Source: a virus
IMG/VR virus record: IMGVR_UViG_3300045988_130116
DNA length: 64,000 nucleotides
Strand: one strand, 5' to 3'
Position numbers and translations under genes: made by a program. The notes below the pieces were generated by a model. That model was given only the letters and a program-made list of their open reading frames with translations, did no database searches and was not told the origin of the DNA. This document shows positions 1 through 64,000 of the stretch, piece after piece (the first letter of the stretch is position 1; the number at the start of each line of letters is the position of its first letter).

Positions 1-387
1 GTACTTTAAAAGAGTGATGGCTTCACCCTGATCTACTACTCTTTTATCTTTGACATTTCCGTTACTTCTAGGTATCGTCCTAGCAGTATTAGTAGTGCAA
101 TACAATTCTCCTATCATATAAGTATACAATCTACTTAATACGGCTATTCTCTTGTTTATAGTAGCCGATTTAAGTCCTTGTTTTTCTAGTTTAGATAACC
201 ATTTTATGGAGTATTCACTACTTCTTATTTTGGCTATATTCTCAAATGTAGCCTTTTCTGTATCTCCTTCAAACATATAATCTATCATTTCTTCTAGTAT
301 TGCTTTATAAGAAGATACAGTTAATTTCTGATTAGCACCTTGAATTTCTGTAAGATATTCTAAGAATAAATTTAAATCTTTATTCAT
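1..387 (-). CDS. tyrosine recombinase / integrase, N-terminal part (gene continues beyond the left window edge)
   Basis: Own minus-strand translation from the ATG at complement 385-387, with a GGAGGGG RBS upstream: MNKDLNLFLEYLTEIQGANQKLTVSSYKAILEEM...GLKSATINKRIAVLSRLYTYMI. The pattern resembles the SAM-like core-binding domain of XerC/D-type integrases. It is absent from the ORF track because there is no stop inside the window. Confidence 0.5.
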   Translation of the reverse strand, partial: MNKDLNLFLEYLTEIQGANQKLTVSSYKAILEEMIDYMFEGDTEKATFENIAKIRSSEYSIKWLSKLEKQGLKSATINKRIAVLSRLYTYMIGELYCTTNTARTIPRSNGNVKDKRVVDQGEAITLLKY

Positions 388-388
388 A

Positions 389-739
389 TTAACCCCTCCT
401 AATATCATTAATAAACATTACTGTTTTTCCGTCTCTTAAACATCTATTAAAGAGACTTCTATATCTTTTTAATTTTTTGTCATTCTTGTAACGATTTAAC
501 TCTAGTAAAGTTTTATTAACACTTTTTACATGGTTGTCAAACTCTTCTTCTGATTCTTCTATATAAAGTCTATCCTTTTCACTTCTAAGATTCAACATCT
601 TAATCTCTCCAATATATTCTTTGCATAATTGTTCTAATGCCTTTTCTGATTCTAAACTTGTAAGTCTATTTACTCCCCATGCAGATAAATATAATTCATG
701 TTTATCTGATATAAACACATTGTCTGTAATAAAAATCAT
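389..739 (-). CDS. hypothetical early protein (116 aa)
   Basis: ORF track. GGAGGGG RBS. Its start overlaps the stop of the upstream ORF (736-739). Confidence 0.75.
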   Translation of the reverse strand: MIFITDNVFISDKHELYLSAWGVNRLTSLESEKALEQLCKEYIGEIKMLNLRSEKDRLYIEESEEEFDNHVKSVNKTLLELNRYKNDKKLKRYRSLFNRCLRDGKTVMFINDIRRG

Positions 740-1035
740 ATTAACCCCTCCTTTATTTCTATTCTTTGAAGTTTTACAATGTGTATTTTGCTATAAGTTT
801 CCAGTGTTTGCTTTAATTGAAAATTGTTCCTAGTATTAATAAGTATTTCTGATATCTTATTAGGAGAGTCTGAATCTTCTTGAGACACTCTTCTTATCTC
901 TTCTTTAAATATTTCTTTTGCTTTTTTATAAGTATCACTAGGCTCTAACGTAACCACCTCTATAGAGGATACTTTGTAATCGTTATACCAGTCAAATTTT
1001 ATTAAAGTATCTACAGTCACTTTATATATTTTCAT
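736..1035 (-). CDS. hypothetical early protein (99 aa)
   Basis: ORF track. RBS GAAGGAG. Consensus promoter at 1069-1097 directly upstream. Confidence 0.8.
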   Translation of the reverse strand: MKIYKVTVDTLIKFDWYNDYKVSSIEVVTLEPSDTYKKAKEIFKEEIRRVSQEDSDSPNKISEILINTRNNFQLKQTLETYSKIHIVKLQRIEIKEGLI

Positions 1036-1068
1036 ATTATCAACTCCTTCATTTCTTATTATATTTAT

Positions 1069-1097
1069 ATTGTATCATATTATCAGACTGTTGTCAA
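1069..1097 (-). promoter_or_regulatory. consensus sigma-70-type early promoter (TTGACA-17-TACAAT)
   Basis: Complement reads TTGACAacagtctgataatatgaTACAAT, with TG at -15/-14. Sits 34 nt upstream of ATG 1035. Confidence 0.75.
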
Positions 1098-1103
1098 GTG
1101 TTT

Positions 1104-1149
1104 TAATAAAAAAATAAAAAAAATCTAGCATATTAAATACACTAGATTT
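1104..1149 (-). terminator. rho-independent terminator
   Basis: Stem AAATCTAG/CTAGATTT (1121-1149) followed on the minus strand by a long T run (plus-strand A run 1104-1123). Confidence 0.7.
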
Positions 1150-1157
1150 CTTGTAGA

Positions 1158-1523
1158 TTATCCTCTTAATACAACATCAAACAAATCTGTTAAAGGCTTA
1201 TCGTTTAAACCTAACTTAGTCACTTCTTTGAATAGAGGTATAAATTGTTCTAATATAGACTCTTTACTATCTTTATCTTCAATAGAGTATTCTATATTAG
1301 ATAATCCGTCTACTAATACAACTGTATTCTTACCCTCAACCTCTGCATATTCATCATAACAGTTGTCTATTGCCTCTCTAAAACTATTCTCAAAAGCTTT
1401 AGATTGAAGTTCTTGTGTTACTAGTGTCCTTTTAGTTTCTTCTGTCTCATGAACTGCTACAGCTCCGAAAAGACATATTAAACATATTGTTATCCCCATT
1501 ACTGCAAAATATTTATTAATCAT
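1158..1523 (-). CDS. small membrane-anchored or secreted protein (121 aa)
   Basis: ORF track. N-terminal hydrophobic helix FAVMGITICLICLFGAVAV. RBS AAGGAG. Followed by the terminator at 1104-1149. Confidence 0.75.
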   Translation of the reverse strand: MINKYFAVMGITICLICLFGAVAVHETEETKRTLVTQELQSKAFENSFREAIDNCYDEYAEVEGKNTVVLVDGLSNIEYSIEDKDSKESILEQFIPLFKEVTKLGLNDKPLTDLFDVVLRG

Positions 1524-1536
1524 ATTCCCATCTCCT

Positions 1537-1881
1537 TTAGTCTTCTAACATAAAATTTATTTCTGATATTGCCCACTCATAGCCAAACCATGCTATTTTA
1601 TTTGTATCTAATTCTAACAATCTTGATTCTTCTTGTATGGATTCATTTAATACATTGAATATTTCATCCATATGTTCTATAAAGAATTTCTTTGTGTCAG
1701 TGTAGTATATAAGGCTTGTCACGATACCACTGGAGCACCCATACGTTAAAACATCTCGAATATATAATTTAGTCTCTTCTTCCCCTTCGTCTTTTATTTT
1801 ATCAAGAAGTTCTCTAACAACCTCTTTTAGTAAAACACTATCAGTCTCTTTTAATATTTTATTTAATTTTTCTTTTAACAT
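1537..1881 (-). CDS. hypothetical early protein (114 aa)
   Basis: ORF track. RBS AAGGGG. Tightly packed in the leftward operon. Confidence 0.75.
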   Translation of the reverse strand: MLKEKLNKILKETDSVLLKEVVRELLDKIKDEGEEETKLYIRDVLTYGCSSGIVTSLIYYTDTKKFFIEHMDEIFNVLNESIQEESRLLELDTNKIAWFGYEWAISEINFMLED

Positions 1882-1919
1882 ATGTCAAAACCCCTTTCTT
1901 AAAACAATATCTTAACATC

Positions 1920-2249
1920 CTAATATTCTATATAATTAGGATTTATTACTTTTTGCAATTCTTCTATCATGTTTGTTAAAGTTGTTCTATTTATTCTCTT
2001 AGTACTTTCTAAATAGAACAATATTTTATTAGCACATTTAGTTCCATTTAGACAAGCTTCTTCTAAATTTCTTATTCCGTCCCAAGCTATATCTCTTTCA
2101 TATTCAACTGTTTCTACGCATTTTTCTGCTTTTCTTATAGGCTCTTCGACTGCTTTTCTTACATCATTGCCTAGATTATCTTCCACATAATCTAAAATAT
2201 CCTCTTCACCTCTAAGTACCACCAATTCATTATTAACAAATATATTCAT
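1920..2249 (-). CDS. hypothetical early protein (109 aa)
   Basis: ORF track. RBS AGGGAGG. Consensus promoter at 2285-2313. Confidence 0.8.
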   Translation of the reverse strand: MNIFVNNELVVLRGEEDILDYVEDNLGNDVRKAVEEPIRKAEKCVETVEYERDIAWDGIRNLEEACLNGTKCANKILFYLESTKRINRTTLTNMIEELQKVINPNYIEY

Positions 2250-2284
2250 ATTACCGACCTCCCTTTATTTCTTATTATACTTAT

Positions 2285-2313
2285 ATTATATCATAAAATA
2301 ATAGTGTTGTCAA
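2285..2313 (-). promoter_or_regulatory. consensus early promoter (TTGACA-17-TGaTATAAT)
   Basis: Hand-checked spacing. Drives 1920-2249, 1537-1881 and 1158-1523. Confidence 0.75.
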
Positions 2314-2318
2314 GTGTT

Positions 2319-2350
2319 TTTAGAAAATAGCTAAGAGATTTTCTTAGCTA
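2319..2350 (-). terminator. probable rho-independent terminator overlapping the stop of 2348-2668
   Basis: 9-bp stem TAGCTAAGA/TCTTAGCTA (2328-2350), then TTTTCT on the minus strand. Confidence 0.5.
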
Positions 2351-2668
2351 TCTAACTCCTATACCGTTACAGAACGGACAGTCTTCGTCTTGGTATATTC
2401 CAGTACCTTTACAAGCCTCACAACGTCTCTTAACCCCTAATCCTGTTTCATTTAGGTAATAAGTAACTCTCTTACCTATTTCTGCATTACAGTTGTAATA
2501 ACTGTATTCATTAGTCCATTTTTCTAATTCTGCTTCACTAGATATAGTTAACCATGTAGGTGACATCCAAACCCCTTTAGGGTTCATTTTAGAAGGTAGC
2601 AAACCTACCCTTACACTACCTTCTTTTTTTATTAATCTTTTTATATCTGTTTTAGTTATTTTCTTCAT
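2348..2668 (-). CDS. small protein with a DnaJ-type zinc finger (two CxxCxGxG motifs)
   Basis: C-terminus reads CEACKGTGIYQDEDCPFCNGIG. RBS AAGGGAG. Promoter at 2702-2730. Confidence 0.7.
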   Translation of the reverse strand: MKKITKTDIKRLIKKEGSVRVGLLPSKMNPKGVWMSPTWLTISSEAELEKWTNEYSYYNCNAEIGKRVTYYLNETGLGVKRRCEACKGTGIYQDEDCPFCNGIGVR

Positions 2669-2701
2669 ATTACCAACTCCCTTATTTCTTATTATATATA
2701 T

Positions 2702-2730
2702 ATTGTATCACACTTTAACAATGTTGTCAA
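2702..2730 (-). promoter_or_regulatory. consensus early promoter (TTGACA-17-TACAAT)
   Basis: Hand-checked spacing. Upstream of 2348-2668. Confidence 0.75.
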
Positions 2731-2737
2731 GGATTTT

Positions 2738-3064
2738 TTAGTATTCTTCGCTATAAATATCGTACCAAGTGTTATACGGATAATATCTTTCAAATATATG
2801 ATACTTCCAATTATACTTATAGTCCTTGCCTTTAACGTTGTCTTCTGTTATGACCATTAACTCCTGTTCTTCGTTAGAAGTAGTTATACCCATGATTCTT
2901 ATAGCTTCGCTATATCCCTTCCAGTGTCTGTCGTCTTTTATCTTAATTAACTCTATCTTCGTTACCTTGCTACATAAGCAGCCGTATTCAAACCCTAATG
3001 GTTTAGTTTTATATCTTGTTAACCTCTTGCTTAAAGCCTCGTATTCTTTTCTTATATCTAACAT
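2738..3064 (-). CDS. hypothetical early protein (108 aa)
   Basis: ORF track. RBS AGGAGGG. Promoter at 3128-3156. The 5' UTR contains a GC hairpin at 3090-3109. Confidence 0.8.
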   Translation of the reverse strand: MLDIRKEYEALSKRLTRYKTKPLGFEYGCLCSKVTKIELIKIKDDRHWKGYSEAIRIMGITTSNEEQELMVITEDNVKGKDYKYNWKYHIFERYYPYNTWYDIYSEEY

Positions 3065-3127
3065 ATTATCACCCTCCTATATTTTTATTAAGGGAAGTTG
3101 CCTTCCCTTATCTCTTACTATACTTAT

Positions 3128-3156
3128 ATTATATCATATTATAAGACTATTGTCAA
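3128..3156 (-). promoter_or_regulatory. consensus early promoter (TTGACA-17-TATAAT)
   Basis: Hand-checked spacing. Upstream of 2738-3064 and abuts the stop of 3157-3975. Confidence 0.75.
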
Positions 3157-3975
3157 CTATTTTTGAAAAAAATCTAATATTTTTTGTGAAGTTTTATTTA
3201 TAATATCTAAAGAATCTTTTAACTCTTTAAGTTCTTTGCCTCTGCTCCAACTTGCAACATAACCAAAGCTATAATCGTCTGTATTAAGTCCTAACCCTCT
3301 GCAAACTATATAAGCTATACTTTCTGCTTGAACTTCTTTAGTTCTTCTATCAATCCCATCATCAAGGTTACAATGTAATATACTATGTGCTAATTCATGG
3401 ATAATTGTTTTTAGTTTGTGAATATCGTCTAAAGATTCTTTTATATGAATATCGTTCATAAGAACATCGTAATATCCATTAGTAGAACCTTCATTTAGGC
3501 TTTTATCTATTGTTATAGCAACCTCTGTATTATTTAAAGCATAATTGATTAGGGATTTAATCTCATCACTATTCTCTTTTAATTCTGTTGCTAAAGAAGG
3601 TTTATCTCCTTCAACTTGAGTGATATCAAATACATTTCCTAATTTAAAGTATAAATGATTTTTTACCACTTCTTCTCCGTCTTCTTCTACTATTGTATTA
3701 TATTTAACTGGGCAAAGTATCTTTAAGGCTTTAGCACCCTTCTTAATCTTAAACCCTAGTCTATTCCAAGTTGTAAAACTAGCAACTTGACCTGCATTAG
3801 GATTTTGTAGCATTATTAAAATTATATTTCCATAACTGTAATTATGGAATTTGCTACAGAAGTCTAGGTATTCTTGATATTTACCACTTTCAAATACCTC
3901 TTTAACTCCACTTTCTAAATCTTGCATGAATTTATTAACCTCTTGTTTCTTTTGTCCTGTTTTTTTATATCTCAT
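3157..3975 (-). CDS. ArdC-like antirestriction protein (ssDNA-binding N-domain plus HExxH metalloprotease domain)
   Basis: N-terminal YSYGNIILIMLQNPNAGQVASFTTWNRLGFKIKKGAKALKIL resembles the ArdC N-domain. The C-terminal half has IIHELAHSILH and EVQAESIAYIV, as in the ArdC zincin domain. The call rests on remembered family motifs only. Confidence 0.6.
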   Translation of the reverse strand: MRYKKTGQKKQEVNKFMQDLESGVKEVFESGKYQEYLDFCSKFHNYSYGNIILIMLQNPNAGQVASFTTWNRLGFKIKKGAKALKILCPVKYNTIVEEDGEEVVKNHLYFKLGNVFDITQVEGDKPSLATELKENSDEIKSLINYALNNTEVAITIDKSLNEGSTNGYYDVLMNDIHIKESLDDIHKLKTIIHELAHSILHCNLDDGIDRRTKEVQAESIAYIVCRGLGLNTDDYSFGYVASWSRGKELKELKDSLDIINKTSQKILDFFQK

Positions 3976-4008
3976 ATTATCAACTCCCTTATTCTTTATT
4001 ATATTTAT

Positions 4009-4037
4009 ATTATATCATATTATAAGGTTGTTGTCAA
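4009..4037 (-). promoter_or_regulatory. consensus early promoter (TTGACA-17-TGaTATAAT)
   Basis: Complement reads TTGACAacaaccttataatatgaTATAAT. Upstream of 3157-3975. Confidence 0.8.
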
Positions 4038-4046
4038 GTGATTTTA

Positions 4047-4086
4047 GAAAAAAAATAAAAAAATATAGTGGAATAAATCCACTATA
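4047..4086 (-). terminator. rho-independent terminator
   Basis: 9-bp stem TATAGTGGA/TCCACTATA (4064-4086) followed on the minus strand by a T run (plus-strand A run 4047-4063). Confidence 0.7.
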
Positions 4087-4345
4087 CACTTAACTCTTTT
4101 ATTTTATTCTCTATTATCTGTTCTATAGGAAGACTATTATTTTTACTTATAATTGTTAATTCTATTCCTTCATTTACTACAGGTTTATTATCTATATAAG
4201 GTATAACGTATGCTTCATCATCTAAACATAAAACATATTTTATATCCTCTGACCCAAACTCTAGCCCTGTATAAAATATATCATACATGGTTATAATTTC
4301 TTCTCTTATCACTTCGTCTTTTAGCAGTTTTATATATTTATCCAT
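4082..4345 (-). CDS. hypothetical early protein (87 aa)
   Basis: ORF track. Overlaps the upstream ORF by 8 nt. Terminator at 4047-4086. Confidence 0.7.
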   Translation of the reverse strand: MDKYIKLLKDEVIREEIITMYDIFYTGLEFGSEDIKYVLCLDDEAYVIPYIDNKPVVNEGIELTIISKNNSLPIEQIIENKIKELSV

Positions 4346-4601
4346 TCTTATTCACCCCTCTTACCGTTTTTAAAGCAATACTCTCTTCATTGTCTATATC
4401 TATACCTTCTGATTTTAGAACGTCTTTAACAAGGTTCGTGCCGTTTCTAAACTTATAATCCTCAAATAAGACTTCTGCATCAACTCCTGTTATTATTCCC
4501 AGATCATTTATCATATCGTATATTAGGTTATGTAGGAACATAAGATGTTCTTGCATAGATAATTCATTCGGGAATATTATTTCCTCTTTGCACCTTATCA
4601 T
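4338..4601 (-). CDS. hypothetical early protein (87 aa)
   Basis: ORF track. RBS AAGGAGG. Promoter at 4685-4713. Confidence 0.75.
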   Translation of the reverse strand: MIRCKEEIIFPNELSMQEHLMFLHNLIYDMINDLGIITGVDAEVLFEDYKFRNGTNLVKDVLKSEGIDIDNEESIALKTVRGVNKNG

Positions 4602-4602
4602 G

Positions 4603-4668
4603 CTATTTACCTCCTTTAATAAGGTTAATTTTCTTTCTTAGATTTATTCTTTTTCTCAATTTTATCAT
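4603..4668 (-). CDS. possible 21-aa basic leader peptide (MIKLRKRINLRKKINLIKGGK)
   Basis: Own reading. ATG at complement 4666-4668 is preceded by GGAGGTAATGGT. Its last codons contain the RBS of the 4338-4601 gene. It may simply be a chance ORF in the 5' UTR. Confidence 0.25.
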   Translation of the reverse strand: MIKLRKRINLRKKINLIKGGK

Positions 4669-4684
4669 ACCATTACCTCCTTCT

Positions 4685-4713
4685 ATTTTATCACACTTTA
4701 AGGTTGTTGTCAA
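4685..4713 (-). promoter_or_regulatory. early promoter (TTGACA-17-TAAAAT)
   Basis: Hand-checked spacing. Upstream of 4338-4601 with an 83-nt leader. Confidence 0.65.
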
Positions 4714-4715
4714 CC

Positions 4716-5303
4716 CTAAAGTGTTATTATTCTTCCAGTTGCTACTTCTTTAGCAACTAAGTTAGCAGTTCTATGACAAGTAGGACGATATCTTAAAAGT
4801 AAACTCTTGTTTAGTCTATTTCTCTTAGCTACCACCTTACCACATTCGCTACATATTATATGGTATTTATAAACTGGAGCAACAGGTACATTAACTACGC
4901 TATTATTAATAGCAACGACTGGATTAGCTTCTCTGTATTTCTTCATATAGTCTGTAGTTTTAGTTCTGTTATCTCTTACTCCATACATTCTACAAAATCT
5001 CTTCCAAGTATCATTGTGTCCTACTGGTTTTCCGCAGTATATATTTGCTAATACATGAATTACTTCATGATGAATAGTATCTATAACATCGCTTTTTTCT
5101 CCGTATTCAAGATACTTTTTATTGAACGTAAACTTTACAGGCTTCCCGTTAGCATTTAGATAACTAACTTGCCCCAAAGTTCTAGTCATTCTGGAAGATA
5201 TATTTATAGGAGTATTTTTTATATACTCTAAAATCAAGTCTCTATGTTCTTCTTTCATGCTATTTACAAAATCCACCATTTCTTTTCTTATCATTTCTAC
5301 CAT
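4716..5303 (-). CDS. SprT-like zinc metalloprotease-domain protein with a C-terminal zinc ribbon
   Basis: SRMTRTLGQ...TFNKKYL...IDTIHHEVIHVLA (HExxH) and CSECGK...PTCH. The start is moved to ATG 5301-5303 (MVEMIRKEM) because the track start at 5321 would include the RBS GAGGGGG. Confidence 0.6.
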   Translation of the reverse strand: MVEMIRKEMVDFVNSMKEEHRDLILEYIKNTPINISSRMTRTLGQVSYLNANGKPVKFTFNKKYLEYGEKSDVIDTIHHEVIHVLANIYCGKPVGHNDTWKRFCRMYGVRDNRTKTTDYMKKYREANPVVAINNSVVNVPVAPVYKYHIICSECGKVVAKRNRLNKSLLLRYRPTCHRTANLVAKEVATGRIITL

Positions 5304-5337
5304 ATTATCAATCCCCCTCATTCTTTATTATACTTAT

Positions 5338-5366
5338 ATTATATCACATTATCAAAATGTTGTCAA
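5338..5366 (-). promoter_or_regulatory. consensus early promoter (TTGACA-17-TATAAT)
   Basis: Hand-checked spacing. Upstream of the SprT-like gene. Confidence 0.75.
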
Positions 5367-5419
5367 GTATTTTTTTTAATTTTTTTTGAGAATTTTTAAG
5401 ATAACCTTCGAGTCTTTTG

Positions 5420-5611
5420 TTAAAATTCTAATTTATCATTTAACCACAATTTGTAGTTTTTTACTGTAGCTAGTTTATAAGCCTCTTCCATCATTCCATC
5501 TACATCATCACCTTCTTCATCTTCATGTCTTATAAAAACTTCTTGAATTAAAAAGTCCATAAATTCCTCAAAGTCTGGTTGGCTTTGTAAGTTTTTCTTT
5601 GTTATTTTCAT
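5420..5611 (-). CDS. hypothetical acidic early protein (63 aa)
   Basis: ORF track. RBS AAGGGGG. Promoter at 5644-5672. Confidence 0.7.
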   Translation of the reverse strand: MKITKKNLQSQPDFEEFMDFLIQEVFIRHEDEEGDDVDGMMEEAYKLATVKNYKLWLNDKLEF

Positions 5612-5643
5612 TTTTAATCCCCCTTATTTTTTATTATATTTAT

Positions 5644-5672
5644 ATTATATCATATATTAATAACATTGTCAA
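5644..5672 (-). promoter_or_regulatory. consensus early promoter (TTGACA-17-TATAAT)
   Basis: Hand-checked spacing. Upstream of 5420-5611. Confidence 0.75.
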
Positions 5673-5683
5673 GTATTATTTTT

Positions 5684-5766
5684 AAAGATACTAAAATTTT
5701 TATCATTCATTTTATAAAGATACTAAAATGATTATCATTTAATAAAGTTACTAAAATAGTCATCAT
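5684..5766. repeat. three tandem ~30-nt repeats AAAG(A/T)TACTAAAAT-N3-(T)ATCAT
   Basis: Copies start at 5684, 5716 and 5744. Confidence 0.6.
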
Positions 5767-5952
5767 CTCAAACATTATTTAACTATACTTAATATATCAT
5801 CATTCTAAGTCTATTATCATTCTGTAATTTGATGTATTGTTGATATATATAGATATAATATTATTTAAGTATTTCAATATACCTAAAATACCCCCGTATT
5901 TAGATTTTAAGCATATTGTAACACTTAAACAAGTAATTACATTAATACCAAA

Positions 5953-5972
5953 GGCTATGCTTTTACATAGCC
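5953..5972 (-). terminator. probable terminator hairpin after the glutamine amidotransferase-like gene
   Basis: 7-bp stem GGCTATG/CATAGCC, then TTTGGTATT on the minus strand (a weak T tract). Confidence 0.4.
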
Positions 5973-6025
5973 CTCGATACCTGTAATTTACCGTCTCCGT
6001 TCTCTCTTGTAGTTATACTTATAAT

Positions 6026-7036
6026 CTACCATATTTTATACACCTTTTCACCAGTCATAGTAAGTCTTCTTTCATCATAGTTAACTCTGTATAACCAACA
6101 ATCGTTATCAATAACGTATTTATCTTGATAAGTGTAAAGATACATACCGCTTACTAATTCGACAAACTCATCAGTTAATGGAGTTTTATCTGCTAAAGCC
6201 TCTATGAAGTCTAATTTATCCATACGTTTATTTTCTACAAAGAAAGCTTGGAAATAGTCTTCAAAGTTATCAAAATAAAGTGCAGGGTCATCAACTATAT
6301 CGTCATAAGAAGGTGATAAATCTTTTTTTACTTTTTCAGCAGATTTATAATTAAATTTTACATATTTTTTTGTGTTTGTGTCCCAATAATATCCGTAGTC
6401 ATCATCCCATTCATGGTCATAACTATAAGGATTAGAAAAACTTTTATTATAGTAATATTTATCCCAACTTCTAGGTTCATAAGAATCGTTAGAGAATATC
6501 CAACCTTCTTCTTTTTCTATGAAGTCTCCATATAATTCTATTTCTCCATTAGATTTAAGAATACAGAATTTACCGTTGCCCTTCATTTCTTTAGCTAAAA
6601 CATCTTTATTATTAAGTCTCCATAAGCTAAATACATCATCTAATATAAATCTTTGTGTGTCACTCATTTTTTCTTCCCAAGCATATTTACCTATAATACC
6701 ATTGTGAACGATACCTGATCCACAATTTATTTCAGTTTTTCTTAATTTTTTCAATTTGTTAGTTATTGGGAATGGATGGCAAGTTTCCTTACTTATTCCA
6801 CCACTTGTTGAAATTCTAAAGTGCATTACTAAATTCTTTTCTTCAAGATGTTTATTATCCCAAAGTTCTTCTAGTCTTTCAATATATTTGTCTACATCAA
6901 AGAACCCTTTTTCTATGTGAACCTTATTATTGTCCACAAACATGAATCCTGCTCCGTCAGAATTATGAAGGAAACAGTTTTTTACATACTCTTCATTTAA
7001 TTTATACCCTTTTTCTTTTACAGCTATTATACACAT
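6026..7036 (-). CDS. class II (Ntn-type) glutamine amidotransferase-like protein with an extra C-terminal domain
   Basis: Starts MCIIAV (nucleophile Cys right after Met). Also has NSDGAGFMFV, HFRISTSGG, CHPF and IVHNGII, as in GATase_4/YafJ-type proteins. Promoter at 7080-7108, terminator at 5953-5972. Confidence 0.6.
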   Translation of the reverse strand: MCIIAVKEKGYKLNEEYVKNCFLHNSDGAGFMFVDNNKVHIEKGFFDVDKYIERLEELWDNKHLEEKNLVMHFRISTSGGISKETCHPFPITNKLKKLRKTEINCGSGIVHNGIIGKYAWEEKMSDTQRFILDDVFSLWRLNNKDVLAKEMKGNGKFCILKSNGEIELYGDFIEKEEGWIFSNDSYEPRSWDKYYYNKSFSNPYSYDHEWDDDYGYYWDTNTKKYVKFNYKSAEKVKKDLSPSYDDIVDDPALYFDNFEDYFQAFFVENKRMDKLDFIEALADKTPLTDEFVELVSGMYLYTYQDKYVIDNDCWLYRVNYDERRLTMTGEKVYKIW

Positions 7037-7079
7037 TCCACATCACTCCTTTTAATATCTCATTTCTTACTATACTTAT

Positions 7080-7108
7080 ATTATATCATAAATTAATACT
7101 GTTGTCAA
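7080..7108 (-). promoter_or_regulatory. consensus early promoter (TTGACA-17-TATAAT)
   Basis: Hand-checked spacing. Upstream of the glutamine amidotransferase-like gene. Confidence 0.75.
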
Positions 7109-7321
7109 GTGTTTTTTGATTTTTTTTAAAACTTTTTTATTTTTTTTTATTGACTTATAAATATAATATAGTATAATAATATATGTAGTAAATAACAAGT
7201 GTGCTTAATGTTTCACTTAAAGATAAAATTAATATTCCTTAAATTATATATTAAATTAATGTTACACTTGTTATTTATTTATTCTATTTATTATTGTTTA
7301 TTTTTTTTGCATTATTTTTAC

Positions 7322-7398
7322 ATAAAGTCGAAGGATTTTTTGAGTCCTCCCCTCTTTGTGCAAAATAAAGTCGAAGGATTTTTAGGGTCTTACCCCCT
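7322..7398. repeat. two direct repeats ATAAAGTCGAAGGATTTTT..(G)AG(G)TC.T.CCCCT inside the orphan transcript
   Basis: Copies at 7322-7353 and 7365-7398. Confidence 0.6.
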
Positions 7399-7410
7399 AT
7401 TCATACTTAT

Positions 7411-7439
7411 ATTGTATCATAAATTAATAGTGTTGTCAA
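7411..7439 (-). promoter_or_regulatory. orphan consensus early promoter (TTGACA-17-TACAAT) with no ORF downstream
   Basis: Same cassette as the others. The next ~300 nt leftward (7110-7410) have no RBS-ATG and contain two direct repeats. Confidence 0.65.
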
Positions 7440-7721
7440 GTGTTTTTTTATATATTCCTATGATTTTTTTATTTTCTATGGAATTGAAAAAATTTTTCTA
7501 TATGATTTTTTTATTCTTATATAGGAAAATATTTTTCTTTTTAATTGAACACTTGAACATATGTTCATATATTCAATTTTCCATATGAATATATATTCAT
7601 ATATTGTCAACCTTAATAAATAAAGTAAATTTTAAAAATACTTAATTTTATTAAAGTTCTGTATTCCATTGTAAAGAGTTATAAAAAAGAATTGATATAA
7701 TATATCATTAAGATGTTAACG

Positions 7722-8240
7722 CCTCTTAAATTGGCGTATAGAAGGTATTTTAGTTATATTCTATATTATTAAATTAAAACATTGAATTGACTTTATTTTT
7801 TAAATTGACTAGAATTATTTGAATTGTTTATACAAACGTGAATTTTCTGACAATTCAAAATACTCTTATTTCTTCTATATATATTATAACATTTTTGACC
7901 TAAAAAGTCAAGGAAAAGTTTTTGACACTATTCGACAATATTATACAAAAAAACAACCGTTCTATTTTAGCGTGTAAAAGGCTTTAAAAAGTTTTTAATA
8001 CTAATATATAGCTAATAGCTAAAACCTCTTAAATTGGCGTATAGAAGGTGTTTTAGTTATATTGGATAATTTAATATATTGTAAAATACGATATTTTATA
8101 TATGTATATTGTATACAAATATAGGTATATGCTAAAATATCCTTATATTTCAATTTTAAAGAGTTAGTATATATTAATCATATATTTATATTAAGATGTA
8201 TTTATAAGTGTCTTAAAAAGGCGTATAGAAGGTTATTATT
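7722..8240. repeat. three dispersed copies of CTTAAA(TT/AA)GGCGTATAGAAGGT...TTTTA
   Basis: 7722-7760 and 8025-8063 match at 38 of 39 positions. 8211-8240 is a shorter, diverged copy. Confidence 0.6.
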
Positions 8241-8297
8241 TTAAGATTTTTAAAAATATTACTGTAATTTATTCAAATTATAAAAAGTGACCTAAAA

Positions 8298-8312
8298 TGA
8301 TAATCATTATCA
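8298..8312. promoter_or_regulatory. perfect Fur-box palindrome TGATAATCATTATCA
   Basis: Exact match to the 7-1-7 Fur box TGATAATNATTATCA. Confidence 0.6.
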
Positions 8313-8413
8313 TTTATAATATTGTATAAAAACTTGTTTAATGTATACAAGTTGTTTCTTTATAAGAGTATTTAAAATTTAAATTATTTCCGAGTAGGCC
8401 GCTTTTTTCTAAT

Positions 8414-8428
8414 TAATAATCATTCTCA
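8414..8428. promoter_or_regulatory. Fur-like box (complement TGAGAATGATTATTA, 13/15)
   Basis: Left arm of the 8414-8559 inverted repeat. Confidence 0.4.
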
Positions 8429-8484
8429 ATTAATAATTATTTTCATCAGGAAGGACCGCAGTCTAATTGAAAATTATTTTCAGT

Positions 8485-8499
8485 TGATAATTATTATCA
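8485..8499. promoter_or_regulatory. perfect Fur-box palindrome TGATAATTATTATCA
   Basis: Exact match to the 7-1-7 Fur box. Lies at the centre of the 8414-8559 inverted repeat. Confidence 0.6.
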
Positions 8500-8544
8500 T
8501 AAATTCTGATCATCTGAGGGTCCGCAGTGAGAATTGATATTAAT

Positions 8545-8559
8545 TGAGAATGATTATCA
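8545..8559. promoter_or_regulatory. Fur-like box TGAGAATGATTATCA (14/15)
   Basis: Right arm of the 8414-8559 inverted repeat. Confidence 0.45.
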
Positions 8560-8575
8560 CCTCTGGTTACTTCTG

Positions 8576-8607
8576 AAAAAAAAATACCTTTGGAAAAATC
8601 CAAAGGT
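8576..8607 (-). terminator. rho-independent terminator ending the amidoligase cassette
   Basis: 9-bp stem ACCTTTGGA/TCCAAAGGT with a 4-nt loop (8586-8607), then a T run on the minus strand (plus-strand A run 8576-8584). Confidence 0.75.
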
Positions 8608-8625
8608 TTAAAGTAAGTTATTTAA

Positions 8626-9852
8626 TTAAAAAGTGTCATTTAAATAGTGAGATAGATATATATCTAAATTTTGATATTCTTCAAGGTTATTATCAATTAT
8701 TTCTCTAATCTTATATTTATTGTTAGTTTTATTAATATCATTAAATAATAGTAATTTAATTAACTCTATATTTGCAAATATATTTCTAAAAGATAAAGTC
8801 CCCTTAAAAAGTCTAAATTCTATTGTAGAGTAGTTATTAAAATTAATTATATGATATCTATCTCCCCACTTGTTTTCTAATGCTATATTTTCCAAGTTAC
8901 CTAAACTAGTGTCATAAAATGGAGACCATCTATTAAAACGACCTATATCCCTTTGACTATAGTCAAATATAAAGTCCTTGTTTAATTCCATAAATTGAAG
9001 AATATCTATCATTCTACTTTTTACAAAATTATTTTTAGTTATATGAATATGACCTCCACAAGAAGAATCTATATCAAAGTTAGCGCATTTTAAAAATCTA
9101 GTCATTTTTGGAATTACATCGTATGCAACATTAAAGCCTAACGGTTGACTTATAAACTCTATACCATTATTTAACGACCCATCCTCTTCTATATGGAAAT
9201 ATTTTTGCCAATTAAAATTATTATTGTCACAAATTTGTATAAAATCATTTATACATTCATTTATATTTGAGCGTGTTATTACCTCTAATTCAAGTCCTAA
9301 AAATACGCCTTCTTTACTCTCTCCAATAGGACTATATTCTCCATCCCATTCATGATAACTGTATACAAAGTCGTTGCAAGTCTCACAGTAGCAATCAATA
9401 CAATAAAACTCTCCATCCCCTTCATTATAATATAAGTCTTCTATATCGATAGCCTCTTCACAGTTGTAGCAATAATTCCACGCCTCACTCCTAGAAGAAT
9501 AACAATAAGTATTGCATTCAACCTCAACAAATTCATCGGTAGAGGCTTCTAATTCGTGATGGAAATCGCAATAATCAATATAATATCTTAAAGAAAAATC
9601 GTTAATACAGTCTCTACATCCGTCGAATATATTTATATAGATATTGTCTTCTAATACATGGATTTCTTCTATATCGTCTATTATTTCAACGTCGTTGATA
9701 TCGTCTTTATTATCTAATTCATTGATAGAGTCCATTATATTCTCCATATAAGGACAAGTATTACAAGAACAACTACCTTTTAAATTTTTCATAAATTCAA
9801 CGCTAAAATTATTATTTTCTAATACCTCAACTAATAAACTATTATTTAACAT
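8626..9852 (-). CDS. Cys-rich N-domain fused to an amidoligase (Amidoligase_2 / GCS2-like) domain
   Basis: The C-terminal half has GLELEV, EEDGSLNNGIEFISQP, SSCGGHIHI and TIEFRLFKGTL, which fit the amidoligase_2 motif order. The N-terminal ~170 aa has many CxxC pairs. Terminator at 8576-8607. Confidence 0.65.
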   Translation of the reverse strand: MLNNSLLVEVLENNNFSVEFMKNLKGSCSCNTCPYMENIMDSINELDNKDDINDVEIIDDIEEIHVLEDNIYINIFDGCRDCINDFSLRYYIDYCDFHHELEASTDEFVEVECNTYCYSSRSEAWNYCYNCEEAIDIEDLYYNEGDGEFYCIDCYCETCNDFVYSYHEWDGEYSPIGESKEGVFLGLELEVITRSNINECINDFIQICDNNNFNWQKYFHIEEDGSLNNGIEFISQPLGFNVAYDVIPKMTRFLKCANFDIDSSCGGHIHITKNNFVKSRMIDILQFMELNKDFIFDYSQRDIGRFNRWSPFYDTSLGNLENIALENKWGDRYHIINFNNYSTIEFRLFKGTLSFRNIFANIELIKLLLFNDINKTNNKYKIREIIDNNLEEYQNLDIYLSHYLNDTF

Positions 9853-9882
9853 ATAATTTTACCTCCTAATTATTTATTATAG

Positions 9883-9910
9883 TTAGGGAATTTTTAAAGG
9901 TATTCCCTAA
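9883..9910 (-). promoter_or_regulatory. conserved leader hairpin upstream of the amidoligase gene
   Basis: 9-bp stem TTAGGGAAT/ATTCCCTAA with a 10-nt loop, ~30 nt upstream of the RBS. A near-identical copy lies at 10593-10620. Confidence 0.5.
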
Positions 9911-9925
9911 AAACCTTTTATAAAA

Positions 9926-10564
9926 TTATTGATTATTGTTTAAATAATCATTATATAATTTTTTCCAATAATTCCATATACAACAACAACAATTTGAAAA
10001 ATCATTATTTTTACATTCGCAATATTTTTTTGGAATTTCTATACCTTCTTTTTGGTATGCTCTAATTAAACAAGTCGATTCTTTCTCAAAGGCTTGATTA
10101 ACATAACTAGAAAAGAATCGGTCATTCCTTAAATATAGAGGGTCACAAATACAGTTTAGGTCATTTTTAAAAGTAGATATTTTTTCAATTTCTTTACTTA
10201 CAAATATTGAAAAATTCATTTTTTCACCATAACCACAAATGCAAGTATTTTCATTTATCCACAAAAATTTGTGAGGTAATACTTCATAACGATTATGTTT
10301 ATTACAATATTCCATAAAATACCATCCATTATATTCCATACAGTTTTTACATTCCATAAAAACATTTACTTGTTTTATATTTTCTTTATCGTCATACATA
10401 TAGCAATTTACTATTTTATTATTAGTGCTTTTATTTTCTAATAAATTGTTTAAAATATTACAGTTATTACACTTGCAAAAAGCCTCACTTTCAAGTTGTT
10501 TAAAGACTTGTATATCTAAATTTAAGCCTTCTAATAAACTTACTAATTCTTTATTGTTTAACAT
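9926..10564 (-). CDS. Cys-rich protein, paralog of the N-domain of the amidoligase protein
   Basis: MLNNKELVSLLEGLNLDIQVFKQLESEAFCKCNNCN aligns with MLNNSLLVEVLENNNFSVEFMKNLKGSCSCNTCP of 8626-9852. Both genes have a near-identical 65-nt leader. Confidence 0.75.
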   Translation of the reverse strand: MLNNKELVSLLEGLNLDIQVFKQLESEAFCKCNNCNILNNLLENKSTNNKIVNCYMYDDKENIKQVNVFMECKNCMEYNGWYFMEYCNKHNRYEVLPHKFLWINENTCICGYGEKMNFSIFVSKEIEKISTFKNDLNCICDPLYLRNDRFFSSYVNQAFEKESTCLIRAYQKEGIEIPKKYCECKNNDFSNCCCCIWNYWKKLYNDYLNNNQ

Positions 10565-10592
10565 ATAATTTTACCTCCTAATTGTTTTATAG

Positions 10593-10620
10593 TTAGGGAA
10601 TTTATAAAGGTATTCCCTAA
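10593..10620 (-). promoter_or_regulatory. conserved leader hairpin upstream of the Cys-rich paralog
   Basis: Same stem as 9883-9910. The loop differs at one position. Confidence 0.5.
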
Positions 10621-10647
10621 AAACCTAATTTTAAAAATATTGTCAAC

Positions 10648-10824
10648 TTATAAATAATAAATTTCATTTAAAGTGTCTATTATATAAGATACATTTAATC
10701 CACTTTGAACGCCTACAAAGTCCGTAATATCCATTAATTTTAAACTAATAGGATTTTTAAAAGTTACTATTAAAGCTACTATTATGCAAATTGTTTTTAC
10801 TATTCTATTTATTTTTTTATTCAT
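10648..10824 (-). CDS. small membrane protein (58 aa), not in the ORF track
   Basis: Own reading. ATG at complement 10822-10824 is preceded by AAAGGGAGGG. Sequence MNKKINRIVKTICIIVALIVTFKNPISLKL... contains one hydrophobic helix. Confidence 0.5.
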   Translation of the reverse strand: MNKKINRIVKTICIIVALIVTFKNPISLKLMDITDFVGVQSGLNVSYIIDTLNEIYYL

Positions 10825-10840
10825 ATAAAGCCCTCCCTTT

Positions 10841-11197
10841 TTATTTTACTTTGCAAAAATCGTAAATTTTTTCTTGTCTTGTTCTATAATAGCAAGTTAA
10901 AATATTGCCACCAGTTAAACTTAAAACTACCATCAAAGTGGCTTGTTTACCTTCTATTATATCGTCTTTACGGTTACCGATGGTTAATACCTCCTCCATC
11001 GTACCCTTCTTTTTTTTGTTTTCCCTTATTTCATATAATAGGATTTTTCCATTTTGGGCTACGCTTCTAATGTATTCTTTATCTATAAAAACTGTATTTC
11101 TTTTTAATGCATGATAGGAAACATAAAAGCTTTTTTTTCTAGCGTTATCAAGTTTTATTTTATCTTTTTTATTTAAGTCTTTATATCTATACTTCAT
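10841..11197 (-). CDS. DUF4258-like (RelE/ParE-fold toxin-like) protein
   Basis: YVSYHALKRNTVFIDKEYIRSVAQNGKILLYE ... LMVVLSLTGGNILTCYY resembles the H-x-x-x-R ... ITvY pattern of DUF4258 proteins. This is a weak assignment from memory. Confidence 0.35.
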   Translation of the reverse strand: MKYRYKDLNKKDKIKLDNARKKSFYVSYHALKRNTVFIDKEYIRSVAQNGKILLYEIRENKKKKGTMEEVLTIGNRKDDIIEGKQATLMVVLSLTGGNILTCYYRTRQEKIYDFCKVK

Positions 11198-11208
11198 TTT
11201 ATCCCCTC

Positions 11209-11574
11209 CTATTTAACAAATATACATCTTTTATAGACTGTACTTGGTCGCCAATTTCTACCATCCGATGTACAGTAAACAACTTTATGACTTCTTGAAA
11301 ATTCATATAAACTTTTTAAGGTAAACTCTTCATTAGTATTTTTAATTCTAACTCTAGCACCTATTGTAATTCTTGGGTCATGGTCAATAGTTAAACATTC
11401 ATATTCTTTTTTATCCATGAATTGATTTTCTACTTTAAATATTAATTCTATTTTGTTTTCTTCATTTATTAAGTTACTTATACACTTTCCAAAGTACATC
11501 CCTTTTTCTTCTAATTCATGAATTTGTTTTCTTATTTCTTTTTTATTTAATCCTATTAATTTTATATATTTCAT
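11209..11574 (-). CDS. hypothetical protein (121 aa), first gene of the amidoligase cassette
   Basis: ORF track. RBS AAGGAGG. Confidence 0.75.
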   Translation of the reverse strand: MKYIKLIGLNKKEIRKQIHELEEKGMYFGKCISNLINEENKIELIFKVENQFMDKKEYECLTIDHDPRITIGARVRIKNTNEEFTLKSLYEFSRSHKVVYCTSDGRNWRPSTVYKRCIFVK

Positions 11575-12662
11575 TTTATTTCCTCCTTATTATTTATTTT
11601 ACTTATTCACTTTTATAAAATTATTGGTCACTAGAATTGTAACCGATATAATTAAGATTTTTAAAGAATGGATTTTTTAATATTATTGTCAACTCTTATT
11701 ATGTTATCTTATTATGTATTATTTAATTGTTAATATAATAGTAACACAAAAAAGTATAAAATACAACTTACAATTGATACAACTTTTTAAAAATGTTATT
11801 TACATATGATATTAAAATAAGATGGAAATTAATATTTGTATATGAAAAATATCCAAAAACTAGCACGTTTTTTTGTTAGGCAATTTATAAAAAAATTATT
11901 TACAAGTGATAAATAAAAATCAAATAAATTTTATCAAATAGTAAGTATTTTTTTATAATGCTTTACAAAAATTTACCATGATTTCTGAAAAATTTATATT
12001 TTTAAAATATATTGTTTATCAAAAATCACTTGTTAGTTTACAAGTGTTTAGATTTTTTACTCTATTTTTATATTTGTAAATTAAAAATAATAAAAATTTT
12101 TACATTATAATTATTATAGTTATTTTTAGAAAAATATAAAAAAAAATTATTTTATTTGTAAGTGTTTTATAGTATAATATTGAATAATTGTAAATTATAC
12201 CTATCTTTATATATATAAATAAAAAGATGTTAGAATAAAGATAGTTAAAAAGGTCATGATTTTATTAATTATCGTATTTCATTAGCTCAAATGTATAACG
12301 TTATAAGGCTTTTGGTGTGCTATCGTTCTGAATAACACGAACTATTATTTGTTATAATTCGGAAATGTATGTATCAAGGTAATTTACGACTTTATTCAAC
12401 ACTAATCGACGCTTCTGTACGCCCTTGTGAGGCGTTCTAAAAAGTTGCCTTTATATTCTATCGTACGATTTTAAAAGTACATTTAACCTTATGAACGCCT
12501 ATATAAGAATAGGCAAGAATAAATTAACAAGTAACAACAAGAATATGTTGCAAGTTGTTAATTATAACTTGCAATTATTATACAATTTATTTCATAGTTA
12601 GATAGTAGGAAATCAGGAAGAATGTAAATGATAATGGCTCTCAACTGCGGTCCATGAATAGT

Positions 12663-12677
12663 TGAGAATGATTATCG
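12663..12677. promoter_or_regulatory. Fur-like box TGAGAATGATTATCG (13/15), part of the composite repeat
   Basis: Preceded by CTGCGGTCCATGA at 12645-12657. Confidence 0.4.
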
Positions 12678-12743
12678 CCACAGACTGCGGTCCATGAATA
12701 AGCGTAAATGAAATCCATTATCAACTGATATTGTATTCTCAAT

Positions 12744-12758
12744 TGAGAATGATTATCG
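12744..12758. promoter_or_regulatory. Fur-like box TGAGAATGATTATCG (13/15), part of the composite repeat
   Basis: Preceded by CTGCGGTCCATGA at 12685-12697. Confidence 0.4.
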
Positions 12759-12879
12759 AATGATTCAAAGTACCAACTTACAATTGTATACCACTATACA
12801 AGTTTTTGGAATTACTATAATTCCTATTAAAATAGTATGATATTATCATAATGATAATGATTAATGTATACAATGTAAA

Positions 12880-12894
12880 TGATAATCGTTATCG
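12880..12894. promoter_or_regulatory. Fur-like box TGATAATCGTTATCG (13/15)
   Basis: Immediately upstream of CTGCGGTCCATGA at 12896-12908. More GATAAT-type hexamers lie at 12838-12866. Confidence 0.4.
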
Positions 12895-12913
12895 ACTGCG
12901 GTCCATGAGTAGG

Positions 12914-12928
12914 TGAGAATGGTTATCG
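12914..12928. promoter_or_regulatory. Fur-like box TGAGAATGGTTATCG (12/15)
   Basis: Follows CTGCGGTCCATGA at 12896-12908. Confidence 0.3.
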
Positions 12929-13226
12929 AATGGTAAAAAGTAACAACTTGTATACAAAATACAATATGTTTATATTTGTTTTTGTATACACTACAATTCA
13001 TAGTGGAATAGCAGAGAATAGAATAAGTATTAATTGATAATGTTTCTTAAATAAGTTAATGTTTTAATTAATAATAATAATAGAATAATAATAATATTAT
13101 TTTGATAATCAAAATATTTGATAATCATAACATTATCAATATGATAACTAAATTATACAATATACATAATTGCCAACTTGTTTTATTAATACAATATGTT
13201 TATATATACTATTGTATACATTAATA

Positions 13227-13440
13227 TTATAGTATGTTATATTGTCTTATATATATTATAACGTACTGTACTATTGTATTGTATAGTATAGTATACGATA
13301 TATTATGTATATATGTTATACTATTATGTATTATATTTGTATATGTATTATTATATACGTATTGCATATGTATATATAGTATGTATTGATGTATTATATA
13401 TGATGTATTATTGTATTGCATTGTTATATATAGTATGTAT
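13227..13440. repeat. AT-rich low-complexity tract (degenerate TATGTAT/TTGTAT units), almost C-free on the plus strand
   Basis: By eye there are only about a dozen C in ~210 nt. Confidence 0.7.
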
Positions 13441-13496
13441 TATATAGGTATATATGTTATACCAATGCATTGGTCACTTGATAGGTATAGCAAAGG

Positions 13497-13511
13497 TGAG
13501 AACGATTATCG
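13497..13511. promoter_or_regulatory. Fur-like box TGAGAACGATTATCG (12/15)
   Basis: Same family as the 12663 box, same orientation. Confidence 0.3.
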
Positions 13512-13701
13512 ATTGATAGCCTTGCATTTTTTGGTTAACCATTTTTGTATTTTGGGTTAACGTATTTTTTTATTGGAATGTATGAATAATTGAATATGTT
13601 TTTATATGAATATGTATTCATGTATTTGGGGATTTTTGGGTTGAATAAGTTCCTTCATTTTTACACGACAAAAAAATTTTTTCCTTCATTGACTAATCAT
13701 T

Positions 13702-13716
13702 CGATAATCATTCTCA
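13702..13716. promoter_or_regulatory. Fur-like box, inverted copy (complement TGAGAATGATTATCG)
   Basis: Opposite orientation to the 12663-13511 copies. Confidence 0.4.
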
Positions 13717-13886
13717 CCCTCATTTAATTAAGCTTCTTATATGAATTTGATAATCATAATCAACTACAATTTTTTTCTTTATATATCAAATATTTTTCCA
13801 TTCAAATATTTTGATTATCAAAGTATTTAATGTCGGATAATAGTATTGTTATAGGTCATTAATAGGGGGGATGTTTCATAATACTT

Positions 13887-13905
13887 GATAATGATAATCA
13901 TTCTG
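13887..13905. promoter_or_regulatory. 19-bp Fur-box-like site GATAATGATAATCATTCTG (17/19 to GATAATGATAATCATTATC)
   Basis: Overlaps CTGCGGCCC at 13903-13911. Confidence 0.5.
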
Positions 13906-13947
13906 CGGCCCCTAGCTACTACACTCAAGCACCATTTTTTCTCAAAG

Positions 13948-14056
13948 CACCATTTTTCACACCATTTTCCCATTATCTCCAATCAATCCTTCCACCTCCA
14001 CAACACCCCAAATATCCCTTTTTCAACCCTTCATATCTCATTAAAAACAATTAATT
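13948..14056. repeat. 109-nt G-free, C-rich tract on the plus strand with CACCATTTT repeats
   Basis: No G between 13948 and 14056. The minus strand is correspondingly C-free with GGG/GGGG runs. Confidence 0.7.
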
Positions 14057-14345
14057 GTATTAAACGAAAGAATAACAACAGTAATTATATATAGTTCCCA
14101 AATATAGGTAAATACAATAAAACAACCTTTTACATATACATAACATTGTATACAATAAAAGATTAAAGTCTCAATAAACACAACAAAAATGATATTAAAG
14201 GTAGGGGAGGGGTGGTTTGCATACTTTTTCTAAAGTTGAATAATAATGACCTTCTGTGTGCCATTTTAAGAAGATAAAATCAATAAGTTAAGTATTTGTA
14301 TTAAGAGTATTTTTTAGGTATATTAGAGAGGAAATATAAAAGGGC

Positions 14346-14380
14346 AAAAAAAAAGAGGAAAACATTTTCAGTTCTCCTCT
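14346..14380 (-). terminator. rho-independent terminator ending the long leftward operon
   Basis: Stem AGAGGA/TCCTCT (14354-14380), then a 9-nt T run on the minus strand (plus-strand A run 14346-14354). Confidence 0.6.
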
Positions 14381-14387
14381 GGAATAT

Positions 14388-14612
14388 TTACCAATTATCT
14401 TGACCACATCTAATATAACAGTAATGTGAATTATCACACATATATATTCTTTCTTTTTTATTACGAGACTTATATCTCCAAGGTTTCCCACATTGAGGGC
14501 ACATACCATGATTCCATCTTCTTTTCTCAAGTTTACTAAGTATGAGATATAATACTATAAGAAGGATTATCCATACTATAATTACTTGAGGTAGTATATT
14601 TGCTAATGTCAT
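14388..14612 (-). CDS. small membrane protein with a Cys/His-rich C-terminus (paralog pair, copy 2)
   Basis: N-terminal TM helix, then WNHGMCPQCGKPWRYKSRNKKERIYMCDNSHYCYIRC. Terminator at 14346-14380. Confidence 0.7.
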   Translation of the reverse strand: MTLANILPQVIIVWIILLIVLYLILSKLEKRRWNHGMCPQCGKPWRYKSRNKKERIYMCDNSHYCYIRCGQDNW

Positions 14613-14848
14613 TATTTTCTCCCATCTACATTATAATAAATTTCACACCAATGACCATGATTACAGGTATAAACTCTTTCTCCTCTTTTATTTTCATATA
14701 CATATCTCCAAGGTTCATTATGATAACTACACATACCATTGTTCCATATTTTCTTATCCTCATATCTTCTTATTAAAGAGTCTATTATGTTTACAATTAT
14801 AACTCCAATTAAAGTTCCACCCATTGTACATAATACTGTTTCTATCAT
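14612..14848 (-). CDS. small membrane protein with a Cys/His-rich C-terminus (paralog pair, copy 1)
   Basis: N-terminal TM helix, then WNNGMCSYHNEPWRYVYENKRGERVYTCNHGHWCEIY. Aligns with the 14388-14612 product. Confidence 0.7.
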   Translation of the reverse strand: MIETVLCTMGGTLIGVIIVNIIDSLIRRYEDKKIWNNGMCSYHNEPWRYVYENKRGERVYTCNHGHWCEIYYNVDGRK

Positions 14849-14859
14849 TTACATCACTC

Positions 14860-15399
14860 CTAATCTAAATATTTTTCTAAATTTAAATAATTTGCAACAT
14901 CTTCTAGCGATTTAAAATATTTACCACCATTTCTTTCTACCATAACACCAACTTTGTCTAAAGATTTCATTTGTGCTTCATTAAATGTTAGCTTTGGAAG
15001 AGGTAATTCTGTAAAATCACAAATTGGATTCCTATCTTCGGTTAACACGCAAAATACGGTTTTATTGGGTCTTTTATTTGAATCATCTACGACTTCTGCG
15101 ATACTATAAACTCCTGTCATTCTAGGTGTTATTACATATAAACAATAATCACACGTCTCTCTTTGTTTTAATTCTTCTTGATAACATTCTTCTGTCCAAT
15201 CATCTACTACTGGGTTAAAATAATCTATATTAAGCATTGGTATTAATTTGTCTCTCCAAGTAGACTCATTACAAGTTCCACCTAGAAATACTTTCTTATA
15301 ATTTTTACCTGTATATCCTTTGCCCCCACAGAAACAACAAGTCTCTCTTTGAAATCCCAGTTTCCCAGTTCCTTCACAATGTTTACATATTTCTTTCAT
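14860..15399 (-). CDS. CxxCxGxG zinc finger fused to a nucleoside 2-deoxyribosyltransferase-like domain
   Basis: CKHCEGTGKLGFQRETCCFCGGKG followed by VFLGGTCNESTWRDKLIPMLNIDYFNPVVDDW and YVITPRMTGVYSIAEV. This resembles the Nuc_deoxyri_tr2 family as I remember it. Confidence 0.45.
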   Translation of the reverse strand: MKEICKHCEGTGKLGFQRETCCFCGGKGYTGKNYKKVFLGGTCNESTWRDKLIPMLNIDYFNPVVDDWTEECYQEELKQRETCDYCLYVITPRMTGVYSIAEVVDDSNKRPNKTVFCVLTEDRNPICDFTELPLPKLTFNEAQMKSLDKVGVMVERNGGKYFKSLEDVANYLNLEKYLD

Positions 15400-15442
15400 T
15401 GCATATACCTCCTAAAAATACTTTTTTCATATTCATCTCTCC

Positions 15443-15757
15443 TTAATCTAAATCTATACCTAATTCTTTACATTTCGCTCTAACGTATTCTATTGATACA
15501 TACTCGTCTTTGCCTTTTGTATAAAAAACTTCATTTCCTTCAAAGGCACATCTCCAATTAAATCCTTCTCCATTTGAATATTTTATTAAATTATCATAAT
15601 AATCCTCAAAACACCAACTATAGAAACGAGGACAACAAGGTTCTGCAACACTATAGATACCTTCATTTTGTAAAGATATTCTATATGATTCTTGTTGTTC
15701 TTTATGTGATTTACATTCTATTATAAAATCTGAATAAGCTTTTTCTTTACTAATCAT
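15443..15757 (-). CDS. hypothetical protein (104 aa)
   Basis: ORF track. RBS AAGGAG. Confidence 0.75.
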   Translation of the reverse strand: MISKEKAYSDFIIECKSHKEQQESYRISLQNEGIYSVAEPCCPRFYSWCFEDYYDNLIKYSNGEGFNWRCAFEGNEVFYTKGKDEYVSIEYVRAKCKELGIDLD

Positions 15758-16199
15758 TATTTATCTCCTTTAGCCATTTACTGGCATCTAGTTTATTATT
15801 ATATCTCTCTTTATTTTCTAATAGGTGAACAAATGCTTTAAGATAGGTCTCAAATGTCTCCTTCACAGGAAAGTTAATTATCGTCAAATTATCGCCATTA
15901 TACTCAAAATTTAAAGTTATAACTACAGAATTATTCCATTTACCATCAAAAGATTCGCAATTAAAATGTTCATAATTACAATGTTTTAAAGAGCTAATAT
16001 CAATATTCTTTTCTATTCCCTGTTCTCTTTTAATTTTATTTCTTTTCCTAATTTGTTCTGACCTACATTCTCTACAATAAGATTGAGGTACTATCTTACC
16101 ATTAGGTTTGAATCTAAACCCGAATAACTCCATTATCTTGTCTTCTCCCAAAGCTGACTTTCCGCAACAAGGACACTCTGCATATTTCCCATGTGGCAT
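15750..16199 (-). CDS. hypothetical protein with an N-terminal zinc ribbon
   Basis: CPCCGK...CRECR. The start is moved to ATG 16197-16199 (MPHGKY), preceded by GGAGGAG. Confidence 0.7.
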   Translation of the reverse strand: MPHGKYAECPCCGKSALGEDKIMELFGFRFKPNGKIVPQSYCRECRSEQIRKRNKIKREQGIEKNIDISSLKHCNYEHFNCESFDGKWNNSVVITLNFEYNGDNLTIINFPVKETFETYLKAFVHLLENKERYNNKLDASKWLKEINND

Positions 16200-16200
16200 A

Positions 16201-16635
16201 TTATATCTCCTCCTCATATTCTGTAAATATATCTACTATATAAAATCCACATAAGCTAACATATGTAAATTCATATATTTTATCAGAATTCTTTTCATCT
16301 ATTAATGCTGAATCTTTAGGGGTAATAAACATACTTCCGTTTTCAGATTCATACCAAAGAGGAATTCTCTTTTTAGCACATTTTTTAATAGTCTCAATAT
16401 CGCAATCTACAACAAGACTAAATTCATTAAAAGAACATTTCAAACTATCATCATTATAGAACCTTCTCATAAAAATATATTTTCTTGTACTGTCTTTAGG
16501 GGTTGGAGATTCCTTTTTATCATTTTTAATTAAGGCATTAGATAATGTATTTATTATATTATTATTAAATTCAAAATCATTTAATGCCTTACCCGCAAAA
16601 TTCATATCATCTAATTTTTTACCTAAATAACTCAT
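16201..16635 (-). CDS. hypothetical protein (144 aa)
   Basis: ORF track frame. The start is moved to ATG 16633-16635 (MSYLGKK), preceded by GAGGAG. Confidence 0.7.
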   Translation of the reverse strand: MSYLGKKLDDMNFAGKALNDFEFNNNIINTLSNALIKNDKKESPTPKDSTRKYIFMRRFYNDDSLKCSFNEFSLVVDCDIETIKKCAKKRIPLWYESENGSMFITPKDSALIDEKNSDKIYEFTYVSLCGFYIVDIFTEYEEEI

Positions 16636-16646
16636 ATTATCGCTCC

Positions 16647-17228
16647 TCAAACTATTGAATATTTTATACTCTTAGTGCAATTCCCATTTTTAATATACTC
16701 TTTTCTTATTAAATTATTGGTTTCTAAGAAGTTGGTTATTTTCGTTATCTTATTCAAATTCGTACTACTTCCAGAAGCCAACCCTATATTATCACATATG
16801 TAATTTCTAGTAACTATCTTACTTCCATTCTTACATATCATTTTTAACAACATATAAGTCTTTATAGTTGCAGAATCTCTATTTCTTAAAAGTATTTTAA
16901 TAATGTTGTCATCTATTAATATATATCCTTTACTGTTTTTATTGCTATAAGAAATAGTATATGTATTTTCTTTTTTTATTTTTTTTACCTTAATTAATTT
17001 TTTGTGTTTGGTTGACATTTTCATTAAAGATTTATATGTGGTTGCCCATGATTTGTGGCTTATCTTCTCTATATCTTCTTTTTCATTTCTTATAGTTCTG
17101 CTATCTATTGATATATTCTTTTTCTTTAAGTTATTTGTTCCAAAACAAGATGCTACCATTAGAGCATGGTAATCACAGTTTTTATCTTTAAGAAATTCTT
17201 TTTCAATTATTACTGGTATTTTTTTCAT
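16647..17228 (-). CDS. hypothetical basic protein (193 aa)
   Basis: ORF track. Lys-rich, possibly DNA-binding, but no motif recognised. Confidence 0.7.
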   Translation of the reverse strand: MKKIPVIIEKEFLKDKNCDYHALMVASCFGTNNLKKKNISIDSRTIRNEKEDIEKISHKSWATTYKSLMKMSTKHKKLIKVKKIKKENTYTISYSNKNSKGYILIDDNIIKILLRNRDSATIKTYMLLKMICKNGSKIVTRNYICDNIGLASGSSTNLNKITKITNFLETNNLIRKEYIKNGNCTKSIKYSIV

Positions 17229-17253
17229 GATATAATCCCTTTCTTTGTATTTA

Positions 17254-17616
17254 TTATCCCCTTATACTAACTATTTCAAATTTAAGCATAAGATTTGAAA
17301 CTTCACCATTCAATATCTTTATAATTTCTCCGTCAGGTATTCTACAAGTATATGTTAATACTTTATTAGTTTTGCTTCCATCATCTGATATAAGAGCGTG
17401 TATAAGTCTTATATAAAAAAGATTATCTCTAAAATAATAATGTTTACGGATTATTTTTAAAAGACATTCATATTGTTCTTTTGTTAAGACTTCATTATTT
17501 ATTTCAAGATAAAGTTTATCTTCTTTTTTAACAATCTTGTACCAATTTATATTATTAAATTCTACTCCGTTAATCATAGCTTCACAATTTTTACAAGTAT
17601 AATATTTATCGTTCAA
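17254..17616 (-). CDS. hypothetical protein (120 aa)
   Basis: ORF track. Confidence 0.7.
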   Translation of the reverse strand: MNDKYYTCKNCEAMINGVEFNNINWYKIVKKEDKLYLEINNEVLTKEQYECLLKIIRKHYYFRDNLFYIRLIHALISDDGSKTNKVLTYTCRIPDGEIIKILNGEVSNLMLKFEIVSIRG

Positions 17617-17631
17617 TATATCATCTCCAAT

Positions 17632-17874
17632 CTAATTACCATCTATAAATTCAATTCCATTACCATTTAGAACATGAATATTATCATCAAATTCATCTTC
17701 CTCTACATCAATTTCTTCAAGTCTCAATTTTATGTATTTATCTCCGTCATAAAAAGAATACACCGGAGATTTATTATCAATCATTATTTTTATATTTGTC
17801 TTTAATTCTTCATTTGTCTGCAATTCTTTGATTAAATTATCATAACCTTGAACATAAAGCAGCTTATTCTTCAT
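17632..17874 (-). CDS. hypothetical acidic protein (80 aa)
   Basis: ORF track. Confidence 0.65.
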   Translation of the reverse strand: MKNKLLYVQGYDNLIKELQTNEELKTNIKIMIDNKSPVYSFYDGDKYIKLRLEEIDVEEDEFDDNIHVLNGNGIEFIDGN

Positions 17875-18151
17875 CTTCTATCACCACTTCTGTCTCTTCT
17901 TCAAATTGAGGAACTAACATTACTTTATGTTCCTTACCATTCCATTTTACTGTCTCTAATTTTTCATACCAAGCATCTGTTATATTTGCTTTTCTTAGTT
18001 CTCCACTGCCGTCATCAAATTTAAGGTTTTCTAAAAGATAATCCATAAATTCACCTGCTGTTTCATCTGCTTCTGCCTTAAAGAAATCTGCATATTTTGT
18101 TTTATCTTGTTCGCTTGTTACTATAACATAATGATATAAATATTTTTCCAT
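17864..18151 (-). CDS. hypothetical acidic protein (95 aa)
   Basis: ORF track. Overlaps neighbours, consistent with translational coupling. Confidence 0.7.
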   Translation of the reverse strand: MEKYLYHYVIVTSEQDKTKYADFFKAEADETAGEFMDYLLENLKFDDGSGELRKANITDAWYEKLETVKWNGKEHKVMLVPQFEEETEVVIEDEE

Positions 18152-18418
18152 TTAATCCTCCCAATTAACTTTTATTTTAAACTCATTTGGTTGCAAATCT
18201 TCATCTACTTTTACAGGTATACCTTCAAAAGTCTTTATATAACCGTTTACAACTTTATTATAATCTTCAATATCATCTAAATTTAAATCGTCTGCAAAGA
18301 AGTTTTTATTATCTTCTTTACTTATAAATATTTCTATAGAAGTCCCAAGACCGCTGTGTGTTTTTAAAATATCCTCAGCGTCTACTAAGGCTCTAAAAAT
18401 ATTAACCATTTTATTCAT
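18152..18418 (-). CDS. hypothetical protein (88 aa)
   Basis: ORF track. Confidence 0.7.
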   Translation of the reverse strand: MNKMVNIFRALVDAEDILKTHSGLGTSIEIFISKEDNKNFFADDLNLDDIEDYNKVVNGYIKTFEGIPVKVDEDLQPNEFKIKVNWED

Positions 18419-18641
18419 TCTCTTCTACTCCTTTTGGTATTACATGATATTTATTAAATAAGAAATCGACTAAACAACCTATATATGTCTCTAAAGGACA
18501 TATTCTGTCACATTCTTTATTATTCTCACAATAATCATTAAATCTTTTATTAAATACTTCTTCAGTTGTAAAATTCTTAATCTCTTTAATGTTTATTTTA
18601 TCGCCATCTTGTTCAAATGTACATAAAACTTTTTCATTCAT
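18411..18641 (-). CDS. hypothetical protein (76 aa)
   Basis: ORF track. Confidence 0.65.
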   Translation of the reverse strand: MNEKVLCTFEQDGDKINIKEIKNFTTEEVFNKRFNDYCENNKECDRICPLETYIGCLVDFLFNKYHVIPKGVEENE

Positions 18642-18650
18642 TTACATCAC

Positions 18651-18977
18651 CTATCTTAAATAATTATTCATAGATTCGCATGAATCGCAAGTCACTGTAG
18701 CCGCATATATCTCTTTATCAAAAAGTCTTTTTAATACACACTCTAAATCGTCTATAAGTAATTTATCAAAATTACTTAATCCTCTAAGCTTTTCTTTAGA
18801 ATTAATTGAACTAAATGAAATTGGATCAGGAATATCTAATCCCATTTCATTAGCCGTATCTTTAATCATTCTTCTTTGTGTTTCACTACAACAAATTATA
18901 GGATATTTAAATTCAGCAGATTTTTTAATAAGATATGTTGTTTTTCCTCTACCTCTATTCATTTGTATTATTTCCAT
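18651..18977 (-). CDS. small P-loop-containing protein (108 aa)
   Basis: Walker A-like NRGRGKTTYL near the N-terminus and LLIDDLE later (Walker B-like). Confidence 0.5.
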   Translation of the reverse strand: MEIIQMNRGRGKTTYLIKKSAEFKYPIICCSETQRRMIKDTANEMGLDIPDPISFSSINSKEKLRGLSNFDKLLIDDLECVLKRLFDKEIYAATVTCDSCESMNNYLR

Positions 18978-19206
18978 TGCATCTACCCCTTTTTATAAAT
19001 TCTACATCATAAACTTCCCAACCCCATAACACATCAAGAAAATACATTAACAGGGATTGACCTGGCTCTACATAATGATTAAATCTATAAGTAACTTTAG
19101 TCTTCTCTAACCATATAAGTTTACCATTTACTACTCTAGGTAAAATATTATTACGAGTACGAATTTTCATATCCCCTCTATGAGGGGTGTTCATTTTAAA
19201 TCTCAT
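18955..19206 (-). CDS. hypothetical protein (83 aa)
   Basis: ORF track. Confidence 0.6.
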   Translation of the reverse strand: MRFKMNTPHRGDMKIRTRNNILPRVVNGKLIWLEKTKVTYRFNHYVEPGQSLLMYFLDVLWGWEVYDVEFIKRGRCNGNNTNE

Positions 19207-19882
19207 GTATTAACTCCTTTCTTAAATCTTTCATTATTCTACGTTCTTTCATAGCCAATGTGCTTCTCTTTATTCCTAAAGAATCTGCCAACTGTTGTTG
19301 TGTACATTTTTCGTATCCATTTAACCCATATCTTCTTTCTATAAGAAGTTTATTGTCTTCTGATAGCATATTTAATATTTTATTAACCAATTCTTTAGTT
19401 TCGCTTATTCTTATATTTTTATCAAAATCAACTTCTTCTTTAAGAAAACCTTCAAAAGAATTGTCGTTTTCTTCGTTCTTTGAAATTTCTGCATTAAAAG
19501 AAACCGTTTTTATATTTCTTTTTTCTCTATTAAAAGCATTAATTAATTCATTTTCTATACTTCTGTAGAAATAAGAGATTGGTTTTTTATCTTTAGAAAT
19601 CGGAATCTTATTTATCCCTTCCATAAGCCCTAACATTCCTGTCGCCATTAAATCCTCTTTAGAATAATTGTTTATATAAAAATTACTAGATATACTTGCC
19701 ACTAGGGGAGTGAAATTGGCAACTATAGTCTCATAATCTTTATTCATTAAACAATTATCTATTTCTTTTTTGGATAAATATTTTCTCAACGAACCACCTC
19801 TCTTTAAAGTTCTTATACTATAATTATAACCATTTTTAGATTTTTTATTCATTTTTTTGTAATATTTGGCTAATAATGTCAA
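19196..19882 (-). CDS. sigma-70 family sigma factor (phage-encoded)
   Basis: Region 2-like DLMATGMLGLMEGINK...YFYRSIENELINAF and region 4 HTH QQLADSLGIKRSTLAMKERRIMKDLRKEL. The true start is uncertain: TTG at 19882 or ATG at 19852, and neither has a good RBS. Confidence 0.7.
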   Translation of the reverse strand: MTLLAKYYKKMNKKSKNGYNYSIRTLKRGGSLRKYLSKKEIDNCLMNKDYETIVANFTPLVASISSNFYINNYSKEDLMATGMLGLMEGINKIPISKDKKPISYFYRSIENELINAFNREKRNIKTVSFNAEISKNEENDNSFEGFLKEEVDFDKNIRISETKELVNKILNMLSEDNKLLIERRYGLNGYEKCTQQQLADSLGIKRSTLAMKERRIMKDLRKELIHEI

Positions 19883-19927
19883 AATTTTTTTAATTCCATT
19901 AAACGCTATTTATTCAAGCACAAAGTC

Positions 19928-20021
19928 AAATAAAGACCCTTACTGCCACCAAATAAAGACCTCTATTTTTTGGCTTTTCAAAATTCCAAATAAAGACCTC
20001 TTACAAGAGAAAATAAAGACC
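19928..20021. repeat. four direct repeats of AAATAAAGACC(C/T)CT in the divergent control region
   Basis: Copies at 19928-19938, 19951-19961, 19988-19998 and 20011-20021 (spacing 23, 37, 23 nt). Confidence 0.7.
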
Positions 20022-20476
20022 TCTACAAGAGAAAATACTGGTTCAGTAATGTATGTATATTATATATTTAATATTAAATAATAATATATAAATATATTAT
20101 TATTTTTGCGAAGCTATCGCTCCGGTACATCTTTTTCTTGGTATTTTTTTCTTTTAATTTAATCCTTATAGTTTAAACGAGATTAATTCTTAACTTGTCG
20201 CATAGCATACGCAAACACTATTTTTAAAATTTTTATTTTTTTTCTTTTTTTTTGAATAAAGAGTAAAATTCATGGTATATTAAGAGTATAAGAACAACTG
20301 AAAGAATCAATTATTTAATATCTTATGGTGTCTTCTTATAGAGCAAACAGTGTCAATTATTTTTCCGTTATATTTGGTACATAGACGAAAATAAAAAAAT
20401 ATTTTTAAAAAAAATGAATATATTTCTTAAAACTGGATATAATATTATTAGGGAGTTAAAAAACTTAATATCTGAG

Positions 20477-20501
20477 TTGACAACATTCTGATAATTACAA
20501 T
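20477..20501 (+). promoter_or_regulatory. early-promoter look-alike with a 13-bp spacer (TTGACA-13-TACAAT) before the first rightward gene
   Basis: TTGACAacattctgataatTACAAT versus TTGACAacagtctgataatatgaTACAAT at 1069-1097. The spacer matches in 12 of its 13 nt but lacks ATGA. Confidence 0.4.
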
Positions 20502-20519
20502 CAGAAAGTAGGAAAGATA

Positions 20520-21722
20520 TTGTTAGCAAATTACACGTTTAAAGGGAAGATAGATGGCAAGTCTATTAAAGACTATCAAAACAAAATAGATTTAAGTGTT
20601 AAAACAAGCCAAGAGATAATCGACCAAGTGAATAAAATTTTAAATATAGAAGAGATTAATGGGGTTCAGTTTAATGGTGATTTATTTTGGCAAGTTATTT
20701 GGGACGAAGGAGTTTGTAAAGCAGATATAAATACAAACGAATTATGTTGGAGCAATACAGAAGTATGCAAAACACTAGAGATATTAGCATCGTACATACT
20801 TATGAAAGACGATAAAGAAAAAAGAAAAGAATGTAAAATGTATGATGATTACAAATTAACAAAAAGAGCAGAAAAAGATAGGGAAAAGGTTTGTCAGATT
20901 GGAGTTAACGAAGATGATGAGGTTGTAGTTCTTAAAGATGTAAAAAATTATAAAAAATACAAGAAAACTACTGTTAATAAATCTGACATTAAAGAATATT
21001 CCGAACTTAAATGTTATGATGACTACAAGGAATATATGAAAACCTTATTCCATGGTGAAAATGCCAAAGAGAATAGACTTGAGCTGATAGAAAGACTAAA
21101 GAATAAGGGTTATGACATTTCTAATGGTAAACTTTATAAATTTGTTAAAACCACACTTCCAAGTATATCAGAAGATATGTTAAGTGTTAAATTAAGTAAA
21201 ACACAACCAATTAAATGGAAACAACCACTTAGAGACAGTCATCAATCATTTAATTTTGAAATGTTGGATATGTTTGACCCTCAACAAGTTAAATATGCTT
21301 TAGTAACTGATAAAAATTTAGAATTTTCTACTAGAAATGAGTTTTGTATAACTCTTGACGAAATTATTAAAAAAACACACCTTACTAAAAATCAAAAGAT
21401 AATATTAAACAAGTGGAGAAAAGATTGGCAAGTAGTTAAAATAGCAGAATATATGCAAGTAGATGTTGCTTATGTATCTAGGGAAATTGACACAATAGCT
21501 AAAAAAATAAGTAATGCCTACATAGACGAATATGAAGAACAATATTATTATATGAATTTAGTTAAGGGAACTTATAAGAAATGCTCTTGCTGTGGAGAGA
21601 ATAAGTTGGTAAAGCATTTTAATAAACATTCTGTAAAGAATGGAGAAATAATATATATGAGTATTTGCTCGGATTGTAGAAAAAAACACCGAGAAAAAAA
21701 AGAAAGGAAGAGGAAAAGATGA
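20520..21722 (+). CDS. putative transcription regulator (HTH plus C-terminal zinc ribbon), first rightward gene
   Basis: LTKNQKIILNKWRKDWQVVKIAEYMQVDVAYVSREIDTIAKKI looks like a sigma region 4 / LuxR-type HTH. Also CSCCGE...CSDCRKK. TTG start. Confidence 0.45.
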   Translation: MLANYTFKGKIDGKSIKDYQNKIDLSVKTSQEIIDQVNKILNIEEINGVQFNGDLFWQVIWDEGVCKADINTNELCWSNTEVCKTLEILASYILMKDDKEKRKECKMYDDYKLTKRAEKDREKVCQIGVNEDDEVVVLKDVKNYKKYKKTTVNKSDIKEYSELKCYDDYKEYMKTLFHGENAKENRLELIERLKNKGYDISNGKLYKFVKTTLPSISEDMLSVKLSKTQPIKWKQPLRDSHQSFNFEMLDMFDPQQVKYALVTDKNLEFSTRNEFCITLDEIIKKTHLTKNQKIILNKWRKDWQVVKIAEYMQVDVAYVSREIDTIAKKISNAYIDEYEEQYYYMNLVKGTYKKCSCCGENKLVKHFNKHSVKNGEIIYMSICSDCRKKHREKKERKRKR

Positions 21723-22006
21723 AAAAGAAAGATTTAATAAAAAGAGTAGCAGATAAATGTGATTATTCTCAAAGACAAGTAGAAGAAATGTATGACGTTC
21801 TTAAAGATGTTGTAGAGGACGCTATAGCAGATGGTGAAGAATTTAAATTATTAGGCTTTATAAAAATAGGAACTAAAAAATTAAGTCCTAGAAAAGGTAA
21901 AATGACTAATAGATTTGGTGAAGTTGTAGAATGGGAAAGAACAGAAGAAATTACTGTTCCAACTGTAGGATTAACTAAATATATAACTAAACGTTTTAAA
22001 GAGTAA
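21719..22006 (+). CDS. HU/IHF-family DNA-binding protein
   Basis: MKKKDLIKRVADKCDYSQRQVEEMYDVLKDVVEDAIADGEEFKLLGFIKIGTKKLSPRKG has the HU family layout, with a longer beta-arm region. Confidence 0.65.
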   Translation: MKKKDLIKRVADKCDYSQRQVEEMYDVLKDVVEDAIADGEEFKLLGFIKIGTKKLSPRKGKMTNRFGEVVEWERTEEITVPTVGLTKYITKRFKE

Positions 22007-22224
22007 TATAGAACTTTAAAAAATGGATAATATGAGCTTATAGACACACACAGCTAATTTTACATATAACAAGCTACTTTTGGTAAGAGTTAAGTTACTT
22101 GTGTCTAGTAATTTTTCATATTATCCTCCAATTTTATTATACTTAGGCGATTACCGCAATTATTTTATAAAGGAAATTAAAAACAAATTTTTATAACTAG
22201 ATTAATACATCGCCTAGCGAATAT

Positions 22225-22292
22225 GGATATATAGTTTAACAGGCAAAATACTTACCGGAAAAGAGTTATAGGTTCGAGTCCTATTATATCCT
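22225..22292 (+). tRNA. tRNA-like gene, isotype unresolved (non-canonical anticodon arm)
   Basis: Perfect 7-bp acceptor stem GGATATA/TATATCC. T arm ATAGG-TTCGAGT-CCTAT. D loop with GG. Only 36 nt lie between acceptor and T arm. The best anticodon-stem foldings place C rather than U at position 33 (loop ACCGGAA or CCGGAAA). No encoded CCA. Confidence 0.5.
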
Positions 22293-22489
22293 CATGATAT
22301 AACCCCCTTTCAATTATATTATTATACTTAAAGACACATACAGCAATTTTTAAATACTTTATTTTATAAAAAACAATTTATATTAACTTAAATAGAATTT
22401 CATAAATACCTCCTTTGATTTAATGATATGTAAGAATGTGTCTTGTAATACCTCCTATAGGACTACTGAACGGGAAGTAGTCCTAATAT

Positions 22490-22558
22490 GACAAGGTGGA
22501 GTAATGGAAACTCGTTAGATTAATTCTAAAGATGTAGGTTCAAATCCTTCCCTTGTGA
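22490..22558 (+). tRNA. tRNA-like gene, non-canonical (anticodon loop AUUAAUU would give UAA)
   Basis: U8, D arm GAGT-AATGGAA-ACTC and T loop TTCAAAT are canonical. Deviations: G1xG72 mismatch, TxT mismatch in the T stem, no position 26, a 3-nt variable region, and U at position 37. It lacks the long variable arm expected of a bacterial tRNA-Leu(UAA). Confidence 0.45.
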
Positions 22559-22606
22559 ATATTTAACATTTTACCTTCTTTCTACCCCTCTTTTGAGGGG
22601 GCTTAT

Positions 22607-22681
22607 GCTGGTGTGGCTCAATGGCAGAGCAGCTGACTTGTAATCAGCAGGTTGTAGGTTCGACTCCTATCGCCAGCTCCA
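22607..22681 (+). tRNA. tRNA-Thr (anticodon UGU), CCA encoded
   Basis: Hand-folded cloverleaf: acceptor GCTGGTG/CGCCAGC, D arm GCTC-AATGGCA-GAGC, anticodon arm GCTGA-CTTGTAA-TCAGC, T arm GTAGG-TTCGACT-CCTAT, then TCCA. Confidence 0.85.
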
Positions 22682-22739
22682 AACAATTTATAAAAGATAT
22701 TAACAGCATAATTAAAATAGTATCTTGAGAGGTGATAAT

Positions 22740-24200
22740 ATGAATAAAACGTTACTTAAAGAATTAAAAAAGGCAACTAATTATACATATACAGAAAATG
22801 GTGGCTTAACACATAAAAGTACTTTAAATAAATGTTATGATTTATTTGCTTTTGGTGGAGCATCAAGAGGGAAAGGCGAAGAAGATATATTAGATATGTT
22901 TTATGATACTTTAAGAGAAGACAAACTGTTAGCGATGAAATTATTGTTTTACATTAGAGATGTAAGAGGTGGGTTAGGAGAGAGAAGAACTTTTAGAATT
23001 ATTCTTAAATCTTTAGCGAATTCTCATCCTTATTTAATTGAAAAAAATATAGATTTAATCCCCTTTTATGGTAGATATGATGATTTATTAGTATTATTCG
23101 ACACTAAATGTGAAGATAAGATGATTAACTTAATAGCTAAAACATTAATAGATGATTGCAGAACTAATCAGCCAACATTGTTAGCTAAATGGTTACCTAG
23201 TGAAAATGCCAGTTCTAGTGATTCTAGGAGACTTGCTAGAAAGTTAGCTAAAAAGCTTTCTCTTACTAATAGAGAGTATCGAAAGACATTATCTAGTATA
23301 AGAAATAAAATAAAAATTGTTGAAAATTTATTAAGCGAAAAAAAATATAATGAAATAGAATTTGATAAATTACCTAGTAAAGCAGGATTAAAATATAGAG
23401 ATGCTTTTTTAAGACATGAGGAATTATGTACTAGATATGTAGAGTTTATTGATAATAAAAATAGTAAAATAAATGCTAAAACTTTATATCCATATGACAT
23501 AATAAGAAATGTTTGGAATTGTGAGACTCATGAAAGAAAGGTGCTTGATAAATACTGGAAAAATTTGCCTGATTATTTTGATGGTAAACCTTGTAGTATA
23601 TTGCCAGTAATAGATAATTCGGGGTCAATGACTTGGAATTTAAATGGTGGCGTAATTCCAATAGATGTAGCAGTTTCTTTAGGAATATATTGTGCAGAGA
23701 GAAATCTTGGAGATTTCCATAATCACTATATTAGCTTTAGTAGAACTCCTAAATTAGTGGAAATAAAAGGCAACAATATAGTTGAGAAAACTTTAAGTGC
23801 AGTAAAAAATGTTCTTTATGAGAATACTAATATAGAAGCAGTGTTTGATTTAATATTAAAAACTTTAAAGAAAAGTGATTTATCAGAAGAATGCTTGCCT
23901 AAACACATTGTTATAATTTCTGATATGGAATTTGATGAAGGAACTAGATGTAACGATAGTGTAACATTAATGGAACGTATTAGAAAAGAATGGGCAAAAG
24001 AAGGATATACAATGCCAAACTTAGTTTATTGGAATGTGTGTTCTAGGAGAAACAATATATCAGATTTAGGAGCAGATAATATTACTTATGTAAGTGGTTG
24101 TACTCCAATGATATTTAAGAGCATTATGAGTGGTAAAAATGGTATGGATTTAATGTTAGATACATTAAATAGTGATAGATATTCAAGTATAAGAGTATAG
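22740..24200 (+). CDS. helical-domain plus vWA/MIDAS protein (DUF2828-like; Ro60-like architecture)
   Basis: RBS GAGAGGTG before ATG 22740 (the track start at 22725 is a TTG extension). N-terminal helical region with FYIRDVRGGLGERR. C-terminal vWA with MIDAS LPVIDNSGSM and a later IVIISDMEFD. Confidence 0.55.
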   Translation: MNKTLLKELKKATNYTYTENGGLTHKSTLNKCYDLFAFGGASRGKGEEDILDMFYDTLREDKLLAMKLLFYIRDVRGGLGERRTFRIILKSLANSHPYLIEKNIDLIPFYGRYDDLLVLFDTKCEDKMINLIAKTLIDDCRTNQPTLLAKWLPSENASSSDSRRLARKLAKKLSLTNREYRKTLSSIRNKIKIVENLLSEKKYNEIEFDKLPSKAGLKYRDAFLRHEELCTRYVEFIDNKNSKINAKTLYPYDIIRNVWNCETHERKVLDKYWKNLPDYFDGKPCSILPVIDNSGSMTWNLNGGVIPIDVAVSLGIYCAERNLGDFHNHYISFSRTPKLVEIKGNNIVEKTLSAVKNVLYENTNIEAVFDLILKTLKKSDLSEECLPKHIVIISDMEFDEGTRCNDSVTLMERIRKEWAKEGYTMPNLVYWNVCSRRNNISDLGADNITYVSGCTPMIFKSIMSGKNGMDLMLDTLNSDRYSSIRV

Positions 24201-24214
24201 AGAGGAGATATAAT

Positions 24215-24490
24215 ATGAAAAAAGTGTTACAATTAGATTTTAAAAATGCAAGTATAGAGGAAGGTTCAAATGGAAAACAGGTTGTCGAATACGATAAAGA
24301 ATTGTTACCTTTGTATACAAGAAGTTTAGATAAAGTGTTGGAAGATATAGAAGAAGAACAAGAGTTGCAACTTAAATTAAATATAAAACTTCCTCTTTCT
24401 CAATTTAGATTGCTCACTGATTTCCTAGTAGATTGTTCAGATTTAAACTTATTCGATTTGCAAATAAAATCAGTAGAACAAGATGACTAA
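24215..24490 (+). CDS. hypothetical acidic protein (91 aa)
   Basis: ORF track. RBS GAGAGGAG. Confidence 0.7.
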   Translation: MKKVLQLDFKNASIEEGSNGKQVVEYDKELLPLYTRSLDKVLEDIEEEQELQLKLNIKLPLSQFRLLTDFLVDCSDLNLFDLQIKSVEQDD

Positions 24491-25646
24491 TATGGAAAAG
24501 TATAATACGAAACAAAAAGAACAGATGATTAAATTGTCCCTACAAAAATTAAGTGGGGACGATGAAGTAGATTGGGAAGATATAATAGATAGTCTAGGAA
24601 TAAGTTTACATAAAGATACTTTAAGACGATGGGCAAGAGGAATGCAGATTTATGATGAATATCTTAAAGAAACAAAACGCAAGTCTGTAAGAGACGATTC
24701 AGAAAAAACAATAAAAAAAATATTAGAATTAAAACAACAAAGAATTTTATTATCTGATGAAAAGAGATATGTAAATGAGAGACTTAGAGAACTAACAAGA
24801 GTAGAAGATTTCTATAAGAAGCTAGAAGATAAAATATCAAGTAGCGACCCTGTTCAACTAAGAGAGATTGAGTTTAGTGATAAAACGAATGAAGCAGTAT
24901 TAATGTTATCTGATTGGCATTATGGAATAGAAGTTGACAACAAAGTTAATAAATTCAATTCAGAGATAGCAAATAGTAGAGTTTCTGAATTAGCGGGTAA
25001 AGTTATAAAACATTGTAAAATAAATGACGTGAGTAAATTAAATATATTTTGTTTAGGAGATTTAATATCTTCTGAAATTCACACTATTATTAAAATGGAA
25101 AATAGAGAAGATTTATCTACTCAAATATATGAAGTAAGTGAACTTCTTTCAAAATTTATAGAGACAGTATCGAAAGTTGTTCCGATAGAAGTTACATTTA
25201 CTTTTGGAAATCATGAGAGAACGGGATTAAAAGACTTATCTAAAGATAGCGATAATTTTACAATTCTTATAGAAAAATATGTTATGCTTCTTTTAAGGGA
25301 TAATGAGAATGTTATTATCAATAGTAGTGAAACAAATTCAGATATTATATATAAAAACATTATGGGAAATGACTTTGTTGGAGTTCATGGACATCAAGAA
25401 AAAAGAAAAGGTGTTGCTCCTGATTTAAGTGCAATCCTGAGTGGTAGAAATGTCGATTATGTATGCATGGGGCATTTACATTCTCAATGTAATTATATTG
25501 ATAATACATCAGAAGTTTTTATAAATGGAAGTTTATGTGGCACAGATGCCTATGCTTATGGGAAGAGATTGTTTTCTCCCCCTAGTCAAAAGTTATTGAT
25601 AGTTAATGACGAAGGTGTTGAATGTATCTACAATATTAAAGTTTAG
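24483..25646 (+). CDS. calcineurin-like metallophosphoesterase with an N-terminal HTH-like extension
   Basis: All five motifs occur in order: LSDWHYG, CLGDLIS, FGNHER, GVHGHQ, MGHLHS. Confidence 0.7.
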   Translation: MTNMEKYNTKQKEQMIKLSLQKLSGDDEVDWEDIIDSLGISLHKDTLRRWARGMQIYDEYLKETKRKSVRDDSEKTIKKILELKQQRILLSDEKRYVNERLRELTRVEDFYKKLEDKISSSDPVQLREIEFSDKTNEAVLMLSDWHYGIEVDNKVNKFNSEIANSRVSELAGKVIKHCKINDVSKLNIFCLGDLISSEIHTIIKMENREDLSTQIYEVSELLSKFIETVSKVVPIEVTFTFGNHERTGLKDLSKDSDNFTILIEKYVMLLLRDNENVIINSSETNSDIIYKNIMGNDFVGVHGHQEKRKGVAPDLSAILSGRNVDYVCMGHLHSQCNYIDNTSEVFINGSLCGTDAYAYGKRLFSPPSQKLLIVNDEGVECIYNIKV

Positions 25647-25659
25647 TGAGGATTACGAT

Positions 25660-26322
25660 ATGGCAAATAAGAATGAAGAATTAAGTAGAGAAATATATAT
25701 AAGCGGTGAAATAAATAACGAAATGGCAGCAGAGATAATTGCTCATTTAAAAAAGATAAATGATGAAGATTTAGATGTTTATGAGAAAAATCAAACTTTA
25801 AATGAAAAAAATCAATTACCTTATAAGCCTATAAGTCTTACAATAAATTCTCCGGGAGGAAGTGTAATGGACGGGTGTGCGATAATGAACACTTTAGAAT
25901 CTTGTATTGCTCCTGTTCATACTCATGGTATAGGAGAAGTGTCTAGTATGGCAGTTCATATTTATGCTTGTGGAGAAGTTAGGACAGCAGGAGATTTAGT
26001 TACATTTGGGCTACATGGAACTGGTGGCGGTACTTGTGGTTATACTAAAGAAATGATAAGTTCATTGACTCATTGGAAGAAATTAGAGAAAAAGTTAAAT
26101 GATAGACTTTTAGAAGACACAAAATTAACACAAAAAGACTTAGATGCTTGTGAAACTTGTTTAACGTTTTATGATTATGACGAAGCCTTGGAAAAAGGTT
26201 TGATAAATACAGATTTGTATGATGATGAATTTCTTAAAGAAATAATAGACGGATTAAATGTGTCTGACAAAAAAGAAGAAACAAAAGTGATAAAAACAGA
26301 AACAGAGGTAAAAGAAGATTAA
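25660..26322 (+). CDS. ClpP-family serine protease (likely prohead or maturation protease)
   Basis: INSPGGSVMDGCAIMN, GEVSSMAVHIY (Ser) and FGLHGTGGG (His). The start is set at ATG 25660 after GTGAGGA. Confidence 0.65.
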   Translation: MANKNEELSREIYISGEINNEMAAEIIAHLKKINDEDLDVYEKNQTLNEKNQLPYKPISLTINSPGGSVMDGCAIMNTLESCIAPVHTHGIGEVSSMAVHIYACGEVRTAGDLVTFGLHGTGGGTCGYTKEMISSLTHWKKLEKKLNDRLLEDTKLTQKDLDACETCLTFYDYDEALEKGLINTDLYDDEFLKEIIDGLNVSDKKEETKVIKTETEVKED

Positions 26323-26543
26323 TTCTTTTTACATAAAATGCGAGTTCATATCATTTCATTTTGATTAGAATAAAGGTTAATAGAATCCATGTTTATTGGC
26401 GAAACATGGGTTCTCTTTAGTCTTTATTTAGACTAACATATATCTCCCTTGTTAGTGGTATGGTTGCTATTCCTCGTAGCCATACCCATTAATAAGGAAA
26501 TAAAATCATATATTGATAATCTATTATTATCAAACCATTTAAT

Positions 26544-26571
26544 AACTACCCTTCGGGGTAGTTATTTTTTT
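26544..26571 (+). terminator. rho-independent terminator (TTCG tetraloop)
   Basis: AACTACCC-TTCG-GGGTAGTT followed by ATTTTTTT. Confidence 0.8.
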
Positions 26572-26591
26572 ATAACAAGAGAGGTGATAAA

Positions 26592-27536
26592 GTGAAAAAG
26601 GAAAAATCGCAAAAATTAGCTAAGAGAGTATGCCCTTATTGTGGAGAAGAAAAATTTGTATCTAGGGATTTCTATGGTTCAGAAAGCCTTATGTATTCTA
26701 ATGAAAAAAGACACCTTATTTGTAAAAACTGTATGAATATTAGATACAATTTCTTTTTAGCTAAATGTGACGGAGACGAATTATTAGCTTTAAGAAGAAC
26801 TTGTGATAACTTAGACATTGTATTTGATGAAGGAATAGTTAATAGAGTTGAAGGTCAAGACGGCTCTTTGTTCTTGAATTATATGAAAACAATAAATACT
26901 AATTCTATCCTTAGAAGTTTAAGTTCATTAGATAGCCCTATGTTTAATGAAATGCATTCAAAGCCTAATATAGAGGATTTGGTTGTTAATAATGATATAG
27001 TTATGAAATGGGGAGATGGATTTACTAAAAGAGAATACCAACAGTTAGAATATATTTATTCTGAATATATGGAAGAGTATAAACCTAAAGACTTATCAAC
27101 TAAAAAGATACTTAAAGATTTAAGTATGACAGAGCTTCTTAGGGAAAGAGCTAGATTAAAAGGTGACGACAAGACATACGATATGTATACAAAGCTACTT
27201 TCTAAAAGTAGAGCAGACGCAAATATACAACCTAATCAAAATAAAGACGAAGATGATGAAAAATATATATTTGGTATGATGATGAAGATATATGAATTAA
27301 AGAAACCAGTAGTTAAGAGACTTAAAGAATATCAAGATGTTGATTGGATTGAAAGATATATAATGAGGTTTTTATTTAAACCATTAGCAGTAGCTTTAGG
27401 ATTTGGTTCAGCTAATTACTCTTTAGAAGAAGGAGATGCGGGAATACAATTAGATGAAAAAATTGAGAGAGCTATACAAGCCGTTAAGGAGGAAGAAGAA
27501 GAGGAAAAGGCGAAGAGGAAGAATGGTGACAGCTAA
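26592..27536 (+). CDS. putative terminase small subunit (N-terminal zinc ribbon)
   Basis: Sits immediately upstream of, and is coupled to, the large terminase gene. CPYCGE...CKNC. The assignment is by position only. Confidence 0.4.
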   Translation: MKKEKSQKLAKRVCPYCGEEKFVSRDFYGSESLMYSNEKRHLICKNCMNIRYNFFLAKCDGDELLALRRTCDNLDIVFDEGIVNRVEGQDGSLFLNYMKTINTNSILRSLSSLDSPMFNEMHSKPNIEDLVVNNDIVMKWGDGFTKREYQQLEYIYSEYMEEYKPKDLSTKKILKDLSMTELLRERARLKGDDKTYDMYTKLLSKSRADANIQPNQNKDEDDEKYIFGMMMKIYELKKPVVKRLKEYQDVDWIERYIMRFLFKPLAVALGFGSANYSLEEGDAGIQLDEKIERAIQAVKEEEEEEKAKRKNGDS

Positions 27537-29308
27537 TGGAAGAAAGGAAATATATGGAAACCGAGTATGAGGATAGAGGTAATTTAACAGGAGATTCCAA
27601 AGAAGATTTACTTATAGGAATAGGTGAATATTGGGGTTGTTTTTATTTAGCTAATCCTCATAGATTTGCTATGGATTATTTGAAGTATAAATTACATATA
27701 TTTCAACAGATATTACTGTATTTTATGATGAAAAGTGACCAGTTCGTATTTATTGCGAGTAGGGGTCTGGGCAAATCATTTCTTACGGCAGTATTCTGTA
27801 CAGTTATATGTATATTAAAACCCGGAACAAAAGTTATAGTCTGTGCTAAACAAAAGAAACAAGCAGAGAAAGTACTGACCGAGAAGATACTTGGTATATT
27901 ATATCCTCAATCATATGCTTTAAGGAAAGAAATAGATTATAGAGGAATTAAGTGCAACTCTAATCAGGTATTAATACCATTTAAAAATGGTTCTTCTATA
28001 GAAGTACTTGCCAGTTCAGAGAACTCAAGAGGTGCAAGATGTAATGTTTTAGTAATGGACGAGTTCCGTATGATAAATGAAACAATAGTTAGAAGTGTTT
28101 TATCTCCATTTGGTGCAGTTCCAAGACAAGCCGGATATTTAACTAATCCTAGATATTCTTTTTATCGTGAAGAGAATAAAGAATTGTTCCTAAGTTCAGC
28201 ATGGTATAGCGACCATTGGAGTTACTCTAAGTGGAAAACAACAGTTAAAGATATGCTAACTAAATTTGATTCCTTTGCTTGTAATATTCCTTTTACCTGT
28301 TCTTTAGAACATGGATTAAATACTAAGAAGAAAATGGAAAGAGAAATGGATGCAGAAGGTATGAACTATGCATCTTTTTTAATGGAATACTGTGCAGTAT
28401 TCTTTAATGAAGCTGATGATGCCTTCTTTAAATCTTCTATTATTAATCCTTGTAGAGATACACTTGATGTATTTTACCCTCCTACTTCTGAAGAATGGAT
28501 ATCAGAGAAGAAGAAAAAGAAATCCGAACAATCATGGTATATGCCTAGAGTTAACGGTGAGATAAGAATTATGGCTTGTGATATCGCCTTAGCTAAAGGT
28601 GTAGCAAACGATAACTCCAGTTTCTTATTAATGAGAATGATACCTGATAGAGGTAAGTTTAAACGCCATGTTGTATATATGGAAGCACACAATGGTATGG
28701 CGGCTAAACAACAGGCTATAAGAATAAAACAATTATTCTATGATTTCGGGGCAGATAAACTTATTATAGATACAACTGGTGTCGGAGAAGCAGTTTGGGA
28801 ATTCGTCAGAGAAAGTAACTATGATGAAGAGAGGGGAGTCAGATATGATGGATTTACTTGCTTTAATGATGATAATAGAGTAGATGATTTATCTAAAAGA
28901 ACTGGCTTACCTTTTGTTTATTCAATGCAGCCTAATAGTGAAGTCAACAGTAGAATAGCAGTAAGTGTAAGAAAATTATTAGCAGATAAAGATTTAATAC
29001 TTCCTATGAATGATAGAGAAGCAAAAATATTAGTAACTGAAAAAGTGTCTAGTTTAGATTTAGATTTAGAAGAGGCGGCTTACAGAGAAGCTAGATTACT
29101 AGCTCCGTTTGTTCAAACAACTATTATGGTTAATGAAATGATAAGTTTGAACCATGAAAGCAAAGAAGGGAAAATAAAACTTTTTGAAAGAGGGGCAAAT
29201 AGAAAAGATAGATATTCTTCATTAGGATATGCCGTATTCTTGAGTAATTTAATTGCACAAGAAGAAGGTTTCGGTGATGACGATGACGATATCTTATTCT
29301 TAGTTTGA
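27536..29308 (+). CDS. terL: terminase large subunit
   Basis: Walker A FIASRGLGKSF, Walker B NVLVMDEF, and a C-terminal nuclease-like region IMACDIA ... IIDTTGVGEAVWEF. Confidence 0.8.
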   Translation: MEERKYMETEYEDRGNLTGDSKEDLLIGIGEYWGCFYLANPHRFAMDYLKYKLHIFQQILLYFMMKSDQFVFIASRGLGKSFLTAVFCTVICILKPGTKVIVCAKQKKQAEKVLTEKILGILYPQSYALRKEIDYRGIKCNSNQVLIPFKNGSSIEVLASSENSRGARCNVLVMDEFRMINETIVRSVLSPFGAVPRQAGYLTNPRYSFYREENKELFLSSAWYSDHWSYSKWKTTVKDMLTKFDSFACNIPFTCSLEHGLNTKKKMEREMDAEGMNYASFLMEYCAVFFNEADDAFFKSSIINPCRDTLDVFYPPTSEEWISEKKKKKSEQSWYMPRVNGEIRIMACDIALAKGVANDNSSFLLMRMIPDRGKFKRHVVYMEAHNGMAAKQQAIRIKQLFYDFGADKLIIDTTGVGEAVWEFVRESNYDEERGVRYDGFTCFNDDNRVDDLSKRTGLPFVYSMQPNSEVNSRIAVSVRKLLADKDLILPMNDREAKILVTEKVSSLDLDLEEAAYREARLLAPFVQTTIMVNEMISLNHESKEGKIKLFERGANRKDRYSSLGYAVFLSNLIAQEEGFGDDDDDILFLV

Positions 29309-29323
29309 TATAAGGGTGATGGT

Positions 29324-30121
29324 ATGGAATTAAATAAAGTTTATTGTATGGATAATTTAGAATTGTTAGAGCAGCTACCTACTGGCTCTATCGACCTTAT
29401 ATATTGTGATATTCTTTATAACACAGGTAAAATTTTTAAAGATTATAATGATAATCTAGGAACGGTAACACAGGCTATGAAATGGTATCGACCAAGATTA
29501 TTTCAGATGAAAAGAGTTCTTAAAAGTACAGGATTAATTTATCTTCAATGCGATTATAGATTAGTTCATTATTTAAAAGTAGATATGGATTGCATTTTTG
29601 GAATTGATAATTTCAGAAATGATATTATTTGGAATTACGGAGGACAATCTAGGAGTAAAGATATAAGCTGTAAACATGATAATATATTAAGATATTCTAA
29701 TGGAGACAAGTATGTTTATAATACACAATATCAACCTTACACTGAAAGGACACTAAAAGAATTTAGACATAGAAACGAAAAAGGAGAGTTATGTGTTCGT
29801 ACTTGCAGAAGAGACAAAGATGGTAACAAAGTTTATTATTATACTCCTAAGAAAGAAGGAGCTAATATAACCGATGTGTGGGACATTAAACCTTTATCTC
29901 CTTCAAGCAAAGAGAGATCAGGATATGATACTCAAAAACCTAAAGAGTTATTAGAGAGAATAATTAAATCATCTTCTAACGAAGGAGATGTGGTTGCTGA
30001 TTTTTTCTGTGGCAGTGGTACAAGTTTAGTTGTAGCTAAAGAATTAGGCAGAAATTATATAGGATGCGACTTAAACCCTAAAGCAGTAGAAATAACAAAT
30101 AAAAGATTAGAATTAATATAA
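29324..30121 (+). CDS. N6/N4-type DNA methyltransferase with an atypical motif IV (DILY in place of DPPY)
   Basis: IDLIYCDILYNTG sits where (D/N/S)PP(Y/F) is expected. C-terminal motif I is DFFCGSGTSLVVAKELGRNYIGCDLN. Confidence 0.6.
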   Translation: MELNKVYCMDNLELLEQLPTGSIDLIYCDILYNTGKIFKDYNDNLGTVTQAMKWYRPRLFQMKRVLKSTGLIYLQCDYRLVHYLKVDMDCIFGIDNFRNDIIWNYGGQSRSKDISCKHDNILRYSNGDKYVYNTQYQPYTERTLKEFRHRNEKGELCVRTCRRDKDGNKVYYYTPKKEGANITDVWDIKPLSPSSKERSGYDTQKPKELLERIIKSSSNEGDVVADFFCGSGTSLVVAKELGRNYIGCDLNPKAVEITNKRLELI

Positions 30122-30196
30122 AGAGTGAATATGCAAAAATAATATGGCATATGAAGAACGAAATAAAATAGAAGAAAGGATTGGTGATTATTTGAT

Positions 30197-31001
30197 ATGA
30201 TAAATTTAAAGAATTTAACTAAAGGAGGTGATTTCAACTCATATGGATGCTCTGATTATGTTTTATTTCAAGGTGATTGTTTAGAAGTAATGGACTATTT
30301 AATAGAACGTGAAATTAAAGTAGATATGATATTAACAGACCCTCCATATGGTTGAAATTGGAACTATAGCTTGTAAATGGGATAATATAATTCCCTTTAA
30401 TGAAATGTGGGAAAGAATAAATAATTTAATAAAAGATAATGGAGCTATCTGTTTGTTTGGGAATGAACCATTCACCAGTTGTTTAATAACAAGTAATTTA
30501 AAAGGATTTAAATATAGATGGGATTGGGATAAAAAAATACCAAGCGGCATGGGATATGCTAAATATAGACCAATGCAACAAACAGAGGATATTTGTGTTT
30601 TTACTAAAAACGGAGAAAAAACAATTTATAATCCTCAAATGATTAAGAGGGATAAGCCTATAAAAAGTGGAGGAAATACAAAACAAGCAAGTGCTTATAG
30701 TGGGTTTAAATGCATGGGTGATGGGAAGGAATATAAAAAAACTTACGAATATAAAAATCCTATAACTTTAATAGAATTTAATAAAATTAGAAGGGGAAAT
30801 GTTCATCCCACACAAAAGCCAGTTGATTTACTAGAATATCTAATAAAAACCTATACAAATGAAAATGATTTAGTATTAGACTTCACAATGGGCTCAGGAA
30901 GCACTGGAGTAGCTTGTCTAAACACTAATCGCAAGTTTATAGGCATTGAATTAGATGAAGAATATTTTAATATAGCTAAAGAGAGATTAAATTCAATATA
31001 A
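30197..31001 (+). pseudogene. N6/N4 DNA methyltransferase split by a 10-nt insertion (52-aa DPPY fragment plus 217-aa remainder)
   Basis: 30197-30355 encodes MINLKNLTKGGDFNSYGCSDYVLFQGDCLEVMDYLIEREIKVDMILTDPPYG and then a stop. Removing TTGAAATTGG (about 30352-30361) restores DPPYGTIACKWD, colinear with the intact paralog at 32490-33254 (DPPYGTTACKWD). Confidence 0.7.
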
Positions 31002-31014
31002 GGAGTTGATATAT

Positions 31015-32481
31015 TTGAGTGAAGATGTAAAAAAAGAAAATATTGATTCTTATGATGCTTATGATTTTTCCGAAGACCTGTTGTACAGTTTAAAAACTTA
31101 TAATTCCCAAATTTCAACAATAAGAGACAATAGTGTAAGAGTTAAAAATAATATAAGAAAAATGTTAAGTAATCAAACAAATAATCAATATACGGAAACA
31201 GAACTTCAAAAAATAGGAGATATGCTTACTAAAAAGAACGGTCAGCTAAAGGAATTAATTACCTATAAATCTAATTTACTTACTTATGACCACTATATAA
31301 TGCCATTAGATGCTAGTAAGTATAAAACAGAAGAAAGTATAAAAGAAGCTAGAAGAAAAGCTTCGAAACAAGTAGAAAAATACAATCTAAAATATAACTG
31401 TAAATGGATTGCACAGGATATTATAGAATATGGAGAAATTTATTTATCTTTGGTTAAAGGTAAAAATAATTATTTATTTTTTAAATTCCCTAGAGAGATG
31501 TGTATGATAACTCAAAAGACTGGTAATATGGTCTCTAAATTTGCTATAAATTTAGGATATTTAAATTCTACTAATTATTATACATTCCCACAAGACATAC
31601 AAAATTTATATTGGGATTATCAAGAAGGTAGACTGGATAAAAGAAGAATTATAAAAAATTCATGGTATCAAATGACAGAGGTCACTTATATGGCTTTTAC
31701 ATTAGATGAATGGCAAGAAAAAGGTACTCCATATTATTCTTATTTATTTGATAGTTTAGCGTCACTAGAAGAATTATCAGATTTAGTTAATTTAAATGCC
31801 TATATAGATAGTTTTAGATTATTACATCAGAAACCTGAGCTTGACGATAGAGGTCAATTAAAAATGGAAAGAAAGAAAATATTAAACTACCATAATTCAT
31901 TAAAAAGTTTAGTTCCTTATGGTTATTGTACTTTAACTTCTCCTTTAGATTTAAAATTAATATCTAGTGATGGAAATAGTTCTAGTATACTTGATGCTAA
32001 AGAAAAGACAAAAACAACCATATATGATTCTAGTGGTGTAAATGACAACTTATTCAATGGTGATACAACAAATACAGAAGCAGTAAGTATAGGATTTACA
32101 ATAGATACTTTAATGCCTTTAAGGATACAAAAAGAAATAGAAAATTGGGTTAATGACCATATGAGAAGCGTTAGAGCTACTTCGAATTGGTTCTTAGAAT
32201 TTATACCTACTAATGAATACAATCAAGGATTAGAAGCAGAAAGACAAAGAAATGCTTTAACTATTTATTCTCCTAAATGGAAATATTTAGGTACTATAGG
32301 ATTAACTCCTTTAAGAGCGTTAAGTACTATAGAATCGGAAGAATTAGAAGATATAGCATCTAAAATGCTGCCATTATCAACTGCATATACTCAAGTTGGT
32401 AATGAAGCGGGTGGAAGACCTAGTAAGGCAGAAACAGGAGAATCTAATGCTAAAAATAGTAGTACAAATCCAAATGAATAG
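31015..32481 (+). CDS. putative portal protein
   Basis: Its size (~488 aa) and position between the terminase and head genes fit a portal. No motif recognised. The start is moved to TTG 31015, 9 nt after AGGAG. Confidence 0.45.
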   Translation: MSEDVKKENIDSYDAYDFSEDLLYSLKTYNSQISTIRDNSVRVKNNIRKMLSNQTNNQYTETELQKIGDMLTKKNGQLKELITYKSNLLTYDHYIMPLDASKYKTEESIKEARRKASKQVEKYNLKYNCKWIAQDIIEYGEIYLSLVKGKNNYLFFKFPREMCMITQKTGNMVSKFAINLGYLNSTNYYTFPQDIQNLYWDYQEGRLDKRRIIKNSWYQMTEVTYMAFTLDEWQEKGTPYYSYLFDSLASLEELSDLVNLNAYIDSFRLLHQKPELDDRGQLKMERKKILNYHNSLKSLVPYGYCTLTSPLDLKLISSDGNSSSILDAKEKTKTTIYDSSGVNDNLFNGDTTNTEAVSIGFTIDTLMPLRIQKEIENWVNDHMRSVRATSNWFLEFIPTNEYNQGLEAERQRNALTIYSPKWKYLGTIGLTPLRALSTIESEELEDIASKMLPLSTAYTQVGNEAGGRPSKAETGESNAKNSSTNPNE

Positions 32482-32489
32482 GTGAGAAT

Positions 32490-33254
32490 ATGGAAGAAAG
32501 ATATAAATTATATCAAGGTGATTGTTTAGAGGCAATGGATAAGCTAATTAAAGAAGGGATTAAATTTGATGCTATTATCACAGACCCTCCTTACGGAACT
32601 ACTGCTTGTAAATGGGATGAAGTTATTCCTTTTAAAGACATGTGGAATAGAATCAATAAATTAATTAAACCAAATGGGGCTATAGTATTATTTGGAAATG
32701 AGCCTTTTAGTAGCAAATTAAGAATCAGCAATATTAAAAATTATAGATATGATTGGGTATGGGAAAAAACTAGACCTCAAAGATTTGTTCAGGCAAAAAA
32801 AATGCCGTTATCTTATTCGGAGTATATCCATATATTTTATAATAAATTACCAACTTACAATCCCCAAATGAGAGAAGGTAAACCTTATATTAAAAAGCAT
32901 GTCAATAGCACTAAAGGTGTTGTTTATGGCGCTGAAAAAAGAAATGGTACTACCACTATAAACAAAGGGACAAGATACCCAAGCAACATAATTAAGTTTA
33001 GCAATCCTAATAAAAATTCACTTCATCCAACTCAAAAACCAGTAGATTTATTAGAATATCTTATAAGAACATACACAGATGAAGGTGATTTGGTGTTAGA
33101 CTTTACAATGGGTTCAGGAAGTACTGGGGTTGCTTGTCTAAACACTAATCGTAAGTTTGTAGGTATTGAATTAGACGAAAAATATTTTAGGATAGCAAAA
33201 AAAAGAATTGAAGAAGCGTTAACAGACAAAGGTGATAAGAATGAGCAATTTTAA
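32490..33254 (+). CDS. N6/N4 DNA methyltransferase (beta class, intact)
   Basis: Motif IV ITDPPYG, motif I LDFTMGSGSTGVACLNTNRKFVGIELD. Confidence 0.8.
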   Translation: MEERYKLYQGDCLEAMDKLIKEGIKFDAIITDPPYGTTACKWDEVIPFKDMWNRINKLIKPNGAIVLFGNEPFSSKLRISNIKNYRYDWVWEKTRPQRFVQAKKMPLSYSEYIHIFYNKLPTYNPQMREGKPYIKKHVNSTKGVVYGAEKRNGTTTINKGTRYPSNIIKFSNPNKNSLHPTQKPVDLLEYLIRTYTDEGDLVLDFTMGSGSTGVACLNTNRKFVGIELDEKYFRIAKKRIEEALTDKGDKNEQF

Positions 33255-34155
33255 ATTAACTCCTTGTTCTTTAGGAGAAATTAAAGAAGATATACCATAT
33301 AAAATCCCTTCTAATATAGAACTATTAGGAGCAGAATCATTTTGGGATAAAGGAATTTATGGTAAAGGTATAACTGTAGCTATATTAGATACAGGAGTAG
33401 ATACAGAGCATGTGTGTTTAAAAGACAGAATAATTGGCGGTAAAAACTTTACAAATGAAGGTAAAGAAGATGATTTTACTGATTGGAATGGTCATGGAAC
33501 TCATGTAGCAGGTATTATAGCAGGTAATAGAGCTGAAAAAGGAATTACTGGAGTTGCACCTGAATGTAATTTATTAATAGTAAAAGTTTTAGATAGATTT
33601 GGTGACGGTGCATTTTCTAGTATAGTAAAAGGATTAGAATATGCTATTGAACAAAATGTAGATATTATAAATATGTCTTTAGGTGGTAAAGCAGATGACG
33701 ATTCTTTACACGATATTATTAAAAAGGCAACAAATAAAGGAATATGTATTTGTTGTGCTAGTGGTAATAATGGGGACGGAAGTGCAGATACAGATGAGAT
33801 TAATTTTCCCGGAAATTATCATGAAGTAATAGAAGTTGGAGCAGTAGATAGAGATAATAATATTGCAAAATTCAGTAATACAAATTCGGAAATAGATATT
33901 GTATCATATGGTGTCAATATAATGTCGACTTATAAGAATAATAGATATGCAACGACAAGTGGTACTTCTCAGGCTACTCCACACGTTTCAGGAGCGTTAG
34001 CATTGATTAAAGAAGATTTTGTTAAAACTTATAGTAGAAAGCCAACTGAAGAGGAATTGTGGGCAAGACTTATCAAATGTACTAATTTCCTCAATGATAT
34101 AGATACGAAGGCACAAGGAAACGGTGTCTTATATCTAGGGAATGGATGTGAATAA
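33241..34155 (+). CDS. subtilisin-like (S8) serine protease
   Basis: Catalytic triad contexts AILDTGVD, HGTHVAGII and GTSQATPHVSG. The start is set at ATG 33241 after AAAGGTGA. Confidence 0.8.
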   Translation: MSNFKLTPCSLGEIKEDIPYKIPSNIELLGAESFWDKGIYGKGITVAILDTGVDTEHVCLKDRIIGGKNFTNEGKEDDFTDWNGHGTHVAGIIAGNRAEKGITGVAPECNLLIVKVLDRFGDGAFSSIVKGLEYAIEQNVDIINMSLGGKADDDSLHDIIKKATNKGICICCASGNNGDGSADTDEINFPGNYHEVIEVGAVDRDNNIAKFSNTNSEIDIVSYGVNIMSTYKNNRYATTSGTSQATPHVSGALALIKEDFVKTYSRKPTEEELWARLIKCTNFLNDIDTKAQGNGVLYLGNGCE

Positions 34156-34351
34156 TATGGGAAGATATATAATAGCAAATACAAGAGATGGTGCAGAAAA
34201 ATTAAAAAGATTAGGTTTTGAGCCTATTTTAGTACAAGAAATGGGCAAAGAAATGCATTATGTATTTGAAAACTCAAATAAATATCTGCTTTTTTCAGAT
34301 GATGAAAAAAAAGAATATATAATAAGTGATGAATTATATATGTGTTTTTAA
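34142..34351 (+). CDS. hypothetical protein (64-69 aa)
   Basis: ORF track. The start could be 34142 or 34157. Confidence 0.6.
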   Translation: MDVNNMGRYIIANTRDGAEKLKRLGFEPILVQEMGKEMHYVFENSNKYLLFSDDEKKEYIISDELYMCF

Positions 34352-34375
34352 TTCTTAAAGAAAGGAGGAAATCCT

Positions 34376-35839
34376 TTGATAATTAGAATACCATGTTCTA
34401 TGACTTTAGAAGAAAATTTCTTAAACTTTTCAGAAAATAATGAATCAAATCCAAGTGTTAAAATGCAAATCTTACATGAAGGAGTTAATCCAAAAGGAAC
34501 AAGTTTTTCAAAAGAAGCGATAGAAGAAGCTAAAGCATCAATTTATGATAAACCAATATTGGCATATGTTAAGTATGATGAAAATGGAGAACCTTTAGAC
34601 TTTGGAGAACATGAAATGATACTTGTTCCAAAAGTTGTCAATGGTAAAAGAAGTTATGAGATTAAATATATAGAACAACCTATAGGAACTTTTTCCCAAA
34701 ACTTTGACCTTTCTTACGAAAAAGGTGAAAACGGAAAAGAGTATCTTACTGCCACAGGCACTATATGGAACAGATACTGCAAAGATGCTTATAATCTTCT
34801 TAAAGAAGGAGATAAATCTGTAAGTATGGAAATCAATATACTCGAAAGCGAAAAAGATAAATATAGTGGAGTTTTAAATATATCTAAATTTGAATTTTTA
34901 GGAGTTACTATATTAGGTGACGATTATGCTCCGGGAATAGATGGTGCTAATGCAACTCTTGAATTTACAAGAATAAAAACTGAAAAAGATTTAATTAATT
35001 TTTTAAATAATATAGAACAAAATGTGAAAGGAGACGAAAGTATGGATAACACTAACAAATATTCTCTTTCTAATAGAAGTATGGCATTACAAATAAGAGA
35101 ACAATTAAGTAATAGACTAATAGAAAAACAATACTCTTGGGGAGAAACATATCAAACTAGAGAGTTTTACTATGTAGATACTATACCCGATGATTCTGTA
35201 GTAGTAGTTCAAGGAAATGATGGCTATAAATACTATGGTGTTCCTTATTCTGTAAAAGAAGATACTCTTACTTTAGACTTTGATAATAAAAAAGAATATA
35301 TAAGTGAGTGGAGAGAGAAAAAGGTTGATGAATCTGCTAATTTTGCATTAGATGAAGAAGATGCTAAAGAAATGGCAGAACTTACTTTTAATGCAGAAGT
35401 GGAAAAGGTTGGTCAAGAAGCCAAAACAGTTGTCGACACTTTTAAAAATGATTTAAAAGGTGTTAATAAAGAATTAGAAGAAACTAAAGAAGCATTAAAA
35501 AATGCTAATGAAACTGTATTCTCTTTAGGAGAAGAAGTTAAGGAATTAAAAGCTAAAGAGGCTCAAGCAGAACAAGAAAAACTTGTAGAAAAGGTTGAAG
35601 AAGTTCTAGCTAAATTCTCATTTGACGAAGAAGAAACTAAAGAAATGAAAGAACAATGTTTAAATGGAGAATTTAATGTAGAAGAATTAAGTAATAAATT
35701 ATTTACATTATATGGTAAAAAAGCATTTGAAAATATGCAAAATAAACAACCTAAAGAACCAGAACAAGAGCCTAGTTTACACATGCCAACTAAGGGAGAT
35801 ACTCATATTCCTTATGGTGGTATATTTGAAAATTTATAA
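34376..35839 (+). CDS. putative scaffolding / prohead core protein with a C-terminal coiled coil
   Basis: Sits upstream of the capsid gene. The C-terminal third is Glu/Lys-rich coiled coil (KELEETKEALKNANE...AKEAQAEQEKLVEKVEE). Confidence 0.4.
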   Translation: MIIRIPCSMTLEENFLNFSENNESNPSVKMQILHEGVNPKGTSFSKEAIEEAKASIYDKPILAYVKYDENGEPLDFGEHEMILVPKVVNGKRSYEIKYIEQPIGTFSQNFDLSYEKGENGKEYLTATGTIWNRYCKDAYNLLKEGDKSVSMEINILESEKDKYSGVLNISKFEFLGVTILGDDYAPGIDGANATLEFTRIKTEKDLINFLNNIEQNVKGDESMDNTNKYSLSNRSMALQIREQLSNRLIEKQYSWGETYQTREFYYVDTIPDDSVVVVQGNDGYKYYGVPYSVKEDTLTLDFDNKKEYISEWREKKVDESANFALDEEDAKEMAELTFNAEVEKVGQEAKTVVDTFKNDLKGVNKELEETKEALKNANETVFSLGEEVKELKAKEAQAEQEKLVEKVEEVLAKFSFDEEETKEMKEQCLNGEFNVEELSNKLFTLYGKKAFENMQNKQPKEPEQEPSLHMPTKGDTHIPYGGIFENL

Positions 35840-35860
35840 AATTAAAAGGAGTGAATAAGT

Positions 35861-36334
35861 GTGATAAGAACAGTTATGAGAGCAATAATGAGAAAAGATA
35901 GACAACCATATCCAAATCCTATAAATGGTATATGCGAACAAGTATTAGAAAATGGTATGGTAGTCGGTGTTAAAAGTTTTGCTGAAAATGGAGAAAGAGA
36001 ACTTTACAAAGTTGGTCAATTCGCAGAAGGAGATTTAGCGGCTATAGTTGATTGTTCTGTTTTGATGTATGATAATCAAATGGATGAAAGAGACTTCCAA
36101 CTATTAGCAGGTGAAAGAGGTAGATTTGAATATTTAGGACATGGTGATGTTTATACAATATCTAACGCTTTCTTACCAGAAGGATTAGTAGTAGGAGATA
36201 AATTAGCTCCTGACACTGCAAATTTAGGAAAATACGTTAAAGATGCCGATAATGGCATGTTCTTAGTTAGAAGAGTAGGTATAGACTTTGAAGGACAACC
36301 TTCAACTATGATAGAAGTATGTTTACACGCATAA
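35861..36334 (+). CDS. head-module protein (157 aa), function unassigned
   Basis: ORF track. GTG start after AAAGGAG. Confidence 0.7.
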   Translation: MIRTVMRAIMRKDRQPYPNPINGICEQVLENGMVVGVKSFAENGERELYKVGQFAEGDLAAIVDCSVLMYDNQMDERDFQLLAGERGRFEYLGHGDVYTISNAFLPEGLVVGDKLAPDTANLGKYVKDADNGMFLVRRVGIDFEGQPSTMIEVCLHA

Positions 36335-36363
36335 GAAAATAAATAAAAGAAAGGATGATTATA

Positions 36364-37344
36364 GTGGAAAAAAGAAGTCAAGTTGCTCAAATGGCAATAG
36401 ATATATTAGACGGAAACCCTGATACATACGATTTAAATACTGCTGAAGACAAATTAAGAAAATTAGTATTAAACGAAATGGGTGGAACTTGGGATTATTA
36501 TACTTTCCAAGATAACAAATATAAAGTATTCGCAATATTATCAGAAATATTAACTGAAAGTACTTCTCGTGTTTTAAGAGAGGTATTCGAACCATTCTGT
36601 GAATTCAGAGATTTTGAATTAGGAGATACTGTTGAATTTACAGTAGAAGACGATAGATTATTTGAAGTATCTGTAGTTGCAACAGATAATAACAACCTAT
36701 TAAGACAAAAATTAATGAACAGAAAAGTTCCTATGACTGCTAGTGAATTAGGTGTAAAAATCTATGCTCCATTTACTGCTTGGTTAGCAGGAAGAATAGA
36801 TTTAGCAAAATTAGTAGATAGAGTTCAAAAATCTACTCAACAAGATATGGTTAGAAGAATAGGTAACGCTTTTGTTAGTGCTTATGGTCAATGTCATGCT
36901 AACTTAGTTGAAAGTGGTACAGTAACTAGAGATGCTTTATCTTTATTATGTGCTAAAGTAGACGGTTTAGGATTAGGAGACCCAGTTATATATGGTACTA
37001 AAACTGCATTAGCTAAAATACCTGCATTAGAAGGATTCGTTTTAGACGGAGAAGATTTAAGAAACAATGGTTACTTAAAAATGTTCGAAGGTATGAAATG
37101 TGTAGAATTAAAAAATACATTCAATAAAGAAACTGGTAAATTTGGTTTAGGTGACGACGAACATCTATACATAGTTCCAAGTGGAATGACTAAACCTATA
37201 ATGGTTGGTTTTGAAGGAAAAGCATTTGTACTAGAAGATAAATCTGGTGCTAGAAATGATAGAGAAATCGAATATCTATTCACTAGAAGAGTACATATAG
37301 GTGTTGTAAAAGCAGTTAACTTCGGTAGATATGATATAGCTTAG
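36364..37344 (+). CDS. putative major capsid protein
   Basis: ~326 aa, immediately after the scaffold-like gene, with low Cys content. The GTG at 36364 has better RBS spacing than the track ATG at 36355. Positional call. Confidence 0.5.
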   Translation: MEKRSQVAQMAIDILDGNPDTYDLNTAEDKLRKLVLNEMGGTWDYYTFQDNKYKVFAILSEILTESTSRVLREVFEPFCEFRDFELGDTVEFTVEDDRLFEVSVVATDNNNLLRQKLMNRKVPMTASELGVKIYAPFTAWLAGRIDLAKLVDRVQKSTQQDMVRRIGNAFVSAYGQCHANLVESGTVTRDALSLLCAKVDGLGLGDPVIYGTKTALAKIPALEGFVLDGEDLRNNGYLKMFEGMKCVELKNTFNKETGKFGLGDDEHLYIVPSGMTKPIMVGFEGKAFVLEDKSGARNDREIEYLFTRRVHIGVVKAVNFGRYDIA

Positions 37345-37371
37345 TAAATATAAATAGGGAGATGATAGTAA

Positions 37372-37944
37372 ATGGCAACTAAAAAAGTAGAGGAAAAGGT
37401 TAATTTAGGGAAGGAAACAGTTGAAGAAACAAAGAAAGCAAGAAAAAGAACAAGAGCAGAAATGATAAGAGAATTAAAAAGAGAAGCATCTAAAATAGAC
37501 ATTGAAGTAATGAATTTAACCAATGGCTCATTTATTTATGAAAATGGTTATGATTCTATAAGAATGAATGAACCCGGAGAAACAGCCATAGTAGGATTAG
37601 ATTTATTATTAAAAATGAAAAATTCTCCAACTATGAGAAAATTATTTTTATCAATAGTAGATATATATAGTGATGAATATGAATTAAAAGATGTGCTTGA
37701 TATATTAGATTTAACTAAAATATATAATGACAAAGTTCTTACTTTGGATTACTTAGATGAGGTATTAGAAAATAGTACTGTTGATGAATTTGTGGGAATA
37801 CTTGAAAGCGAATCCCCTGAATTAGCTAAAAGATTATGCCAAAGAGCAGTTTATTTAGCTCACTTAAATGAATTTGATTCTATGGGTAAGCGTTCTGCAA
37901 TCGAAAGCAAATTTAATAATGCTTATATATTTAAATCAAATTAG
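37372..37944 (+). CDS. head-module protein (190 aa)
   Basis: ORF track. RBS AGGGAG. Confidence 0.7.
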   Translation: MATKKVEEKVNLGKETVEETKKARKRTRAEMIRELKREASKIDIEVMNLTNGSFIYENGYDSIRMNEPGETAIVGLDLLLKMKNSPTMRKLFLSIVDIYSDEYELKDVLDILDLTKIYNDKVLTLDYLDEVLENSTVDEFVGILESESPELAKRLCQRAVYLAHLNEFDSMGKRSAIESKFNNAYIFKSN

Positions 37945-37955
37945 AAGGTGTTAAT

Positions 37956-38387
37956 ATGAGTACTCCAATAGAGAAGATATTTGTTGTTTTTTTAAACCAA
38001 GTTGAAGATGACGGACTGGCTTTAGCACCTGAAGAAATACAAATGAAAACAATGACCAGATATCTTCGTGGAGCGACTATAAAATTCGACACTTGTGAAA
38101 AGGATTTAACTATCGTTTCCGAAGATGATGGAGTTTCAGGTTATATTAAAGCTGATCTAACTGAAAGAGAAATAGAAATTCTTGCTTTGGGTATGGTATG
38201 TAGATGGCTACAAAGAATTGTAAATAGTGAAGATAATTTAAGGAATATTATTACAGACCACGATTTTAAGAAAACTTCAAATGCCAATTTATTAAAAAAT
38301 TTAATGACATTGAAGAAACTTCACGAAGAGGATTTTCGAAAAATGAAAGTCGATTATACTTACGAAGGGCATTATGGTTTTGAGTAA
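37956..38387 (+). CDS. head-tail joining module protein (143 aa)
   Basis: ORF track; call by position. Confidence 0.6.
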   Translation: MSTPIEKIFVVFLNQVEDDGLALAPEEIQMKTMTRYLRGATIKFDTCEKDLTIVSEDDGVSGYIKADLTEREIEILALGMVCRWLQRIVNSEDNLRNIITDHDFKKTSNANLLKNLMTLKKLHEEDFRKMKVDYTYEGHYGFE

Positions 38388-39369
38388 GTTTTTAGATGAA
38401 TACAAAACTTTTACTTTACGTGGTCAAAATAATAAAAGAGAAAAATTAAGGGCAACGGCTAAACTAACATTCGAAAAAATGCTATACAGGTCACCCACAG
38501 TAATAGATATACAAGTAACAGATGTCGATGAAGTGCTTATAACAGAAAATACAAAAACTGTTATGGCAGTAGTTAATAATATAACAGATAATGACCAAAC
38601 ATCATTAGATGAAAAAGAAATATATTTCCCTGTCGGCACTAATGTCGATATAGGGTGTTATTGTTTCTTTGATAATTGTTATTGGTTAATTATATTTAAA
38701 GAGCATCATGAAATGGGTGCTTATTTACACTTTGTAGCTAGAAGATGTAATCAAATTATTAATTATGCTTATAATGGTATAGTATATCCTATCCCAGTTT
38801 CTATATTAAACCTAACAATGTATAGCGATGGTGTTAACCAAACTAGATATGTAGATATAGGAGATGCTAAAAGGCATATATTCATAGGCTCAAATCCAAT
38901 TACAAGAACATTTGATACTGGGACAAGAATAATGTTGACTAGAAAAACAGTATTTAGAGTTACACATATAAATGATTTTGAATTTAATGGTAGATATAGT
39001 GGTGCTGATGGATTAATAAAAGCACTAACTCAACAAACGGTTCGCATTTTAGAAGATGACTGCGAAAATAAAATAGCCTACAATAGAGTAGGAGAAAAAA
39101 ATGTTGAGGAAGATAACAACGTGATGGGATTAGATTACATTTATCTAGGCGAAGAAAACGAATACAATGTCGACACAGATAAAGAAATAGAATTTATACT
39201 AGATACAGATTATTCAAATACAAGTATTATAAAACAAGAAAATAATAAATGTACTATTAAACAATCATCTAATATTGAATCAATAGGAGATAACATTATG
39301 CTTATTGCTAGAGATAAGAAAACAAAAGAAACAATAGATATGTTTGTTATTACTGTGAGAGGTGTTTAA
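38374..39369 (+). CDS. neck/head completion module protein (331 aa)
   Basis: ORF track; call by position. Confidence 0.6.
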   Translation: MVLSKFLDEYKTFTLRGQNNKREKLRATAKLTFEKMLYRSPTVIDIQVTDVDEVLITENTKTVMAVVNNITDNDQTSLDEKEIYFPVGTNVDIGCYCFFDNCYWLIIFKEHHEMGAYLHFVARRCNQIINYAYNGIVYPIPVSILNLTMYSDGVNQTRYVDIGDAKRHIFIGSNPITRTFDTGTRIMLTRKTVFRVTHINDFEFNGRYSGADGLIKALTQQTVRILEDDCENKIAYNRVGEKNVEEDNNVMGLDYIYLGEENEYNVDTDKEIEFILDTDYSNTSIIKQENNKCTIKQSSNIESIGDNIMLIARDKKTKETIDMFVITVRGV

Positions 39370-39370
39370 G

Positions 39371-39880
39371 ATGATAGAACAATTTCCAAATAAATATTTG
39401 ATTAAACTCTCAAATGAAATAATGTTAGATGATAAAATAAATAAATTGATATATTATAACAACGAAAAAGAAAGAGACATATATAAGCTCGAGGATTTAG
39501 AAAATCCAATTAAAAAACTTAAAGAGAAAAAAGTATTTATAAATAAAAAGGCTCCGGAAGTAATGAAGGAATCAGATGTTTCTTTATTTGTTAATATATA
39601 TAGAGACTTTCCTTATACGGGAGTATATAGACAAAGTAATAAAATACAACAATTTAAGTTTGAAATTGGCGTATTATGTCATAAAGATTGTAGATTTACA
39701 TTAAATGGTTTGAGAGATATTTTGATATATAAGGGAATAGAACAAATGCTTAAAGAAAATAAAAACTTAAAAGCTATTGGATTCCCAACATTAGAACAAA
39801 CTTACCCAATGTATAATATTCCTAGTGACTATATAGGATATATGTCTGTATATAGGCTTGAATATTTTGAAGGTATGTAA
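39371..39880 (+). CDS. neck/tail completion module protein (169 aa)
   Basis: ORF track frame. ATG 39371 after GAGAGGTG. Confidence 0.6.
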   Translation: MIEQFPNKYLIKLSNEIMLDDKINKLIYYNNEKERDIYKLEDLENPIKKLKEKKVFINKKAPEVMKESDVSLFVNIYRDFPYTGVYRQSNKIQQFKFEIGVLCHKDCRFTLNGLRDILIYKGIEQMLKENKNLKAIGFPTLEQTYPMYNIPSDYIGYMSVYRLEYFEGM

Positions 39881-40641
39881 TGTATTTTACTAAAGAATAT
39901 ATTACAGGTAACCCTTTAGATTTAAAAAAATATACATTGGGAATCATAAAACAACCAATCGTAGATTATTTTATGTATGATTATGATTTCATAGATTTTA
40001 TAAAACCATATTATATGGGATTGTCCTTATCGTATGATGAAGTATGTGAAGAAAGTAAACTTTTCTTCACTATTTTTTTGGAAATGATGAATAAATCAAA
40101 GAAGATATTAAATGACTTTTATAAAGGGCTAACTTTATTATACGATACATCTCTTGAGGATATGGGATTTTTTCAAGATGAAGAAAAGAGGTTTATTCTT
40201 AGAATAGACGAAAAAGGTAGCAGAAAAGAAAGTAAAGATGGAGTAGGAAATCCGATAGCATTTATTACTGATGAAAATTTCGTTATTCTTTGTAAAATAA
40301 TTTTAGAAATGAGTCATTTTGAAGAACCTCAAAAGCCAACAGAGCTAAAGGGAGACCCAGAACTTGTTAAAAGATTTAAGCAAAAACAAAAAGAATATTA
40401 TCAAAAAAGAAAAGTTGATAATAGTATGCTTTTTGAAAATGTTGTCAGAGAAGTTATGTATTTTAGGAATATTAATTCTTATGAAGAAATGAGAAATAAA
40501 ACTATATGGTGGCTAAGAGATTGCTATTCTGTTGAGGCTTTAAGGAGTTCTGAACAGAAACAATGGCAAATGGCAAGTGGTGGAAAATATAGTCCTAAAA
40601 AAATAAAATCTTGGCAAAAAATAACTAAATTAAAAAAATAG
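39880..40641 (+). CDS. tail module protein (253 aa)
   Basis: ORF track; ATG overlaps the preceding stop. Confidence 0.65.
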   Translation: MYFTKEYITGNPLDLKKYTLGIIKQPIVDYFMYDYDFIDFIKPYYMGLSLSYDEVCEESKLFFTIFLEMMNKSKKILNDFYKGLTLLYDTSLEDMGFFQDEEKRFILRIDEKGSRKESKDGVGNPIAFITDENFVILCKIILEMSHFEEPQKPTELKGDPELVKRFKQKQKEYYQKRKVDNSMLFENVVREVMYFRNINSYEEMRNKTIWWLRDCYSVEALRSSEQKQWQMASGGKYSPKKIKSWQKITKLKK

Positions 40642-40656
40642 AAAGGATGAATGATT

Positions 40657-41142
40657 ATGGGATATGCGATAAAAAGTGCTTGTGACCTAACTTTAACAAA
40701 TTTAGCTAATGCTGAAGACACTACTACTATAGATTTCCTTAATAGTTTTAATATAACTACTGAATCAGAAAACTTTGAAGCTTATAAAAGAGGGGATTTA
40801 TGTATAACTATAGCAGGTCAAAGAAAAGGAACATTACAAATGGATGCTCAAGTTATAGATGACTTCTTCTTAGCTCAAATGCTTGGTGGAGAAATAACTG
40901 GTACTAAAATACAAGTTAAAGGTACTATACCAAGTAAATATTATAAAATGGAAGGTACATTTGAAGTTGTTAATGAAGATGGTAGTACAGAAATTAAATC
41001 AATAAAATTCAGCAAAGCAAAAGCACAACCTAATGCTGACTTAACAATTTCAGCACAAGAAATATCAGACTTTAGTTTAACTTGGGACATATTAGTTGAT
41101 GACCAAGACTTAATATTAGAAATAGACAAAAAAACTATGTAA
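40657..41142 (+). CDS. putative major tail protein
   Basis: ~160 aa, upstream of the chaperone-like genes and the tape measure gene. Followed by a strong terminator (41152-41189), as is typical of a highly expressed structural gene. Confidence 0.5.
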   Translation: MGYAIKSACDLTLTNLANAEDTTTIDFLNSFNITTESENFEAYKRGDLCITIAGQRKGTLQMDAQVIDDFFLAQMLGGEITGTKIQVKGTIPSKYYKMEGTFEVVNEDGSTEIKSIKFSKAKAQPNADLTISAQEISDFSLTWDILVDDQDLILEIDKKTM

Positions 41143-41151
41143 TAATTTATA

Positions 41152-41189
41152 GCGTCAGCAGATTAAGTTCTGTTGACGCATTTTTTTTT
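41152..41189 (+). terminator. rho-independent terminator after the putative major tail gene
   Basis: 10-bp stem GCGTCAGCAG/CTGTTGACGC followed by ATTTTTTTTT. Confidence 0.8.
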
Positions 41190-41218
41190 ACCTATTTTTA
41201 GAAGGGAGAATAAACAAA

Positions 41219-41707
41219 ATGAAAGTAAGCGATTTTAAATTAGAAAAAGTGAGAAAAGAATTTGTAGTAGAAATTAACGGGGAGTTAGAAAAAGTAACAG
41301 TTTATAATATATTAAATGAGGAAAGAGAAGAAATAAGGTTACAATTAGAGGATATTATAGAGGGGAAAACTGAACATACTTTAGATGCAGAAGATATAGA
41401 AGATATATACAATATATTATTTCCTGTATGTACGAATATAGAAGTTGATGAAAATATTATAGGGGCATTAAATAACCCTAATAAAGATATGATTTTAGTA
41501 TTAAACGAAGTAAGAGAGATATTAGATGAAATATACCTAGAAGTATTATTGAACCAGTCTCAGCAATTAACTGAATTAGAAAAAGGATTAATATTGAAAA
41601 GAAATTTATTAAAGGGAGAGAAAATAGAACTTTTAACTAAAGATTGTGAAAAGCTAAAGAAAGAAATAGAGGAAATTAAAAAAGAAGGCGAACAAGATGG
41701 TATTTGA
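41219..41707 (+). CDS. putative tail assembly chaperone (acidic, 162 aa)
   Basis: Lies between the major tail and tape measure genes. Confidence 0.45.
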   Translation: MKVSDFKLEKVRKEFVVEINGELEKVTVYNILNEEREEIRLQLEDIIEGKTEHTLDAEDIEDIYNILFPVCTNIEVDENIIGALNNPNKDMILVLNEVREILDEIYLEVLLNQSQQLTELEKGLILKRNLLKGEKIELLTKDCEKLKKEIEEIKKEGEQDGI

Positions 41708-42134
41708 TAATTTAGATCAGGTTGTCGCCCATATAGAAAGAATAGTTGCTGATGAATTAGATAGCGTAGGAGAAAAAATGGAAGAAATTATGAATGAAAT
41801 CCTTATGCAAGAAACAGGATATGATGGAAGAGTTCCAAATATGTACGAAAGAAGTGGAGATTTTAAAAATATAGTTACTTCTGAACAAGTTAGCCATATG
41901 GAAATAGATGGGGTATTCCAAGATAATGGTGGATGGGTAGATAAGCATGGTTCACATTATTTCCCATTAAACCGTTGGGAAGAAGGAACTGTTTGGGCTC
42001 CGGGTTATACTGATAATAACCCTGTTTATTATCCAGCAACCAACGTAGTTGACAATTCAAAAACAGCAATAGATGCTAAAATTCCTATGGAGTTAAAAGA
42101 AAGACTTTTAGCTAGGGGTCTTAGAGTAGTATAA
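41697..42134 (+). CDS. tail module protein (145 aa)
   Basis: ORF track. Has its own ATG and a GAAGG RBS. Confidence 0.6.
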   Translation: MVFDNLDQVVAHIERIVADELDSVGEKMEEIMNEILMQETGYDGRVPNMYERSGDFKNIVTSEQVSHMEIDGVFQDNGGWVDKHGSHYFPLNRWEEGTVWAPGYTDNNPVYYPATNVVDNSKTAIDAKIPMELKERLLARGLRVV

Positions 42135-42198
42135 AAAAATTAAATTACCACTTCGTATAGGTGGTAATTCTTATGCGTATTAAAGGTGGTGAATTTAA

Positions 42199-45100
42199 TT
42201 GGCTGATGATATAAGAATTAGAGTCTATCCAACCGTTGATAAAGGACAATCAGCATCAGAGTTATCAAAAGTTATAGCAGATTTAGAAAAAAATGCTAAG
42301 AAAATAAAGGTTGGAATAGATGACAAAGAATTGCTTACACAAATTGAAAAACTTAAAGAGCAAATAAATAGCTTGACTAAAGGGTCAAATACAAAAGGCA
42401 ATTCTAAAATGTTTCAAGGCGAAGCAAAAAGTGCAAAAGAATTAGTCGCAGAATATAAAAAGTTAATATCTGAAAAAGATAAACTTGAAAAGAAAATGTC
42501 TAAACAGACATATCAAGGACAGGCTTATAAAGCTTTATCTAAAGATTTAACAAAAGTTAATAAAGACATTGAATCAGTTGGTAGTAAAATTGATGCTTTA
42601 AATAAAAAGAATATTAAATCTGATATTACTTCTAGTTTAAATTCTTCATTTGAATCAACAATTAAAAAGGTAACTGAATTAGGAACTTCTATCGAAAATG
42701 CTTTAGGGAAACGTAAACTTGCAGGTAATCAAGTAGCTGATATTAAGACTTTACAAAACCAAGTTGAAAAGTTTAAACAAGAAGCGAATCTTGAGAATAT
42801 ACTGAAAGCAGATAAACCATATGCTGAAATGTCTAAGTTAATCACTAAGGCAGATGAACTCTCTAGGTCTTTTAAGAAACTAGAATTATCAGATAATCTA
42901 GCTAGAAGTATAAGAAAAGCAGAGGCAGATGCGAGTATCCTTCAAAATAAGATTAAGTCCTTATATACAAAAGGGTATGGAGACAACAATTCTATTGATA
43001 AATTATTTACTAGAGCAAAAGAATTAAGCAATATTAATATAAGAGTTAATGGTAAAACAGCAGAAGCAGATTTAATTAATCTTAATAATAAAATAAAAGA
43101 TTTAGATACTGATTATAATAAGTTGGTAGCAGATATGCAAAGAAATAAAAAGATGGATGTTTTCAAAATAAATGTATCTGCATCAATGAAACAATTAGAA
43201 GAATTAAGAACTAAATTTACAAGTTTAGGGAAAGACACATCTCAAATAGATTCTTTAAAAACTAAGTTAGAAGGGTTAAATAAATTAACCTTTGCACAGG
43301 CACAAGAAGAATTTTCTAAAATAAAAACTCGAATAAGTGAAGTGTCAGGAGAAATACCAAAGGCTACTTCTGCTATGAATCAATTTAATAAGTTGATGAA
43401 TGAAAGAGCTTCTTTAGAAAAACAAATGTCTAAGACTACAAATAATCAATCTTATGCAGTTTTAAATAAGCAGTTAGATGAAAATTTAGTTAAGATTAGG
43501 AATGTATCTAAAGAGTTAGATGTATTAAAGAATAAGAATTTTGAACCAAATATAACTAAAAGTTTGGCAGCAACATTTAATCAATTACAAGATTCTGCAA
43601 CTAAAACATCTCAAACTATAGACAATATGTTCAAAAATAAGAATCTAACAGAAGGGCAAATCTCTCAATTAGAAGCTTTAAGAAAAGAAATGGATAGGAT
43701 TAAGGGTACGAAATTAGATAATATTCTAAACGTATCTAATTCTCATGAGACAATGTCTACGCTTTTATCTGACTTACAAAATGTAAAGAATATAGCGAAA
43801 AGTATAGAGATAAATGGTAATTTTAACTCAAGACTTGAAACTGCTTATAAGAAAGTAACAGATATTGGTTCAAAAATTGCTGATTTAAAAAATAAAGGAT
43901 TTACTGATAGTCCTCAAATGGTCGCAGACATTGATAAGGTAGTAGCATCTTATGAAAAATTAAAAAATGTAAAAATAAATATTAGTTCCGATACTGCGGT
44001 TTCAGAGTTAATGGAACTTAACCGTTCTATAGAGAAGACAGAATCAGAAATCCAAAGATTAAATAATGTTGCTAAAGCAAATAAGCAATCTTTTAAGATT
44101 GAAGCAGGTATAAGCGAATCTTTAAATAGATTGGGAGAATATAAACGTGTTATACAAACACTAGGAGAGAATACTGCCCCTGTTACTGCTTTAGAACAAA
44201 AATTATTAAATCTACTTGATTTACCTTATGACGAGGCATCTACAAGATTAAGTCAGGTAAATAAAGAAATCAATAAAATGATTCAAAATGCAACTGGTAT
44301 TAAATCTCAAACAGATGCTTTAAATGCCTTTAATAAGGCAATAACACAAAGAGATGCTTTAATTAAACAACTTGGAAAAACTCCTGTTGGGACAGAAACT
44401 TTTAAAGCTTTAGAATCAGAACTAGGTGTTGTTGAAGGTAAAATAAATACTATAGCTAAATTGCTTCCTAATATAAAGATTACCGGAACTTCAACAGAAA
44501 CAACTAAAGAATTTGCAAAATCTTTTGATAATGTACAAAAATCATTAACTAATGCAGAGAGCAAATTAAATGAATTTGGTAGCAAAACTAATCTTACAAA
44601 AGGGCAACTGCAAGAATTACAAAGTTTAATGACTCAATTAGGAAATCTTAAAATAACTAAATTTGGAGATATTTTAAGCAGTTCAGTTCCTTATAATGAA
44701 ATGACTAAATTAATACAAAGCACAAGAGAATTAGAAAATGCTTTATCTAATTTAGGTAAAAATATTAATTTTACAGGAAAACTTGATAGTCAGTTTAATA
44801 CTGCTATTAGTAAATTTAAGACTTTACAGTCTCAAATGGACTCCTTTAAAGTTACTAAAATGTTCGGAGATACAACTCAATTAGACAGATTAATTGAGAA
44901 AGCAGATAAATTATCTAAGACTAAAATAGATTTAGATTCAGAAGCAGCAGAGGCAGATATTCAAGATTTAATAAGATTAGCGAATGAATTAGAAAATGAA
45001 TTTAAGCAAGTTAAAGAAGTTTCTAAAATTAATGAAGGAAACTTTAATTTAGAGACTGCTCTTAAAAATGCAAATGCAACATTAGACCAATTACAAAGAA

Positions 45101-45804
45101 AATATCAGTCTATGGGTAAAGATGTTACACCTATAACTAATTTAAGAAATCAGTTAAATGGGCTAAATGGGGTCTCTTTAAAAGAAGCGGACGCTCAAAT
45201 CAGAAGTGTTACAAGTGAAGCAAGACTTTTAGATAAGGCACTTAGACAAACTGCAAGTTCTTCTAAACAAATGTCTTCAGCAGTAGCTACTTCTGCAAAG
45301 AAAACAAGTTCATTTGTCACTAATTTATATTCTACATTATCTACTTATTCATTAGGTAATATTTTAGGTATGCAAATAACTAAAGGTATCTATGCAATAA
45401 AAGAAACTATTGTAGATTTAGATAGTGCCTTCAGAGATATGGAAAAAGTTGCTCCTGCTAGTTTTACAGGAACAAAAGAAGAGCTACAAGAAGTTAAGGA
45501 ATTAGCGTTCCAAACAGGACAAGATGTTGCTAGAAGTTCTGTTGACATTATTAACTCGACTGCGGCAGCTTTCCAATTAGGTATAGATAATGTTAAACAA
45601 GCGATGGAATATGCAAAAGATGTAAATATGTATGCAAATGTCGCAGATGTTAATGAGGAAACAGCCGATAAGTATTTAAAAACTATAGCATCAGCTTATG
45701 GTGGTGTAACAAAATCATTAGAACCTATGACTCAAAAAGTTAAGGGTGCTAGTGATTCTTATAATATGTTAACTGATTATATGGATCAGGCAAACAAAAT
45801 TGCC
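42199..45804 (+). CDS. tape measure protein, exon 1 (1202 codons)
   Basis: TTG start after AAGGTGGTG. Long coiled-coil sequence with three ~320-aa internal repeats. The frame is closed by TAA at 45805-45807, at the start of the intron-like block. The exact 5' splice site (45804 or 45805) is uncertain. Confidence 0.75.
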
Positions 45805-45805
45805 T

Positions 45806-46250
45806 AATTGTCGAGAAATCGGCAATGGATTTACACAATTTGAATTGCAGGTAACTCCTAAAGCCTTGCACCACAATATCGGAGAAATCACGATATGAAG
45901 GTACGAAAGTAGAAACAACGCAAGGATAAGTATATGGTTAAACCCTAAGTACTTAGATATGGTTAAAGTAATTACCATATCACAATGGATGTTCATGCAG
46001 GTAAGGTTCTAAAGTCATTAAGACCAAGAACAAACTTCAACGACTATGCCTTTGGATGTTGAAATACATCAATAGCAGTACGGCTCAAGCTAATGGAGTG
46101 GGTGAGAATCCCTTAAATGGAAGTGGATTGCCCCTAACACATAATGGTGAGGGTGAAGAAATAGTCTGGACGCTTATCGAAAGATAAGGAAGTTCATAAG
46201 AGAACTGTATAGATGTAGCGAATCTATATGAACATTACGAAACTATGCAG
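45806..46250 (+). ncRNA. group I-like intron unit 1 (no ORF)
   Basis: GAAGAAATAGTCTGGAC (46155-46171) resembles the Tetrahymena J8/7-P7 element AAGAUAUAGUCGGAC. CAACGACTAT...AGTAC...TCAAGC lies at 46038-46090. GAAA-capped hairpins at 45812-45821 and 46173-46188. GC-richer than its flanks, with stops in all frames. Boundaries are approximate. Confidence 0.65.
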
Positions 46251-46271
46251 GTGAATGTAAATTAGTCGCCT
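46251..46271 (+). other. candidate 21-nt in-frame micro-exon between the two intron units
   Basis: GTGAATGTAAATTAGTCGCCT. If both units splice at GCCT| and GCAG|, it adds CECKLVA without a stop. Alternatively it is removed together with both units. Confidence 0.3.
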
Positions 46272-46611
46272 AGTAATACAAGCGATTGTATTATTTAACC
46301 TTTTGAATTGACTGGGAAACCCTTAGAGACTTAATACTACAACATAGCTAGAAATGGCAAGTGTGAATGTTTGAAAAATTTAAGGATTGGGTAATCAGCA
46401 GGTAAGATTCCCTATTGTAAAATACAATGAGAATAAACTCCAACGACTATTTTCGGCAGAAAAGTACACTCAAGCGAGTGGAAGTGGAAGGCTCTTGTTT
46501 TATAACAAGATGAAGATATAGTCTCGACTTCTAGTGAAAGCTAGAGAAGTTCATAAGAGAACTGTATGAGAAGTAGCGAACTCATATGAAGATAATCGAA
46601 CAACTTTGCAG
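46272..46611 (+). ncRNA. group I-like intron unit 2 (no ORF)
   Basis: GAAGATATAGTCTCGAC (46512-46528), CAACGACTAT...AGTAC...TCAAGC (46441-46475), and a GAAA hairpin at 46530-46545. Homologous to unit 1, with compensatory stem changes. The 3' end is either G46598 or G46611. Confidence 0.65.
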
Positions 46612-49600
46612 TCACTTCAGGTGACATAGGTGAAGCATTACAACGTTCTGCGTCACAATTAAAAGCAAACGGCAATAGCATGAGTGAAGCCATTGGTATG
46701 ATTGTTGGTGCTCAGGAAACAGTACAAGATGCTTCTAAATTAGGTAACGCATTAAAAACTATAGCAGTTAACATAAATGGGGTTACTTATAATGCTAAAG
46801 AAGGAGAAGTAACTCTTAATAAAACAGCGAAGGCATTAAGAGAAGTAGCAGGAATAGAAACTGCTGACTTAGCAAAAGGTACTACAAGACCTTTATTCGA
46901 TGTATTAAATGAATTACATGACAAATGGGATTCACTTAATGATGTTGAACAAAAAACAGTTACAGAAGCAATAGGTAGTAAATATCATGCCAACGTATTA
47001 CAGGCTATGCTAGATAACTGGGAAACAGTATTACAATACGTTCAAGAATATAATGAGGGATTTACTGTTGATTCTGCTAAACAAGAAAATGCTCGTTATA
47101 TAGACTCCCTTGAAGGGAAAATAGTGGCATTAAAAGACCAATTTAGAGATTTTATAACAACTGTAATATCAAGTGATATGACTAAAGGGTTAATTACTGG
47201 TTTTGCAGAAGTTATGGAAATTGTAAATAAGGTTACTAAATCATTAGATAGTATGGGTATGGCTCTACCTGCGACAATAGGGACTGTTGCAAGTTTATTT
47301 AGAACATTAAAGGCATCTGCTAAAGGAGAACAATTAACTCTATTTGGTAGTAGTTTTTATAATGACCTAAAGAAAGCACAAACCCAAACAAAAGTGGTAA
47401 CAAACCAATTAAAAGATTCCTCTGGTACTGTAACAAGTATGATTTCTAAAAATTCAAATAAACTAGCTGGTAATATTCAAACAAGTAATATGAGAATTCA
47501 AAAATCATTGGGGAGTTCTAATAAACAATTTAAAGTATACAGAAAAGATGCGACAGGAAATTTAAAACAAATAAGTAATACATATAGTAGTGCAACAATA
47601 GTTGCAGAAGAAACTCAAAAGGGACTTGGCAAAACAGCAGGGTCAATGGTGTTAGCAGGTGCTAAATCTATGGCTGCGTCCGTAGGTATATCATTATTGA
47701 ACGGAGCTATGATAACATTAGCCGCTACATTAATTGGTAATGTTATAGGAGCAGTAGATGATTATATTCATAGAACAGAAGATATGTACCAAAACACTAA
47801 AGAGAATATAGACAAAACACAAAAAGAAATCGGAGACTTAAATAGCAAAAAAAGTAGTTTAAAAAATATAGCCGATGATTTTGAAGAATTGTCAGGTAAA
47901 ATGAATCTTACTAGCGAGGAAGCCGAAAAACTATCTCAATATAAACAACAATTAGCAGAGATGTTCCCTGAGCTAGTGACTGGTTATGACGAAAACGGTG
48001 ACCCTTTATTAGCTTTAAGTGGCAGTGCCGATGATTTAATTGAAAAACTAGATATAGCAATTAAAAAGAAACAAGAATTGCTTAGATTAGAGGAAAAAGA
48101 TGCTGCCAATGAAGCAAGTAAAATGGTTGGTAAATACAGACAAGACCAAAAAGGAAATGTAGAGGATAATATAAAAAGAAATGCTCTTACAAACCCTTTC
48201 TTTGATTATTCTGTATTTAGTAATGGATTGGCTAACTATGAAAAAGGATGTAAAAGATACGAACAGATTGCACAAAATACAGCTGATAAAATCGCTTCAA
48301 TAAACAGTAGTAATTACGAAAAAAGTTCAAAATATTATTCATTAGAACAAGACCAACAAAAAGATGCTATGAATGAAATGAACAGAAATGTTCGCCAATA
48401 TAAAAACTATGCTAACCTTGGAGATACTCAAAAAGGTAAGTTAATAGAATTAATGGGCATATATGACTGGTCAAATGAATTAGTTGCAGAAAACATTAAT
48501 AAAAGAAATGACTTTTTAGCAGGGTTTGATAAAGTAGCCGATTATGCAGTAGATAACTATGATAAAGTTGAAGAATGGAATAAAACACTTAATGCGGCTA
48601 ATGATGCCTTCCAAGCAACAGGAAATATAGATGATTATAAAAAATCAATTTCCGGAGTGGCTGAAGAACTTGAAAAATTAACTGGAATAGATTCTAGTGA
48701 GTGGATTGAAAGTTTTGTTCCTCAATTACAAGGAAACCTACAACAAGATATGATAGAGCTAAACGGATTCTTAAAGGGATTTGGTAAGAATCTTATGGAT
48801 GTTAATTTAGGAGACGATATGGCTCTTCAACTTCAAAAACAATTTGATGACTTAAAAGAGGTAACCGATGAAATAGCGGGTAGTGACATTCCTATTGAAA
48901 CAAAAATAGACTTAGTTACTAAAATAGGTAAAAATGATGACCCATTTGTTGATTTACCACCTCAAATAAGAAATCTTATTCAAGGTATAACTGATGGCGG
49001 AGATAAGGTAACTACTACAGAATTAGAAGTAATAACAGCAATCTCTACGTCTTTTAAAAACACTGGTGGTATAGCAGATAATGAAAATCTTGAATTGATT
49101 AATAAGATGTTGAATGGGGAACTTACAGAGGCAGAATGTCAAGTAGGAATATCTCTTAAAGACGGAAATAAAATAAGCCCTGAGATAACTACAGCTATAA
49201 ACAATGCTCAAAAAGACAAAGATAATCAAATAAAAGTAGACCTAAATAAAGATTATCTTAAAGAGCAACTTGAAAATATTAAATCTGAAATAAAGAAATA
49301 TACTAAAGTAAGTGAAAACGAAAAAATATCAGACTTATTTACTAGCGGAACTATTGATACAAGTCAGTTAGAATATGTAAATAAATTACTTGAAAGTATG
49401 CCTTTTGGAGACAAGACTGTTGATTTAATTTGTGAATTAGGTGGAGCATTTAATAATGGGGAACTTACAAATTATAAAAGTATCATAGAATATTTGTTAG
49501 ACCATCCTAACATAGCAAATAAAGTTGGAGTCACAGTTGTAGGAGAAAAAACAGTAGATACTGTTAAAAATGAATTAGATAAATTCATGGAAACAGATGA

Positions 49601-52343
49601 AGAAAAAAAAATAGCAGTTAAAGTAGAGAATGGATTAGCGAAGGGCGACATAGTACAAGTAAGAGAGGCTTTAAACGAATTAGACGAGGAAAAAAGAGTT
49701 AAGGTCGTAAGTGATATAGTTGATGCTTTAGACGGATTAGATACTGTAGACGCTAGAACGATAAAAGAAAAACTTGTAAAATTCTTTATAGAAAAAGATG
49801 AAGTAGATGAAAAAACATCAGAAATAGAAGGTAAACCAGCAGAAAAATCAGTAGTATTTAAGAGCGAAAATTTCGCAGAAACATTAGGTCAAACTATTGA
49901 AATAGATGAAAAAGGTAATCCTGTTATAAAACCTATAAACTTCTCTACAAATGGATATACAGACACAGTAAATAAAACTGATACTGTTACTCAAAAATCC
50001 AAACCTGAAACTAAAAAGGTTACAATGGATGGTAAAAACGGATATACAGATACAGTAAACAAAGAAGATACTGTTACAAGAAAAGCTAAAAACGAGACTA
50101 AAAAAGTTACAATGGACGGTAAAAATGGGTTTACAGATACAGTAAATAAAGAAGATACCGTTACAAAAAAGGCTAAACCTGAAACTAAAAAAGTTACATT
50201 TATTGGTGCTATGTCAGACGGATTAAAGTCGATATTTAATAGAATAGATAAATTTATACAAGGCGCAAGTATCCCTGTAAGATTTGGTAGTGTTGAAGGA
50301 TTTAAGAATATTTCTGATACGCCTGTTGAAATAAACGCTCCATCTCCTCCTGTAACAGCTCAATCTGATGTTAGCATGAGTTCCGTTGACGGAGCATCTC
50401 CAACACCAACAGAAGGCACTGATGGGGTCTCTGCTACAGCATTTAAAGATTTTGGAGCAGTAGGTTCTAGCAAATCTACTAAAACAAAAATAGACATTAC
50501 TTCTAAAAATTTACTTTATGCTTTAAAGAACGGCATTAATATGTTCCAAGAATTAGAGAATAGAATTTCTCGTTGTACTAACCAACTAGCTTTATTAGAT
50601 AAAAAAATGGAACGTGCAACTGGAACAGAAAAAATAAAGAACTTAAAGAAACAAAATGAATTATACGAACAACAAGTTGGTTTACAAAAAGAATACTATG
50701 ATTCGTTAATGGACGAAAAGAAAATATTAAGAGAGCAACTAAAGAAAAAAGGATTTGCTTTTAATAATCAGGGAAATCTAATTAGCTATGAAGAAAAATT
50801 AGCCAAGATGCAAAAAGAATATGATAAATTAGAAAAAGCATATGATAAAGCTCAAAAATCAGAAAGTAATTATAAAGGCAAAAGCGACAAAAAGAAAAAA
50901 TCATATAGCAAAGCTACAGAAAATGCAAAAAACAAGTTAGATAAATATAAAGAAAAATTAGACGAAACAAAAGACCTTACAGAAGAATATATTAAAATCC
51001 AATATACAGATTTACCTAAAGCCGAACAAGAATGGCAAGATATGAAAAATGCTATTGAAGAAAATAAAGATGAGATTGAAAAACTTCTATTAGAGGATAG
51101 ACTTTATAAATTTAAAAATGGCGTGACTGAATTGTCTAACGAATTTAAAGTATTAGGTAATCAATTAGATTTATTAGACGCAAAATTAGAATATGCTACT
51201 GGTAAAGAAAAGGTTGATTTATACGGACAAGAAATTGAACAAATTGAAAAACAAAGAGCCAATCTTCAAAAAACAATAGACCAATATAATGAAATGGTAG
51301 ATGTTTATAAAGATAGTTTATCTTCATATGGATTTAAATTTGATGATAATAACAATGTGACAAATCAAAAAGAAATCTTAGACAAGTATCAAAACACAGA
51401 CGATTTAGAAAAAGTGACGGATTTACTTGAAGAATATATAAAACTTCAAACAGATGAATTGCCTGATGCCATCGTTCAATGGGAAGAATTAGGAAATAAA
51501 ATTAAAGATATCCAAAATGAAAAATTAGATATAGTAAAAGACATGGAAGAAGAAATCACAAAAGTATATGAAGATGAAATAGAAAAAAGAAAAGATGCAA
51601 TAGAAGAAGAAAAAGATGCAAGAGTTAAGGCTTTAGAAGAACAAAAAAAGGCTTATCAAGACTATAGAAGCGAAGTTGATTATAAAGATGATTATAATGA
51701 ACAATTAGATAAAATTAATAAATTAAAAAGTAAGATTTCTGTACTTGAAAGAGATACTTCTTTAGCTTCGAGAAGTAAGTTGCAAGAAGCTTATGATGAA
51801 TTAGCAGAAGAAGAAAAGGCGTTAAAAGATATTCAACAAGACAGATTGGATGAAAAAATTGAAAATATGTATGATGATGAAATAGATAAAGCAGAAAAAG
51901 AATCAGAAGATAAAATAAAGGCACTTGAGAATTTATGGACGCCTGAAAAAATAGCAGAAATGGTTACAAAGAATTTGTCTACTAATACTTTTACAGATTT
52001 AGATGGGAATGTTAAAAATCTACAAGATACGCTTATAGAATTTGCAGAAACTTCAGGAGACGCATTGGGTATAATGGGAGATTCTATTAAAAATGATTTA
52101 ATTAATAACTTACAAATTGCAACAGATGTATTAAAACAATATACGGATATATATAATTCTTTAGGCTTAAAACAATATGGAACAAATTATAAAGATATGT
52201 ATGACAATAAAAATCCTCGTAATACAAATCTTCAATTAGGAGGCATACATGTTAATATTCAAGGAAATCCTGACGAAGTTACGATTAACAAATTAACAAA
52301 GGCAATAGAAGAAGAATTTAAATATATTTCAAATAAATTATAG
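46599..52343 (+). CDS. tape measure protein, exon 2 (about 1910 codons)
   Basis: The frame is open from 46599, but the first ATG is at 46680. The codons before it (NNFAVTSGDIGEALQRSASQLKANGNS) form the conserved TMP core motif and contain no start codon. MSEAIGMIVGAQETVQDASKLGNALKTIA continues the TP901-type core. Terminator at 52342-52371. Confidence 0.75.
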   Translation, partial: NNFAVTSGDIGEALQRSASQLKANGNSMSEAIGMIVGAQETVQDASKLGNALKTIAVNINGVTYNAKEGEVTLNKTAKALREVAGIETADLAKGTTRPLFDVLNELHDKWDSLNDVEQKTVTEAIGSKYHANVLQAMLDNWETVLQYVQEYNEGFTVDSAKQENARYIDSLEGKIVALKDQFRDFITTVISSDMTKGLITGFAEVMEIVNKVTKSLDSMGMALPATIGTVASLFRTLKASAKGEQLTLFGSSFYNDLKKAQTQTKVVTNQLKDSSGTVTSMISKNSNKLAGNIQTSNMRIQKSLGSSNKQFKVYRKDATGNLKQISNTYSSATIVAEETQKGLGKTAGSMVLAGAKSMAASVGISLLNGAMITLAATLIGNVIGAVDDYIHRTEDMYQNTKENIDKTQKEIGDLNSKKSSLKNIADDFEELSGKMNLTSEEAEKLSQYKQQLAEMFPELVTGYDENGDPLLALSGSADDLIEKLDIAIKKKQELLRLEEKDAANEASKMVGKYRQDQKGNVEDNIKRNALTNPFFDYSVFSNGLANYEKGCKRYEQIAQNTADKIASINSSNYEKSSKYYSLEQDQQKDAMNEMNRNVRQYKNYANLGDTQKGKLIELMGIYDWSNELVAENINKRNDFLAGFDKVADYAVDNYDKVEEWNKTLNAANDAFQATGNIDDYKKSISGVAEELEKLTGIDSSEWIESFVPQLQGNLQQDMIELNGFLKGFGKNLMDVNLGDDMALQLQKQFDDLKEVTDEIAGSDIPIETKIDLVTKIGKNDDPFVDLPPQIRNLIQGITDGGDKVTTTELEVITAISTSFKNTGGIADNENLELINKMLNGELTEAECQVGISLKDGNKISPEITTAINNAQKDKDNQIKVDLNKDYLKEQLENIKSEIKKYTKVSENEKISDLFTSGTIDTSQLEYVNKLLESMPFGDKTVDLICELGGAFNNGELTNYKSIIEYLLDHPNIANKVGVTVVGEKTVDTVKNELDKFMETDEEKKIAVKVENGLAKGDIVQVREALNELDEEKRVKVVSDIVDALDGLDTVDARTIKEKLVKFFIEKDEVDEKTSEIEGKPAEKSVVFKSENFAETLGQTIEIDEKGNPVIKPINFSTNGYTDTVNKTDTVTQKSKPETKKVTMDGKNGYTDTVNKEDTVTRKAKNETKKVTMDGKNGFTDTVNKEDTVTKKAKPETKKVTFIGAMSDGLKSIFNRIDKFIQGASIPVRFGSVEGFKNISDTPVEINAPSPPVTAQSDVSMSSVDGASPTPTEGTDGVSATAFKDFGAVGSSKSTKTKIDITSKNLLYALKNGINMFQELENRISRCTNQLALLDKKMERATGTEKIKNLKKQNELYEQQVGLQKEYYDSLMDEKKILREQLKKKGFAFNNQGNLISYEEKLAKMQKEYDKLEKAYDKAQKSESNYKGKSDKKKKSYSKATENAKNKLDKYKEKLDETKDLTEEYIKIQYTDLPKAEQEWQDMKNAIEENKDEIEKLLLEDRLYKFKNGVTELSNEFKVLGNQLDLLDAKLEYATGKEKVDLYGQEIEQIEKQRANLQKTIDQYNEMVDVYKDSLSSYGFKFDDNNNVTNQKEILDKYQNTDDLEKVTDLLEEYIKLQTDELPDAIVQWEELGNKIKDIQNEKLDIVKDMEEEITKVYEDEIEKRKDAIEEEKDARVKALEEQKKAYQDYRSEVDYKDDYNEQLDKINKLKSKISVLERDTSLASRSKLQEAYDELAEEEKALKDIQQDRLDEKIENMYDDEIDKAEKESEDKIKALENLWTPEKIAEMVTKNLSTNTFTDLDGNVKNLQDTLIEFAETSGDALGIMGDSIKNDLINNLQIATDVLKQYTDIYNSLGLKQYGTNYKDMYDNKNPRNTNLQLGGIHVNIQGNPDEVTINKLTKAIEEEFKYISNKL
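49950..50210 (+). repeat. three tandem 87-nt (29-aa) coding repeats in the tape measure gene
   Basis: NGYTDTVNKTDTVTQKSKPETKKVTMDGK / NGYTDTVNKEDTVTRKAKNETKKVTMDGK / NGFTDTVNKEDTVTKKAKPETKKVTFIGA. Confidence 0.85.
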
Positions 52344-52371
52344 GAGCTTTAATTAGCTCCTATTTTTTTTA
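52342..52371 (+). terminator. rho-independent terminator after the tape measure gene
   Basis: AGGAGCT-TTAATT-AGCTCCT followed by ATTTTTTTT. Confidence 0.75.
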
Positions 52372-52388
52372 TTATAAGGAGTGATATA

Positions 52389-53135
52389 ATGTTTATTTCA
52401 GATAAATTTATGTTTAACGGAGTGTCATGTGATGAATATAACGTTAGATTGGTATATTTTGAAAATAATATAGTTAATGATATGAAGATACCCTTTTCTA
52501 TATCTGTTAATTCAGATAGCAAAGATAGTATTTATCCGGTATATAAAGAAGAAACAAATACTCCTGATCAAGTTGTTTTAAACTTAGCTTATGTAAATAA
52601 AGAGGGAAATTTAGCAACTTTTTCAAGCGAGATATTTAAAAGAATAAAAACGTGGTTAATTACTGATTATTTTGCCCCTTTTATAACAGAAGATTACCCT
52701 GATTATATTATTTATTTAAAATGTGTAAAAATACAAGATAAACTGACTTTTGGAAATCAAGGGTTTTTAGAAGTGACATTCCAGCCATATACTCATTACT
52801 TTTATAAACAATTCGAAACAGATGTTCTTTTAAGCGGTGATAATGCGATAACTATAGAAAATATAAGTCAAGAAATTTGTTATCCTATAATAATAGCCGA
52901 AACAACAGATGATATAATTAACACTATAGAAATTAATGATATGACTTTAAAATTACAATTAAACGAACCTGTATCTGTAGATAATAAAATGCTTACAGTT
53001 TTAAATTCTAAAGGTGAAAATAAATTATCTTATTGTAATAGGAAATGGATTAAATTATTACCCGGAAGTAATAATTTAAAATTATATGGTTATGGTAAAA
53101 TTAAAATAAAAGCAGAATTTCCAGTAATATTATAG
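52389..53135 (+). CDS. distal tail protein (Dit-like)
   Basis: Directly after the TMP gene. N-terminus MFISDKFMFNGVSCDEYNVRLV is typical of siphovirus tail component proteins. Confidence 0.55.
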   Translation: MFISDKFMFNGVSCDEYNVRLVYFENNIVNDMKIPFSISVNSDSKDSIYPVYKEETNTPDQVVLNLAYVNKEGNLATFSSEIFKRIKTWLITDYFAPFITEDYPDYIIYLKCVKIQDKLTFGNQGFLEVTFQPYTHYFYKQFETDVLLSGDNAITIENISQEICYPIIIAETTDDIINTIEINDMTLKLQLNEPVSVDNKMLTVLNSKGENKLSYCNRKWIKLLPGSNNLKLYGYGKIKIKAEFPVIL

Positions 53136-53144
53136 GTGATGAAC

Positions 53145-54869
53145 ATGGGTATAATTTTAAAAGAAATGAAACAAGGATATACTGATTTACTATTACATAA
53201 AACCAATAAAGAGATAATATGTGCTATGCCTATTGATTTTTTATCGAGTGTCACAAGAGGAATTACAGATATTGATTCAATAACAATTATAGTTAACAAA
53301 ATCATAGATAATAATAAAGAATATCCTTTTTATGACGAATTTAAAATTGAAAGGCTTATATCTTTAGATGGGGAATTTTTTATAATTAAAGAATGTACAG
53401 AAAATAAAGATGAAAAATCTAAGACAATTAAAGCATATGGATTCCAAAAAAAATTAGAGAAAAATAATATTGTTTTAACCAATATAGGAATAATGCTTAA
53501 TAATTCAGATTACTCTAATGGAAATAATATAATTATTAATTTAAACGAATATATGTATCAAGAAACAGGGTGGAAATTTGGTCATATAGACGAAGAAGTT
53601 TTGTATTCAAATTACACAAAAGGTAGTTCTTATTTAATGGATAAAGCAGGGAATTATATTTTAACAAAAAGTGCGGAATTAATAGAGATAAAACAACATT
53701 TTAATCCACGTATGAGATGGTTAGAGGATATAGATACTGATTGGTTTACTTTTATATCTGAAAATATATCAGAAGAATTTGAATGTGTTCCTGTATTTGA
53801 TAATACAAAACAAGAGATTAATTTATATTATATAGATAATTTTGGGGATAATCTAGGATTAATACTATCTTATGACAATTATATTAAAAGCTTAGAAGTG
53901 TCAGATAATTCTTCCGATATAATTACTCGACTTACTTTGATAGGAAATGAAGATAAATGTATCGTAAGTGACTATCTTCCTACTGGAAAAAACTATGTAG
54001 AAAATTATTCTTATTTTATTAAGAATAAAGAGATGAGTGATGAATTAATTTTGGCTTTAGAAAAACATGATGCTTTACTTGAAGGAGTAGATACGCAATT
54101 AAGAAAATTAAGGGCAGAAAAATTAGAAGAAGAAAAAAAATTAACAGACTATAAAACTCAATGGTTCTTCTATATAGAATATAATAAACAATTAAAAGAA
54201 ATTGAAGCAAACTATAGAAATTCAGGGAATATCGAAAGAGCAACAGAAATAGCACTTCAATTAAATGAAGGCATGGATAAAGAAGCCATATATATGGCTA
54301 ATACAATGAAGAGTGAAAAAAAGGTAGAAGAAATAAAAGAATCAATAAAACAATTAAATATTCAGTGTAATAGAGAAAGTTGTTTAGTAGACGGGAAAAG
54401 ATTATTTAGTGATAAATTATTAGAAGAATTAAAGAACTTCATATATTATGATACATATTCAAATGATGCCTTTTATGATGCCCAAGAAATAATATCTTGC
54501 GGGAAGAGAGAATTAGAATTAAGATGTTGCCCTACCAGAGACATATCTATAGATATTGAAAGTTTTTTAAATAAACTTATAGATAATGATTTTAGACAAC
54601 ATTGGAACGGAGTTTTAGGGCTAGGAGACATAATTGCTATATATGACAAAGAAAAAGAAACAGAAGAGTGGTTTTATTTAGTTGGTTATGAATATTCTTT
54701 AAAAGAAGGCACTTTACAAATTAGATTATCTAATAAAAAATTAGAAAGTAATACTAAAAAAGTTATTTTAGATGTATTAAAAAATGCAAAAGAAGATAAT
54801 AAACAAATGTTGAAAAATAGAAGATTATGGAATCTATTAAAAGAAAATAAAATTAATATTGAAGAATAA
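53145..54869 (+). CDS. tail-associated (Tal-like) baseplate hub protein
   Basis: Second gene after the TMP gene, ~575 aa. The start is set at ATG 53145 after AGGTGA. Confidence 0.5.
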   Translation: MGIILKEMKQGYTDLLLHKTNKEIICAMPIDFLSSVTRGITDIDSITIIVNKIIDNNKEYPFYDEFKIERLISLDGEFFIIKECTENKDEKSKTIKAYGFQKKLEKNNIVLTNIGIMLNNSDYSNGNNIIINLNEYMYQETGWKFGHIDEEVLYSNYTKGSSYLMDKAGNYILTKSAELIEIKQHFNPRMRWLEDIDTDWFTFISENISEEFECVPVFDNTKQEINLYYIDNFGDNLGLILSYDNYIKSLEVSDNSSDIITRLTLIGNEDKCIVSDYLPTGKNYVENYSYFIKNKEMSDELILALEKHDALLEGVDTQLRKLRAEKLEEEKKLTDYKTQWFFYIEYNKQLKEIEANYRNSGNIERATEIALQLNEGMDKEAIYMANTMKSEKKVEEIKESIKQLNIQCNRESCLVDGKRLFSDKLLEELKNFIYYDTYSNDAFYDAQEIISCGKRELELRCCPTRDISIDIESFLNKLIDNDFRQHWNGVLGLGDIIAIYDKEKETEEWFYLVGYEYSLKEGTLQIRLSNKKLESNTKKVILDVLKNAKEDNKQMLKNRRLWNLLKENKINIEE

Positions 54870-54882
54870 GGACGGTGAGTAT

Positions 54883-57800
54883 ATGGCTTGTTTATCTAAT
54901 ACTCCTTCCTTTACTTATGTAAGTGTACAAAATATGGTAATAGGGTATAAAAATATATATTACAATATTAAAAATATGTATAGTAGTGATAAGTATTTTT
55001 ATTGGGATAAAAACGAATCACCTTATGAACTTATAACTTCAAATACTACACTAGAAAGTAAAGAGGGGCTATTTTTAGTCGTAGTAAATAATAAGGGAAC
55101 ATTTATACTCCCAAATCAAGTAGAAATAACAATAAATTTTGATAACAGTAGTGGCGGAGACAATGATTCTAACTTAACTAATATTGTTGAAAAAGTTGAT
55201 GAAATAGAAAAGAAATACACTACTGTTTCCCAAACAGTAGATGGGATAACTAAAACAGTAGGAATATTAAGAAAAGATTTAAGTGGGAGTGCCGATATTT
55301 ATTCAAAAATTCAACAAACAGCCAAAGAGATACAATTATTAGCACAAGAAGTTAATAAAGAGTATTCTAATAGTAACAAAGAAGACGATTTAAGACAAAA
55401 GATAATCTCATATTCTATTAAAATGAATACTATGTTCTCTGATTTTATTAAGACAATGAGAGATGTGTTTGCAGATAGTTTTGTATCAAGTGAAGAAAAT
55501 TATCAATTAATTAATGAAATGAATAAATTGGACACAGAAATGAAGGTATATTTTAACTATATAGATGAATTAGTTGAAGTTATGGAACAGAAAAAAGAAA
55601 CTGAAAATGCGAATTTATTAAAAAGCCAAAAAGAGGCATTAGAGGGAGCATTTAATAACTTTCAAAAAACACTTTGGGATTCTATTGAAGATCAGGCAGT
55701 AACACCAACAGAAACCTCTATATTAATTGGGTTTGCGACAACTTGCCAAGCTAGATTAGATGATTTAAAGAAAACTTGTGATGATTTTTTATTTATAGGA
55801 ATTGGTGGTGCGATTTATGAAGAAATTGCAAAATTAAACGTAGAAAAGAATAAAATATTAATGGAACTTAAAGCAGTTACAACTACTTTAAAAAGTTCTT
55901 TAAGTATCGAGAAGTCATCTTTACAAGCACAATATGAAGATATATTAGCCCAACTAAATCTGCTTGAAGCATGGATTAAAGAAGCTTCAGAAGACGGAAC
56001 TATTACAGTTATAGAAAGAAATATATTAAAAGAAAGAATGGCTAATTTAGAAAAAGAAAGTGATGATTTAATAGAAAAATATGATGAGTATTTAGAAACT
56101 TTAAGTTTAAGTGAAGATGAATTTGCAGAGATGAGATTAGAGTTTTTAAAATACTCTGCTAGTTATAATTCTTTAGTAAATAATATAAATCAAGTTACAG
56201 CTGACAATTATTTCAATGAGATAGAAAAAGTACAAGTAATTACTGCCTTAGAAGAGTATAGAGCTACAGTAAATTTATTCTTTAATTATTTAGGTAAAAT
56301 GATAGCTAAATCAGAAAATAATAGATATACTCAAGAGATAGAAGATGCTAAGGGAGAGGTATCTCTTCAAATACAACAAGTAACAGAAGCACTAAACGAT
56401 TTAAGTGTTACTCTTGATGAGACGTTTGCAAATAATATGATAGATAAAATAGAAAGGGCTTCTATAGAAGCTAATCTAAGTTCTTTGTCCTTCCAAAAAG
56501 AAGAGGTGGACAGCCAGTATAAAAGAATTATATTAAAAGCGAGTATGCAAAATACATCTTTAGCAGAAAGAAAAGATTTAGATGAAAAATACAATGCGTT
56601 TATAACTGCTTATACCAATATAACAAATGAAGTTACGAGAATTTTAAATAAAGAAGAATTAGTTACCGATGAGGATAAAGCCGCTATGGATTCTTTATAT
56701 AATATTGCAAGAGAAGCTATAAAGGTGTATACAACTTCTGCTAATAGTGCTTTGATTTATATATCTGAAAATGAGGCTAAAGCAATAAATGATTCTTTGG
56801 CTAAAGATATTGCAAATTTAAAAGCTAGGGTTGATAATATAGAAGTCGGTTATGATGAGACTTTTGCAGATAATATAATAGATCAGGCAGAGAGAAAGGA
56901 AATTAAATCAAAAAGACATATATTAGAAGTACAAAATGCAGACATAAAAGCTCAATATGAATCTCTTAATTCCTCAACTTATATAACTTCTTCTGATAAA
57001 ACTAAATTAACTACTGCTTATAATACATATGCAAGTAAATATACTGCTTTAAATAAGGCAATAGATGATGCTTTAGCTAAAACAACTTTGCTTGATGACC
57101 CTGATGTAGAAAAAATAAATAACGCTATGAGTGATTTTAGCAATTCATTATCTAATTTTGTTACAGTCGCAAATAAAGTTATAGAAGATATTGCAAATGA
57201 GCAAACAAAACAATATACTTCTAATTTCGATACTAGAATAGGAAAATTAGAAGATAGTTTAAACAATATAGATACTGTAATAGATGCAACTCTTTCTGAT
57301 AGTATAGTTAGTAAATCAGAAAGAAAAATTTTGAAGGCAGCTTTAAAGGCTTTAGAAACATCAAAACTTAATATAGATAACCAATATAATGAGTTATTTA
57401 AAAATAAAATGGTGTCAATGTTTGCTAGAGGAAAATATAAGAAAGCATATAAAAGTTATATTGCTGCTTATAATACATATGTAGAAAGTATAAATGATAT
57501 TATAAATACAACAGGAACAATAGATAACACTTTAAGAACTCAATATGAAAAAGCATATGAAGAATATAAAGCTAAATTAGATGCCTTTTCAAAACAACAT
57601 CAACTAACAGTAGACGATTTAACTAGAAATATATCTAGTGAAATGAAAACTAGCATGACTAAAGAAACTAGAGAGGTTATGGAAGCTTTAAAGACATTAG
57701 ATGATAGCATGGAAGATATATTTAATGATTCTAAATTAACAGATGCAGAAAAGACTACTATAAGAGGATATTTAAATGATTTTAAAGTTAAAAAAGATAC

Positions 57801-60303
57801 CATTGAAACAAAATATAACAGTATTTTGAATGACCTAACGCTACAGGACAGTAAAACTCGTTTAACCTCAGCTTATGATAACTATATATCCGCTTATAAT
57901 AATTTATATAATGCAGTAGACACATTGTTAAAAAGAACAGATATGCTCTGTGAGGATGATAGAAATATATTAGACACATATGTATTGGCTCATAATGAAG
58001 CTTTAGAAAATTATAGTCTTGTATATAAAGAAATGGTTGAAGAAAGTACTAAAAACTTTGTAGAAAAAACAAAACAAGAATTAGAAAAAAATATAAAAGA
58101 CATAAATGATACAATTTCTAGCTTAGAAGAAAATTTAAATGGAGTATTTAGAGACGGAATATTAACAGATGCAGAAAAAAACTCCATTAAACAATCATTA
58201 CAAGTTTTACAAAATGAAAAAACAGGTATAGATGCAGACTATACTTCCATACATAGTAATTCAGATTTGGTGGATAAAGATGCGACTATTCACCCAAAAT
58301 TAGATTTAGAAAATGCTTATAATGATTATATTTCTTCTCACACAAAATTAGTTAAAATTATAAATGATTTATTAGCTAAGACAGGAATAATAGATAGTAA
58401 TGATAAAACTACTTTAGATAAAGCATTTGCTGATTATAGAGCTAAATTACAAGATTATAAAAAAGCTATTAATAATGCAATAGATGCAATAGCCAGTAAA
58501 AAAATTGATGATGAGCGTAGTGAAAGAATAGAGCAATATCAAAAGATAGAAACATTAGTAGGAGAAATAAGAACTACTGTTGGAAAAACTTCAGAAGATT
58601 TAGATTCTCTTAAAAAAATAACTGGAGAATCTTTTGAGAGCATAAAACCCGAAGGCATAATAAACACAGTTAAAGAATCAACTGAACAAGATGGAACAAA
58701 GACATTTGCAAGACAGTCAGAAGTAAATCAAACAGTAAATAGCTTAACAATTAAATTTTCAGAAATGAATAGTAAAATAGAAAATAATGTTACGGTTATT
58801 TCTTCTGACGGTATTACGATTAATATGTATGACGATGATTGTTTTGATAGCAACGGAGATATTATAGAAGGCTCTTCTCCAGTAGCTTCTACAAATATAA
58901 ACGGACAAGGGCTATATATATACAAAGAAGTAGACGGAACTCCAATAGCCTATTTCTCAATGGACGAATGTTATATATCTAATTTAAAAACAGATAAAAT
59001 GAACGGAGCAAATGTTTTAGCTACAACAGAAAATAGAGATATGCCTAAAACTTGGTATGTCGCACCTACTGAAACAGGAGATGGATCAGGAAGAGATGTT
59101 AACAATAAAGCGAGTACAATAAATAGAGTTATCAATGAAATTAAAGATAATTATGGTGTTTATTTTGAAGACGAAGACATTACTATAAAAATAGAAGGCG
59201 GAAAATATAATGAAGAAGTTGCAGTTAACGGATTTTTGGGATATGGAACGTTGACATTGTTGTTTGACACATCTTCTGTGTTATATGGTCAAATTCATGT
59301 AGAGAATAATACTTTAAATATTTCTTTAGACGGACAAAAGACAAACACATCTACGTCAGGAGCAATAATATATTCATATCAATCAAAAGAGCAAGATGCT
59401 ATAGTTGTAAGAAATTCTTATTGTACAATAGATGGATTTAAAGCTAAAAATTTATCTAGTAGTGGTACAAGTTATTATGGCACATTTGCCAGATTTACAA
59501 ATGGTTCAAGGGGAACAGTAAGCGATTGTGACGTTATTTATTACGAAACTCCAATTATAAGTGATTATGGTTCACAAGTAGGATTCTGGAATGTAAAAGG
59601 TAAAACAAAAGTAAGAAGAACTGTTCAAAATGGTGGAATTGTAGTATCAGGAGGAGTTATTCCTTCAACTACAGATACAAAAGACAGCATAAGTAGAGGA
59701 TTTATACATCAAACTGGTACATTAACTGAAACAACTACTATGGGTTGGTATAGTAGTAGTGGCTCAGGTGGAAGCGGAGGTTCATCTGGAGGACAAGACG
59801 GTTCTTCAACAAATACTCAAACTGTTACTAAAACATTTACTTTAACTAATTTAAAAAGTGTTCCCGAAGGTAGTGGGAAAGCAACGTCTGGATTTAGTGG
59901 AAAAATGGCTCAAGGGAAATATAGTTCTTATAAACTTCATAGAGGTGAAGCAAAAATCCCTTCTTCTGCTTTAGATTTTATTAAATCCGCTACCTCAATA
60001 GAATCTGTTTCATTAACTTGTCATAGATTAAATACTTCACATGGTACTTCTGCGGCAGTCCCATATCCAAGAATGAGATTAAAAAATACAAGTAAAGGAA
60101 CTTATTCTAGTTATTACGCTAATAGCAGTATTAAATTTGCCAGAGGGGATACTAAAACAATTCCTATTGATAATAACTCTTTTAAAACATTCCTATTAAA
60201 TGGAGCAGATGAATTACAATTTTATGTTGCAAGTGATGGAAATCCTACACAACAATATTCTCATTACGATAATGTAAAATTAGAAATAACTATTAAAAAA
60301 TAA
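54883..60303 (+). CDS. giant tail fibre/spike protein: ~7 helical repeat modules plus a C-terminal beta-helix (pectate lyase-like) domain
   Basis: About 1806 aa from ATG 54883 (RBS GGTGAG). Recurring ~140-aa modules begin DETFANNMIDKIERASIE, DETFADNIIDQAERKEIK, DATLSDSIVSKSERKILK, EDIFNDSKLTDAEKTTIR and NGVFRDGILTDAEKNSIK. The C-terminus TWYVAPTETGDGSGRDVNNKASTINRVINEI is typical of the start of right-handed beta-helix depolymerases. Confidence 0.6.
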   Translation: MACLSNTPSFTYVSVQNMVIGYKNIYYNIKNMYSSDKYFYWDKNESPYELITSNTTLESKEGLFLVVVNNKGTFILPNQVEITINFDNSSGGDNDSNLTNIVEKVDEIEKKYTTVSQTVDGITKTVGILRKDLSGSADIYSKIQQTAKEIQLLAQEVNKEYSNSNKEDDLRQKIISYSIKMNTMFSDFIKTMRDVFADSFVSSEENYQLINEMNKLDTEMKVYFNYIDELVEVMEQKKETENANLLKSQKEALEGAFNNFQKTLWDSIEDQAVTPTETSILIGFATTCQARLDDLKKTCDDFLFIGIGGAIYEEIAKLNVEKNKILMELKAVTTTLKSSLSIEKSSLQAQYEDILAQLNLLEAWIKEASEDGTITVIERNILKERMANLEKESDDLIEKYDEYLETLSLSEDEFAEMRLEFLKYSASYNSLVNNINQVTADNYFNEIEKVQVITALEEYRATVNLFFNYLGKMIAKSENNRYTQEIEDAKGEVSLQIQQVTEALNDLSVTLDETFANNMIDKIERASIEANLSSLSFQKEEVDSQYKRIILKASMQNTSLAERKDLDEKYNAFITAYTNITNEVTRILNKEELVTDEDKAAMDSLYNIAREAIKVYTTSANSALIYISENEAKAINDSLAKDIANLKARVDNIEVGYDETFADNIIDQAERKEIKSKRHILEVQNADIKAQYESLNSSTYITSSDKTKLTTAYNTYASKYTALNKAIDDALAKTTLLDDPDVEKINNAMSDFSNSLSNFVTVANKVIEDIANEQTKQYTSNFDTRIGKLEDSLNNIDTVIDATLSDSIVSKSERKILKAALKALETSKLNIDNQYNELFKNKMVSMFARGKYKKAYKSYIAAYNTYVESINDIINTTGTIDNTLRTQYEKAYEEYKAKLDAFSKQHQLTVDDLTRNISSEMKTSMTKETREVMEALKTLDDSMEDIFNDSKLTDAEKTTIRGYLNDFKVKKDTIETKYNSILNDLTLQDSKTRLTSAYDNYISAYNNLYNAVDTLLKRTDMLCEDDRNILDTYVLAHNEALENYSLVYKEMVEESTKNFVEKTKQELEKNIKDINDTISSLEENLNGVFRDGILTDAEKNSIKQSLQVLQNEKTGIDADYTSIHSNSDLVDKDATIHPKLDLENAYNDYISSHTKLVKIINDLLAKTGIIDSNDKTTLDKAFADYRAKLQDYKKAINNAIDAIASKKIDDERSERIEQYQKIETLVGEIRTTVGKTSEDLDSLKKITGESFESIKPEGIINTVKESTEQDGTKTFARQSEVNQTVNSLTIKFSEMNSKIENNVTVISSDGITINMYDDDCFDSNGDIIEGSSPVASTNINGQGLYIYKEVDGTPIAYFSMDECYISNLKTDKMNGANVLATTENRDMPKTWYVAPTETGDGSGRDVNNKASTINRVINEIKDNYGVYFEDEDITIKIEGGKYNEEVAVNGFLGYGTLTLLFDTSSVLYGQIHVENNTLNISLDGQKTNTSTSGAIIYSYQSKEQDAIVVRNSYCTIDGFKAKNLSSSGTSYYGTFARFTNGSRGTVSDCDVIYYETPIISDYGSQVGFWNVKGKTKVRRTVQNGGIVVSGGVIPSTTDTKDSISRGFIHQTGTLTETTTMGWYSSSGSGGSGGSSGGQDGSSTNTQTVTKTFTLTNLKSVPEGSGKATSGFSGKMAQGKYSSYKLHRGEAKIPSSALDFIKSATSIESVSLTCHRLNTSHGTSAAVPYPRMRLKNTSKGTYSSYYANSSIKFARGDTKTIPIDNNSFKTFLLNGADELQFYVASDGNPTQQYSHYDNVKLEITIKK

Positions 60304-60317
60304 GGGAGAGGATTTTA

Positions 60318-60488
60318 ATGAACAAACAAGTTAAACCGGATTTTGTTTATATGGTAGCTATGGAAAGGGTTTTAGAATTACAACAGAATATAATTTTAAA
60401 AGAAGCATTAATTAGACAACAGGAAAAAGAAATAGAGAAATTAACAGAATTACTTAATAATTTATCAAAAGATTCGGAGGTGAAATAA
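60318..60488 (+). CDS. small coiled-coil protein (56 aa), not in the ORF track
   Basis: Own reading. ATG 60318 after GGGAGAGG. Sequence MNKQVKPDFVYMVAMERVLELQQNIILKEALIRQQEKEIEKLTELLNNLSKDSEVK. Confidence 0.5.
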   Translation: MNKQVKPDFVYMVAMERVLELQQNIILKEALIRQQEKEIEKLTELLNNLSKDSEVK

Positions 60489-63400
60489 TTGGCTTTTATT
60501 GATGATTTAACGGAAAAAAGTACTACAAATGGTAGTGATTATTTAATTATAGAAGATAACGAGAGTACAAAAAAGATACAACTTAAAAACCTTTTAAGCA
60601 AACAACCTATAGATATAAAGATGAATGAAAATAACAAAATTTATCTTATTGCATCTGATGGGACTCAAATAGGAGACGGAACAACATTAGCATTGTCTTC
60701 GGGAGAAGCAAAACAAATAGAAATGGTGTTTGATGGAGTTTGGGTTAAATGGAGATATAAAGGTGATGAAAACTGGATTAATTTATTTTCAGTGGCAGAT
60801 ATAGGTGGGTCTAGTGGAGGGGGAGGGGGAAGTAACCCCCCTTCTAACACAGATGTTGAATTTAGAATAGGGACTGTTACAACTTTACCAGCAGGAAGTG
60901 ATGCAACAGCAGTCATTGAAGAGCCAACAGATAATAGTTTTGTCCTAAGTTTAGGACTGCCTAGAGGGGAAGCGGTTACAGTAGATGGAGATGGAGTAGA
61001 TGTTTCAAATCAAATAAAAACTAATACTGACAAGACTTCTTCTAAGGTCTCTATAATAGTAAGAACTAATAATAGATATGTATATGGAACATTAAGTTCT
61101 CTTACGTTATTAACAAATACAGCAGAAAAAGAACTTCCTGATTACAATGTTGCAGTAACTTTTAGAACACAAGATAATACTCCTATGAAATTTTCACAAT
61201 CCACTAACCTTTATATGGTTGGAGATGATTGTTTGTTTGGAGCATTTATACCTAGAGTTTCTACGGATTATAGAATAGAAATTGCTTACGGTGGTACAAG
61301 ACTGATAGGAAAAGTTTATGGAGCAAATTATGGATATGTAGCTACTTTATCTAATTTTACTGGTGGAGGAAATATAGTTGGAGTAGCAAAATCTTATATT
61401 GATAATGCTACTAGCTTTTGCTATGGAACAACAACAATATTATCAAGTGTTACTGCTAAATCAGAAGTTACAGATTCTACTGGGAAGTTTTATATTGATT
61501 GTTCTACATTAACTTCTTTATCATATAGAGGCATTTTATATTCTGACTCAAAATATAATGACTGGACTAAAACTAACTCTGCTAGGACTTCTAAATACTC
61601 TTATGTAATAGAACTCCCAAGAACTGCGGCAGAACAGGCAAGATATTGTATTGAAAAGGGTTGGATTCTTCCTAAAGAATATTGGGGAGATAATTATAAT
61701 TTATTACAAGCAGGAGACTTAGTTTTTTATTCAGAAAGACCAGTAGGAAAAGTAAGTGCATGGGGAACAAGATTTATGAGGGTTGGTCATGTTGCTTTAG
61801 TAACTGGAATAGAAGAAGGAATAGCTTATTTATATGAGGCAACAAGTGGCACAGCGGTTAATGGATTAAGAAAGATTAGTATATTAGATAATACTCCTGA
61901 AAAAATATGTATGATAGCAAGACCTCAATTAACAGTAGGCTCTTCTGGAGGACAAGACGGTTGGGATATTGAAGATGACCCTTCTAACCCTTCTGAAAAT
62001 ATGTTAGAAAATGGTGGGATATCTACTTCTACAGGAAATAATACACAATCTTCTACATATGTAAGAAATATGGGGTATATTCATTTAGGAGACGTAAAAG
62101 GAATTAAATTATCGGTATCTAATAAAGATATAATAATTGCCAATGTCTTTTATTATGATGATAATGATAAAATGATTTCATATGAAGGAGTCGGAGGTTC
62201 TTCTTATAACAAAAGCATACCAACAGGAGCGAAAAAATTTAGATTTACTTTCAGACGAGCAGACAATAGCGCATTAAATTATTATGAAGTTAATTATGAT
62301 ATTTCTTATGTTATGAATGAAAATATAAATATTAAACCGACTCCTTCTGAGATGGGGTTTAGAGATTTTCCAAGGGTAACAGGTAAAATAAATAACCAAT
62401 ATAAACTTGTAGCAAAATTAAATGAAATAGTTGAAGACTATGATACCTGTTATGTATATGGAGCTGTCGGACAACATTTAACTGCATCGTTAATATCAAC
62501 ATTGGCTGATAGATGGAGAAGTATGAACTTTTATACACAATCTAAATTAAACCAATATGAAAAAATAATGGCAGATGCTAAAAAGAAAAATAAGTATATA
62601 TGGGGATTTGACTGTGTAAACGTTATAAAAGCTGTTCTTTGGGGATGGAATGGTGACCAAAGCAAAAGTTACGGAGGGGCGACTTATGGAAGTAATGGAG
62701 TTTCCGATGTAAGTGCAGATGGTTGTATAAGCATATGTAAAAATGTAAAAAGTTATTGGGATAAAAATAATAATCCTATACCTTGGGACGATATACAATT
62801 AGGAGAAGCAGTTTGGACAAATGGACATATAGGAATTTATGTAGGAGAGGGATTGGTAATTGAATGTACTCCTAAATCCGGCACAGGATGGACTAATAAT
62901 GTTCAGATATCAGGGTTAGGAAATTTACCTTTCAATAAAACCTATAGTAGCAAAAAAAGAACATGGAAAAAACATGGTAAATTACCTTGGATTACTTATC
63001 TTGATGAATGTCCTTGGACAAAAACAGAAGATGGGCAAGTGGTTGAATTAAAAGGCAAAGCATATAAGGCTAGTATATCTACTTATTATCCTACAACAGC
63101 TACAGTAAACACATCTTCTAAATCAGAGGCTACGAAAATTCTTAAAGACTTAAATATGGGAAAAGGATTAACTTATTCAAATTATAAAAACGCTATAAAA
63201 TGGCAGTCTTTAGTTGATGAAATTGCTCCTAAATTTGGAGTAGACCCTACTGTAGCGATAATGATAATTGCTGCAGAAAGTGGAGGAGACCCTAATCAAA
63301 AAACTGGTTCAAATGGTGGTTATGGGTTAATGCAATGTGAGAGAAGTGTATATATAAAAGGATTTAAAAACCCAAATACAGGGAAAACAAATTCCGGAGT

Positions 63401-64000
63401 ACATACTATAAAGTATTTAGATGGAACAACTAAAAAGGTAACATTATCTATGACTACAATGGATGGGAACACAGAAAGTGGTAGAAGACTACAGGTAGAA
63501 TTCGGCTGCCATGAACTTAGAGATAGGGCTAGAAATTATTATTGGAATATTATACACTCTTTAGTCGCTTATAATATGGGAGCAGGAGCTTTTAATCTTA
63601 TATGTAGTAAATATATCTGTGAAAAATATGGATATGAATTAATTCGTAGTGGGTCTTTAAGCAAACAAAGTTCTCAGGTTCAAAAGAAAGTTAAAGAAAT
63701 GCTTAAACAAGGAGACTTGGGATATTTAAAATATAGAAAATGGTATACAACAACAGGACATAATTATCTTAATGCTGGTCCGGGAACTGCTAATAATGTA
63801 GAACTTTATTTACAATATTATAAATCAGTTAATGGGCAATTACCATATTTCTATGATGATGATAATAAAAAATTAAATTTTGAAGATGTAGTTTTAACAT
63901 CTGGTCAACCAACAACAACCACAGAGCTAATTGACGCTATGGGCAATAAATGCATTGGTTATCCAACAGAATTAATTTGTTCTGCTCCAGAGGGTATTCC
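60489..64000 (+). CDS. tail-associated lysin with two NlpC/P60-like domains and a lytic transglycosylase (SLT) domain; runs off the right window edge
   Basis: Own translation from TTG 60489 (RBS GGAGGTGA) stays open to 64000. N-terminus MAFIDDLTEKSTTNGSDYLIIEDNESTKKIQLKNLL is fibre-like. YIDCSTLTSLSYRG ... VGHVALVTG is the first Cys-His pair. GFDCVNVIKAVLWG ... NGHIGIYVGEGLVIEC is the second. AAESGGDPN ... GYGLMQCE ... AYNMGAG is SLT-like. Confidence 0.7.
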   Translation, partial: MAFIDDLTEKSTTNGSDYLIIEDNESTKKIQLKNLLSKQPIDIKMNENNKIYLIASDGTQIGDGTTLALSSGEAKQIEMVFDGVWVKWRYKGDENWINLFSVADIGGSSGGGGGSNPPSNTDVEFRIGTVTTLPAGSDATAVIEEPTDNSFVLSLGLPRGEAVTVDGDGVDVSNQIKTNTDKTSSKVSIIVRTNNRYVYGTLSSLTLLTNTAEKELPDYNVAVTFRTQDNTPMKFSQSTNLYMVGDDCLFGAFIPRVSTDYRIEIAYGGTRLIGKVYGANYGYVATLSNFTGGGNIVGVAKSYIDNATSFCYGTTTILSSVTAKSEVTDSTGKFYIDCSTLTSLSYRGILYSDSKYNDWTKTNSARTSKYSYVIELPRTAAEQARYCIEKGWILPKEYWGDNYNLLQAGDLVFYSERPVGKVSAWGTRFMRVGHVALVTGIEEGIAYLYEATSGTAVNGLRKISILDNTPEKICMIARPQLTVGSSGGQDGWDIEDDPSNPSENMLENGGISTSTGNNTQSSTYVRNMGYIHLGDVKGIKLSVSNKDIIIANVFYYDDNDKMISYEGVGGSSYNKSIPTGAKKFRFTFRRADNSALNYYEVNYDISYVMNENINIKPTPSEMGFRDFPRVTGKINNQYKLVAKLNEIVEDYDTCYVYGAVGQHLTASLISTLADRWRSMNFYTQSKLNQYEKIMADAKKKNKYIWGFDCVNVIKAVLWGWNGDQSKSYGGATYGSNGVSDVSADGCISICKNVKSYWDKNNNPIPWDDIQLGEAVWTNGHIGIYVGEGLVIECTPKSGTGWTNNVQISGLGNLPFNKTYSSKKRTWKKHGKLPWITYLDECPWTKTEDGQVVELKGKAYKASISTYYPTTATVNTSSKSEATKILKDLNMGKGLTYSNYKNAIKWQSLVDEIAPKFGVDPTVAIMIIAAESGGDPNQKTGSNGGYGLMQCERSVYIKGFKNPNTGKTNSGVHTIKYLDGTTKKVTLSMTTMDGNTESGRRLQVEFGCHELRDRARNYYWNIIHSLVAYNMGAGAFNLICSKYICEKYGYELIRSGSLSKQSSQVQKKVKEMLKQGDLGYLKYRKWYTTTGHNYLNAGPGTANNVELYLQYYKSVNGQLPYFYDDDNKKLNFEDVVLTSGQPTTTTELIDAMGNKCIGYPTELICSAPEGI

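Follow-up and report, generated by a model that had tools for sequence, protein, structure and literature searches.

Operators for host iron regulators are known from phage DNA, where Fur acts at the stx1 promoter and DtxR at the corynephage tox promoter and phage genes thereby respond to iron; single operators of this kind at phage toxin genes are textbook cases. On bacterial chromosomes, a Fur operator is usually a single box or a pair of boxes at an iron-gene promoter, and Fur boxes supplied in multicopy derepress the regulon, as in the classical Fur titration assay. The operator of low-GC Firmicutes is a 15-bp inverted repeat, TGATAATNATTATCA in B. subtilis and TGATAATVAWHWTCA in C. difficile. 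The published clostridial consensuses, TGATAATVAWHWTCA and TGATAATGATTTTCA, together with a predicted feoB1 site, TGAGAATGATTTTCT, bring the half-site variants TGAGAAT and TGAAAAT within the range of Fur, and a C. difficile prophage operon has a Fur site as well (PMC6311696). Phages of the SPbeta type use the dispersed 15-bp intergenic operator SPBRE, which stands in single copies over about ten promoters and is bound by the phage protein MrpR (PMC10516654). Decoy arrays, both synthetic and natural, titrate transcription factors (PMC3322331, PMC7826281, PMC8599769), and the known examples are synthetic, eukaryotic or chromosomal. In the literature that we searched there was no description of a natural phage-borne Fur sponge, nor of dense conserved Fur-operator arrays in phage non-coding control regions.

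The DNA analysed here, a 64-kb stretch of viral sequence that we call the window, corresponds to the early arm of a temperate phage of about 145 kb, of the SPbeta/phiCD211 kind, from gut metagenomes. By terminase its nearest named relatives belong to Clostridioides and Metaclostridioides, which makes a low-GC Firmicute, with a Fur specificity like that of the boxes described below, the probable host. These boxes lie in two ORF-free tracts, tract A (7036-8626, containing array A) and tract B (11574-14288), which flank a small operon ending in an amidoligase gene. They have in common with the Firmicute operators the 15-bp inverted repeat itself, present in two exact copies, the TGAGAAT and TGAAAAT variants, an overlap of neighbouring boxes by 6 bp and, for some boxes, a position against -10-like hexamers. 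In contrast to chromosomal operators, however, the tracts hold 6-8 and at least 12 boxes, with GC motifs between them and no iron gene nearby. The stx1, tox and C. difficile prophage cases are single operators at the promoter of a cargo gene, whereas here the arrays occupy non-coding control regions, no toxin or cargo gene is involved, and the arrays are conserved as a trait of the phage family. SPBRE is also a repeated intergenic operator of 15 bp, found in SPbeta, a large temperate Firmicute phage of broadly similar type; unlike SPBRE, the Fur-like boxes are concentrated in the two tracts, and the repeated early promoters have none. On balance we think that the boxes are operators for the Fur protein of the host, predicted to place the promoters of two phage control regions under iron control.

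Two clusters of Fur-type boxes in ORF-free DNA

The original prediction had reported two exact Fur boxes in an ORF-free stretch, at 8298-8312 and 8485-8499, and a related array at 12660-13905, and had estimated that well below one exact site should be expected per window. Both boxes are indeed exact copies of the 7-1-7 sequence TGATAATNATTATCA, of which no other copy exists in the 64 kb, and 100 dinucleotide shuffles gave an expectation of 0.01 exact sites per window, with two or more in none of the 100. When up to two mismatches were allowed, six sites were found in tract A (starting at 8298, 8414, 8431, 8468, 8485 and 8545) and six in tract B (12663, 12744, 12880, 13702, 13748 and 13886), the latter corresponding to the related array; together these are two exact and ten near matches. 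The remaining 59.7 kb of the window contains a single site of this quality, at 20489, and Markov-shuffled versions of the tracts, a control that had been named in advance, contained 0.13-0.24 sites against the six observed in each. The description of the DNA as ORF-free also held, with only short or low-complexity ORFs in tract A, and gene calling done independently on metagenome contigs of this phage left both tracts empty.

The Fur half-site ranked first among 140 palindromes, made by permuting TGATAAT, in nine of nine tracts from five lineages. In phiCD211 (131.7 kb, 26% GC) there were 11 scattered sites with up to two mismatches, none of them exact and no cluster, and 80 other viral loci had zero to three such sites each. 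Chance or AT-richness as the source of the boxes is ruled out by the shuffles, the 140 composition-matched palindromes and these empirical backgrounds. The sites exist far beyond chance, and they match variants of the clostridial Fur consensus.

The composition of the half-sites was tabulated from 60 boxes (120 half-sites). Positions 2-3 (GA) and 5-7 (AAT) are almost fixed, with G at position 2 in 90 of the 120 and A at position 3 in 116, and only position 4 varies (T in 79, G in 22, A in 19, C in none). Exact matches to the C. difficile consensus TGATAATVAWHWTCA number two in each tract. Boxes of the Zur type (TCGTAAT) are absent, and those of the PerR type (TTATAAT) are fewer than Fur-type boxes in every tract. 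Readings of the boxes as CodY, ARG-box, cre or Cheo-box sites were rejected on a misfit of spacing or orientation.

Anatomy of the two tracts

The features of both tracts, and of the isolated site further downstream, are collected in Table 1.

Table 1. Features of tracts A and B and the isolated box-like site, in window coordinates
Feature	Position	Strand	Remarks
Intrinsic terminator	8577-8607	minus	Hairpin 8586-8607 and T-run; ends the amidoligase operon
Fur-like box TGAGAATGATTATCA	8545-8559		1 mismatch; degenerate partner at 8528-8542, 17 bp away
GC motif GGTCCGCAG (CTGCGGACC on minus strand)	8519-8527	plus	Conserved in all lineages
Tandem box pair, TGAAAATTATTTTCA and TGATAATTATTATCA	8468-8499		17 bp centre to centre; first box 2 mismatches, second exact
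GC motif GGACCGCAG (CTGCGGTCC on minus strand)	8453-8461	plus	
Tandem box pair, TAATAATCATTCTCA and TAATAATTATTTTCA	8414-8445		2 mismatches each; inverted copy of 8528-8559
GC motif CCGAGTAGGCCGC (GCGGCCTACTCGG on minus strand)	8390-8402	plus	1-2 copies in every lineage
Interrupted palindrome AACTTGT-N9-ACAAGTT	8331-8353		Part of recurrent element AAAG(A/T)AACAACTTGTAT
Exact Fur box TGATAATCATTATCA	8298-8312		Kept in L330, L327, L364 and L365
Left array of tract B	12629-12928		Boxes at 12629, 12663, 12709, 12744, 12846/12852 (6-bp overlap), 12880 and 12914
TA-rich low-complexity repeats	13060-13460		Between the halves of tract B; at least 6 independent assemblies break here
Boxes 13497 (TGAGAACGATTATCG), 13702 (CGATAATCATTCTCA) and 13748 (TGATAATCATAATCA)	13497-13762		
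CATAATACTT followed by overlapping classical Fur box	13877-13906	plus	-10-like CATAAT at 13877-13882
G-poor, C-rich tract	13907-14060	plus	Motifs CCCC, CCTTCCACCTCCAC and CACCCC
Isolated box-like palindrome TGATAATTACAATCA	20489-20503		2 mismatches; 17 nt upstream of a sigma-factor ORF

Array A begins 18 nt past the T-run of the terminator, which is itself conserved in L330, L327 and L365. The box nearest to it reads TGATAATGATTCTCA in strain variants, and the central pair at 8468-8499 is unchanged across six of them. The GC motif of the kind found at 8390-8402 is in every case 13-20 nt away from a box or a pair of boxes, and further copies of the element AAAG(A/T)AACAACTTGTAT begin near 12772, 12941 and 13173. 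No clear promoter belonging to array A was seen between the terminator and the next transcription unit. At the other end of the array, a -10-like TATAAA on the minus strand (8318-8313, kept in L330) stands directly before the exact box at 8298-8312 and 16 nt after TAAACA (8340-8335), and may constitute a weak promoter at 8340-8313. The boxes at 8298 and 13886 both abut -10-like hexamers that are partly conserved; the putative promoters match the consensus at no more than 8 of 12 positions and were not reported by a consensus scan.

What the original prediction had missed is that the boxes are part of larger conserved modules with GC-rich motifs, and that the number of modules varies between strains. 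A 54-bp unit is present in one, two or three copies, or with an extra module, in different strains and lineages, and by unit duplication array A has either six or eight boxes in strain variants. Reading these units as tandem sigma-A promoters, with the box end as -35, the GC motif in the spacer and TCTAAT as -10, was rejected, since tract B does not show this geometry.

The array had also been described as an imperfect palindrome of about 145 bp centred on the box at 8485. The arms do exist, as 30-nt segments (8416-8445 and 8528-8557) that are 87% complementary, but the centre falls near 8486, close to the spacer of boxes 8468 and 8485, and not at 8492, the centre of box 8485. The GC motifs inside the palindrome are direct and not inverted repeats, and the palindrome is therefore only partial. 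As a single strand, the 146-bp imperfect hairpin folds with z = -3.7. This could be taken to mean that the tracts are a replication origin or another DNA-processing site, for packaging or recombination, in which the AT-rich palindromes, the TA-rich DNA and the strand-asymmetric C-rich/G-rich tract work structurally, through cruciforms, unwinding or R-loops, with the resemblance to Fur boxes being secondary. The TA-rich DNA (13060-13460) would suit such a function, as would more than 100 nt free of G at about 13950-14055, and numerous assemblies are interrupted in tract B, with one contig ending at 13455 in an Illumina adapter. However, the contig ends are spread over 400 bp, as low-complexity repeats would give, and not at a defined terminus; there are two similar tracts and not one; and structure gives no explanation for the Fur half-site ranking first of 140 palindromes of equal composition in every tract. 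We consider this reading very improbable. A genome terminus in tract B, suggested by the same contig ends, was rejected, as they are scattered from 13031 to 13455 in low-complexity DNA.

In tract B, CTGCGGTCC recurs at 12645, 12685 and 12896, each time between boxes and in the orientation opposite to that in array A, and the boxes at 13497 and 13702 are an inverted pair 205 bp apart. Two layouts are found, pairs of boxes 17 bp apart and classical Fur boxes overlapping by 6 bp. The second is represented by 13886/13892 and 12846/12852, and the 6-bp spacing recurs six times across lineages. Within the right-hand site, GATAATGATAATCATTCTG (13887-13905) matches GATAATGATAATCATTATC at 17 of 19 positions and is followed by CTGCGGCCC at 13903-13911; CATAATACTT and the box are conserved in the window, L320, L112, L330 and L327.

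Only three or four G residues occur in the 150 nt after box 13886, in all five of the variants compared; the first 30 nt of this C-rich tract are conserved in sequence, and beyond that the composition alone. The arrangement of a Fur box at the presumed start of a transcript, followed by C-rich, G-poor sequence, resembles the Fur-repressed C-rich small RNAs FsrA of B. subtilis and IsrR of S. aureus, and a transcript from 13907-14060 could likewise pair with Shine-Dalgarno sequences. It differs from them in that the transcript is hypothetical and longer (about 150 nt), no terminator was found after the tract, and Rfam gave no match at E <= 1 in 6500-15000.

Conservation across lineages and candidate binding proteins

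Five diverging lineages were compared, in which the amidoligase flanking the tracts is 100% to 53% identical (81%, 74%, 64% and 53% in the four others). The cluster in tract A is kept in five of five. Tract B is also clustered in four, being kept in the lineages with 81%, 74% and 53% identity, while the contig of the 64% lineage ends short of it. For tracts A and B respectively, the boxes number 3 and 7 in L330 (three of them exact), 3 and 7 in L327, and 4 and 4 in L364; tract A of L365 has 4. Between conserved blocks the tracts have undergone large insertions and deletions, and they align poorly in the most distant lineage. The boxes are thus conserved while flanking sequence and neighbouring genes change, and one operator consensus is shared by all five, even where the neighbouring protein has fallen to 53% identity.

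The GC motifs that stand between the boxes (CTGCGGTCC, CCTACTCGG and CTGCGGNCC) are a further conserved feature of these tracts, for which Fur binding gives no explanation.

A rather unlikely alternative is that the boxes serve a dimeric DNA-binding protein of the phage itself, a repressor, partition protein or initiator with a specificity equal to or mimicking that of Fur, in which case the arrays would serve as operators, centromere-like sites or iterons, with no part for iron. Such a protein would account for boxes embedded in longer conserved modules with additional GC motifs and for the variable number of 54-bp units, which recalls iterons and sopC-type centromeres. In addition, several boxes are strongly asymmetric, with a good TGAGAAT half-site and a degenerate, GC-rich second half, and form direct repeats every 17-18 bp that could suit an iteron protein binding as a monomer; the 400-bp TA-rich stretch between the two arrays of tract B is like an unwinding element; and MrpR of the SPbeta-type phages, acting on dispersed SPBRE sites, is a precedent for a phage-encoded binder (PMC10516654). 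Also in favour are a conserved ScpB-like winged-helix protein at 16647-17228 and a PriCT_1/DnaD_N protein about 4 kb left of the window, the nearest genes of the winged-helix and primase-like types, at distances of 2.4 kb (tract B) and upwards of 11 kb (tract A).

Nevertheless, no DNA-binding gene conserved between or beside the arrays was found. The genes between the arrays differ by lineage; only the amidoligase and a 118-aa protein lacking a DNA-binding signature are kept, and a 121-aa protein with a weak HTH is lost in L330 and L327. Neither of these two small proteins had a match in a PDB sequence search. No FUR, ParA or ParB domain is present in the genes called over the interval that begins 10 kb left of the window and ends at about 20640, which sets the arrays apart from sopC/parS-type centromeres, and phiCD211 has a partition gene and no box clusters. 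An iteron-type origin would have tandem repeats of about 17-22 bp beside an AT-rich unwinding region. The boxes come in pairs and triples spaced by 17 bp, and TA-rich DNA lies at 13060-13460; the repeats are palindromic and are found in two separate tracts. There is no initiator gene at or beside them and no DnaA-box cluster. As for a phage repressor and its operators, no adjacent cognate gene is conserved and the operator sequence does not diverge with lineage, while phage operator/repressor pairs usually diverge over a range such as that down to 53% neighbour identity. The boxes overlapping by 6 bp are a hallmark of Fur, and the 17-bp tandem boxes also occur in unrelated phages and upstream of bacterial fur and ferritin genes. 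Of the roles proposed in the original prediction, operators for a phage protein are therefore weakened, support for the decoy goes no further than the number of sites and the variation in copy number, and iron/Fur control of transcription fits the anatomy best.

A tblastn search of the window, with approximate sequences of the Fur proteins of B. subtilis and E. coli as queries, found no Fur homologue. There is also no iron-related gene adjoining the arrays in the window, the neighbours being the amidoligase, a GATase-like gene and small genes of unknown function.

No close DNA relatives were found among GenBank phages and PLSDB plasmids, and an amidoligase search of 185,579 species genomes returned zero prophage copies. 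Relatives recovered through the deoxyribosyltransferase-like gene (L113-L191) or the 121-aa gene (L311-L313) have neither the ORF-free tracts nor the boxes and were uninformative. In viral contigs the 14-mer ACTGCGGTCCATGA gave chance matches and one protein-coding repeat (L023, L070) only, and the 15-mer TGAGAATGATTATCG gave single chance matches among the matches listed.

The same layout elsewhere and predicted iron control

The pattern TGANAATNATTNTCA-NN-TGANAATNATTNTCA was scanned over 596 Gb of bacterial genomes, giving 10 loci. Two Pseudaeromonas genomes have two perfect boxes beside a ferritin-family gene, an Aeromonadaceae MAG has the identical perfect pair (a match found by pattern, on box sequence alone), and in a Rikenellaceae MAG a FUR-family gene is preceded, at about 95 nt, by at least 10 boxes. 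Another array adjoins a 2Fe-2S ferredoxin gene, and some adjoin glycoside hydrolase genes and not iron genes. The Rikenellaceae fur and Pseudaeromonas ferritin arrays share with the phage arrays identical boxes (TGAGAATGATTATCA and TGATAATNATTATCA) and identical 15+2 bp spacing. They differ in belonging to other phyla, in lying directly upstream of iron-homeostasis genes and in being uninterrupted 17-bp repeats, whereas in the phage the pairs are parted by GC-rich spacers. The layout was also found in unrelated viral contigs, among them an Acinetobacter-phage-like contig with at least 16 boxes, 11 of them exact. These contigs have no neighbouring gene family in common, which argues for a common host factor. 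The central claim of the original prediction, that these are non-random sites of the Fur type, is strengthened by the conservation in five lineages and by this bacterial 17-bp tandem layout.

We infer that the binder is Fur rather than another protein, as well as which promoters would be controlled and what roles their transcripts would have. Under iron-replete conditions, dimers of Fe(II)-Fur would occupy single boxes, tandem pairs and overlapping classical boxes. On the single boxes that abut -10-like elements, at 8298-8312 (minus strand) and 13886-13906 (plus strand), Fur would shut the corresponding promoters, the second of which would lead into the C-rich, G-poor transcript. The tandem 17-bp pairs and the boxes overlapping by 6 bp would form multi-dimer complexes just past the terminator and between transcription units. 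Under iron limitation, Fur would leave and the units would be released, and part of the early or maintenance programme of the phage may thereby be coupled to the iron status of the host.

The main function of such binding might instead lie in trans. A replicating phage, with hundreds of copies and 13-20 or more high-affinity sites on each, might present thousands of sites, strip Fur from the operators of the host and derepress host iron uptake, so that the iron taken up feeds iron-dependent enzymes encoded by the phage or the host. As in decoy arrays and the Fur titration assay, a multicopy replicon would carry numerous sites of high affinity for a single regulator (PMC3322331, PMC7826281). 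The number of sites per genome, varying by unit duplication (six or eight in array A), is consistent with such a sponge, and so are the placing of array A, which follows a terminator, precedes the next unit and has no clear promoter, and the longer arrays of unrelated phages, with at least 16 boxes in L338 and at least 8 in L349. Against it, the effect expected of a single-copy prophage is small, a sponge has no need of the conserved GC motifs, and the exact placing of some boxes next to conserved -10-like elements speaks for control in cis. Titration of Fur as the function of the arrays appears quite unlikely to us, and so does the wider reading in which equivalent arrays arose independently in the unrelated phages L338, L349, L350 and L352.

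If Fur of the host does bind the arrays, as we favour, a family of large gut phages would sense host iron, which changes with inflammation and diet, and phages present in many copies might even manipulate the iron status of the host. A sponge, if true, would be a natural viral transcription-factor decoy that reprograms host metal homeostasis. The arrays in unrelated phages and upstream of a Bacteroidales fur gene point to a wider and unstudied wiring of iron signals, and the arrays provide fragments of 150-300 bp that are directly testable.

The isolated site at 20489 is kept in L330 and was not seen in L327, and its membership in the system of Fur boxes is uncertain. The only tRNAs in the window are at 22489 and 22607. 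An integrase-like gene lies just past the left edge of the window, and repeated early-promoter modules of about 75 nt are present within it.

Fur boxes in two ORF-free tracts

Exact matches to the 15-bp, 7-1-7 Fur box occur at 8298-8312 and 8485-8499, as the original prediction had claimed, and nowhere else in the 64 kb, where 0.01 would be expected. With up to two mismatches allowed, the window contains 13 sites, of which six lie in 8298-8559 (array A), one at 20489 and six in 12663-13900, the last group corresponding to the related array that had been proposed for 12660-13905. Both clusters are indeed located in tracts without credible ORFs (tract A, 7036-8626; tract B, 11574-14288), and these were also left empty by independent gene callers. 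Shuffled controls, a suggested check, gave 0.13-0.24 sites per tract versus the six observed in each. As a composition control, the Fur palindrome was compared with 139 other 7-1-7 palindromes of equal half-site composition, and it ranked first of the 140 in every tract, in the window and in its relatives alike; the runner-up, the TAATGAT palindrome, results from reading the same arrays out of phase. Background levels were 0-3 sites in each of 80 other viral loci, and the equally AT-rich phiCD211 has 11 weak sites that are scattered and form no cluster.

The window (25-32% GC) encodes on the minus strand of 1-20000 small genes including ArdC-like, SprT-like, amidoligase, deoxyribosyltransferase-like and ECF-like sigma factor genes, and on the plus strand from 20500 a 400-aa sigma factor, two tRNAs, exonuclease, terminase, portal and tail genes. 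Its portal and large terminase are 32% and 53% identical to the counterparts in ~130-kb Clostridioides difficile phiCD211-type phage-plasmids, and comparison of these sequences places SPbeta-like Bacillus elements among the farther relatives. Many metagenome assemblies contain the same phage, in some cases on contigs of 145-147 kb, and a search of 185,579 species genomes gave no prophage copy. Judging from the nearest named relatives, the host is probably a low-GC Firmicute of the Peptostreptococcaceae. The two phage sigma factors, one of 228 aa with Sigma70_r2/r4 domains and the other a phrog_5767 member, face each other across a divergent switch region. The N-terminal ~170 aa of the amidoligase are Cys/His-rich with many CxxC motifs, and the 212-aa protein encoded upstream is a paralogue of this region (31% identity to the amidoligase N-terminus of the related phage L330); two further genes for amidoligases are located left of the window.

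Read on the minus strand, which is the local gene direction, tract A has the order listed in the table. The imperfect palindrome described earlier is present (146 bp), but its centre is the spacer of the central box pair and not box 8485, and the GC motifs it encloses are direct repeats, so that it is no more than a partial palindrome. Tract B has the modules of tract A in the opposite orientation, the two arrays thus flanking in inverted orientation a 3-kb operon (11574-8626) in which the amidoligase is last.

Positions of features in the window and of box pairs or arrays in other viral loci
Feature	Position	Strand	Remark
Tract A, 1st: amidoligase operon terminator	8607-8577	minus	
Tract A, 2nd: three 54-65-bp units			each a box pair, 17 bp centre to centre, plus GC-rich motif CTGCGGACC, CTGCGGTCC or GCGGCCTACTCGG
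Tract A, 3rd: AT-rich spacer			
Tract A, 4th: element			AAAGAAACAACTTGTATAC...CAAGTT
Tract A, 5th: exact box	8312-8298	minus	
Tract A, 6th: three strong consensus promoters	7911, 7439, 7108	minus	in next ~1.2 kb, with the 23-nt repeats
23-nt repeat, three copies	7724-7746, 8027-8049, 8211-8233		TCTTAAATTGGCGTATAGAAGGT
Tract B: boxes with ACTGCGGTCCATGA between them	12621-12928		
Tract B: boxes with AATGGTAAAAAGTAACAACTTGTATAC directly after			
Tract B: TA-rich stretch, 400 bp	13060-13460		low-complexity repeats
Tract B: inverted box pair	13497 and 13702		
Tract B: box	13748		
Tract B: classical overlapping box	13886-13906		17/19 bases match GATAATGATAATCATTATC
Amidoligase	8626-9852	minus	
212-aa protein	9926-10564	minus	
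Sigma factor, 228 aa	19196-19882	minus	
AAATAAAGACC(T/C), four copies	19930-20025		
Sigma factor, 400 aa	20520-21722	plus	
~75-nt early-gene repeat	1030-1140, 2245-2340, 2665-2745, 3105-3190, 3970-4060, 5300-5400, 5600-5715, 7060-7140, 7400-7475	minus	
Viral locus L348	3094-3125		
Viral locus L349	2848-3326		
Viral locus L350	257-305		
Viral locus L351	8569-8600		
Viral locus L352	1939-2045		
Viral locus L353	699-730		

Among strain variants (90-97% identical) array A has six or eight boxes, the difference being one duplicated module, and in one box a double substitution (TGAGAATGATTATCA to TGATAATGATTCTCA) makes the good and the weaker half-sites change places without loss of the box. With unit number differing from strain to strain, the dosage of sites may be important, and this keeps alive the idea of a sponge in which the arrays titrate Fur; the sites per genome would also suffice for physically plausible titration during lytic replication. 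We regard such titration as quite unlikely to be the main role of the arrays.

Conservation among related phages

An amidoligase homology search gave a graded series of relatives (loci of 8-21 kb), whose contigs preserve the gene order and tract A; tract B is preserved as well on every contig long enough to include it. At amidoligase identities of 81, 74, 64 and 53% (L330, L364, L365 and L327), tract A contains three, four, four and three boxes respectively, and tract B contains seven in L330, four in L364 and seven in L327, being off the contig in L365. Three boxes of L330 are exact, and tract B of L327 has ~19 at three mismatches. Nearly all sites in these loci fall within the two tracts, the exceptions being three weak L364 sites and the L330 counterpart of box 20489.

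In the tract A alignment the conserved blocks are the terminator, the boxes, CTGCGGNCC, CCTACTCGG, AACAACTTGTAT and the promoter-proximal box. These are separated by sequence that varies and contains large indels, and lineages differ in how many box units they have. The only genes that persist between the tracts are those for the amidoligase and a 118-aa protein; a 121-aa protein with a weak helix-turn-helix match is not persistent. This conservation of the boxes amid changing sequence and genes suggests that they are under purifying selection as protein-binding sites, and their specificity has not drifted across the lineages.

Other parts of tract B also drew attention. A higher-GC block at 12240-12620, between the AT-rich left part and the first boxes, is well conserved in all lineages; it has no ORF, no Rfam match and a fold z-score of only -1.5, and possible identities are a non-coding RNA and a further protein-binding region. 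At 14199-14277 (plus strand) a strongly conserved, Shine-Dalgarno-like AAAGGTAGGGGAGGGGTGG is followed by a 21-codon ORF from GTG 14212 (MVCILFLKLNNNDLLCAILRR), of which the length and ends are preserved in L327 (MVCIFIFGVLRNDLLYAILRS), and a C-rich tract upstream is predicted to pair with a G-rich stretch; this may be a micro-protein or toxin-like module. The TA-rich repeats are a breakpoint of at least six independent metagenome assemblies, and IMG/VR contig 3300045988_138989 ends there at ~13455 with an Illumina adapter (CGTGTGCTCTTCCGATCT).

Candidate binders

Several lines point to Fur as the binder. The half-sites are almost invariant at positions 2-3 (GA), by which Fur boxes are told from PerR and Zur boxes, and at positions 5-7 (AAT), and position 4 is the only variable one (T, G or A, never C); 6-bp box overlaps recur, and Zur-type matches were nil. 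In these respects the sites have the fine features of Fur operators. The box variants in the phage are those reported for clostridial Fur (PMC6311696), with consensuses TGATAATVAWHWTCA and TGATAATGATTTTCA and a predicted feoB1 site TGAGAATGATTTTCT (supplementary file 8 of the same work).

Two boxes at the 17-bp tandem spacing have only ten occurrences in 596 Gb of bacterial genomes. Two perfect boxes adjoin a ferritin-family gene in two Pseudaeromonas genomes (L357, 7012-7043; L360, 3973-4004), where GC content exceeds 60%; in a Rikenellaceae MAG (L363, 6413-6665) at least ten boxes form an array that ends ~95 nt ahead of a FUR-family gene, and another bacterial array adjoins a 2Fe-2S ferredoxin gene. 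The iron link is not universal, because other matches adjoin glycoside hydrolase (upstream of GH8 or GH9) or oxidoreductase genes. This unusual spacing appears to be a genuine operator layout. Bacterial chromosomes also have uninterrupted tandem 17-bp Fur-like boxes in runs of up to 13 (L363 and the Bacteroidales MAG arrays L355, 106-345, and L361, 3267-3451).

The same layout was found in six further viral loci of at least five unrelated phage types (30-41% GC), and where the flanks are on the contig (L348, L349, L352) it sits in a 1-2.7-kb ORF-free tract. Their neighbours differ (a T7-like terminase; a lysozyme with RNA ligase; L5 gp82/gp88-like genes). A separate scan for two perfect boxes within 31 bp gave 12 viral contigs. 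One is the Acinetobacter-phage-like L338 (IMGVR_UViG_3300033068_002045; 40% GC), which is unrelated to the window phage; beyond its structural genes, at 10760-11325, tandem 89-bp units contain at least 16 boxes, of which 11 are exact. Its cultured relative, Acinetobacter phage HHU4 (PQ619753.1; locus L346), has just one box, with 1 mismatch, in the equivalent position (1587 of the locus). Convergence across unrelated phages is explained better by a shared host factor than by a shared phage protein, and we think it unlikely that a phage protein sharing Fur specificity binds the boxes. No Fur homologue is encoded within the 64-kb window, and no FUR, ParA or ParB domain was found in the genes called from 10 kb left of it to ~20640. 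An origin-like or other structural role seems very improbable. In L348 and L351, TACTCGG-containing repeats precede the pair and are reminiscent of CCTACTCGG, perhaps by chance.

Possible control in cis and similar systems

On balance, we lean towards host Fur as both the binder and the agent of control in cis. Two boxes (13886 and 8298) occupy positions at which a bound repressor would prevent initiation. On the plus strand, the overlapping box directly follows a conserved CATAATACTT (-10-like CATAAT, 13877-13882), the next 30 bases are conserved, and the ~150 nt beyond them are C-rich and almost G-free in all five variants, while the sequence itself drifts. This putative transcription unit resembles the Fur-repressed C-rich small RNAs of Firmicutes; the C-rich tract after 13906 has no Rfam match and no terminator. 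On the minus strand, box 8298 directly follows a -10-like TATAAA with TAAACA 16 nt before it, a geometry kept in L330. Both putative promoters are weak matches absent from the consensus scan output, and promoter calls are unreliable in DNA this AT-rich. The tandem pairs of array A begin 18 nt past the terminator without an obvious promoter and could be a cooperative roadblock, an insulator or a sink for Fur. The poly-G run at 13866-13871, which separates the -35-like and -10-like elements ahead of the classical box, has 6, 7, 8 or 9 G across variants, and one contig ends inside it; the length differences are due either to sequencing noise or to phase-variable spacing of the promoter.

In each of the five lineages the GC motifs CTGCGG(T/A)CC and CCTACTCGG are kept at fixed distances from the boxes; they would not be needed for Fur binding. 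Some of the boxes amount to no more than half-sites, which repeat in direct orientation, and the AACAACTTGTATAC element is always found with boxes. A second factor probably shares these regions.

Phage DNA is known to carry operators for host metal regulators as single sites at cargo genes, such as stx1 and tox, whereas the window has arrays. The Fur site at a C. difficile prophage operon (PMC6311696) is likewise single. In full-text literature searches, neither arrays of Fur boxes in phage genomes nor natural transcription-factor decoys carried by phages were found described. SPbeta has a dispersed operator (SPBRE) for its own repressor (PMC10516654), and these promoter/operator repeats are resembled by the ~75-nt repeat found ahead of nearly every small minus-strand early gene of the window, in which the copies read (7080-7108 and 7411-7439) have a consensus promoter, TTGACA-17-TATAAT with extended -10. 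An integrase-like gene just left of the window is a possible analogue of MrpR, the SPBRE-binding protein. The 23-nt repeat of tract A is kept as CTCTTAAATTGGCR...AGGTATTTTAG in L327, and its sequence is compatible with a promoter on the plus strand (TTGGCR-N18-TATAYT), from which transcription would run toward the Fur-box array, antisense to the local genes.

What the first reader, a model, noticed from the sequence alone, without database searches (positions are those of the whole stretch)
12620..13915. Composite repeat (GC-rich 9-mer CTGCGGTCC plus TGAGAATGATTATCG box) flanks the amidoligase cassette in opposite orientation
To the right of the cassette, the plus strand carries CTGCGGTCCATGA three times (12645, 12685, 12896) and CTGCGGCCC once (13903). 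Each lies beside a TGAGAATGATTATCG-type box (12663, 12744, 12914, 13887). Extra boxes occur at 13497 (same orientation) and 13702 (inverted).

To the left of the cassette, the plus strand carries the complement, GGACCGCAG (8453) and GGTCCGCAG (8519), again beside boxes. The GC 9-mer stands out in ~29% GC DNA. Its orientation is reversed on the two sides of the 8626-11574 gene block.

This layout fits three options:
- Iterons of a replication origin.
- Recombination sites that could invert or excise the cassette; a tyrosine recombinase gene sits at 1-387.
- Centromere-like partition sites.
Basis: seen in the sequence. Interest (0 to 1): 0.65.

Follow-up and report, generated by a model that had tools for sequence, protein, structure and literature searches.

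The report
Fur-type operator arrays flanking a phage cassette
The repeated "boxes" on both sides of the amidoligase cassette of this common ~145-kb gut phage are arrays of about 20 binding sites of the kind used by bacterial Fur-family metal-sensing repressors, not recombination sites, which suggests that the phage ties two large non-coding control regions to its host's metal or oxidative-stress sensing.

Summary
The 9-mer CTGCGGTCC and the 15-nt boxes are strongly over-represented and confined to two ORF-free gaps (7589-8625 and 11575-14290) that flank the minus-strand cassette.

The interpretation changes. The box is a 7-1-7 palindrome, TGA(T/G)AAT-N-ATT(A/C)TCA, the Fur-family operator consensus. 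Two copies are perfect. Neighbouring boxes sit 6, 17 or 34-35 nt apart.

- In metagenome contigs the same phased double box lies beside FUR-family genes (FUR/ZnuA; FUR-KatG/OsmC).
- It also occurs in ORF-free gaps of unrelated phages, including cultured coliphages.
- Box arrays are kept in all four lineages of this phage genus.
- The GC 9-mer varies by lineage: 4+2, 3+1, 0+1 and 0 copies. It is the GC-rich part of a spacer that always abuts a half-box.
- Cassette order and orientation are identical in 16 assemblies, so inversion or excision is not supported.
- No FUR homologue, par gene, rep gene or DnaA-box cluster was found nearby.

Best reading: arrays of operators for a host Fur/Zur/PerR-type repressor. 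Their physiological role is inferred, not shown. It could be promoter control or transcription roadblock, repressor titration, or origin architecture next to a unique AT-rich repeat block.

The parts
8298..8312 (.). Isolated perfect 7-1-7 box TGATAATCATTATCA. It matches 17 of 19 positions of the classical 19-bp Fur consensus from 8293.
8414..8499 (.). Left array: boxes at 8414, 8431, 8468 and 8485, as two pairs phased 17 nt apart. The 8485 box is a perfect match to TGATAATNATTATCA.
   Evidence: TRF period 17
8453..8461 (-). GC 9-mer CTGCGGTCC (minus strand) between the two box pairs.
8519..8527 (-). GC 9-mer variant CTGCGGACC. Its CGCAG end abuts TGAGAAT. The context CTGCGGAnn(N6-7)GATGATCA is kept in the window and L210; L215 keeps a decayed form (CTGCGGATT...GATGATGATCA); L213 does not keep it.
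8545..8559 (.). Box TGAGAATGATTATCA, next to the cassette terminator.
8586..8607 (-). Intrinsic-terminator-like hairpin ending the cassette transcript.
8626..11574 (-). Cassette: amidoligase (408 aa), 212-aa, 58-aa, 118-aa and 121-aa genes. The 118-aa, 58-aa and amidoligase genes are kept in the window strains, L213 and L215; the divergent L210 lineage has a 48-aa ORF, a 113-aa relative of the 118-aa protein (37% identity) and the amidoligase in a different order. The cassette is much more diverged than its flanks.
12190..12600 (+). Conserved, hairpin-rich non-coding stretch just inside the right array. It is 73% identical to lineage L209. Its function and strand are uncertain.
12621..12677 (+). 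Composite unit 1: box 12629, the spacer ACTGCGGTCCATGAATAGT containing the 9-mer at 12645, and box 12663. Box starts are 34 nt apart.
12661..12758 (+). Composite unit 2: 9-mer at 12685, degenerate box 12709, a type II spacer without the 9-mer, and box 12744.
12846..12866 (.). Hexamer-type Fur-like run (ATAATGATAATGATTAAT). It overlaps the -10 of a predicted minus-strand promoter (12879-12851).
12872..12928 (+). Composite unit 3: box 12880, 9-mer at 12896, box 12914.
13298..13455. AT-rich block of about seven degenerate 21-24-nt tandem repeats. It overlaps the only stretch of the window that passes the TA/AT-step richness filter (13281-13400). Three IMG/VR contigs end at its right edge and a fourth ends about 300 bp to its left.
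13497..13511 (.). Distal box TGAGAACGATTATCG.
13702..13762 (.). Distal boxes at 13702 and 13748.
13886..13911 (.). Two overlapping 7-1-7 boxes offset by 6 nt (17 of 19 to the classical Fur box), followed by the 9-mer variant CTGCGGCCC.
14354..14380 (-). Terminator-like hairpin ending the upstream minus-strand operon. It marks the right border of the large gap.

Best explanation
The 15-nt box is a Fur-family operator: a 7-1-7 inverted repeat, TGA(T/G)AAT-N-ATT(A/C)TCA. The two ORF-free regions that bracket the cassette each carry an array of such operators, 6 on the left and at least 12 on the right. Boxes are spaced 6, 17 or 34-35 nt apart.

The most likely binder is a Fur-family metalloregulator of the host. 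Fur, Zur and PerR-type proteins cannot be told apart without knowing the host. When metal-loaded, it would coat these regions, occlude promoters embedded in them or block read-through. It would release them under metal limitation or oxidative stress.

The GC 9-mer is not an independent recombination core. It is the GC-rich part of a 19-nt spacer that fills every second 17-nt slot. Its CGCAG end lies within 0-7 nt of a box or half-box (directly abutting it in four of the six copies), and it varies by lineage.

**Shown:** motif identity, spacing grammar, clustering, conservation across the genus, association of the same pattern with FUR genes in bacteria, and fixed cassette orientation.

**Inferred:** which protein binds, and what binding does.
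For: **Clustering**
- Twelve of 13 matches to TGATAATNATTATCA (at most 2 mismatches) lie in the two gaps, against 2.8 expected; two are perfect.
- Ten of 11 matches of at least 15/19 to the classical 19-bp Fur box are also in the gaps, with 17/19 at 8293 and 13887.
- The motif fits the published C. difficile Fur consensus TGATAATVAWHWTCA (PMC6311696).

**Conservation across the genus**
- Every lineage has 10-16 boxes in the large gap and 4-6 in the small gap.
- Lineages are 75-82% identical in a neighbouring protein.

**Same pattern in bacteria**
- The exact phased double box in metagenome contigs sits within 60 nt of a FUR-family gene in 3 of 21 loci: FUR-KatG/OsmC, and twice FUR/ZnuA.
- It also sits in other bacterial promoter regions.

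**Shared grammar**
- Spacing of 6/17/34 nt and T/G at position 4 are shared by this genus, other phages and the bacterial loci.
- Cultured coliphages carry 4-5 phased Fur boxes in an ORF-free gap.

**Controls and negatives**
- No FUR homologue is encoded in the window or the fetched flanks.
- As a negative control, 82 kb of the related AT-rich phage phiCD211 has a single box.
- A predicted minus-strand promoter (12879-12851) is flanked and overlapped by boxes.
Against:
- The host is unknown. The only label, a Melainabacteria MAG, may be a binning artefact.
- About 81 kb of the phage genome was not examined for its own FUR-like gene.
- The arrays lie more than 1 kb from the cassette start codon, and no promoter-operator pair is proven.
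- Three unrelated phages combine the boxes with iteron-like AT-rich repeats and a G-rich block. This hints at a role beyond simple repression.
- The exact reuse of the 9-mer in inverted orientation on both sides is non-random and not explained by this model.
Confidence: 0.5

Rival explanations
1. The large gap is the lytic replication origin. The AT-rich block of about seven 21-24-nt repeats (13298-13455) would be the unwinding or iteron element. The G-rich minus-strand block (13915-14060), downstream of minus-strand promoters, could seed an R-loop. The boxes would be sites for an architectural or initiator protein, possibly Fur itself.
For: - The AT-rich repeat block overlaps the only stretch of the 64 kb that passes the TA/AT-step richness filter, and that feature is kept in lineages L213 and L215.
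- It is flanked by boxes and by a 24-nt, 96% inverted repeat (13098-13121 / 13802-13825).
- IMG/VR contigs end at 13415, 13455 (fused to an Illumina adapter) and 13487.
- L217, L220 and the coliphage gap combine boxes with iteron-like repeats.
Against: - There is no DnaA-box enrichment.
- No replication-initiator gene is next to the gap.
- The boxes are palindromes with the grammar of bacterial FUR operators.
- A second array lies 4 kb away on the other side of the cassette.
- Contig ends are also what assemblers produce at low-complexity AT-rich repeats.
Confidence: 0.2
2. The arrays act as a decoy. About 20 sites per genome, multiplied by phage copy number, would titrate the host Fur-family repressor and derepress host metal uptake or stress genes to the phage's benefit.
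For: - The number and density of near-consensus sites far exceed what one promoter needs.
- Strictly lytic coliphages, which have no lysogeny decision to regulate, also carry arrays.
- Titration of Fur by multicopy Fur boxes is an established effect. It is the basis of the FURTA assay (own knowledge).
Against: This is purely inferential. Site counts in the coliphage (5 in the 45 kb scanned) are modest. Nothing distinguishes it computationally from ordinary regulation.
Confidence: 0.1
3. The boxes are bound by a phage-encoded dimeric DNA-binding protein. It would be either a master repressor, analogous to SPbeta MrpR on SPBRE elements, or a centromere-binding protein of a plasmid-like prophage.
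For: - The phage is SPbeta/phiCD211-like.
- SPbeta uses a 15-bp repeated element bound by a recombinase-like repressor (PMC10516654).
- A recombinase-like ORF lies at 1-387.
- Large C. difficile relatives are reported as plasmid-like, extrachromosomal circular phages (PMC5786514 title and abstract).
Against: - SPBRE sites are spread over about ten promoters. Here the boxes are confined to two gaps, whereas the repeated early promoters at 1-7500 lack them.
- Unrelated phages with no detectable shared protein have the same boxes.
- The same pattern flanks FUR genes in bacteria.
- No par gene was found near the arrays.
Confidence: 0.1
4. The inverted 9-mers are crossover sites of a site-specific recombinase that inverts or excises the cassette.
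For: - The exact 9-mer occurs in opposite orientation on the two sides.
- The cassette is hypervariable between lineages: amidoligase 40-53% identical against 80-94% for the flanking p336.
Against: - Order and orientation are the same in all 16 loci.
- The 9-mer is absent in L215 and reduced in L210, although the cassette is present.
- Sequences flanking the left and right copies differ.
- No recombinase gene is adjacent.
- Cassette divergence is better explained by homologous exchange or fast evolution.
Confidence: 0.03

Closest known systems
Fur-family operators (Fur box; 7-1-7 model of B. subtilis Fur/PerR/Zur; 19-bp E. coli Fur box; C. difficile consensus TGATAATVAWHWTCA, PMC6311696)
   Same: - A 15-bp 7-1-7 palindrome with the same consensus.
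- Overlapping boxes offset by 6 nt.
- Tandem phased copies, as seen here beside bacterial FUR genes.
   Different: - About 20 copies are concentrated in two long ORF-free regions of a phage, not one to three at a promoter of a metal-homeostasis gene.
- Many copies carry G at position 4.
- Some slots are filled by a GC-rich spacer.
- The binding protein has not been identified.
Single Fur sites in prophages (for example the Fur-regulated prophage operon noted in C. difficile, PMC6311696; Fur control of stx1, own knowledge)
   Same: Host Fur boxes on phage DNA couple phage gene expression to iron.
   Different: Those are single operators at one promoter. Here there are arrays, conserved across a genus, that bracket a cassette. 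Similar arrays occur in lytic phages.
SPBRE elements bound by MrpR in Bacillus phage SPbeta (PMC10516654)
   Same: A 15-bp repeated element in intergenic DNA of a related class of large temperate siphophage, serving a repressor.
   Different: SPBRE sites are dispersed at about ten promoters and are bound by a phage recombinase-like protein. Here the sites are clustered, palindromic and of the Fur type.
Iteron-type origins and plasmid centromeres
   Same: Clusters of repeated binding sites in non-coding DNA next to an AT-rich block.
   Different: The repeats are palindromes rather than direct repeats. There is no adjacent rep or par gene and no DnaA boxes.

Membership tests
Fur-family operator array | 15-bp 7-1-7 inverted repeat matching TGATAATNATTATCA, or the 19-bp GATAATGATAATCATTATC | tested here: met
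   There are two perfect copies. Twelve of 13 hits (at most 2 mismatches) lie in the gaps against 2.8 expected. Matches of 17/19 occur at 8293 and 13887.
Fur-family operator array | Multimer grammar: overlapping boxes offset by 6 nt, and tandem boxes | tested here: met
   Neighbour distances of 6, 17 and 34-35 nt dominate in this genus and equally in the bacterial FUR-linked loci.
Fur-family operator array | The same pattern marks promoters of FUR-family or metal-homeostasis genes in bacteria | tested here: met
   Three of 21 metagenome loci have a FUR-family gene starting within 60 nt. Partner genes are ZnuA, KatG and OsmC.
Fur-family operator array | Bound by a Fur-family protein in a metal-dependent way | not testable with these tools
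   This needs EMSA, footprinting or ChIP. The host is unknown.
Fur-family operator array | Operator overlaps a promoter whose output responds to metal | tested here: inconclusive
   A consensus-scan promoter at 12879-12851(-) is overlapped by boxes.
Invertible or excisable cassette (site-specific recombination) | Both orientations, or an empty site, occur among relatives | tested here: not met
   Sixteen loci from four lineages all have the same order and strand.
Invertible or excisable cassette (site-specific recombination) | Crossover core conserved wherever the cassette is conserved | tested here: not met
   L215 has no 9-mer. L210 has none in the large gap.
Invertible or excisable cassette (site-specific recombination) | Recombinase gene adjacent | tested here: not met
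   The nearest integrase-like ORF is at 1-387, about 8 kb away. The cassette genes have no recombinase domain.
Iteron-type replication origin | Direct repeats in helical phase next to an AT-rich unwinding element and a rep gene, often with DnaA boxes | tested here: inconclusive
   An AT-rich block of about seven 21-24-nt repeats is present. There is no rep gene nearby and no DnaA-box enrichment. The boxes themselves are palindromes.
Plasmid or phage partition centromere | Repeat array next to parA/parB-type genes | tested here: not met
   No par-type domain was found in the ORFs scanned: the cassette and its neighbours and the small minus-strand ORFs of 389-5611 and 14388-19206. Only a weak ScpB-like PHROG hit occurs at 16647-17228.
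SPBRE/MrpR-type repressor elements | Motif present at many early promoters across the genome | tested here: not met
   The boxes are confined to two gaps. The repeated early-promoter elements at 1-7500 lack them. The SPBRE sequence itself was not compared.

The most novel reading that the evidence does not exclude
Large phages of very different hosts carry dense arrays of Fur-family operators as a dedicated module. Examples are this gut phage genus, several uncultured phages, and E. coli Stephanstirmvirinae. The module would either titrate the host's metal-sensing repressor during replication, reprogramming host iron, zinc or peroxide regulons, or recruit that repressor as an architectural factor of the phage origin. 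It would not simply regulate one phage promoter.
Probability: 0.15. Interest if true: 0.8.

Novelty: new variant of a known kind. Interest (0 to 1): 0.55.

Why it matters
Fur boxes are textbook elements. Conserved arrays of about 20 of them in the non-coding control regions of a prevalent human-gut phage genus do not seem to have been described. Neither do smaller arrays in unrelated phages, including cultured coliphages. Two full-text searches of the paper library found no such account.

If the host repressor binds, phage behaviour would be wired to metal availability or oxidative stress in the gut, or the phage would manipulate that regulon. The coliphage analogues make the idea directly testable in E. 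coli.

The result also removes a tempting but unsupported reading, that the cassette is invertible. It shows too that the cassette between the arrays is a hot spot of divergence.

Tried and rejected
**Searches that led nowhere**
- An exact 14-mer search for ACTGCGGTCCATGA in IMG/VR gave only chance hits and one coding beta-propeller repeat.
- Megablast and blastn of the gaps against phage and plasmid collections found nothing.
- Rfam found nothing in the gaps.
- Relatives found through the 121-aa protein (L109-L111) and through the deoxyribosyltransferase (L113-L191) are not syntenic and lack the boxes.

**Ideas considered and dropped**
- A long inverted duplication of the two gaps: only short motifs are shared.
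- Hairpin RNA from box-spacer-box: the pairing is a by-product of the palindromic boxes.
- Mini-ORFs (ATG GAC CGC AGT...) on the minus strand of the right-hand 9-mers: there is no Shine-Dalgarno sequence, and the left-hand copies lack the ATG.
- A Chi-like role for the 9-mer: considered but untestable here.
- cre/CcpA, FNR, LexA, CodY and DnaA consensus sequences were compared by eye or by scan and do not fit (for DnaA).

**Unresolved or negative**
- Contig ends at 13415-13487, one fused to an adapter, could be a physical terminus or an assembly break at low complexity.
- An ncRNA at 12190-12600: the RNAalifold covariation term is +0.69, which is inconclusive.
- phiCD211 has no comparable array.
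- Small ORFs in the gaps show no pattern that separates coding from nucleotide conservation.
Full report
**1.
- CTGCGGTCC with at most 1 mismatch occurs 7 times in the window against 0.87 expected. Six copies are at the reported coordinates.
- TGAGAATGATTATCG with at most 3 mismatches occurs 18 times against 3.35 expected. All but one copy lie in two stretches, 8298-8559 and 12663-13906.
- These stretches sit inside two ORF-free gaps, 7589-8625 and 11575-14290.
- The gaps bracket a minus-strand cassette at 8626-11574. It encodes an Amidoligase_2 protein of 408 aa plus genes of 212, 58, 118 and 121 aa.
- Terminator-like hairpins at 14380-14354 and 8607-8586, both on the minus strand, close the upstream operon and the cassette.
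- A 57-nt composite unit (box, spacer with the 9-mer, box) is present three times on the right.

**2. The source is a common gut phage.**
- The window is the reverse complement of a 145,488-bp ENA metagenome scaffold; locus L196 is 100% identical.
- The exact 121-aa protein is indexed in 145 blocks of the public assemblies. Contigs of 144.6-148.7 kb break at different places.
- The large terminase is 53% identical to that of the C. difficile phages phiCD211/phiCDIF1296T and 35% identical to SPbeta-like phages.
- Gene order right of 20 kb matches phiCD211: HU protein, tRNAs, exonuclease, terminase, and a group I intron in the tail region.
- The host is unknown. One relative sits in a MAG labelled Candidatus Melainabacteria, which may be a binning artefact.

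**3. What the box is.** Read as a palindrome, the box is TGA(T/G)AAT-N-ATT(A/C)TCA.
- This is the 7-1-7 operator of Fur-family regulators (own knowledge of the B. subtilis Fur/PerR/Zur work).
- It also fits the C. difficile Fur consensus TGATAATVAWHWTCA (PMC6311696).
- TGATAATNATTATCA with at most 2 mismatches gives 13 hits against 2.8 expected. Twelve lie in the two gaps, and 8298 and 8485 are perfect.
- Ten of 11 matches of at least 15/19 to the classical 19-bp Fur box are also in the gaps, with 17/19 at 8293 and 13887.
- At 13886/13892 two boxes overlap with the 6-nt offset of the classical Fur site.
- On the left, boxes form pairs 17 nt apart (8414/8431 and 8468/8485). Tandem Repeats Finder reports period 17 there.
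- On the right, box starts are 34 nt apart and a 19-nt GC-rich spacer fills the middle slot.

**4. An independent test of that identity.** I searched the metagenome collection for the exact phased double box, with the linker chosen so that this phage was excluded. The search returned 21 loci.
- In three loci, from two unrelated organisms, a FUR-family gene starts within 60 nt of the array.
- In the first, FUR lies in an operon with a KatG-type peroxidase, divergent from an OsmC gene.
- In the second, a 68%-GC organism seen twice, FUR lies divergent from ZnuA.
- FUR genes number only a few per genome, so this is far above chance. That last step is an inference.
- Other bacterial hits lie in an ECF-sigma/VWA promoter region and upstream of an oxidoreductase gene.
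- The remaining loci look like phage or mobile-element gaps. One lies upstream of an ArdC/metallopeptidase gene, one upstream of a SprT-like gene, one has 14 tandem boxes, and one sits in a 2.1-kb ORF-free gap.
- Neighbour distances (6, 17, 34 nt) and the T/G choice at position 4 are the same in this genus, in other phages and in the bacterial loci.
- A BLAST search with a synthetic array found cultured coliphages of the Stephanstirmvirinae, phiWec187 and anhysbys. They carry 4-5 phased near-consensus Fur boxes in an ORF-free gap beside iteron-like repeats.
- As a negative control, 82 kb of AT-rich phiCD211 contains a single box with at most 1 mismatch.
- tblastn with two FUR proteins found no homologue in the window or in the fetched flanks.

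**5. Conservation across the genus.** Relatives were collected through exact and homologous neighbour proteins.
- Strains 94-97% identical keep every element.
- Three more distant lineages (L210, L213, L215) are 75-82% identical in the 193-aa neighbour protein. Each keeps an ORF-free gap of 2.4-2.6 kb with 10-16 boxes and a gap of about 1.5 kb with 4-6 boxes.
- The 9-mer is much less stable. Copy numbers are 4+2 in the window, 3+1 in L213, 0+1 in L210 (with a CCGGACC relic), and none in L215 (CTGCGGTTG and CTGCGGATT relics).
- Spacers come in two related types, ACTGCGGTCCATGARTAGN and ACTGATAYCGTATTCTCAAY.
- In all six window copies the CGCAG end of the 9-mer lies 0-7 nt from a box or half-box.
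- The 9-mer is therefore best described as a lineage-specific extension of some operators. Its exact reuse in inverted orientation on both sides is non-random and remains unexplained.

**6. No sign of inversion or excision.**
- In 16 loci that contain the cassette, the 193-aa gene, the 118-aa gene, the amidoligase and the 336-aa gene have the same order and strand.
- The cassette is a hot spot of divergence. The amidoligase is 40-53% identical and the 118-aa protein 37% identical between lineages. The flanking 336-aa protein is 80-94% identical.
- The 121-aa and 212-aa genes come and go between relatives.
- This pattern fits homologous exchange or rapid evolution between conserved non-coding arms, not site-specific flipping.

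**7. What else is in the large gap.**
- Stretch 12190-12600 is conserved and hairpin-rich. It is 73% identical to L209 and shows some compensatory changes, but the covariation term is +0.69, so it is inconclusive.
- The composite units lie at 12621-12928.
- A block of about seven degenerate 21-24-nt AT-rich repeats lies at 13298-13455. It overlaps the only stretch of the 64 kb that passes the TA/AT-step richness filter.
- A 24-nt, 96% inverted repeat flanks that block (13098-13121 / 13802-13825).
- Distal boxes lie at 13497-13906.
- A block at 13915-14060 is C-rich and G-poor on the plus strand and varies between strains.
- Three IMG/VR contigs from different samples end at 13415, 13455 and 13487. 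One is fused to an Illumina adapter tail. This could be a physical end or an assembly break at low complexity.
- DnaA boxes are not enriched.
- No rep or par gene was found among the neighbouring ORFs.
- Two unrelated phage contigs (L217, L220) also combine box arrays with iteron-like AT-rich repeats and a G-rich block. In L220 this lies 350-700 bp upstream of the terminase genes. An origin or packaging-related architecture therefore cannot be dismissed.

**8. Verdict.**
- The identity of the repeat as an array of Fur-family-type operators is well supported. I put it at about 0.7.
- That a host Fur/Zur/PerR-type repressor binds and controls transcription across the two gaps is the most economical mechanism (0.5), but it is inferred.
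- The rivals, in order, are an origin-associated nucleoprotein complex (0.2), a repressor decoy (0.1), a phage-encoded binder such as an MrpR/SPBRE-like repressor or a centromere protein (0.1), and recombination sites (0.03).
- Two full-text searches of the paper library found no description of such arrays in phage genomes. I classify this as a new variant of a known kind.

Noticed in passing
window 12190-12600 (+ strand suspected): A conserved, hairpin-rich non-coding stretch between the cassette promoter region and the right box array. It is 73% identical to the divergent lineage L209. Several stems show compensatory changes (for example 12322-12350), and there is a conserved hairpin at 12549-12575. 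Rfam finds no match and the RNAalifold covariation term is about zero.
   Followed up: partly
window 13298-13455; L112/L204, L206, L207 contig ends: An AT-rich block of about seven degenerate 21-24-nt repeats, overlapping the only stretch of the window that passes the TA/AT-step richness filter (13281-13400). Three independent IMG/VR contigs end at its right edge (13415, 13455, 13487). One carries the Illumina adapter tail CGTGTGCTCTTCCGATCT fused at 13455. This may be a genome terminus, an origin or an assembly break.
   Followed up: partly
window 8626-11574 compared with L210, L213, L215: The cassette proteins are far more diverged between lineages than the genes outside the gaps: amidoligase 40-53% and the 118-aa protein 37%, against 80-94% for the 336-aa protein. 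The 121-aa and 212-aa genes are present or absent in different relatives. The cassette is a diversification hot spot between conserved non-coding arms.
   Followed up: partly
window ~1020-7475, intergenic (for example 7108-7080, 7439-7411, 7911-7883, minus strand): A 50-100-nt element is repeated in at least nine intergenic spots of the early minus-strand region. It contains perfect or near-perfect TTGACA-17-TATAAT promoters with a TG extension. It may be the counterpart of repeated early-promoter or SPBRE-type elements. It lacks the Fur-type boxes.
   Followed up: no
window 7724-7746, 8027-8049, 8211-8233 (+) and 14249-14271 (inverted): The 23-nt motif TCTTAAATTGGCGTATAGAAGGT occurs three times left of the left array and once, inverted, at the far right of the large gap. 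This is a second repeat family with mirrored orientation around the cassette. Its function is unknown.
   Followed up: no
window 8387-8399; L213, L215, L210 left gaps; L216/L219: The motif CCTACTCGG (CCGAGTAGG on the plus strand) follows the box pairs in every lineage. A similar TACTCGGAT repeat precedes the double box in an unrelated phage group (L216, L219, L225, L233), in the opposite relative orientation.
   Followed up: partly
window 13915-14060: A C-rich, almost G-free block on the plus strand, with CACCATTTTT repeated. It is the most strain-variable part of the gap. Comparable G-rich blocks lie beside box arrays in L217 (2085-2140) and L220 (2245-2280).
   Followed up: no
L245/L246 (Escherichia phage phiWec187, 139100-139207) and L244 (phage anhysbys): Cultured lytic coliphages of the Stephanstirmvirinae carry 4-5 phased near-consensus Fur boxes in an 810-bp ORF-free gap. 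Three ~60-nt iteron-like repeats follow. GenBank annotates the site only as 'repeat_region' or leaves it unannotated.
   Followed up: partly
window 46257-46546: A group I intron (Rfam, 81.5 bits) lies between the large ORFs 42199-45807 and 46680-52343. phiCD211 has an annotated group I intron (28891-29156) between its minor tail protein and tape-measure genes.
   Followed up: no
window 3157-3975, 4716-5321, 6026-7036, 8626-9852: ArdC-N/M78 peptidase, SprT-like, a weak GATase-like hit and the amidoligase genes cluster here. In other mobile elements the same double Fur-type box lies directly upstream of ArdC-metallopeptidase (L238) and SprT-like (L221/L237) genes.
   Followed up: partly
T5-like phages, left terminal repeat (for example MF431730.1 9145-9173): A 29-nt match (93%) to one and a half boxes of the synthetic array lies inside the annotated left terminal repeat of many T5-like phages.
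   Followed up: no

Follow-up and report, generated by a model that had tools for sequence, protein, structure and literature searches.

The window analyzed in this study (64,000 nucleotides of the viral record IMGVR_UViG_3300045988_130116) contains a gene encoding a phage tape measure protein (TMP), which is split into a 1202-codon ORF at 42199-45807 and a following ORF whose first ATG lies at 46680 and whose frame is open from 46596/46599. The block between the two coding parts holds two candidate group I introns, intron 1 at site A' and intron 2 at site A, and a 13-nt micro-exon between them (Table 1). The original prediction, made by inspection of the sequence, had proposed that two group I ribozymes in tandem split one tape measure gene, and both units indeed matched the Rfam family RF00028. 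Our analysis makes it very probable that two independent introns, both ORF-less and inserted at sites 13 nt apart, interrupt this gene.

Table 1. Features of the tape measure locus in the window (^ marks a splice site; loops in parentheses)
Feature	Position	Strand	Description or basis
Exon 1, tape measure gene	42199..45791	+	Start per ORF lister; last base C45791 (…GAT CAG GC)
Intron 1 (site A'), group I, subgroup IA type, 448 nt, ORF-less	45792..46239	+	Rfam and single-intron relatives
P1, intron 1	45788..45805	+	AGGC^AA (ACAAAA) UU GCCU; 6/6 positions pair; IGS GCCU = 45802-45805
P2, intron 1	45808..45825	+	7-bp stem, GAAA tetraloop
Catalytic core, intron 1	45836..46166	+	Rfam alignment and helix check
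P3 / P4, intron 1	45836-41/46125-30; 45846-51/45993-99	+	Core helices
Extended P5 / P6, intron 1	45852-45992; about 46006-46031	+	Core helices
P7 / P7.1/P7.2 / P8, intron 1	46042-47/46161-66; 46048-46124; about 46132-46153	+	
P9 / P9.1 / P9.2, intron 1	46173-46188; 46191-46206; 46207-46229 (overall 46173..46229)	+	Helix check, family covariation
Micro-exon, 13 nt	46240..46252	+	A AAC TAT GCA GGT; contiguous with neighboring exon in single-intron relatives
Intron 2 (site A), group I, subgroup IA type, 346 nt, ORF-less	46253..46598	+	Rfam and single-intron relatives
P1, intron 2	46249..46271	+	AGGU^GA (AUGUAAAUUAG) UC GCCU; IGS GCCU = 46268-46271
P2 and core, intron 2	46275..46523	+	P2 = 46275-81/46286-92, GCGA loop
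P3 / P4, intron 2	46299-304/46486-91; 46309-15/46395-400	+	Core helices
P7 / P7.1/7.2 / P8, intron 2	46445-50/46518-23; 46451-46485; 46493-46510	+	
P9 / P9.1 / P9.2, intron 2	46529-46546; 46548-46563; 46564-46587 (overall 46529..46587)	+	
Exon 3, tape measure gene	46599..52343	+	Begins AAC AAC TTT GCA GTC (NNFAV)

Joining exon 1, the micro-exon, and exon 3 gave a reading frame of 9351 nt (3116 aa) whose only stop is the terminal one, and precise excision of both introns left this frame colinear with intron-less alleles. The predicted spliced product (...DYMDQA-NYAG-NNFAVTSGD...) aligned exactly and without gaps to ANYAGNNFAV, the family motif in the Clostridioides phage homologs, and it was colinear with intron-less homologs in the alignment that the original prediction had proposed as a check; the homologs of Brevibacillus phage Sundance and Bacillus Tsamsa-like phages are continuous across the junction. 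Additionally, the Pfam domain PF10145 (PhageMin_Tail core) spanned the junction at 63.3 bits (cut-off, 33.2; query of 340 aa with the junction at residue 151/152; domain match at residues 50-275). The final codons of the 1202-aa ORF, KIA* (45796-45807), are read-through into intron 1, and no Shine-Dalgarno sequence was found 5' of the ATG at 46680. On the sequence evidence, the locus is a single tape measure gene and not two genes. Gene callers split this gene, as well as its homologs in phiCD211-like Clostridioides phages, and in the window they yield pieces of 1202 and 1887 aa; the true protein would have 3116 aa, including four residues from the 13-nt exon, which is invisible to ORF finders, and would result from neither of the two junction choices in the original prediction.

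The predicted exon junctions read GATCAGGC^AAACTATGCAGGT^AACAACTTTGC, or GATCAGGC-AAACTATGCAGGT-AACAACTTTGCAGTC across both junctions, and the predicted junction-spanning peptide of the full-length product contains DQANYAGNNFAV. Inclusion of the micro-exon would be obligatory because ligation of exon 1 straight to exon 3 shifts the frame and leads to a stop after 10 codons. An RNA with the exon skipped would read GATCAGGC-AACAACTTT.

Fold and covariation of the two introns

In the Rfam covariance-model search, which had also been suggested as a check, intron 2 matched the full RF00028 model (1-253) at 46257-46546 with 81.5 bits (E about 4e-19), passing the gathering score of 50. Intron 1 also matched the full model, at 45777-46189 with 46.1 bits (E 2.3e-10 in a 1-kb search), a score below that threshold. 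The score of intron 1 is reduced because of large insertions in P5 and P7.1/7.2, and the model's placement of P1 was also wrong. The P1 helices placed by Rfam (45781-45808 in unit 1 and 46261-46274 in unit 2) conflicted with the boundaries given by empty alleles and were rejected.

Both units contained the P3-P4-P6-P7-P8 core with the P3/P7 pseudoknot and J8/7, and all of these helices paired. In both, P7 is GACUAU/AUAGUC and J8/7 is GAAGA(A/U)AUAGUC; the J8/7-P7 element reads GAAGAAATAGTCTGGAC in intron 1 (46155) and GAAGATATAGTCTCGAC in intron 2 (46512), and CAACGACTAT occurs in both units. The ORF ends, the ATG at 46680, the J8/7-P7 elements, and the paired segments listed in the original prediction were all present in the sequence. 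The hairpins that it had described as compensatory (CTTATC-GAAA-GATAAG and TCTAGT-GAAA-GCTAGA; TATAGAT/ATCTATA versus TATGAG/CTCATA) were likewise present and are supported by covariation in the family. The paired helices differ in sequence between the units at P2, P3, P4, P8, P9, and P9.2. Among 54 distinct family members, 99.4% of the P9 cells were paired, with 122 double-sided changes; this was matched by 0 of 500 shuffles, and sliding the register dropped the pairing to 56% or less. The inner pairs of P9.2 alternate among AT, GC, TA, and CG in the family, as counted by an anchored script because the gap placement of MAFFT shifted the register.

Hairpins between P7 and P3', as well as P9.1/P9.2, were found in both units and suggest a putative assignment to subgroup IA2. 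The core is 78-83% identical to the lysK intron of Staphylococcus phage K and to the introns of Bacillus AR9/PBS1. The block had also been described as GC-richer than its flanks, with stops in all frames and no homing-endonuclease ORF, and these statements held: the GC enrichment was modest (0.377 and 0.353 in the introns vs 0.318 and 0.326 in the flanks), each unit had 8-12 stops per frame, and the search for homing-endonuclease ORFs in the two introns found none, with no ORF longer than 44 aa inside the block.

Each intron would fold as its own ribozyme, from P1 to P9.2, with P7.1/P7.2 as in subgroup IA. The guide sequence (IGS), GCCU in both, would pair with the four final bases of the preceding exon, AGGC in exon 1 and AGGU in the micro-exon. 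Guanosine-initiated cleavage after C45791 and after U46252 would form the first step, and exon ligation following the terminal G46239 and G46598 the second, producing ...DQA-NYAG-NNFAV.... We infer in vivo splicing of both ribozymes, together with its order and efficiency.

Splice sites and the micro-exon

Relatives occupied at one site only fix the junctions to the base. Contigs L008-L010 (97-98% protein identity) have the A' intron only and an unbroken AAACTATGCAGGTAACAACTTTGCAGTC (L008 differs at two bases), and L011, L012, L014, and L015 (98%) and L017-19 (72-83%) have the A intron only, with GATCAGGCAAACTATGCGGGT contiguous. The last inserted base relative to the empty alleles is the terminal base (omega-G) in each case, G46239 for intron 1 and G46598 for intron 2. 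The unit limits first proposed, 45806-46250 and 46272-46611, were off by 11-19 nt. A micro-exon between the units does exist, as had been suggested, but it has 13 nt and not 21 nt at 46251-46271. It encodes the third base of an Ala codon followed by Asn-Tyr-Ala-Gly, and its last four bases, AGGU, form the 5'-exon strand of P1 of intron 2. Its 13 nt are joined unbroken to exon 3 in L009/L010, whereas two bases differ in L008 (…GCCGGC vs …GCAGGT); in L011-L015, the stretch directly follows exon 1 and carries a single synonymous change (GCG for GCA). The gene has two group I introns with an intervening exon that, at 13 nt, stays within a few tens of nucleotides.

The 21-nt version had taken GCCT and TGCAG as the ends of exon and intron, respectively, to give ...ANKIA-CECKLVA-FTSGD.... 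Both motifs occur, and the product would be in frame and stop-free. However, GCCU lies within each intron, where it serves as the IGS and pairs in P1 with AGGC and AGGU, and TGCAG belongs to the exons (codons GCA-GGT and GCA-GTC). The junction would be GCCT^TCACTT, where the favored model gives GCAGGT^AACAAC; it would destroy the conserved NNFAV motif, encoded intact at 46599-46613, and add residues absent from all homologs. Moreover, GAATGTAAACTAATCGCCC in L011-L015 comes after the GGT of an unbroken exon, which makes it plainly intron. Contradicted by these relatives, the CECKLVA exon has next to no probability.

Removal of the block 45805-46598 as one unit, the other outcome proposed (...ANKIA-NNFAV...), is extremely unlikely. 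The length of its product is colinear with the homologs, by accident in our view, and AUUGCC (45799-804) could alternatively pair with GGCAAU (45821-826) in a P1-like helix. Nevertheless, the single-intron relatives make AAACAAAATTGCC... intron and NYAG exon, and the 13 nt that follow G46239 correspond to exon sequence in L009, L010, and LIBA2945. The alternative P1 would also wreck the conserved P2 hairpin and would still have no U.G pair.

A U.G wobble at the 5' splice site is near-universal in group I introns. Intron 2 has this wobble (U46252.G46268), and its P1 shows a compensatory exon/IGS change: GCA GGU occurs with GCCU in the window and L020, and GCG GGU with GCCC in L011, L012, L014, L015, L017, and L089 (A-U to G-C). 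Intron 1 lacks the U at -1, and its splice-site pair is instead the Watson-Crick pair C45791-G45802. Five cut positions are possible for intron 1 because AAAC flanks the insertion on both sides; U stands at -1 in none of the five, and a terminal G results only from the cut after C45791. A non-U base at -1 was also found in L008-L010 and L089, and the C-G pair, kept in five contigs, would be a natural exception to the near-universal rule; a literature search turned up no specific report of a natural group I intron with C at -1. P10 of intron 1 has 2 bp only, and none was found for intron 2.

A 5' splice site of intron 1 after U45800 would give U at -1 and an in-frame product (...DQANKI-NYAG-NNFAV...), but no convincing P1 sets U45800 opposite a G, and the three extra residues occur in no homolog. 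In addition, comparison with the empty allele shows an insertion of exactly AAAC...ACG, with the favored junction at CAGGC^AAACTATG. We therefore consider this site very unlikely. When the other combinations of U-ending 5' and G-ending 3' sites were enumerated, all gave stops or frameshifts.

The ribozymes might also be dead relics, with the phage making two separate tail proteins of 1202 and 1887 aa, as gene callers have it here and in phiCD211; the C-G splice-site pair might inactivate intron 1. This scenario has a very low probability, since it would halve the PF10145 domain and leave the NNFAV... part with neither start codon nor ribosome-binding site. Diverged genomes retain the micro-exon and both P1 helices, with a compensatory change, and at least three contigs carry intron 1 alone.

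It is possible, though rather unlikely, that intron 1 is naturally functional, cleaving after the C of a C-G pair instead of the U of a U.G wobble, and arrived by ectopic, IGS-directed (reverse-splicing-like) transposition to a near-cognate site. That site would be CAGGC^AAAC...TGCAG, 13 nt upstream of the family's standard site CAGGU^AAC...TGCAG and addressed by the same GCCU guide. If this is true, exon inclusion versus frameshifting skipping, plus a slow first step at C-G, would limit the full-length tape measure protein. The common IGS makes cross-use between the introns conceivable, with a skipped product that would be frameshifted, and the short exon together with the common guide sequence offer a natural system for studying how neighboring ribozymes escape exon skipping.

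Relatives, mobility, and known systems

L089, an independent metagenome contig (96.9% identical over 11.9 kb), shares the tandem arrangement, including a micro-exon of 13 nt; a search of IMG/VR for the tandem junction found none, and no close relative (>70% identity) with neither intron was found. The two units had been called homologous, which is true at the family level but does not extend to a tandem duplication. Local duplication was rejected, as the 3' domains share 62% identity and, in similarity to each other, take only places 41 and 48 among 52. Each 3' domain has 89-94% identical relatives elsewhere, and intron 1 is ~99% identical in its 5' part and 93% in its 3' domain to the site-A' intron of L008-L010.

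The relatives' copies of the introns bear homing-endonuclease ORFs, including LAGLIDADG_2 (4e-20) and a CapR-domain / PHROG 559 nuclease (2e-62). One site shows three endonuclease states among the relatives, which have at least six further insertion points in the same gene. Judged from these copies, both introns of the window have lost homing-endonuclease ORFs that relatives still carry. The pair probably arose when each site was colonized separately, or when genomes with a single intron recombined, and the endonuclease ORFs would have been lost afterwards. The locus and its relatives display stages of intron spread and decay within one gene, with sites occupied singly or together.

A scan of bacterial genomes for the host gave only one match, a MAG labelled Candidatus Melainabacteria, which is probably a mis-binned phage contig; judging from the homologs, the host is most likely a low-GC Firmicute. 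The closest isolate TMP homologs were found in Clostridium phage phiCD211 and other large Clostridioides phages (LN681537, CP069348, MF547663, and others) at 43-50% identity, and in the phiCD211 record an Intron_gpI is already annotated as dividing the TMP. An intron lies exactly at site A' in LIBA2945 and exactly at site A in pCD1602_4, but no listed Clostridioides phage has both sites occupied; the introns of these phages are of other lineages and lack a match to the family 22-mer. The intron of phiCD211 itself lies at a third site, ~45 codons downstream. The phiCD211 and pCD1602_4 introns were mapped through tblastn gaps, and an Rfam scan of these two loci at E<=0.01 gave no match.

The tandem intron pair is a compact example of an already known arrangement, plus one odd splice site. 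In the closest known case, the tail tube gene orf142 of Staphylococcus phage Twort, introns 2 and 3 flank a 23-nt exon, and splicing and exon skipping were shown by RT-PCR (Landthaler & Shub 1999, as summarized in PMC10136302 and PMC11878797). As these summaries describe it, Twort resembles our locus in having two related introns (IA2-type in Twort, putatively so here) in one phage tail structural gene, a very short exon between them, and shared sequence between the introns that makes exon skipping mechanistically possible. Unlike in Twort, the exon here has 13 nt, and the host gene is tape measure rather than tail tube. The Twort introns are described as highly similar, whereas the present pair is distant (62% in the 3' domain), and skipping would shift the frame here.

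Tape measure genes of Bacillus cereus-group prophages hold the group I introns IVS1-IVS3 (Tourasse & Kolsto 2008, PMC2504315). As in our locus, introns have repeatedly targeted these TMP genes at several insertion sites, related introns (IA2 in the prophages) fit different sites via P1 and IGS, one site can host different introns with patchy presence in related phages, and the endonuclease gene is lost in some copies. However, IVS1-IVS3 are described at separate positions, with no pair 13 nt apart reported, and all obey the U rule emphasized in that study, whereas intron 1 here follows C.

Short exons between group I introns are also found in the 23S rRNA of Coxiella burnetii (34 nt) and in placozoan mitochondrial cox1 (1 nt) (PMC10136302, PMC5436844). 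These differ from the tape measure case in being an rRNA gene and an organellar gene, respectively, with introns of subgroups IB2/IA3 and IB. The 13-nt exon is shorter than the 23-nt exon of Twort and the 34-nt exon of Coxiella, the only bacterial or phage cases found in a non-systematic literature search (as summarized in PMC10136302).

Two group I ribozymes in the tape measure gene

The upstream ORF of the window (42199-45807; 1202 codons) had the C-terminus ...DQANKIA followed by a stop, and the long downstream ORF had its first ATG at 46680, in a frame that was open from ~46596 and reads NNFAVTSGDIGEALQRSAS... As the original prediction had stated, the ~800 nt between these halves contained stops in all frames (8-12 per frame) and were GC-richer than the flanks; this enrichment was moderate (0.377 and 0.353 vs 0.318 and 0.326). 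The Rfam group I intron model matched both units of this block, as had been anticipated, with 81.5 bits for unit 2 (46257-46546) and 46.1 bits for unit 1 (45777-46189; E 2.3e-10, local search) against a gathering score of 50. These results indicate that two group I ribozymes lie in tandem on the coding strand.

The proposal that these units split a single tape measure protein (TMP) gene was also borne out: Pfam PF10145 (phage minor tail/tape measure core) spanned the junction in a 340-aa query built by joining both sides of the gap, and the spliced product was colinear with homologs. Based on tblastn, the closest isolates were large Clostridioides phages of the phiCD211 group (43-50% identity), while more distant TMP homologs in Brevibacillus phage Sundance, the Bacillus Tsamsa group, and Enterocloster phages were uninterrupted here. 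The GenBank record of phiCD211 has Intron_gpI annotated between its two TMP pieces. The exact 1202-aa ORF of the window was found on seven ENA contigs, in which gene callers cut the gene in two.

Splice junctions and the micro-exon

The homologs share the local motif ...D-L-A-N-Y-A-G-N-N-F-A-V-T-T-G-D... (^ marks a cut hereafter). Two Clostridioides phages are cut nearby: LIBA2945 within the codon preceding NYAG (site A'; cu^a aac tat gca ggg aat aat) and pCD1602_4 between NYAG and NNFAV (site A; gct ggt^...^aat aat ttt). In the window, A AAC TAT GCA GGT, encoding (A)NYAG, comes directly after the last G of unit 1 (46239), and AAC AAC TTT GCA GTC, encoding NNFAV, directly after G46598. This pointed to simultaneous occupation of A' and A, separated by an exon of 13 nt.

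We fixed the junctions with close relatives from IMG/VR (TMP protein identity of 97-98% to the window). In the related loci L008, L009, and L010, site A' was filled and site A empty (GATCAGGC^AAACAAAATTGCCTAATTGTCG...ACATTACG^AAACTATGCAGGTAACAACTTTGCAGTC, with GCCGGC in place of GCAGGT in L008). Conversely, site A was filled and A' empty in L011, L012, L014, L015 (98%), and L017-L019 (72-83%), reading GATCAGGCAAACTATGCGGGT^GAATGTAAACTAATCGCCCAGTAATAC...GACAACCG^AACAACTTTGCAGTC. Therefore, these two single-intron allele classes delimit both introns to the base (Table), and the spliced junction reads DYMDQA-NYAG-NNFAVTSGD. Joining exon 1, the micro-exon, and exon 3 gave 9351 nt encoding 3116 aa with one terminal stop, and we consider this revised gene structure very probably correct. 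The original prediction was right in placing a micro-exon between the units; its splice sites, its 21-nt exon (46251-46271), and the peptide CECKLVA were wrong by comparison with the single-intron relatives. The GCCT read as exon ends lies within each intron as its internal guide sequence (P1 pairing), and the TGCAG read as intron ends is exon sequence (GCA GGT and GCA GTC).

A metagenome-contig search for the intron 1/micro-exon/intron 2 junction returned one contig, OWIM01000010.1 (L089), which shares 96.9% identity with the window across 11.9 kb and hence represents a different genome. Its layout was as in the window, the micro-exon AAACTATGCGGGT lying between introns 1 and 2 of 464 and 1124 nt, respectively.

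Joining exon 1 straight to exon 3 reads DQATTLQSLQVT followed by a stop, so the micro-exon is obligatory. With intron 2 retained, translation stops after NYAGECKLVA, and unspliced RNA encodes the 1202-aa product with the KIA end; ATG 46680 has no ribosome-binding site ahead of it. Because GCCU occurs in both introns, the guide sequence of one could conceivably recognize the 5' splice site of the other, a mechanism put forward to account for the exon skipping of Twort orf142 (PMC10136302).

Paired introns around a short exon are already known. In Twort orf142, two related IA2 introns flank a 23-nt exon, with exon skipping, and a 34-nt exon lies between introns of the Coxiella 23S rRNA (both PMC10136302), while in placozoan cox1 the exon that separates group IB introns is 1 nt long (PMC5436844). 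In B. cereus-group prophages, group I introns occupy three sites in tape measure genes, where P1 adapts related IA2 introns to separate positions and one site is shared by different introns (PMC2504315). The present locus is set apart by its 13-nt exon, which is shorter than in the phage and bacterial cases cited here as a selection from the literature, by the shared guide sequence, by a C-G splice-site pair, and by unusually complete comparative evidence.

Tail length generally follows about 1.5 angstrom per tape-measure residue, and by this rule the tail predicted from the spliced TMP (3116 aa; window 42199-52343) would be very long, roughly 450 nm.

Ribozyme structure and the 5' splice site of intron 1

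Introns 1 and 2 had a common architecture with largely different helix sequences. The sequences of P4, P6, and P8 differed with pairing kept, hairpins filled the P7-P3' interval (P7.1/P7.2, as in subgroup IA), and P9, P9.1, and P9.2 came next, with G as the final base of each intron. P1 of intron 2 had the canonical wobble U46252.G46268 and a compensatory exon/guide change (GCA-GGU with GCCU in the window and L020 vs GCG-GGU with GCCC in L011, L012, L014, L015, L017, and the independent tandem contig L089). P10 of intron 1 was minimal (2 bp; intron and micro-exon both start AAAC), and none was found for intron 2.

Table. Positions of the introns, their helices, and related insertions (window coordinates unless a locus or query is named)
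Feature	Position	Sequence or size	Carrier or basis
Intron 1	45792-46239	coding strand	single-intron alleles
Micro-exon	46240-46252	13 nt	single-intron alleles
Intron 2	46253-46598	coding strand	single-intron alleles
P1	45788-45805	AGGC^AA [ACAAAA] UU GCCU	intron 1
P1	46249-46271	AGGU^GA [AUGUAAAUUAG] UC GCCU	intron 2
P2		UUGUCGA-GAAA-UCGGCAA	intron 1
P2		AAUACAA-GCGA-UUGUAUU	intron 2
P3		CAAUUU/GGAUUG	intron 1
P3		CCUUUU/GGAAGG	intron 2
P7		GACUAU/AUAGUC	both introns
U.G wobble introns			intron 2; site-A introns of L020, pCD1602_4; LIBA2945 at A'; L020 first intron
U.G wobble intron		CUGGU^ with guide sequence GCCA	third TMP intron of L009
Site-A intron endonuclease region	L011:2124-2828; L014:2135-2839; window 46371-46431		L011, L014, L089 (intron 2), window
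Extra TMP insertion	query residues 160/161		ES-S-0107-01
Extra TMP insertion	query residue about 197		phiCD211, pCD1602_4, L020
Extra TMP insertion	query residues about 275-279		ES-S-0173-01, AR1086-1, pCD1602_4
Extra TMP insertion	after query residue 98		L020

Relative to the empty allele, the intron 1 insertion has AAAC on both flanks, so that five cut positions are formally possible. None of them has U at -1, and the sole cut giving a terminal G is after C45791, which pairs with G45802 in P1. C at -1 with a C-G pair was likewise found in L008-L010 and L089, whereas all other delimitable family or neighbouring introns have the U.G wobble (Table). As Barfod & Cech 1989 and Doudna et al. 1989 reportedly found for the Tetrahymena ribozyme, a C-G pair here slows the first step without abolishing specificity. 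Since intron 1 is the only insertion at the junction in at least three contigs, these sequences suggest that it would still splice. Cleavage after C45791 is likely. A cut at U45800, the only in-frame option restoring U (adding N-K-I), was rejected, as it gave no credible P1.

Intron family, origin, and endonuclease genes

A 22-mer across P9.1 (GAAGTTCATAAGAGAACTGTAT) occurred twice in the window (0 copies expected by chance) and in 68 IMG/VR loci, and defines a widespread phage intron family. The compensatory change noted in the hairpins by the original prediction was confirmed across this family: in 54 distinct 3' domains, 99.4% of P9 cells were paired with 122 double-sided changes (reached by 0/500 shuffles; 56% or less when the register was slid), and the inner pairs of P9.2 alternate AT/GC/TA/CG.

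A local duplication as the origin of the two units was rejected, as identity between the 3' domains is 62%, and in similarity to each other they come 41st and 48th of 52. The unit 1 domain shares 93% identity with the site-A' intron of L008 and 89% with one at a separate locus (L045); for unit 2, identity with the site-A introns of L011, L014, and L017 was 90-94%. The target sites are alike (A' TCAGGC^AAAC-TATGCAGG; A GCAGGT^AACAACTTTGCAGT), which fits the shared guide sequence and may account for the adjacent positions of related introns. At 46167-46239, P9 and P9.2 of intron 1 differ from L008/L009/L089 by blocks of compensatory changes that match the L045 intron, the rest of intron 1 being ~99% identical; this suggests patchwise recombination between family introns.

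Copies of each intron in relatives carry a homing-endonuclease ORF in or after P6, and the two introns of the window have lost these ORFs. The ORF in the site-A' intron of L009 encodes a 246-aa CapR-domain protein (PHROG 559 'HNH endonuclease', 2e-62; also PHROG 9084 'homing endonuclease'). Its 3' end enters the ribozyme core (L009:2790-2835), where the final codons overlap J6/7-P7, CAACGACTATGCG..., and the ORF deletion in intron 1 stops just upstream of this element (window 46026-46060). The site-A intron was found in three states: with a LAGLIDADG enzyme in L011 and L089 (PF03161, 4e-20), with a 234-aa zinc-ribbon nuclease in L014, assigned to the L009 ORF family by motif comparison alone, and without an ORF in the window and L020. 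L012 has the L011 intron sequence over the compared part, the 3'-domain sequence of L015 equals that of L014, and L017-L019 look alike just upstream of the core, the 234-aa ORF itself being read in L014 only. This looks like endonuclease-gene swapping and loss within one intron lineage at site A.

In this phage group, the TMP gene represents a hot spot for introns, with insertions beyond sites A' and A (Table); pCD1602_4 has three introns in 340 codons, and L009 has another family intron ~1.4 kb downstream (L009:4404-4921), where the window is uninterrupted (47985-47989). Rfam at E<=0.01 gave no group I match on the phiCD211 and pCD1602_4 loci, despite the clear interruption of the TMP in both. 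The divergence of these introns may exceed what the current model can detect, or the filters may have removed them at this search size. The single match in the bacterial genome collection, CALEJY010000250.1 (81.6 kb), belongs to a MAG labelled 'Candidatus Melainabacteria' and carries the TMP of the window phage with the site-A intron; this contig probably stems from a phage and was mis-binned. Additionally, the window contains a small tRNA cluster (22225-22681), with three Rfam tRNA matches (22225-22292, 22490-22558, and 22607-22678) and two ARAGORN calls, Leu-TAA and Thr-TGT.
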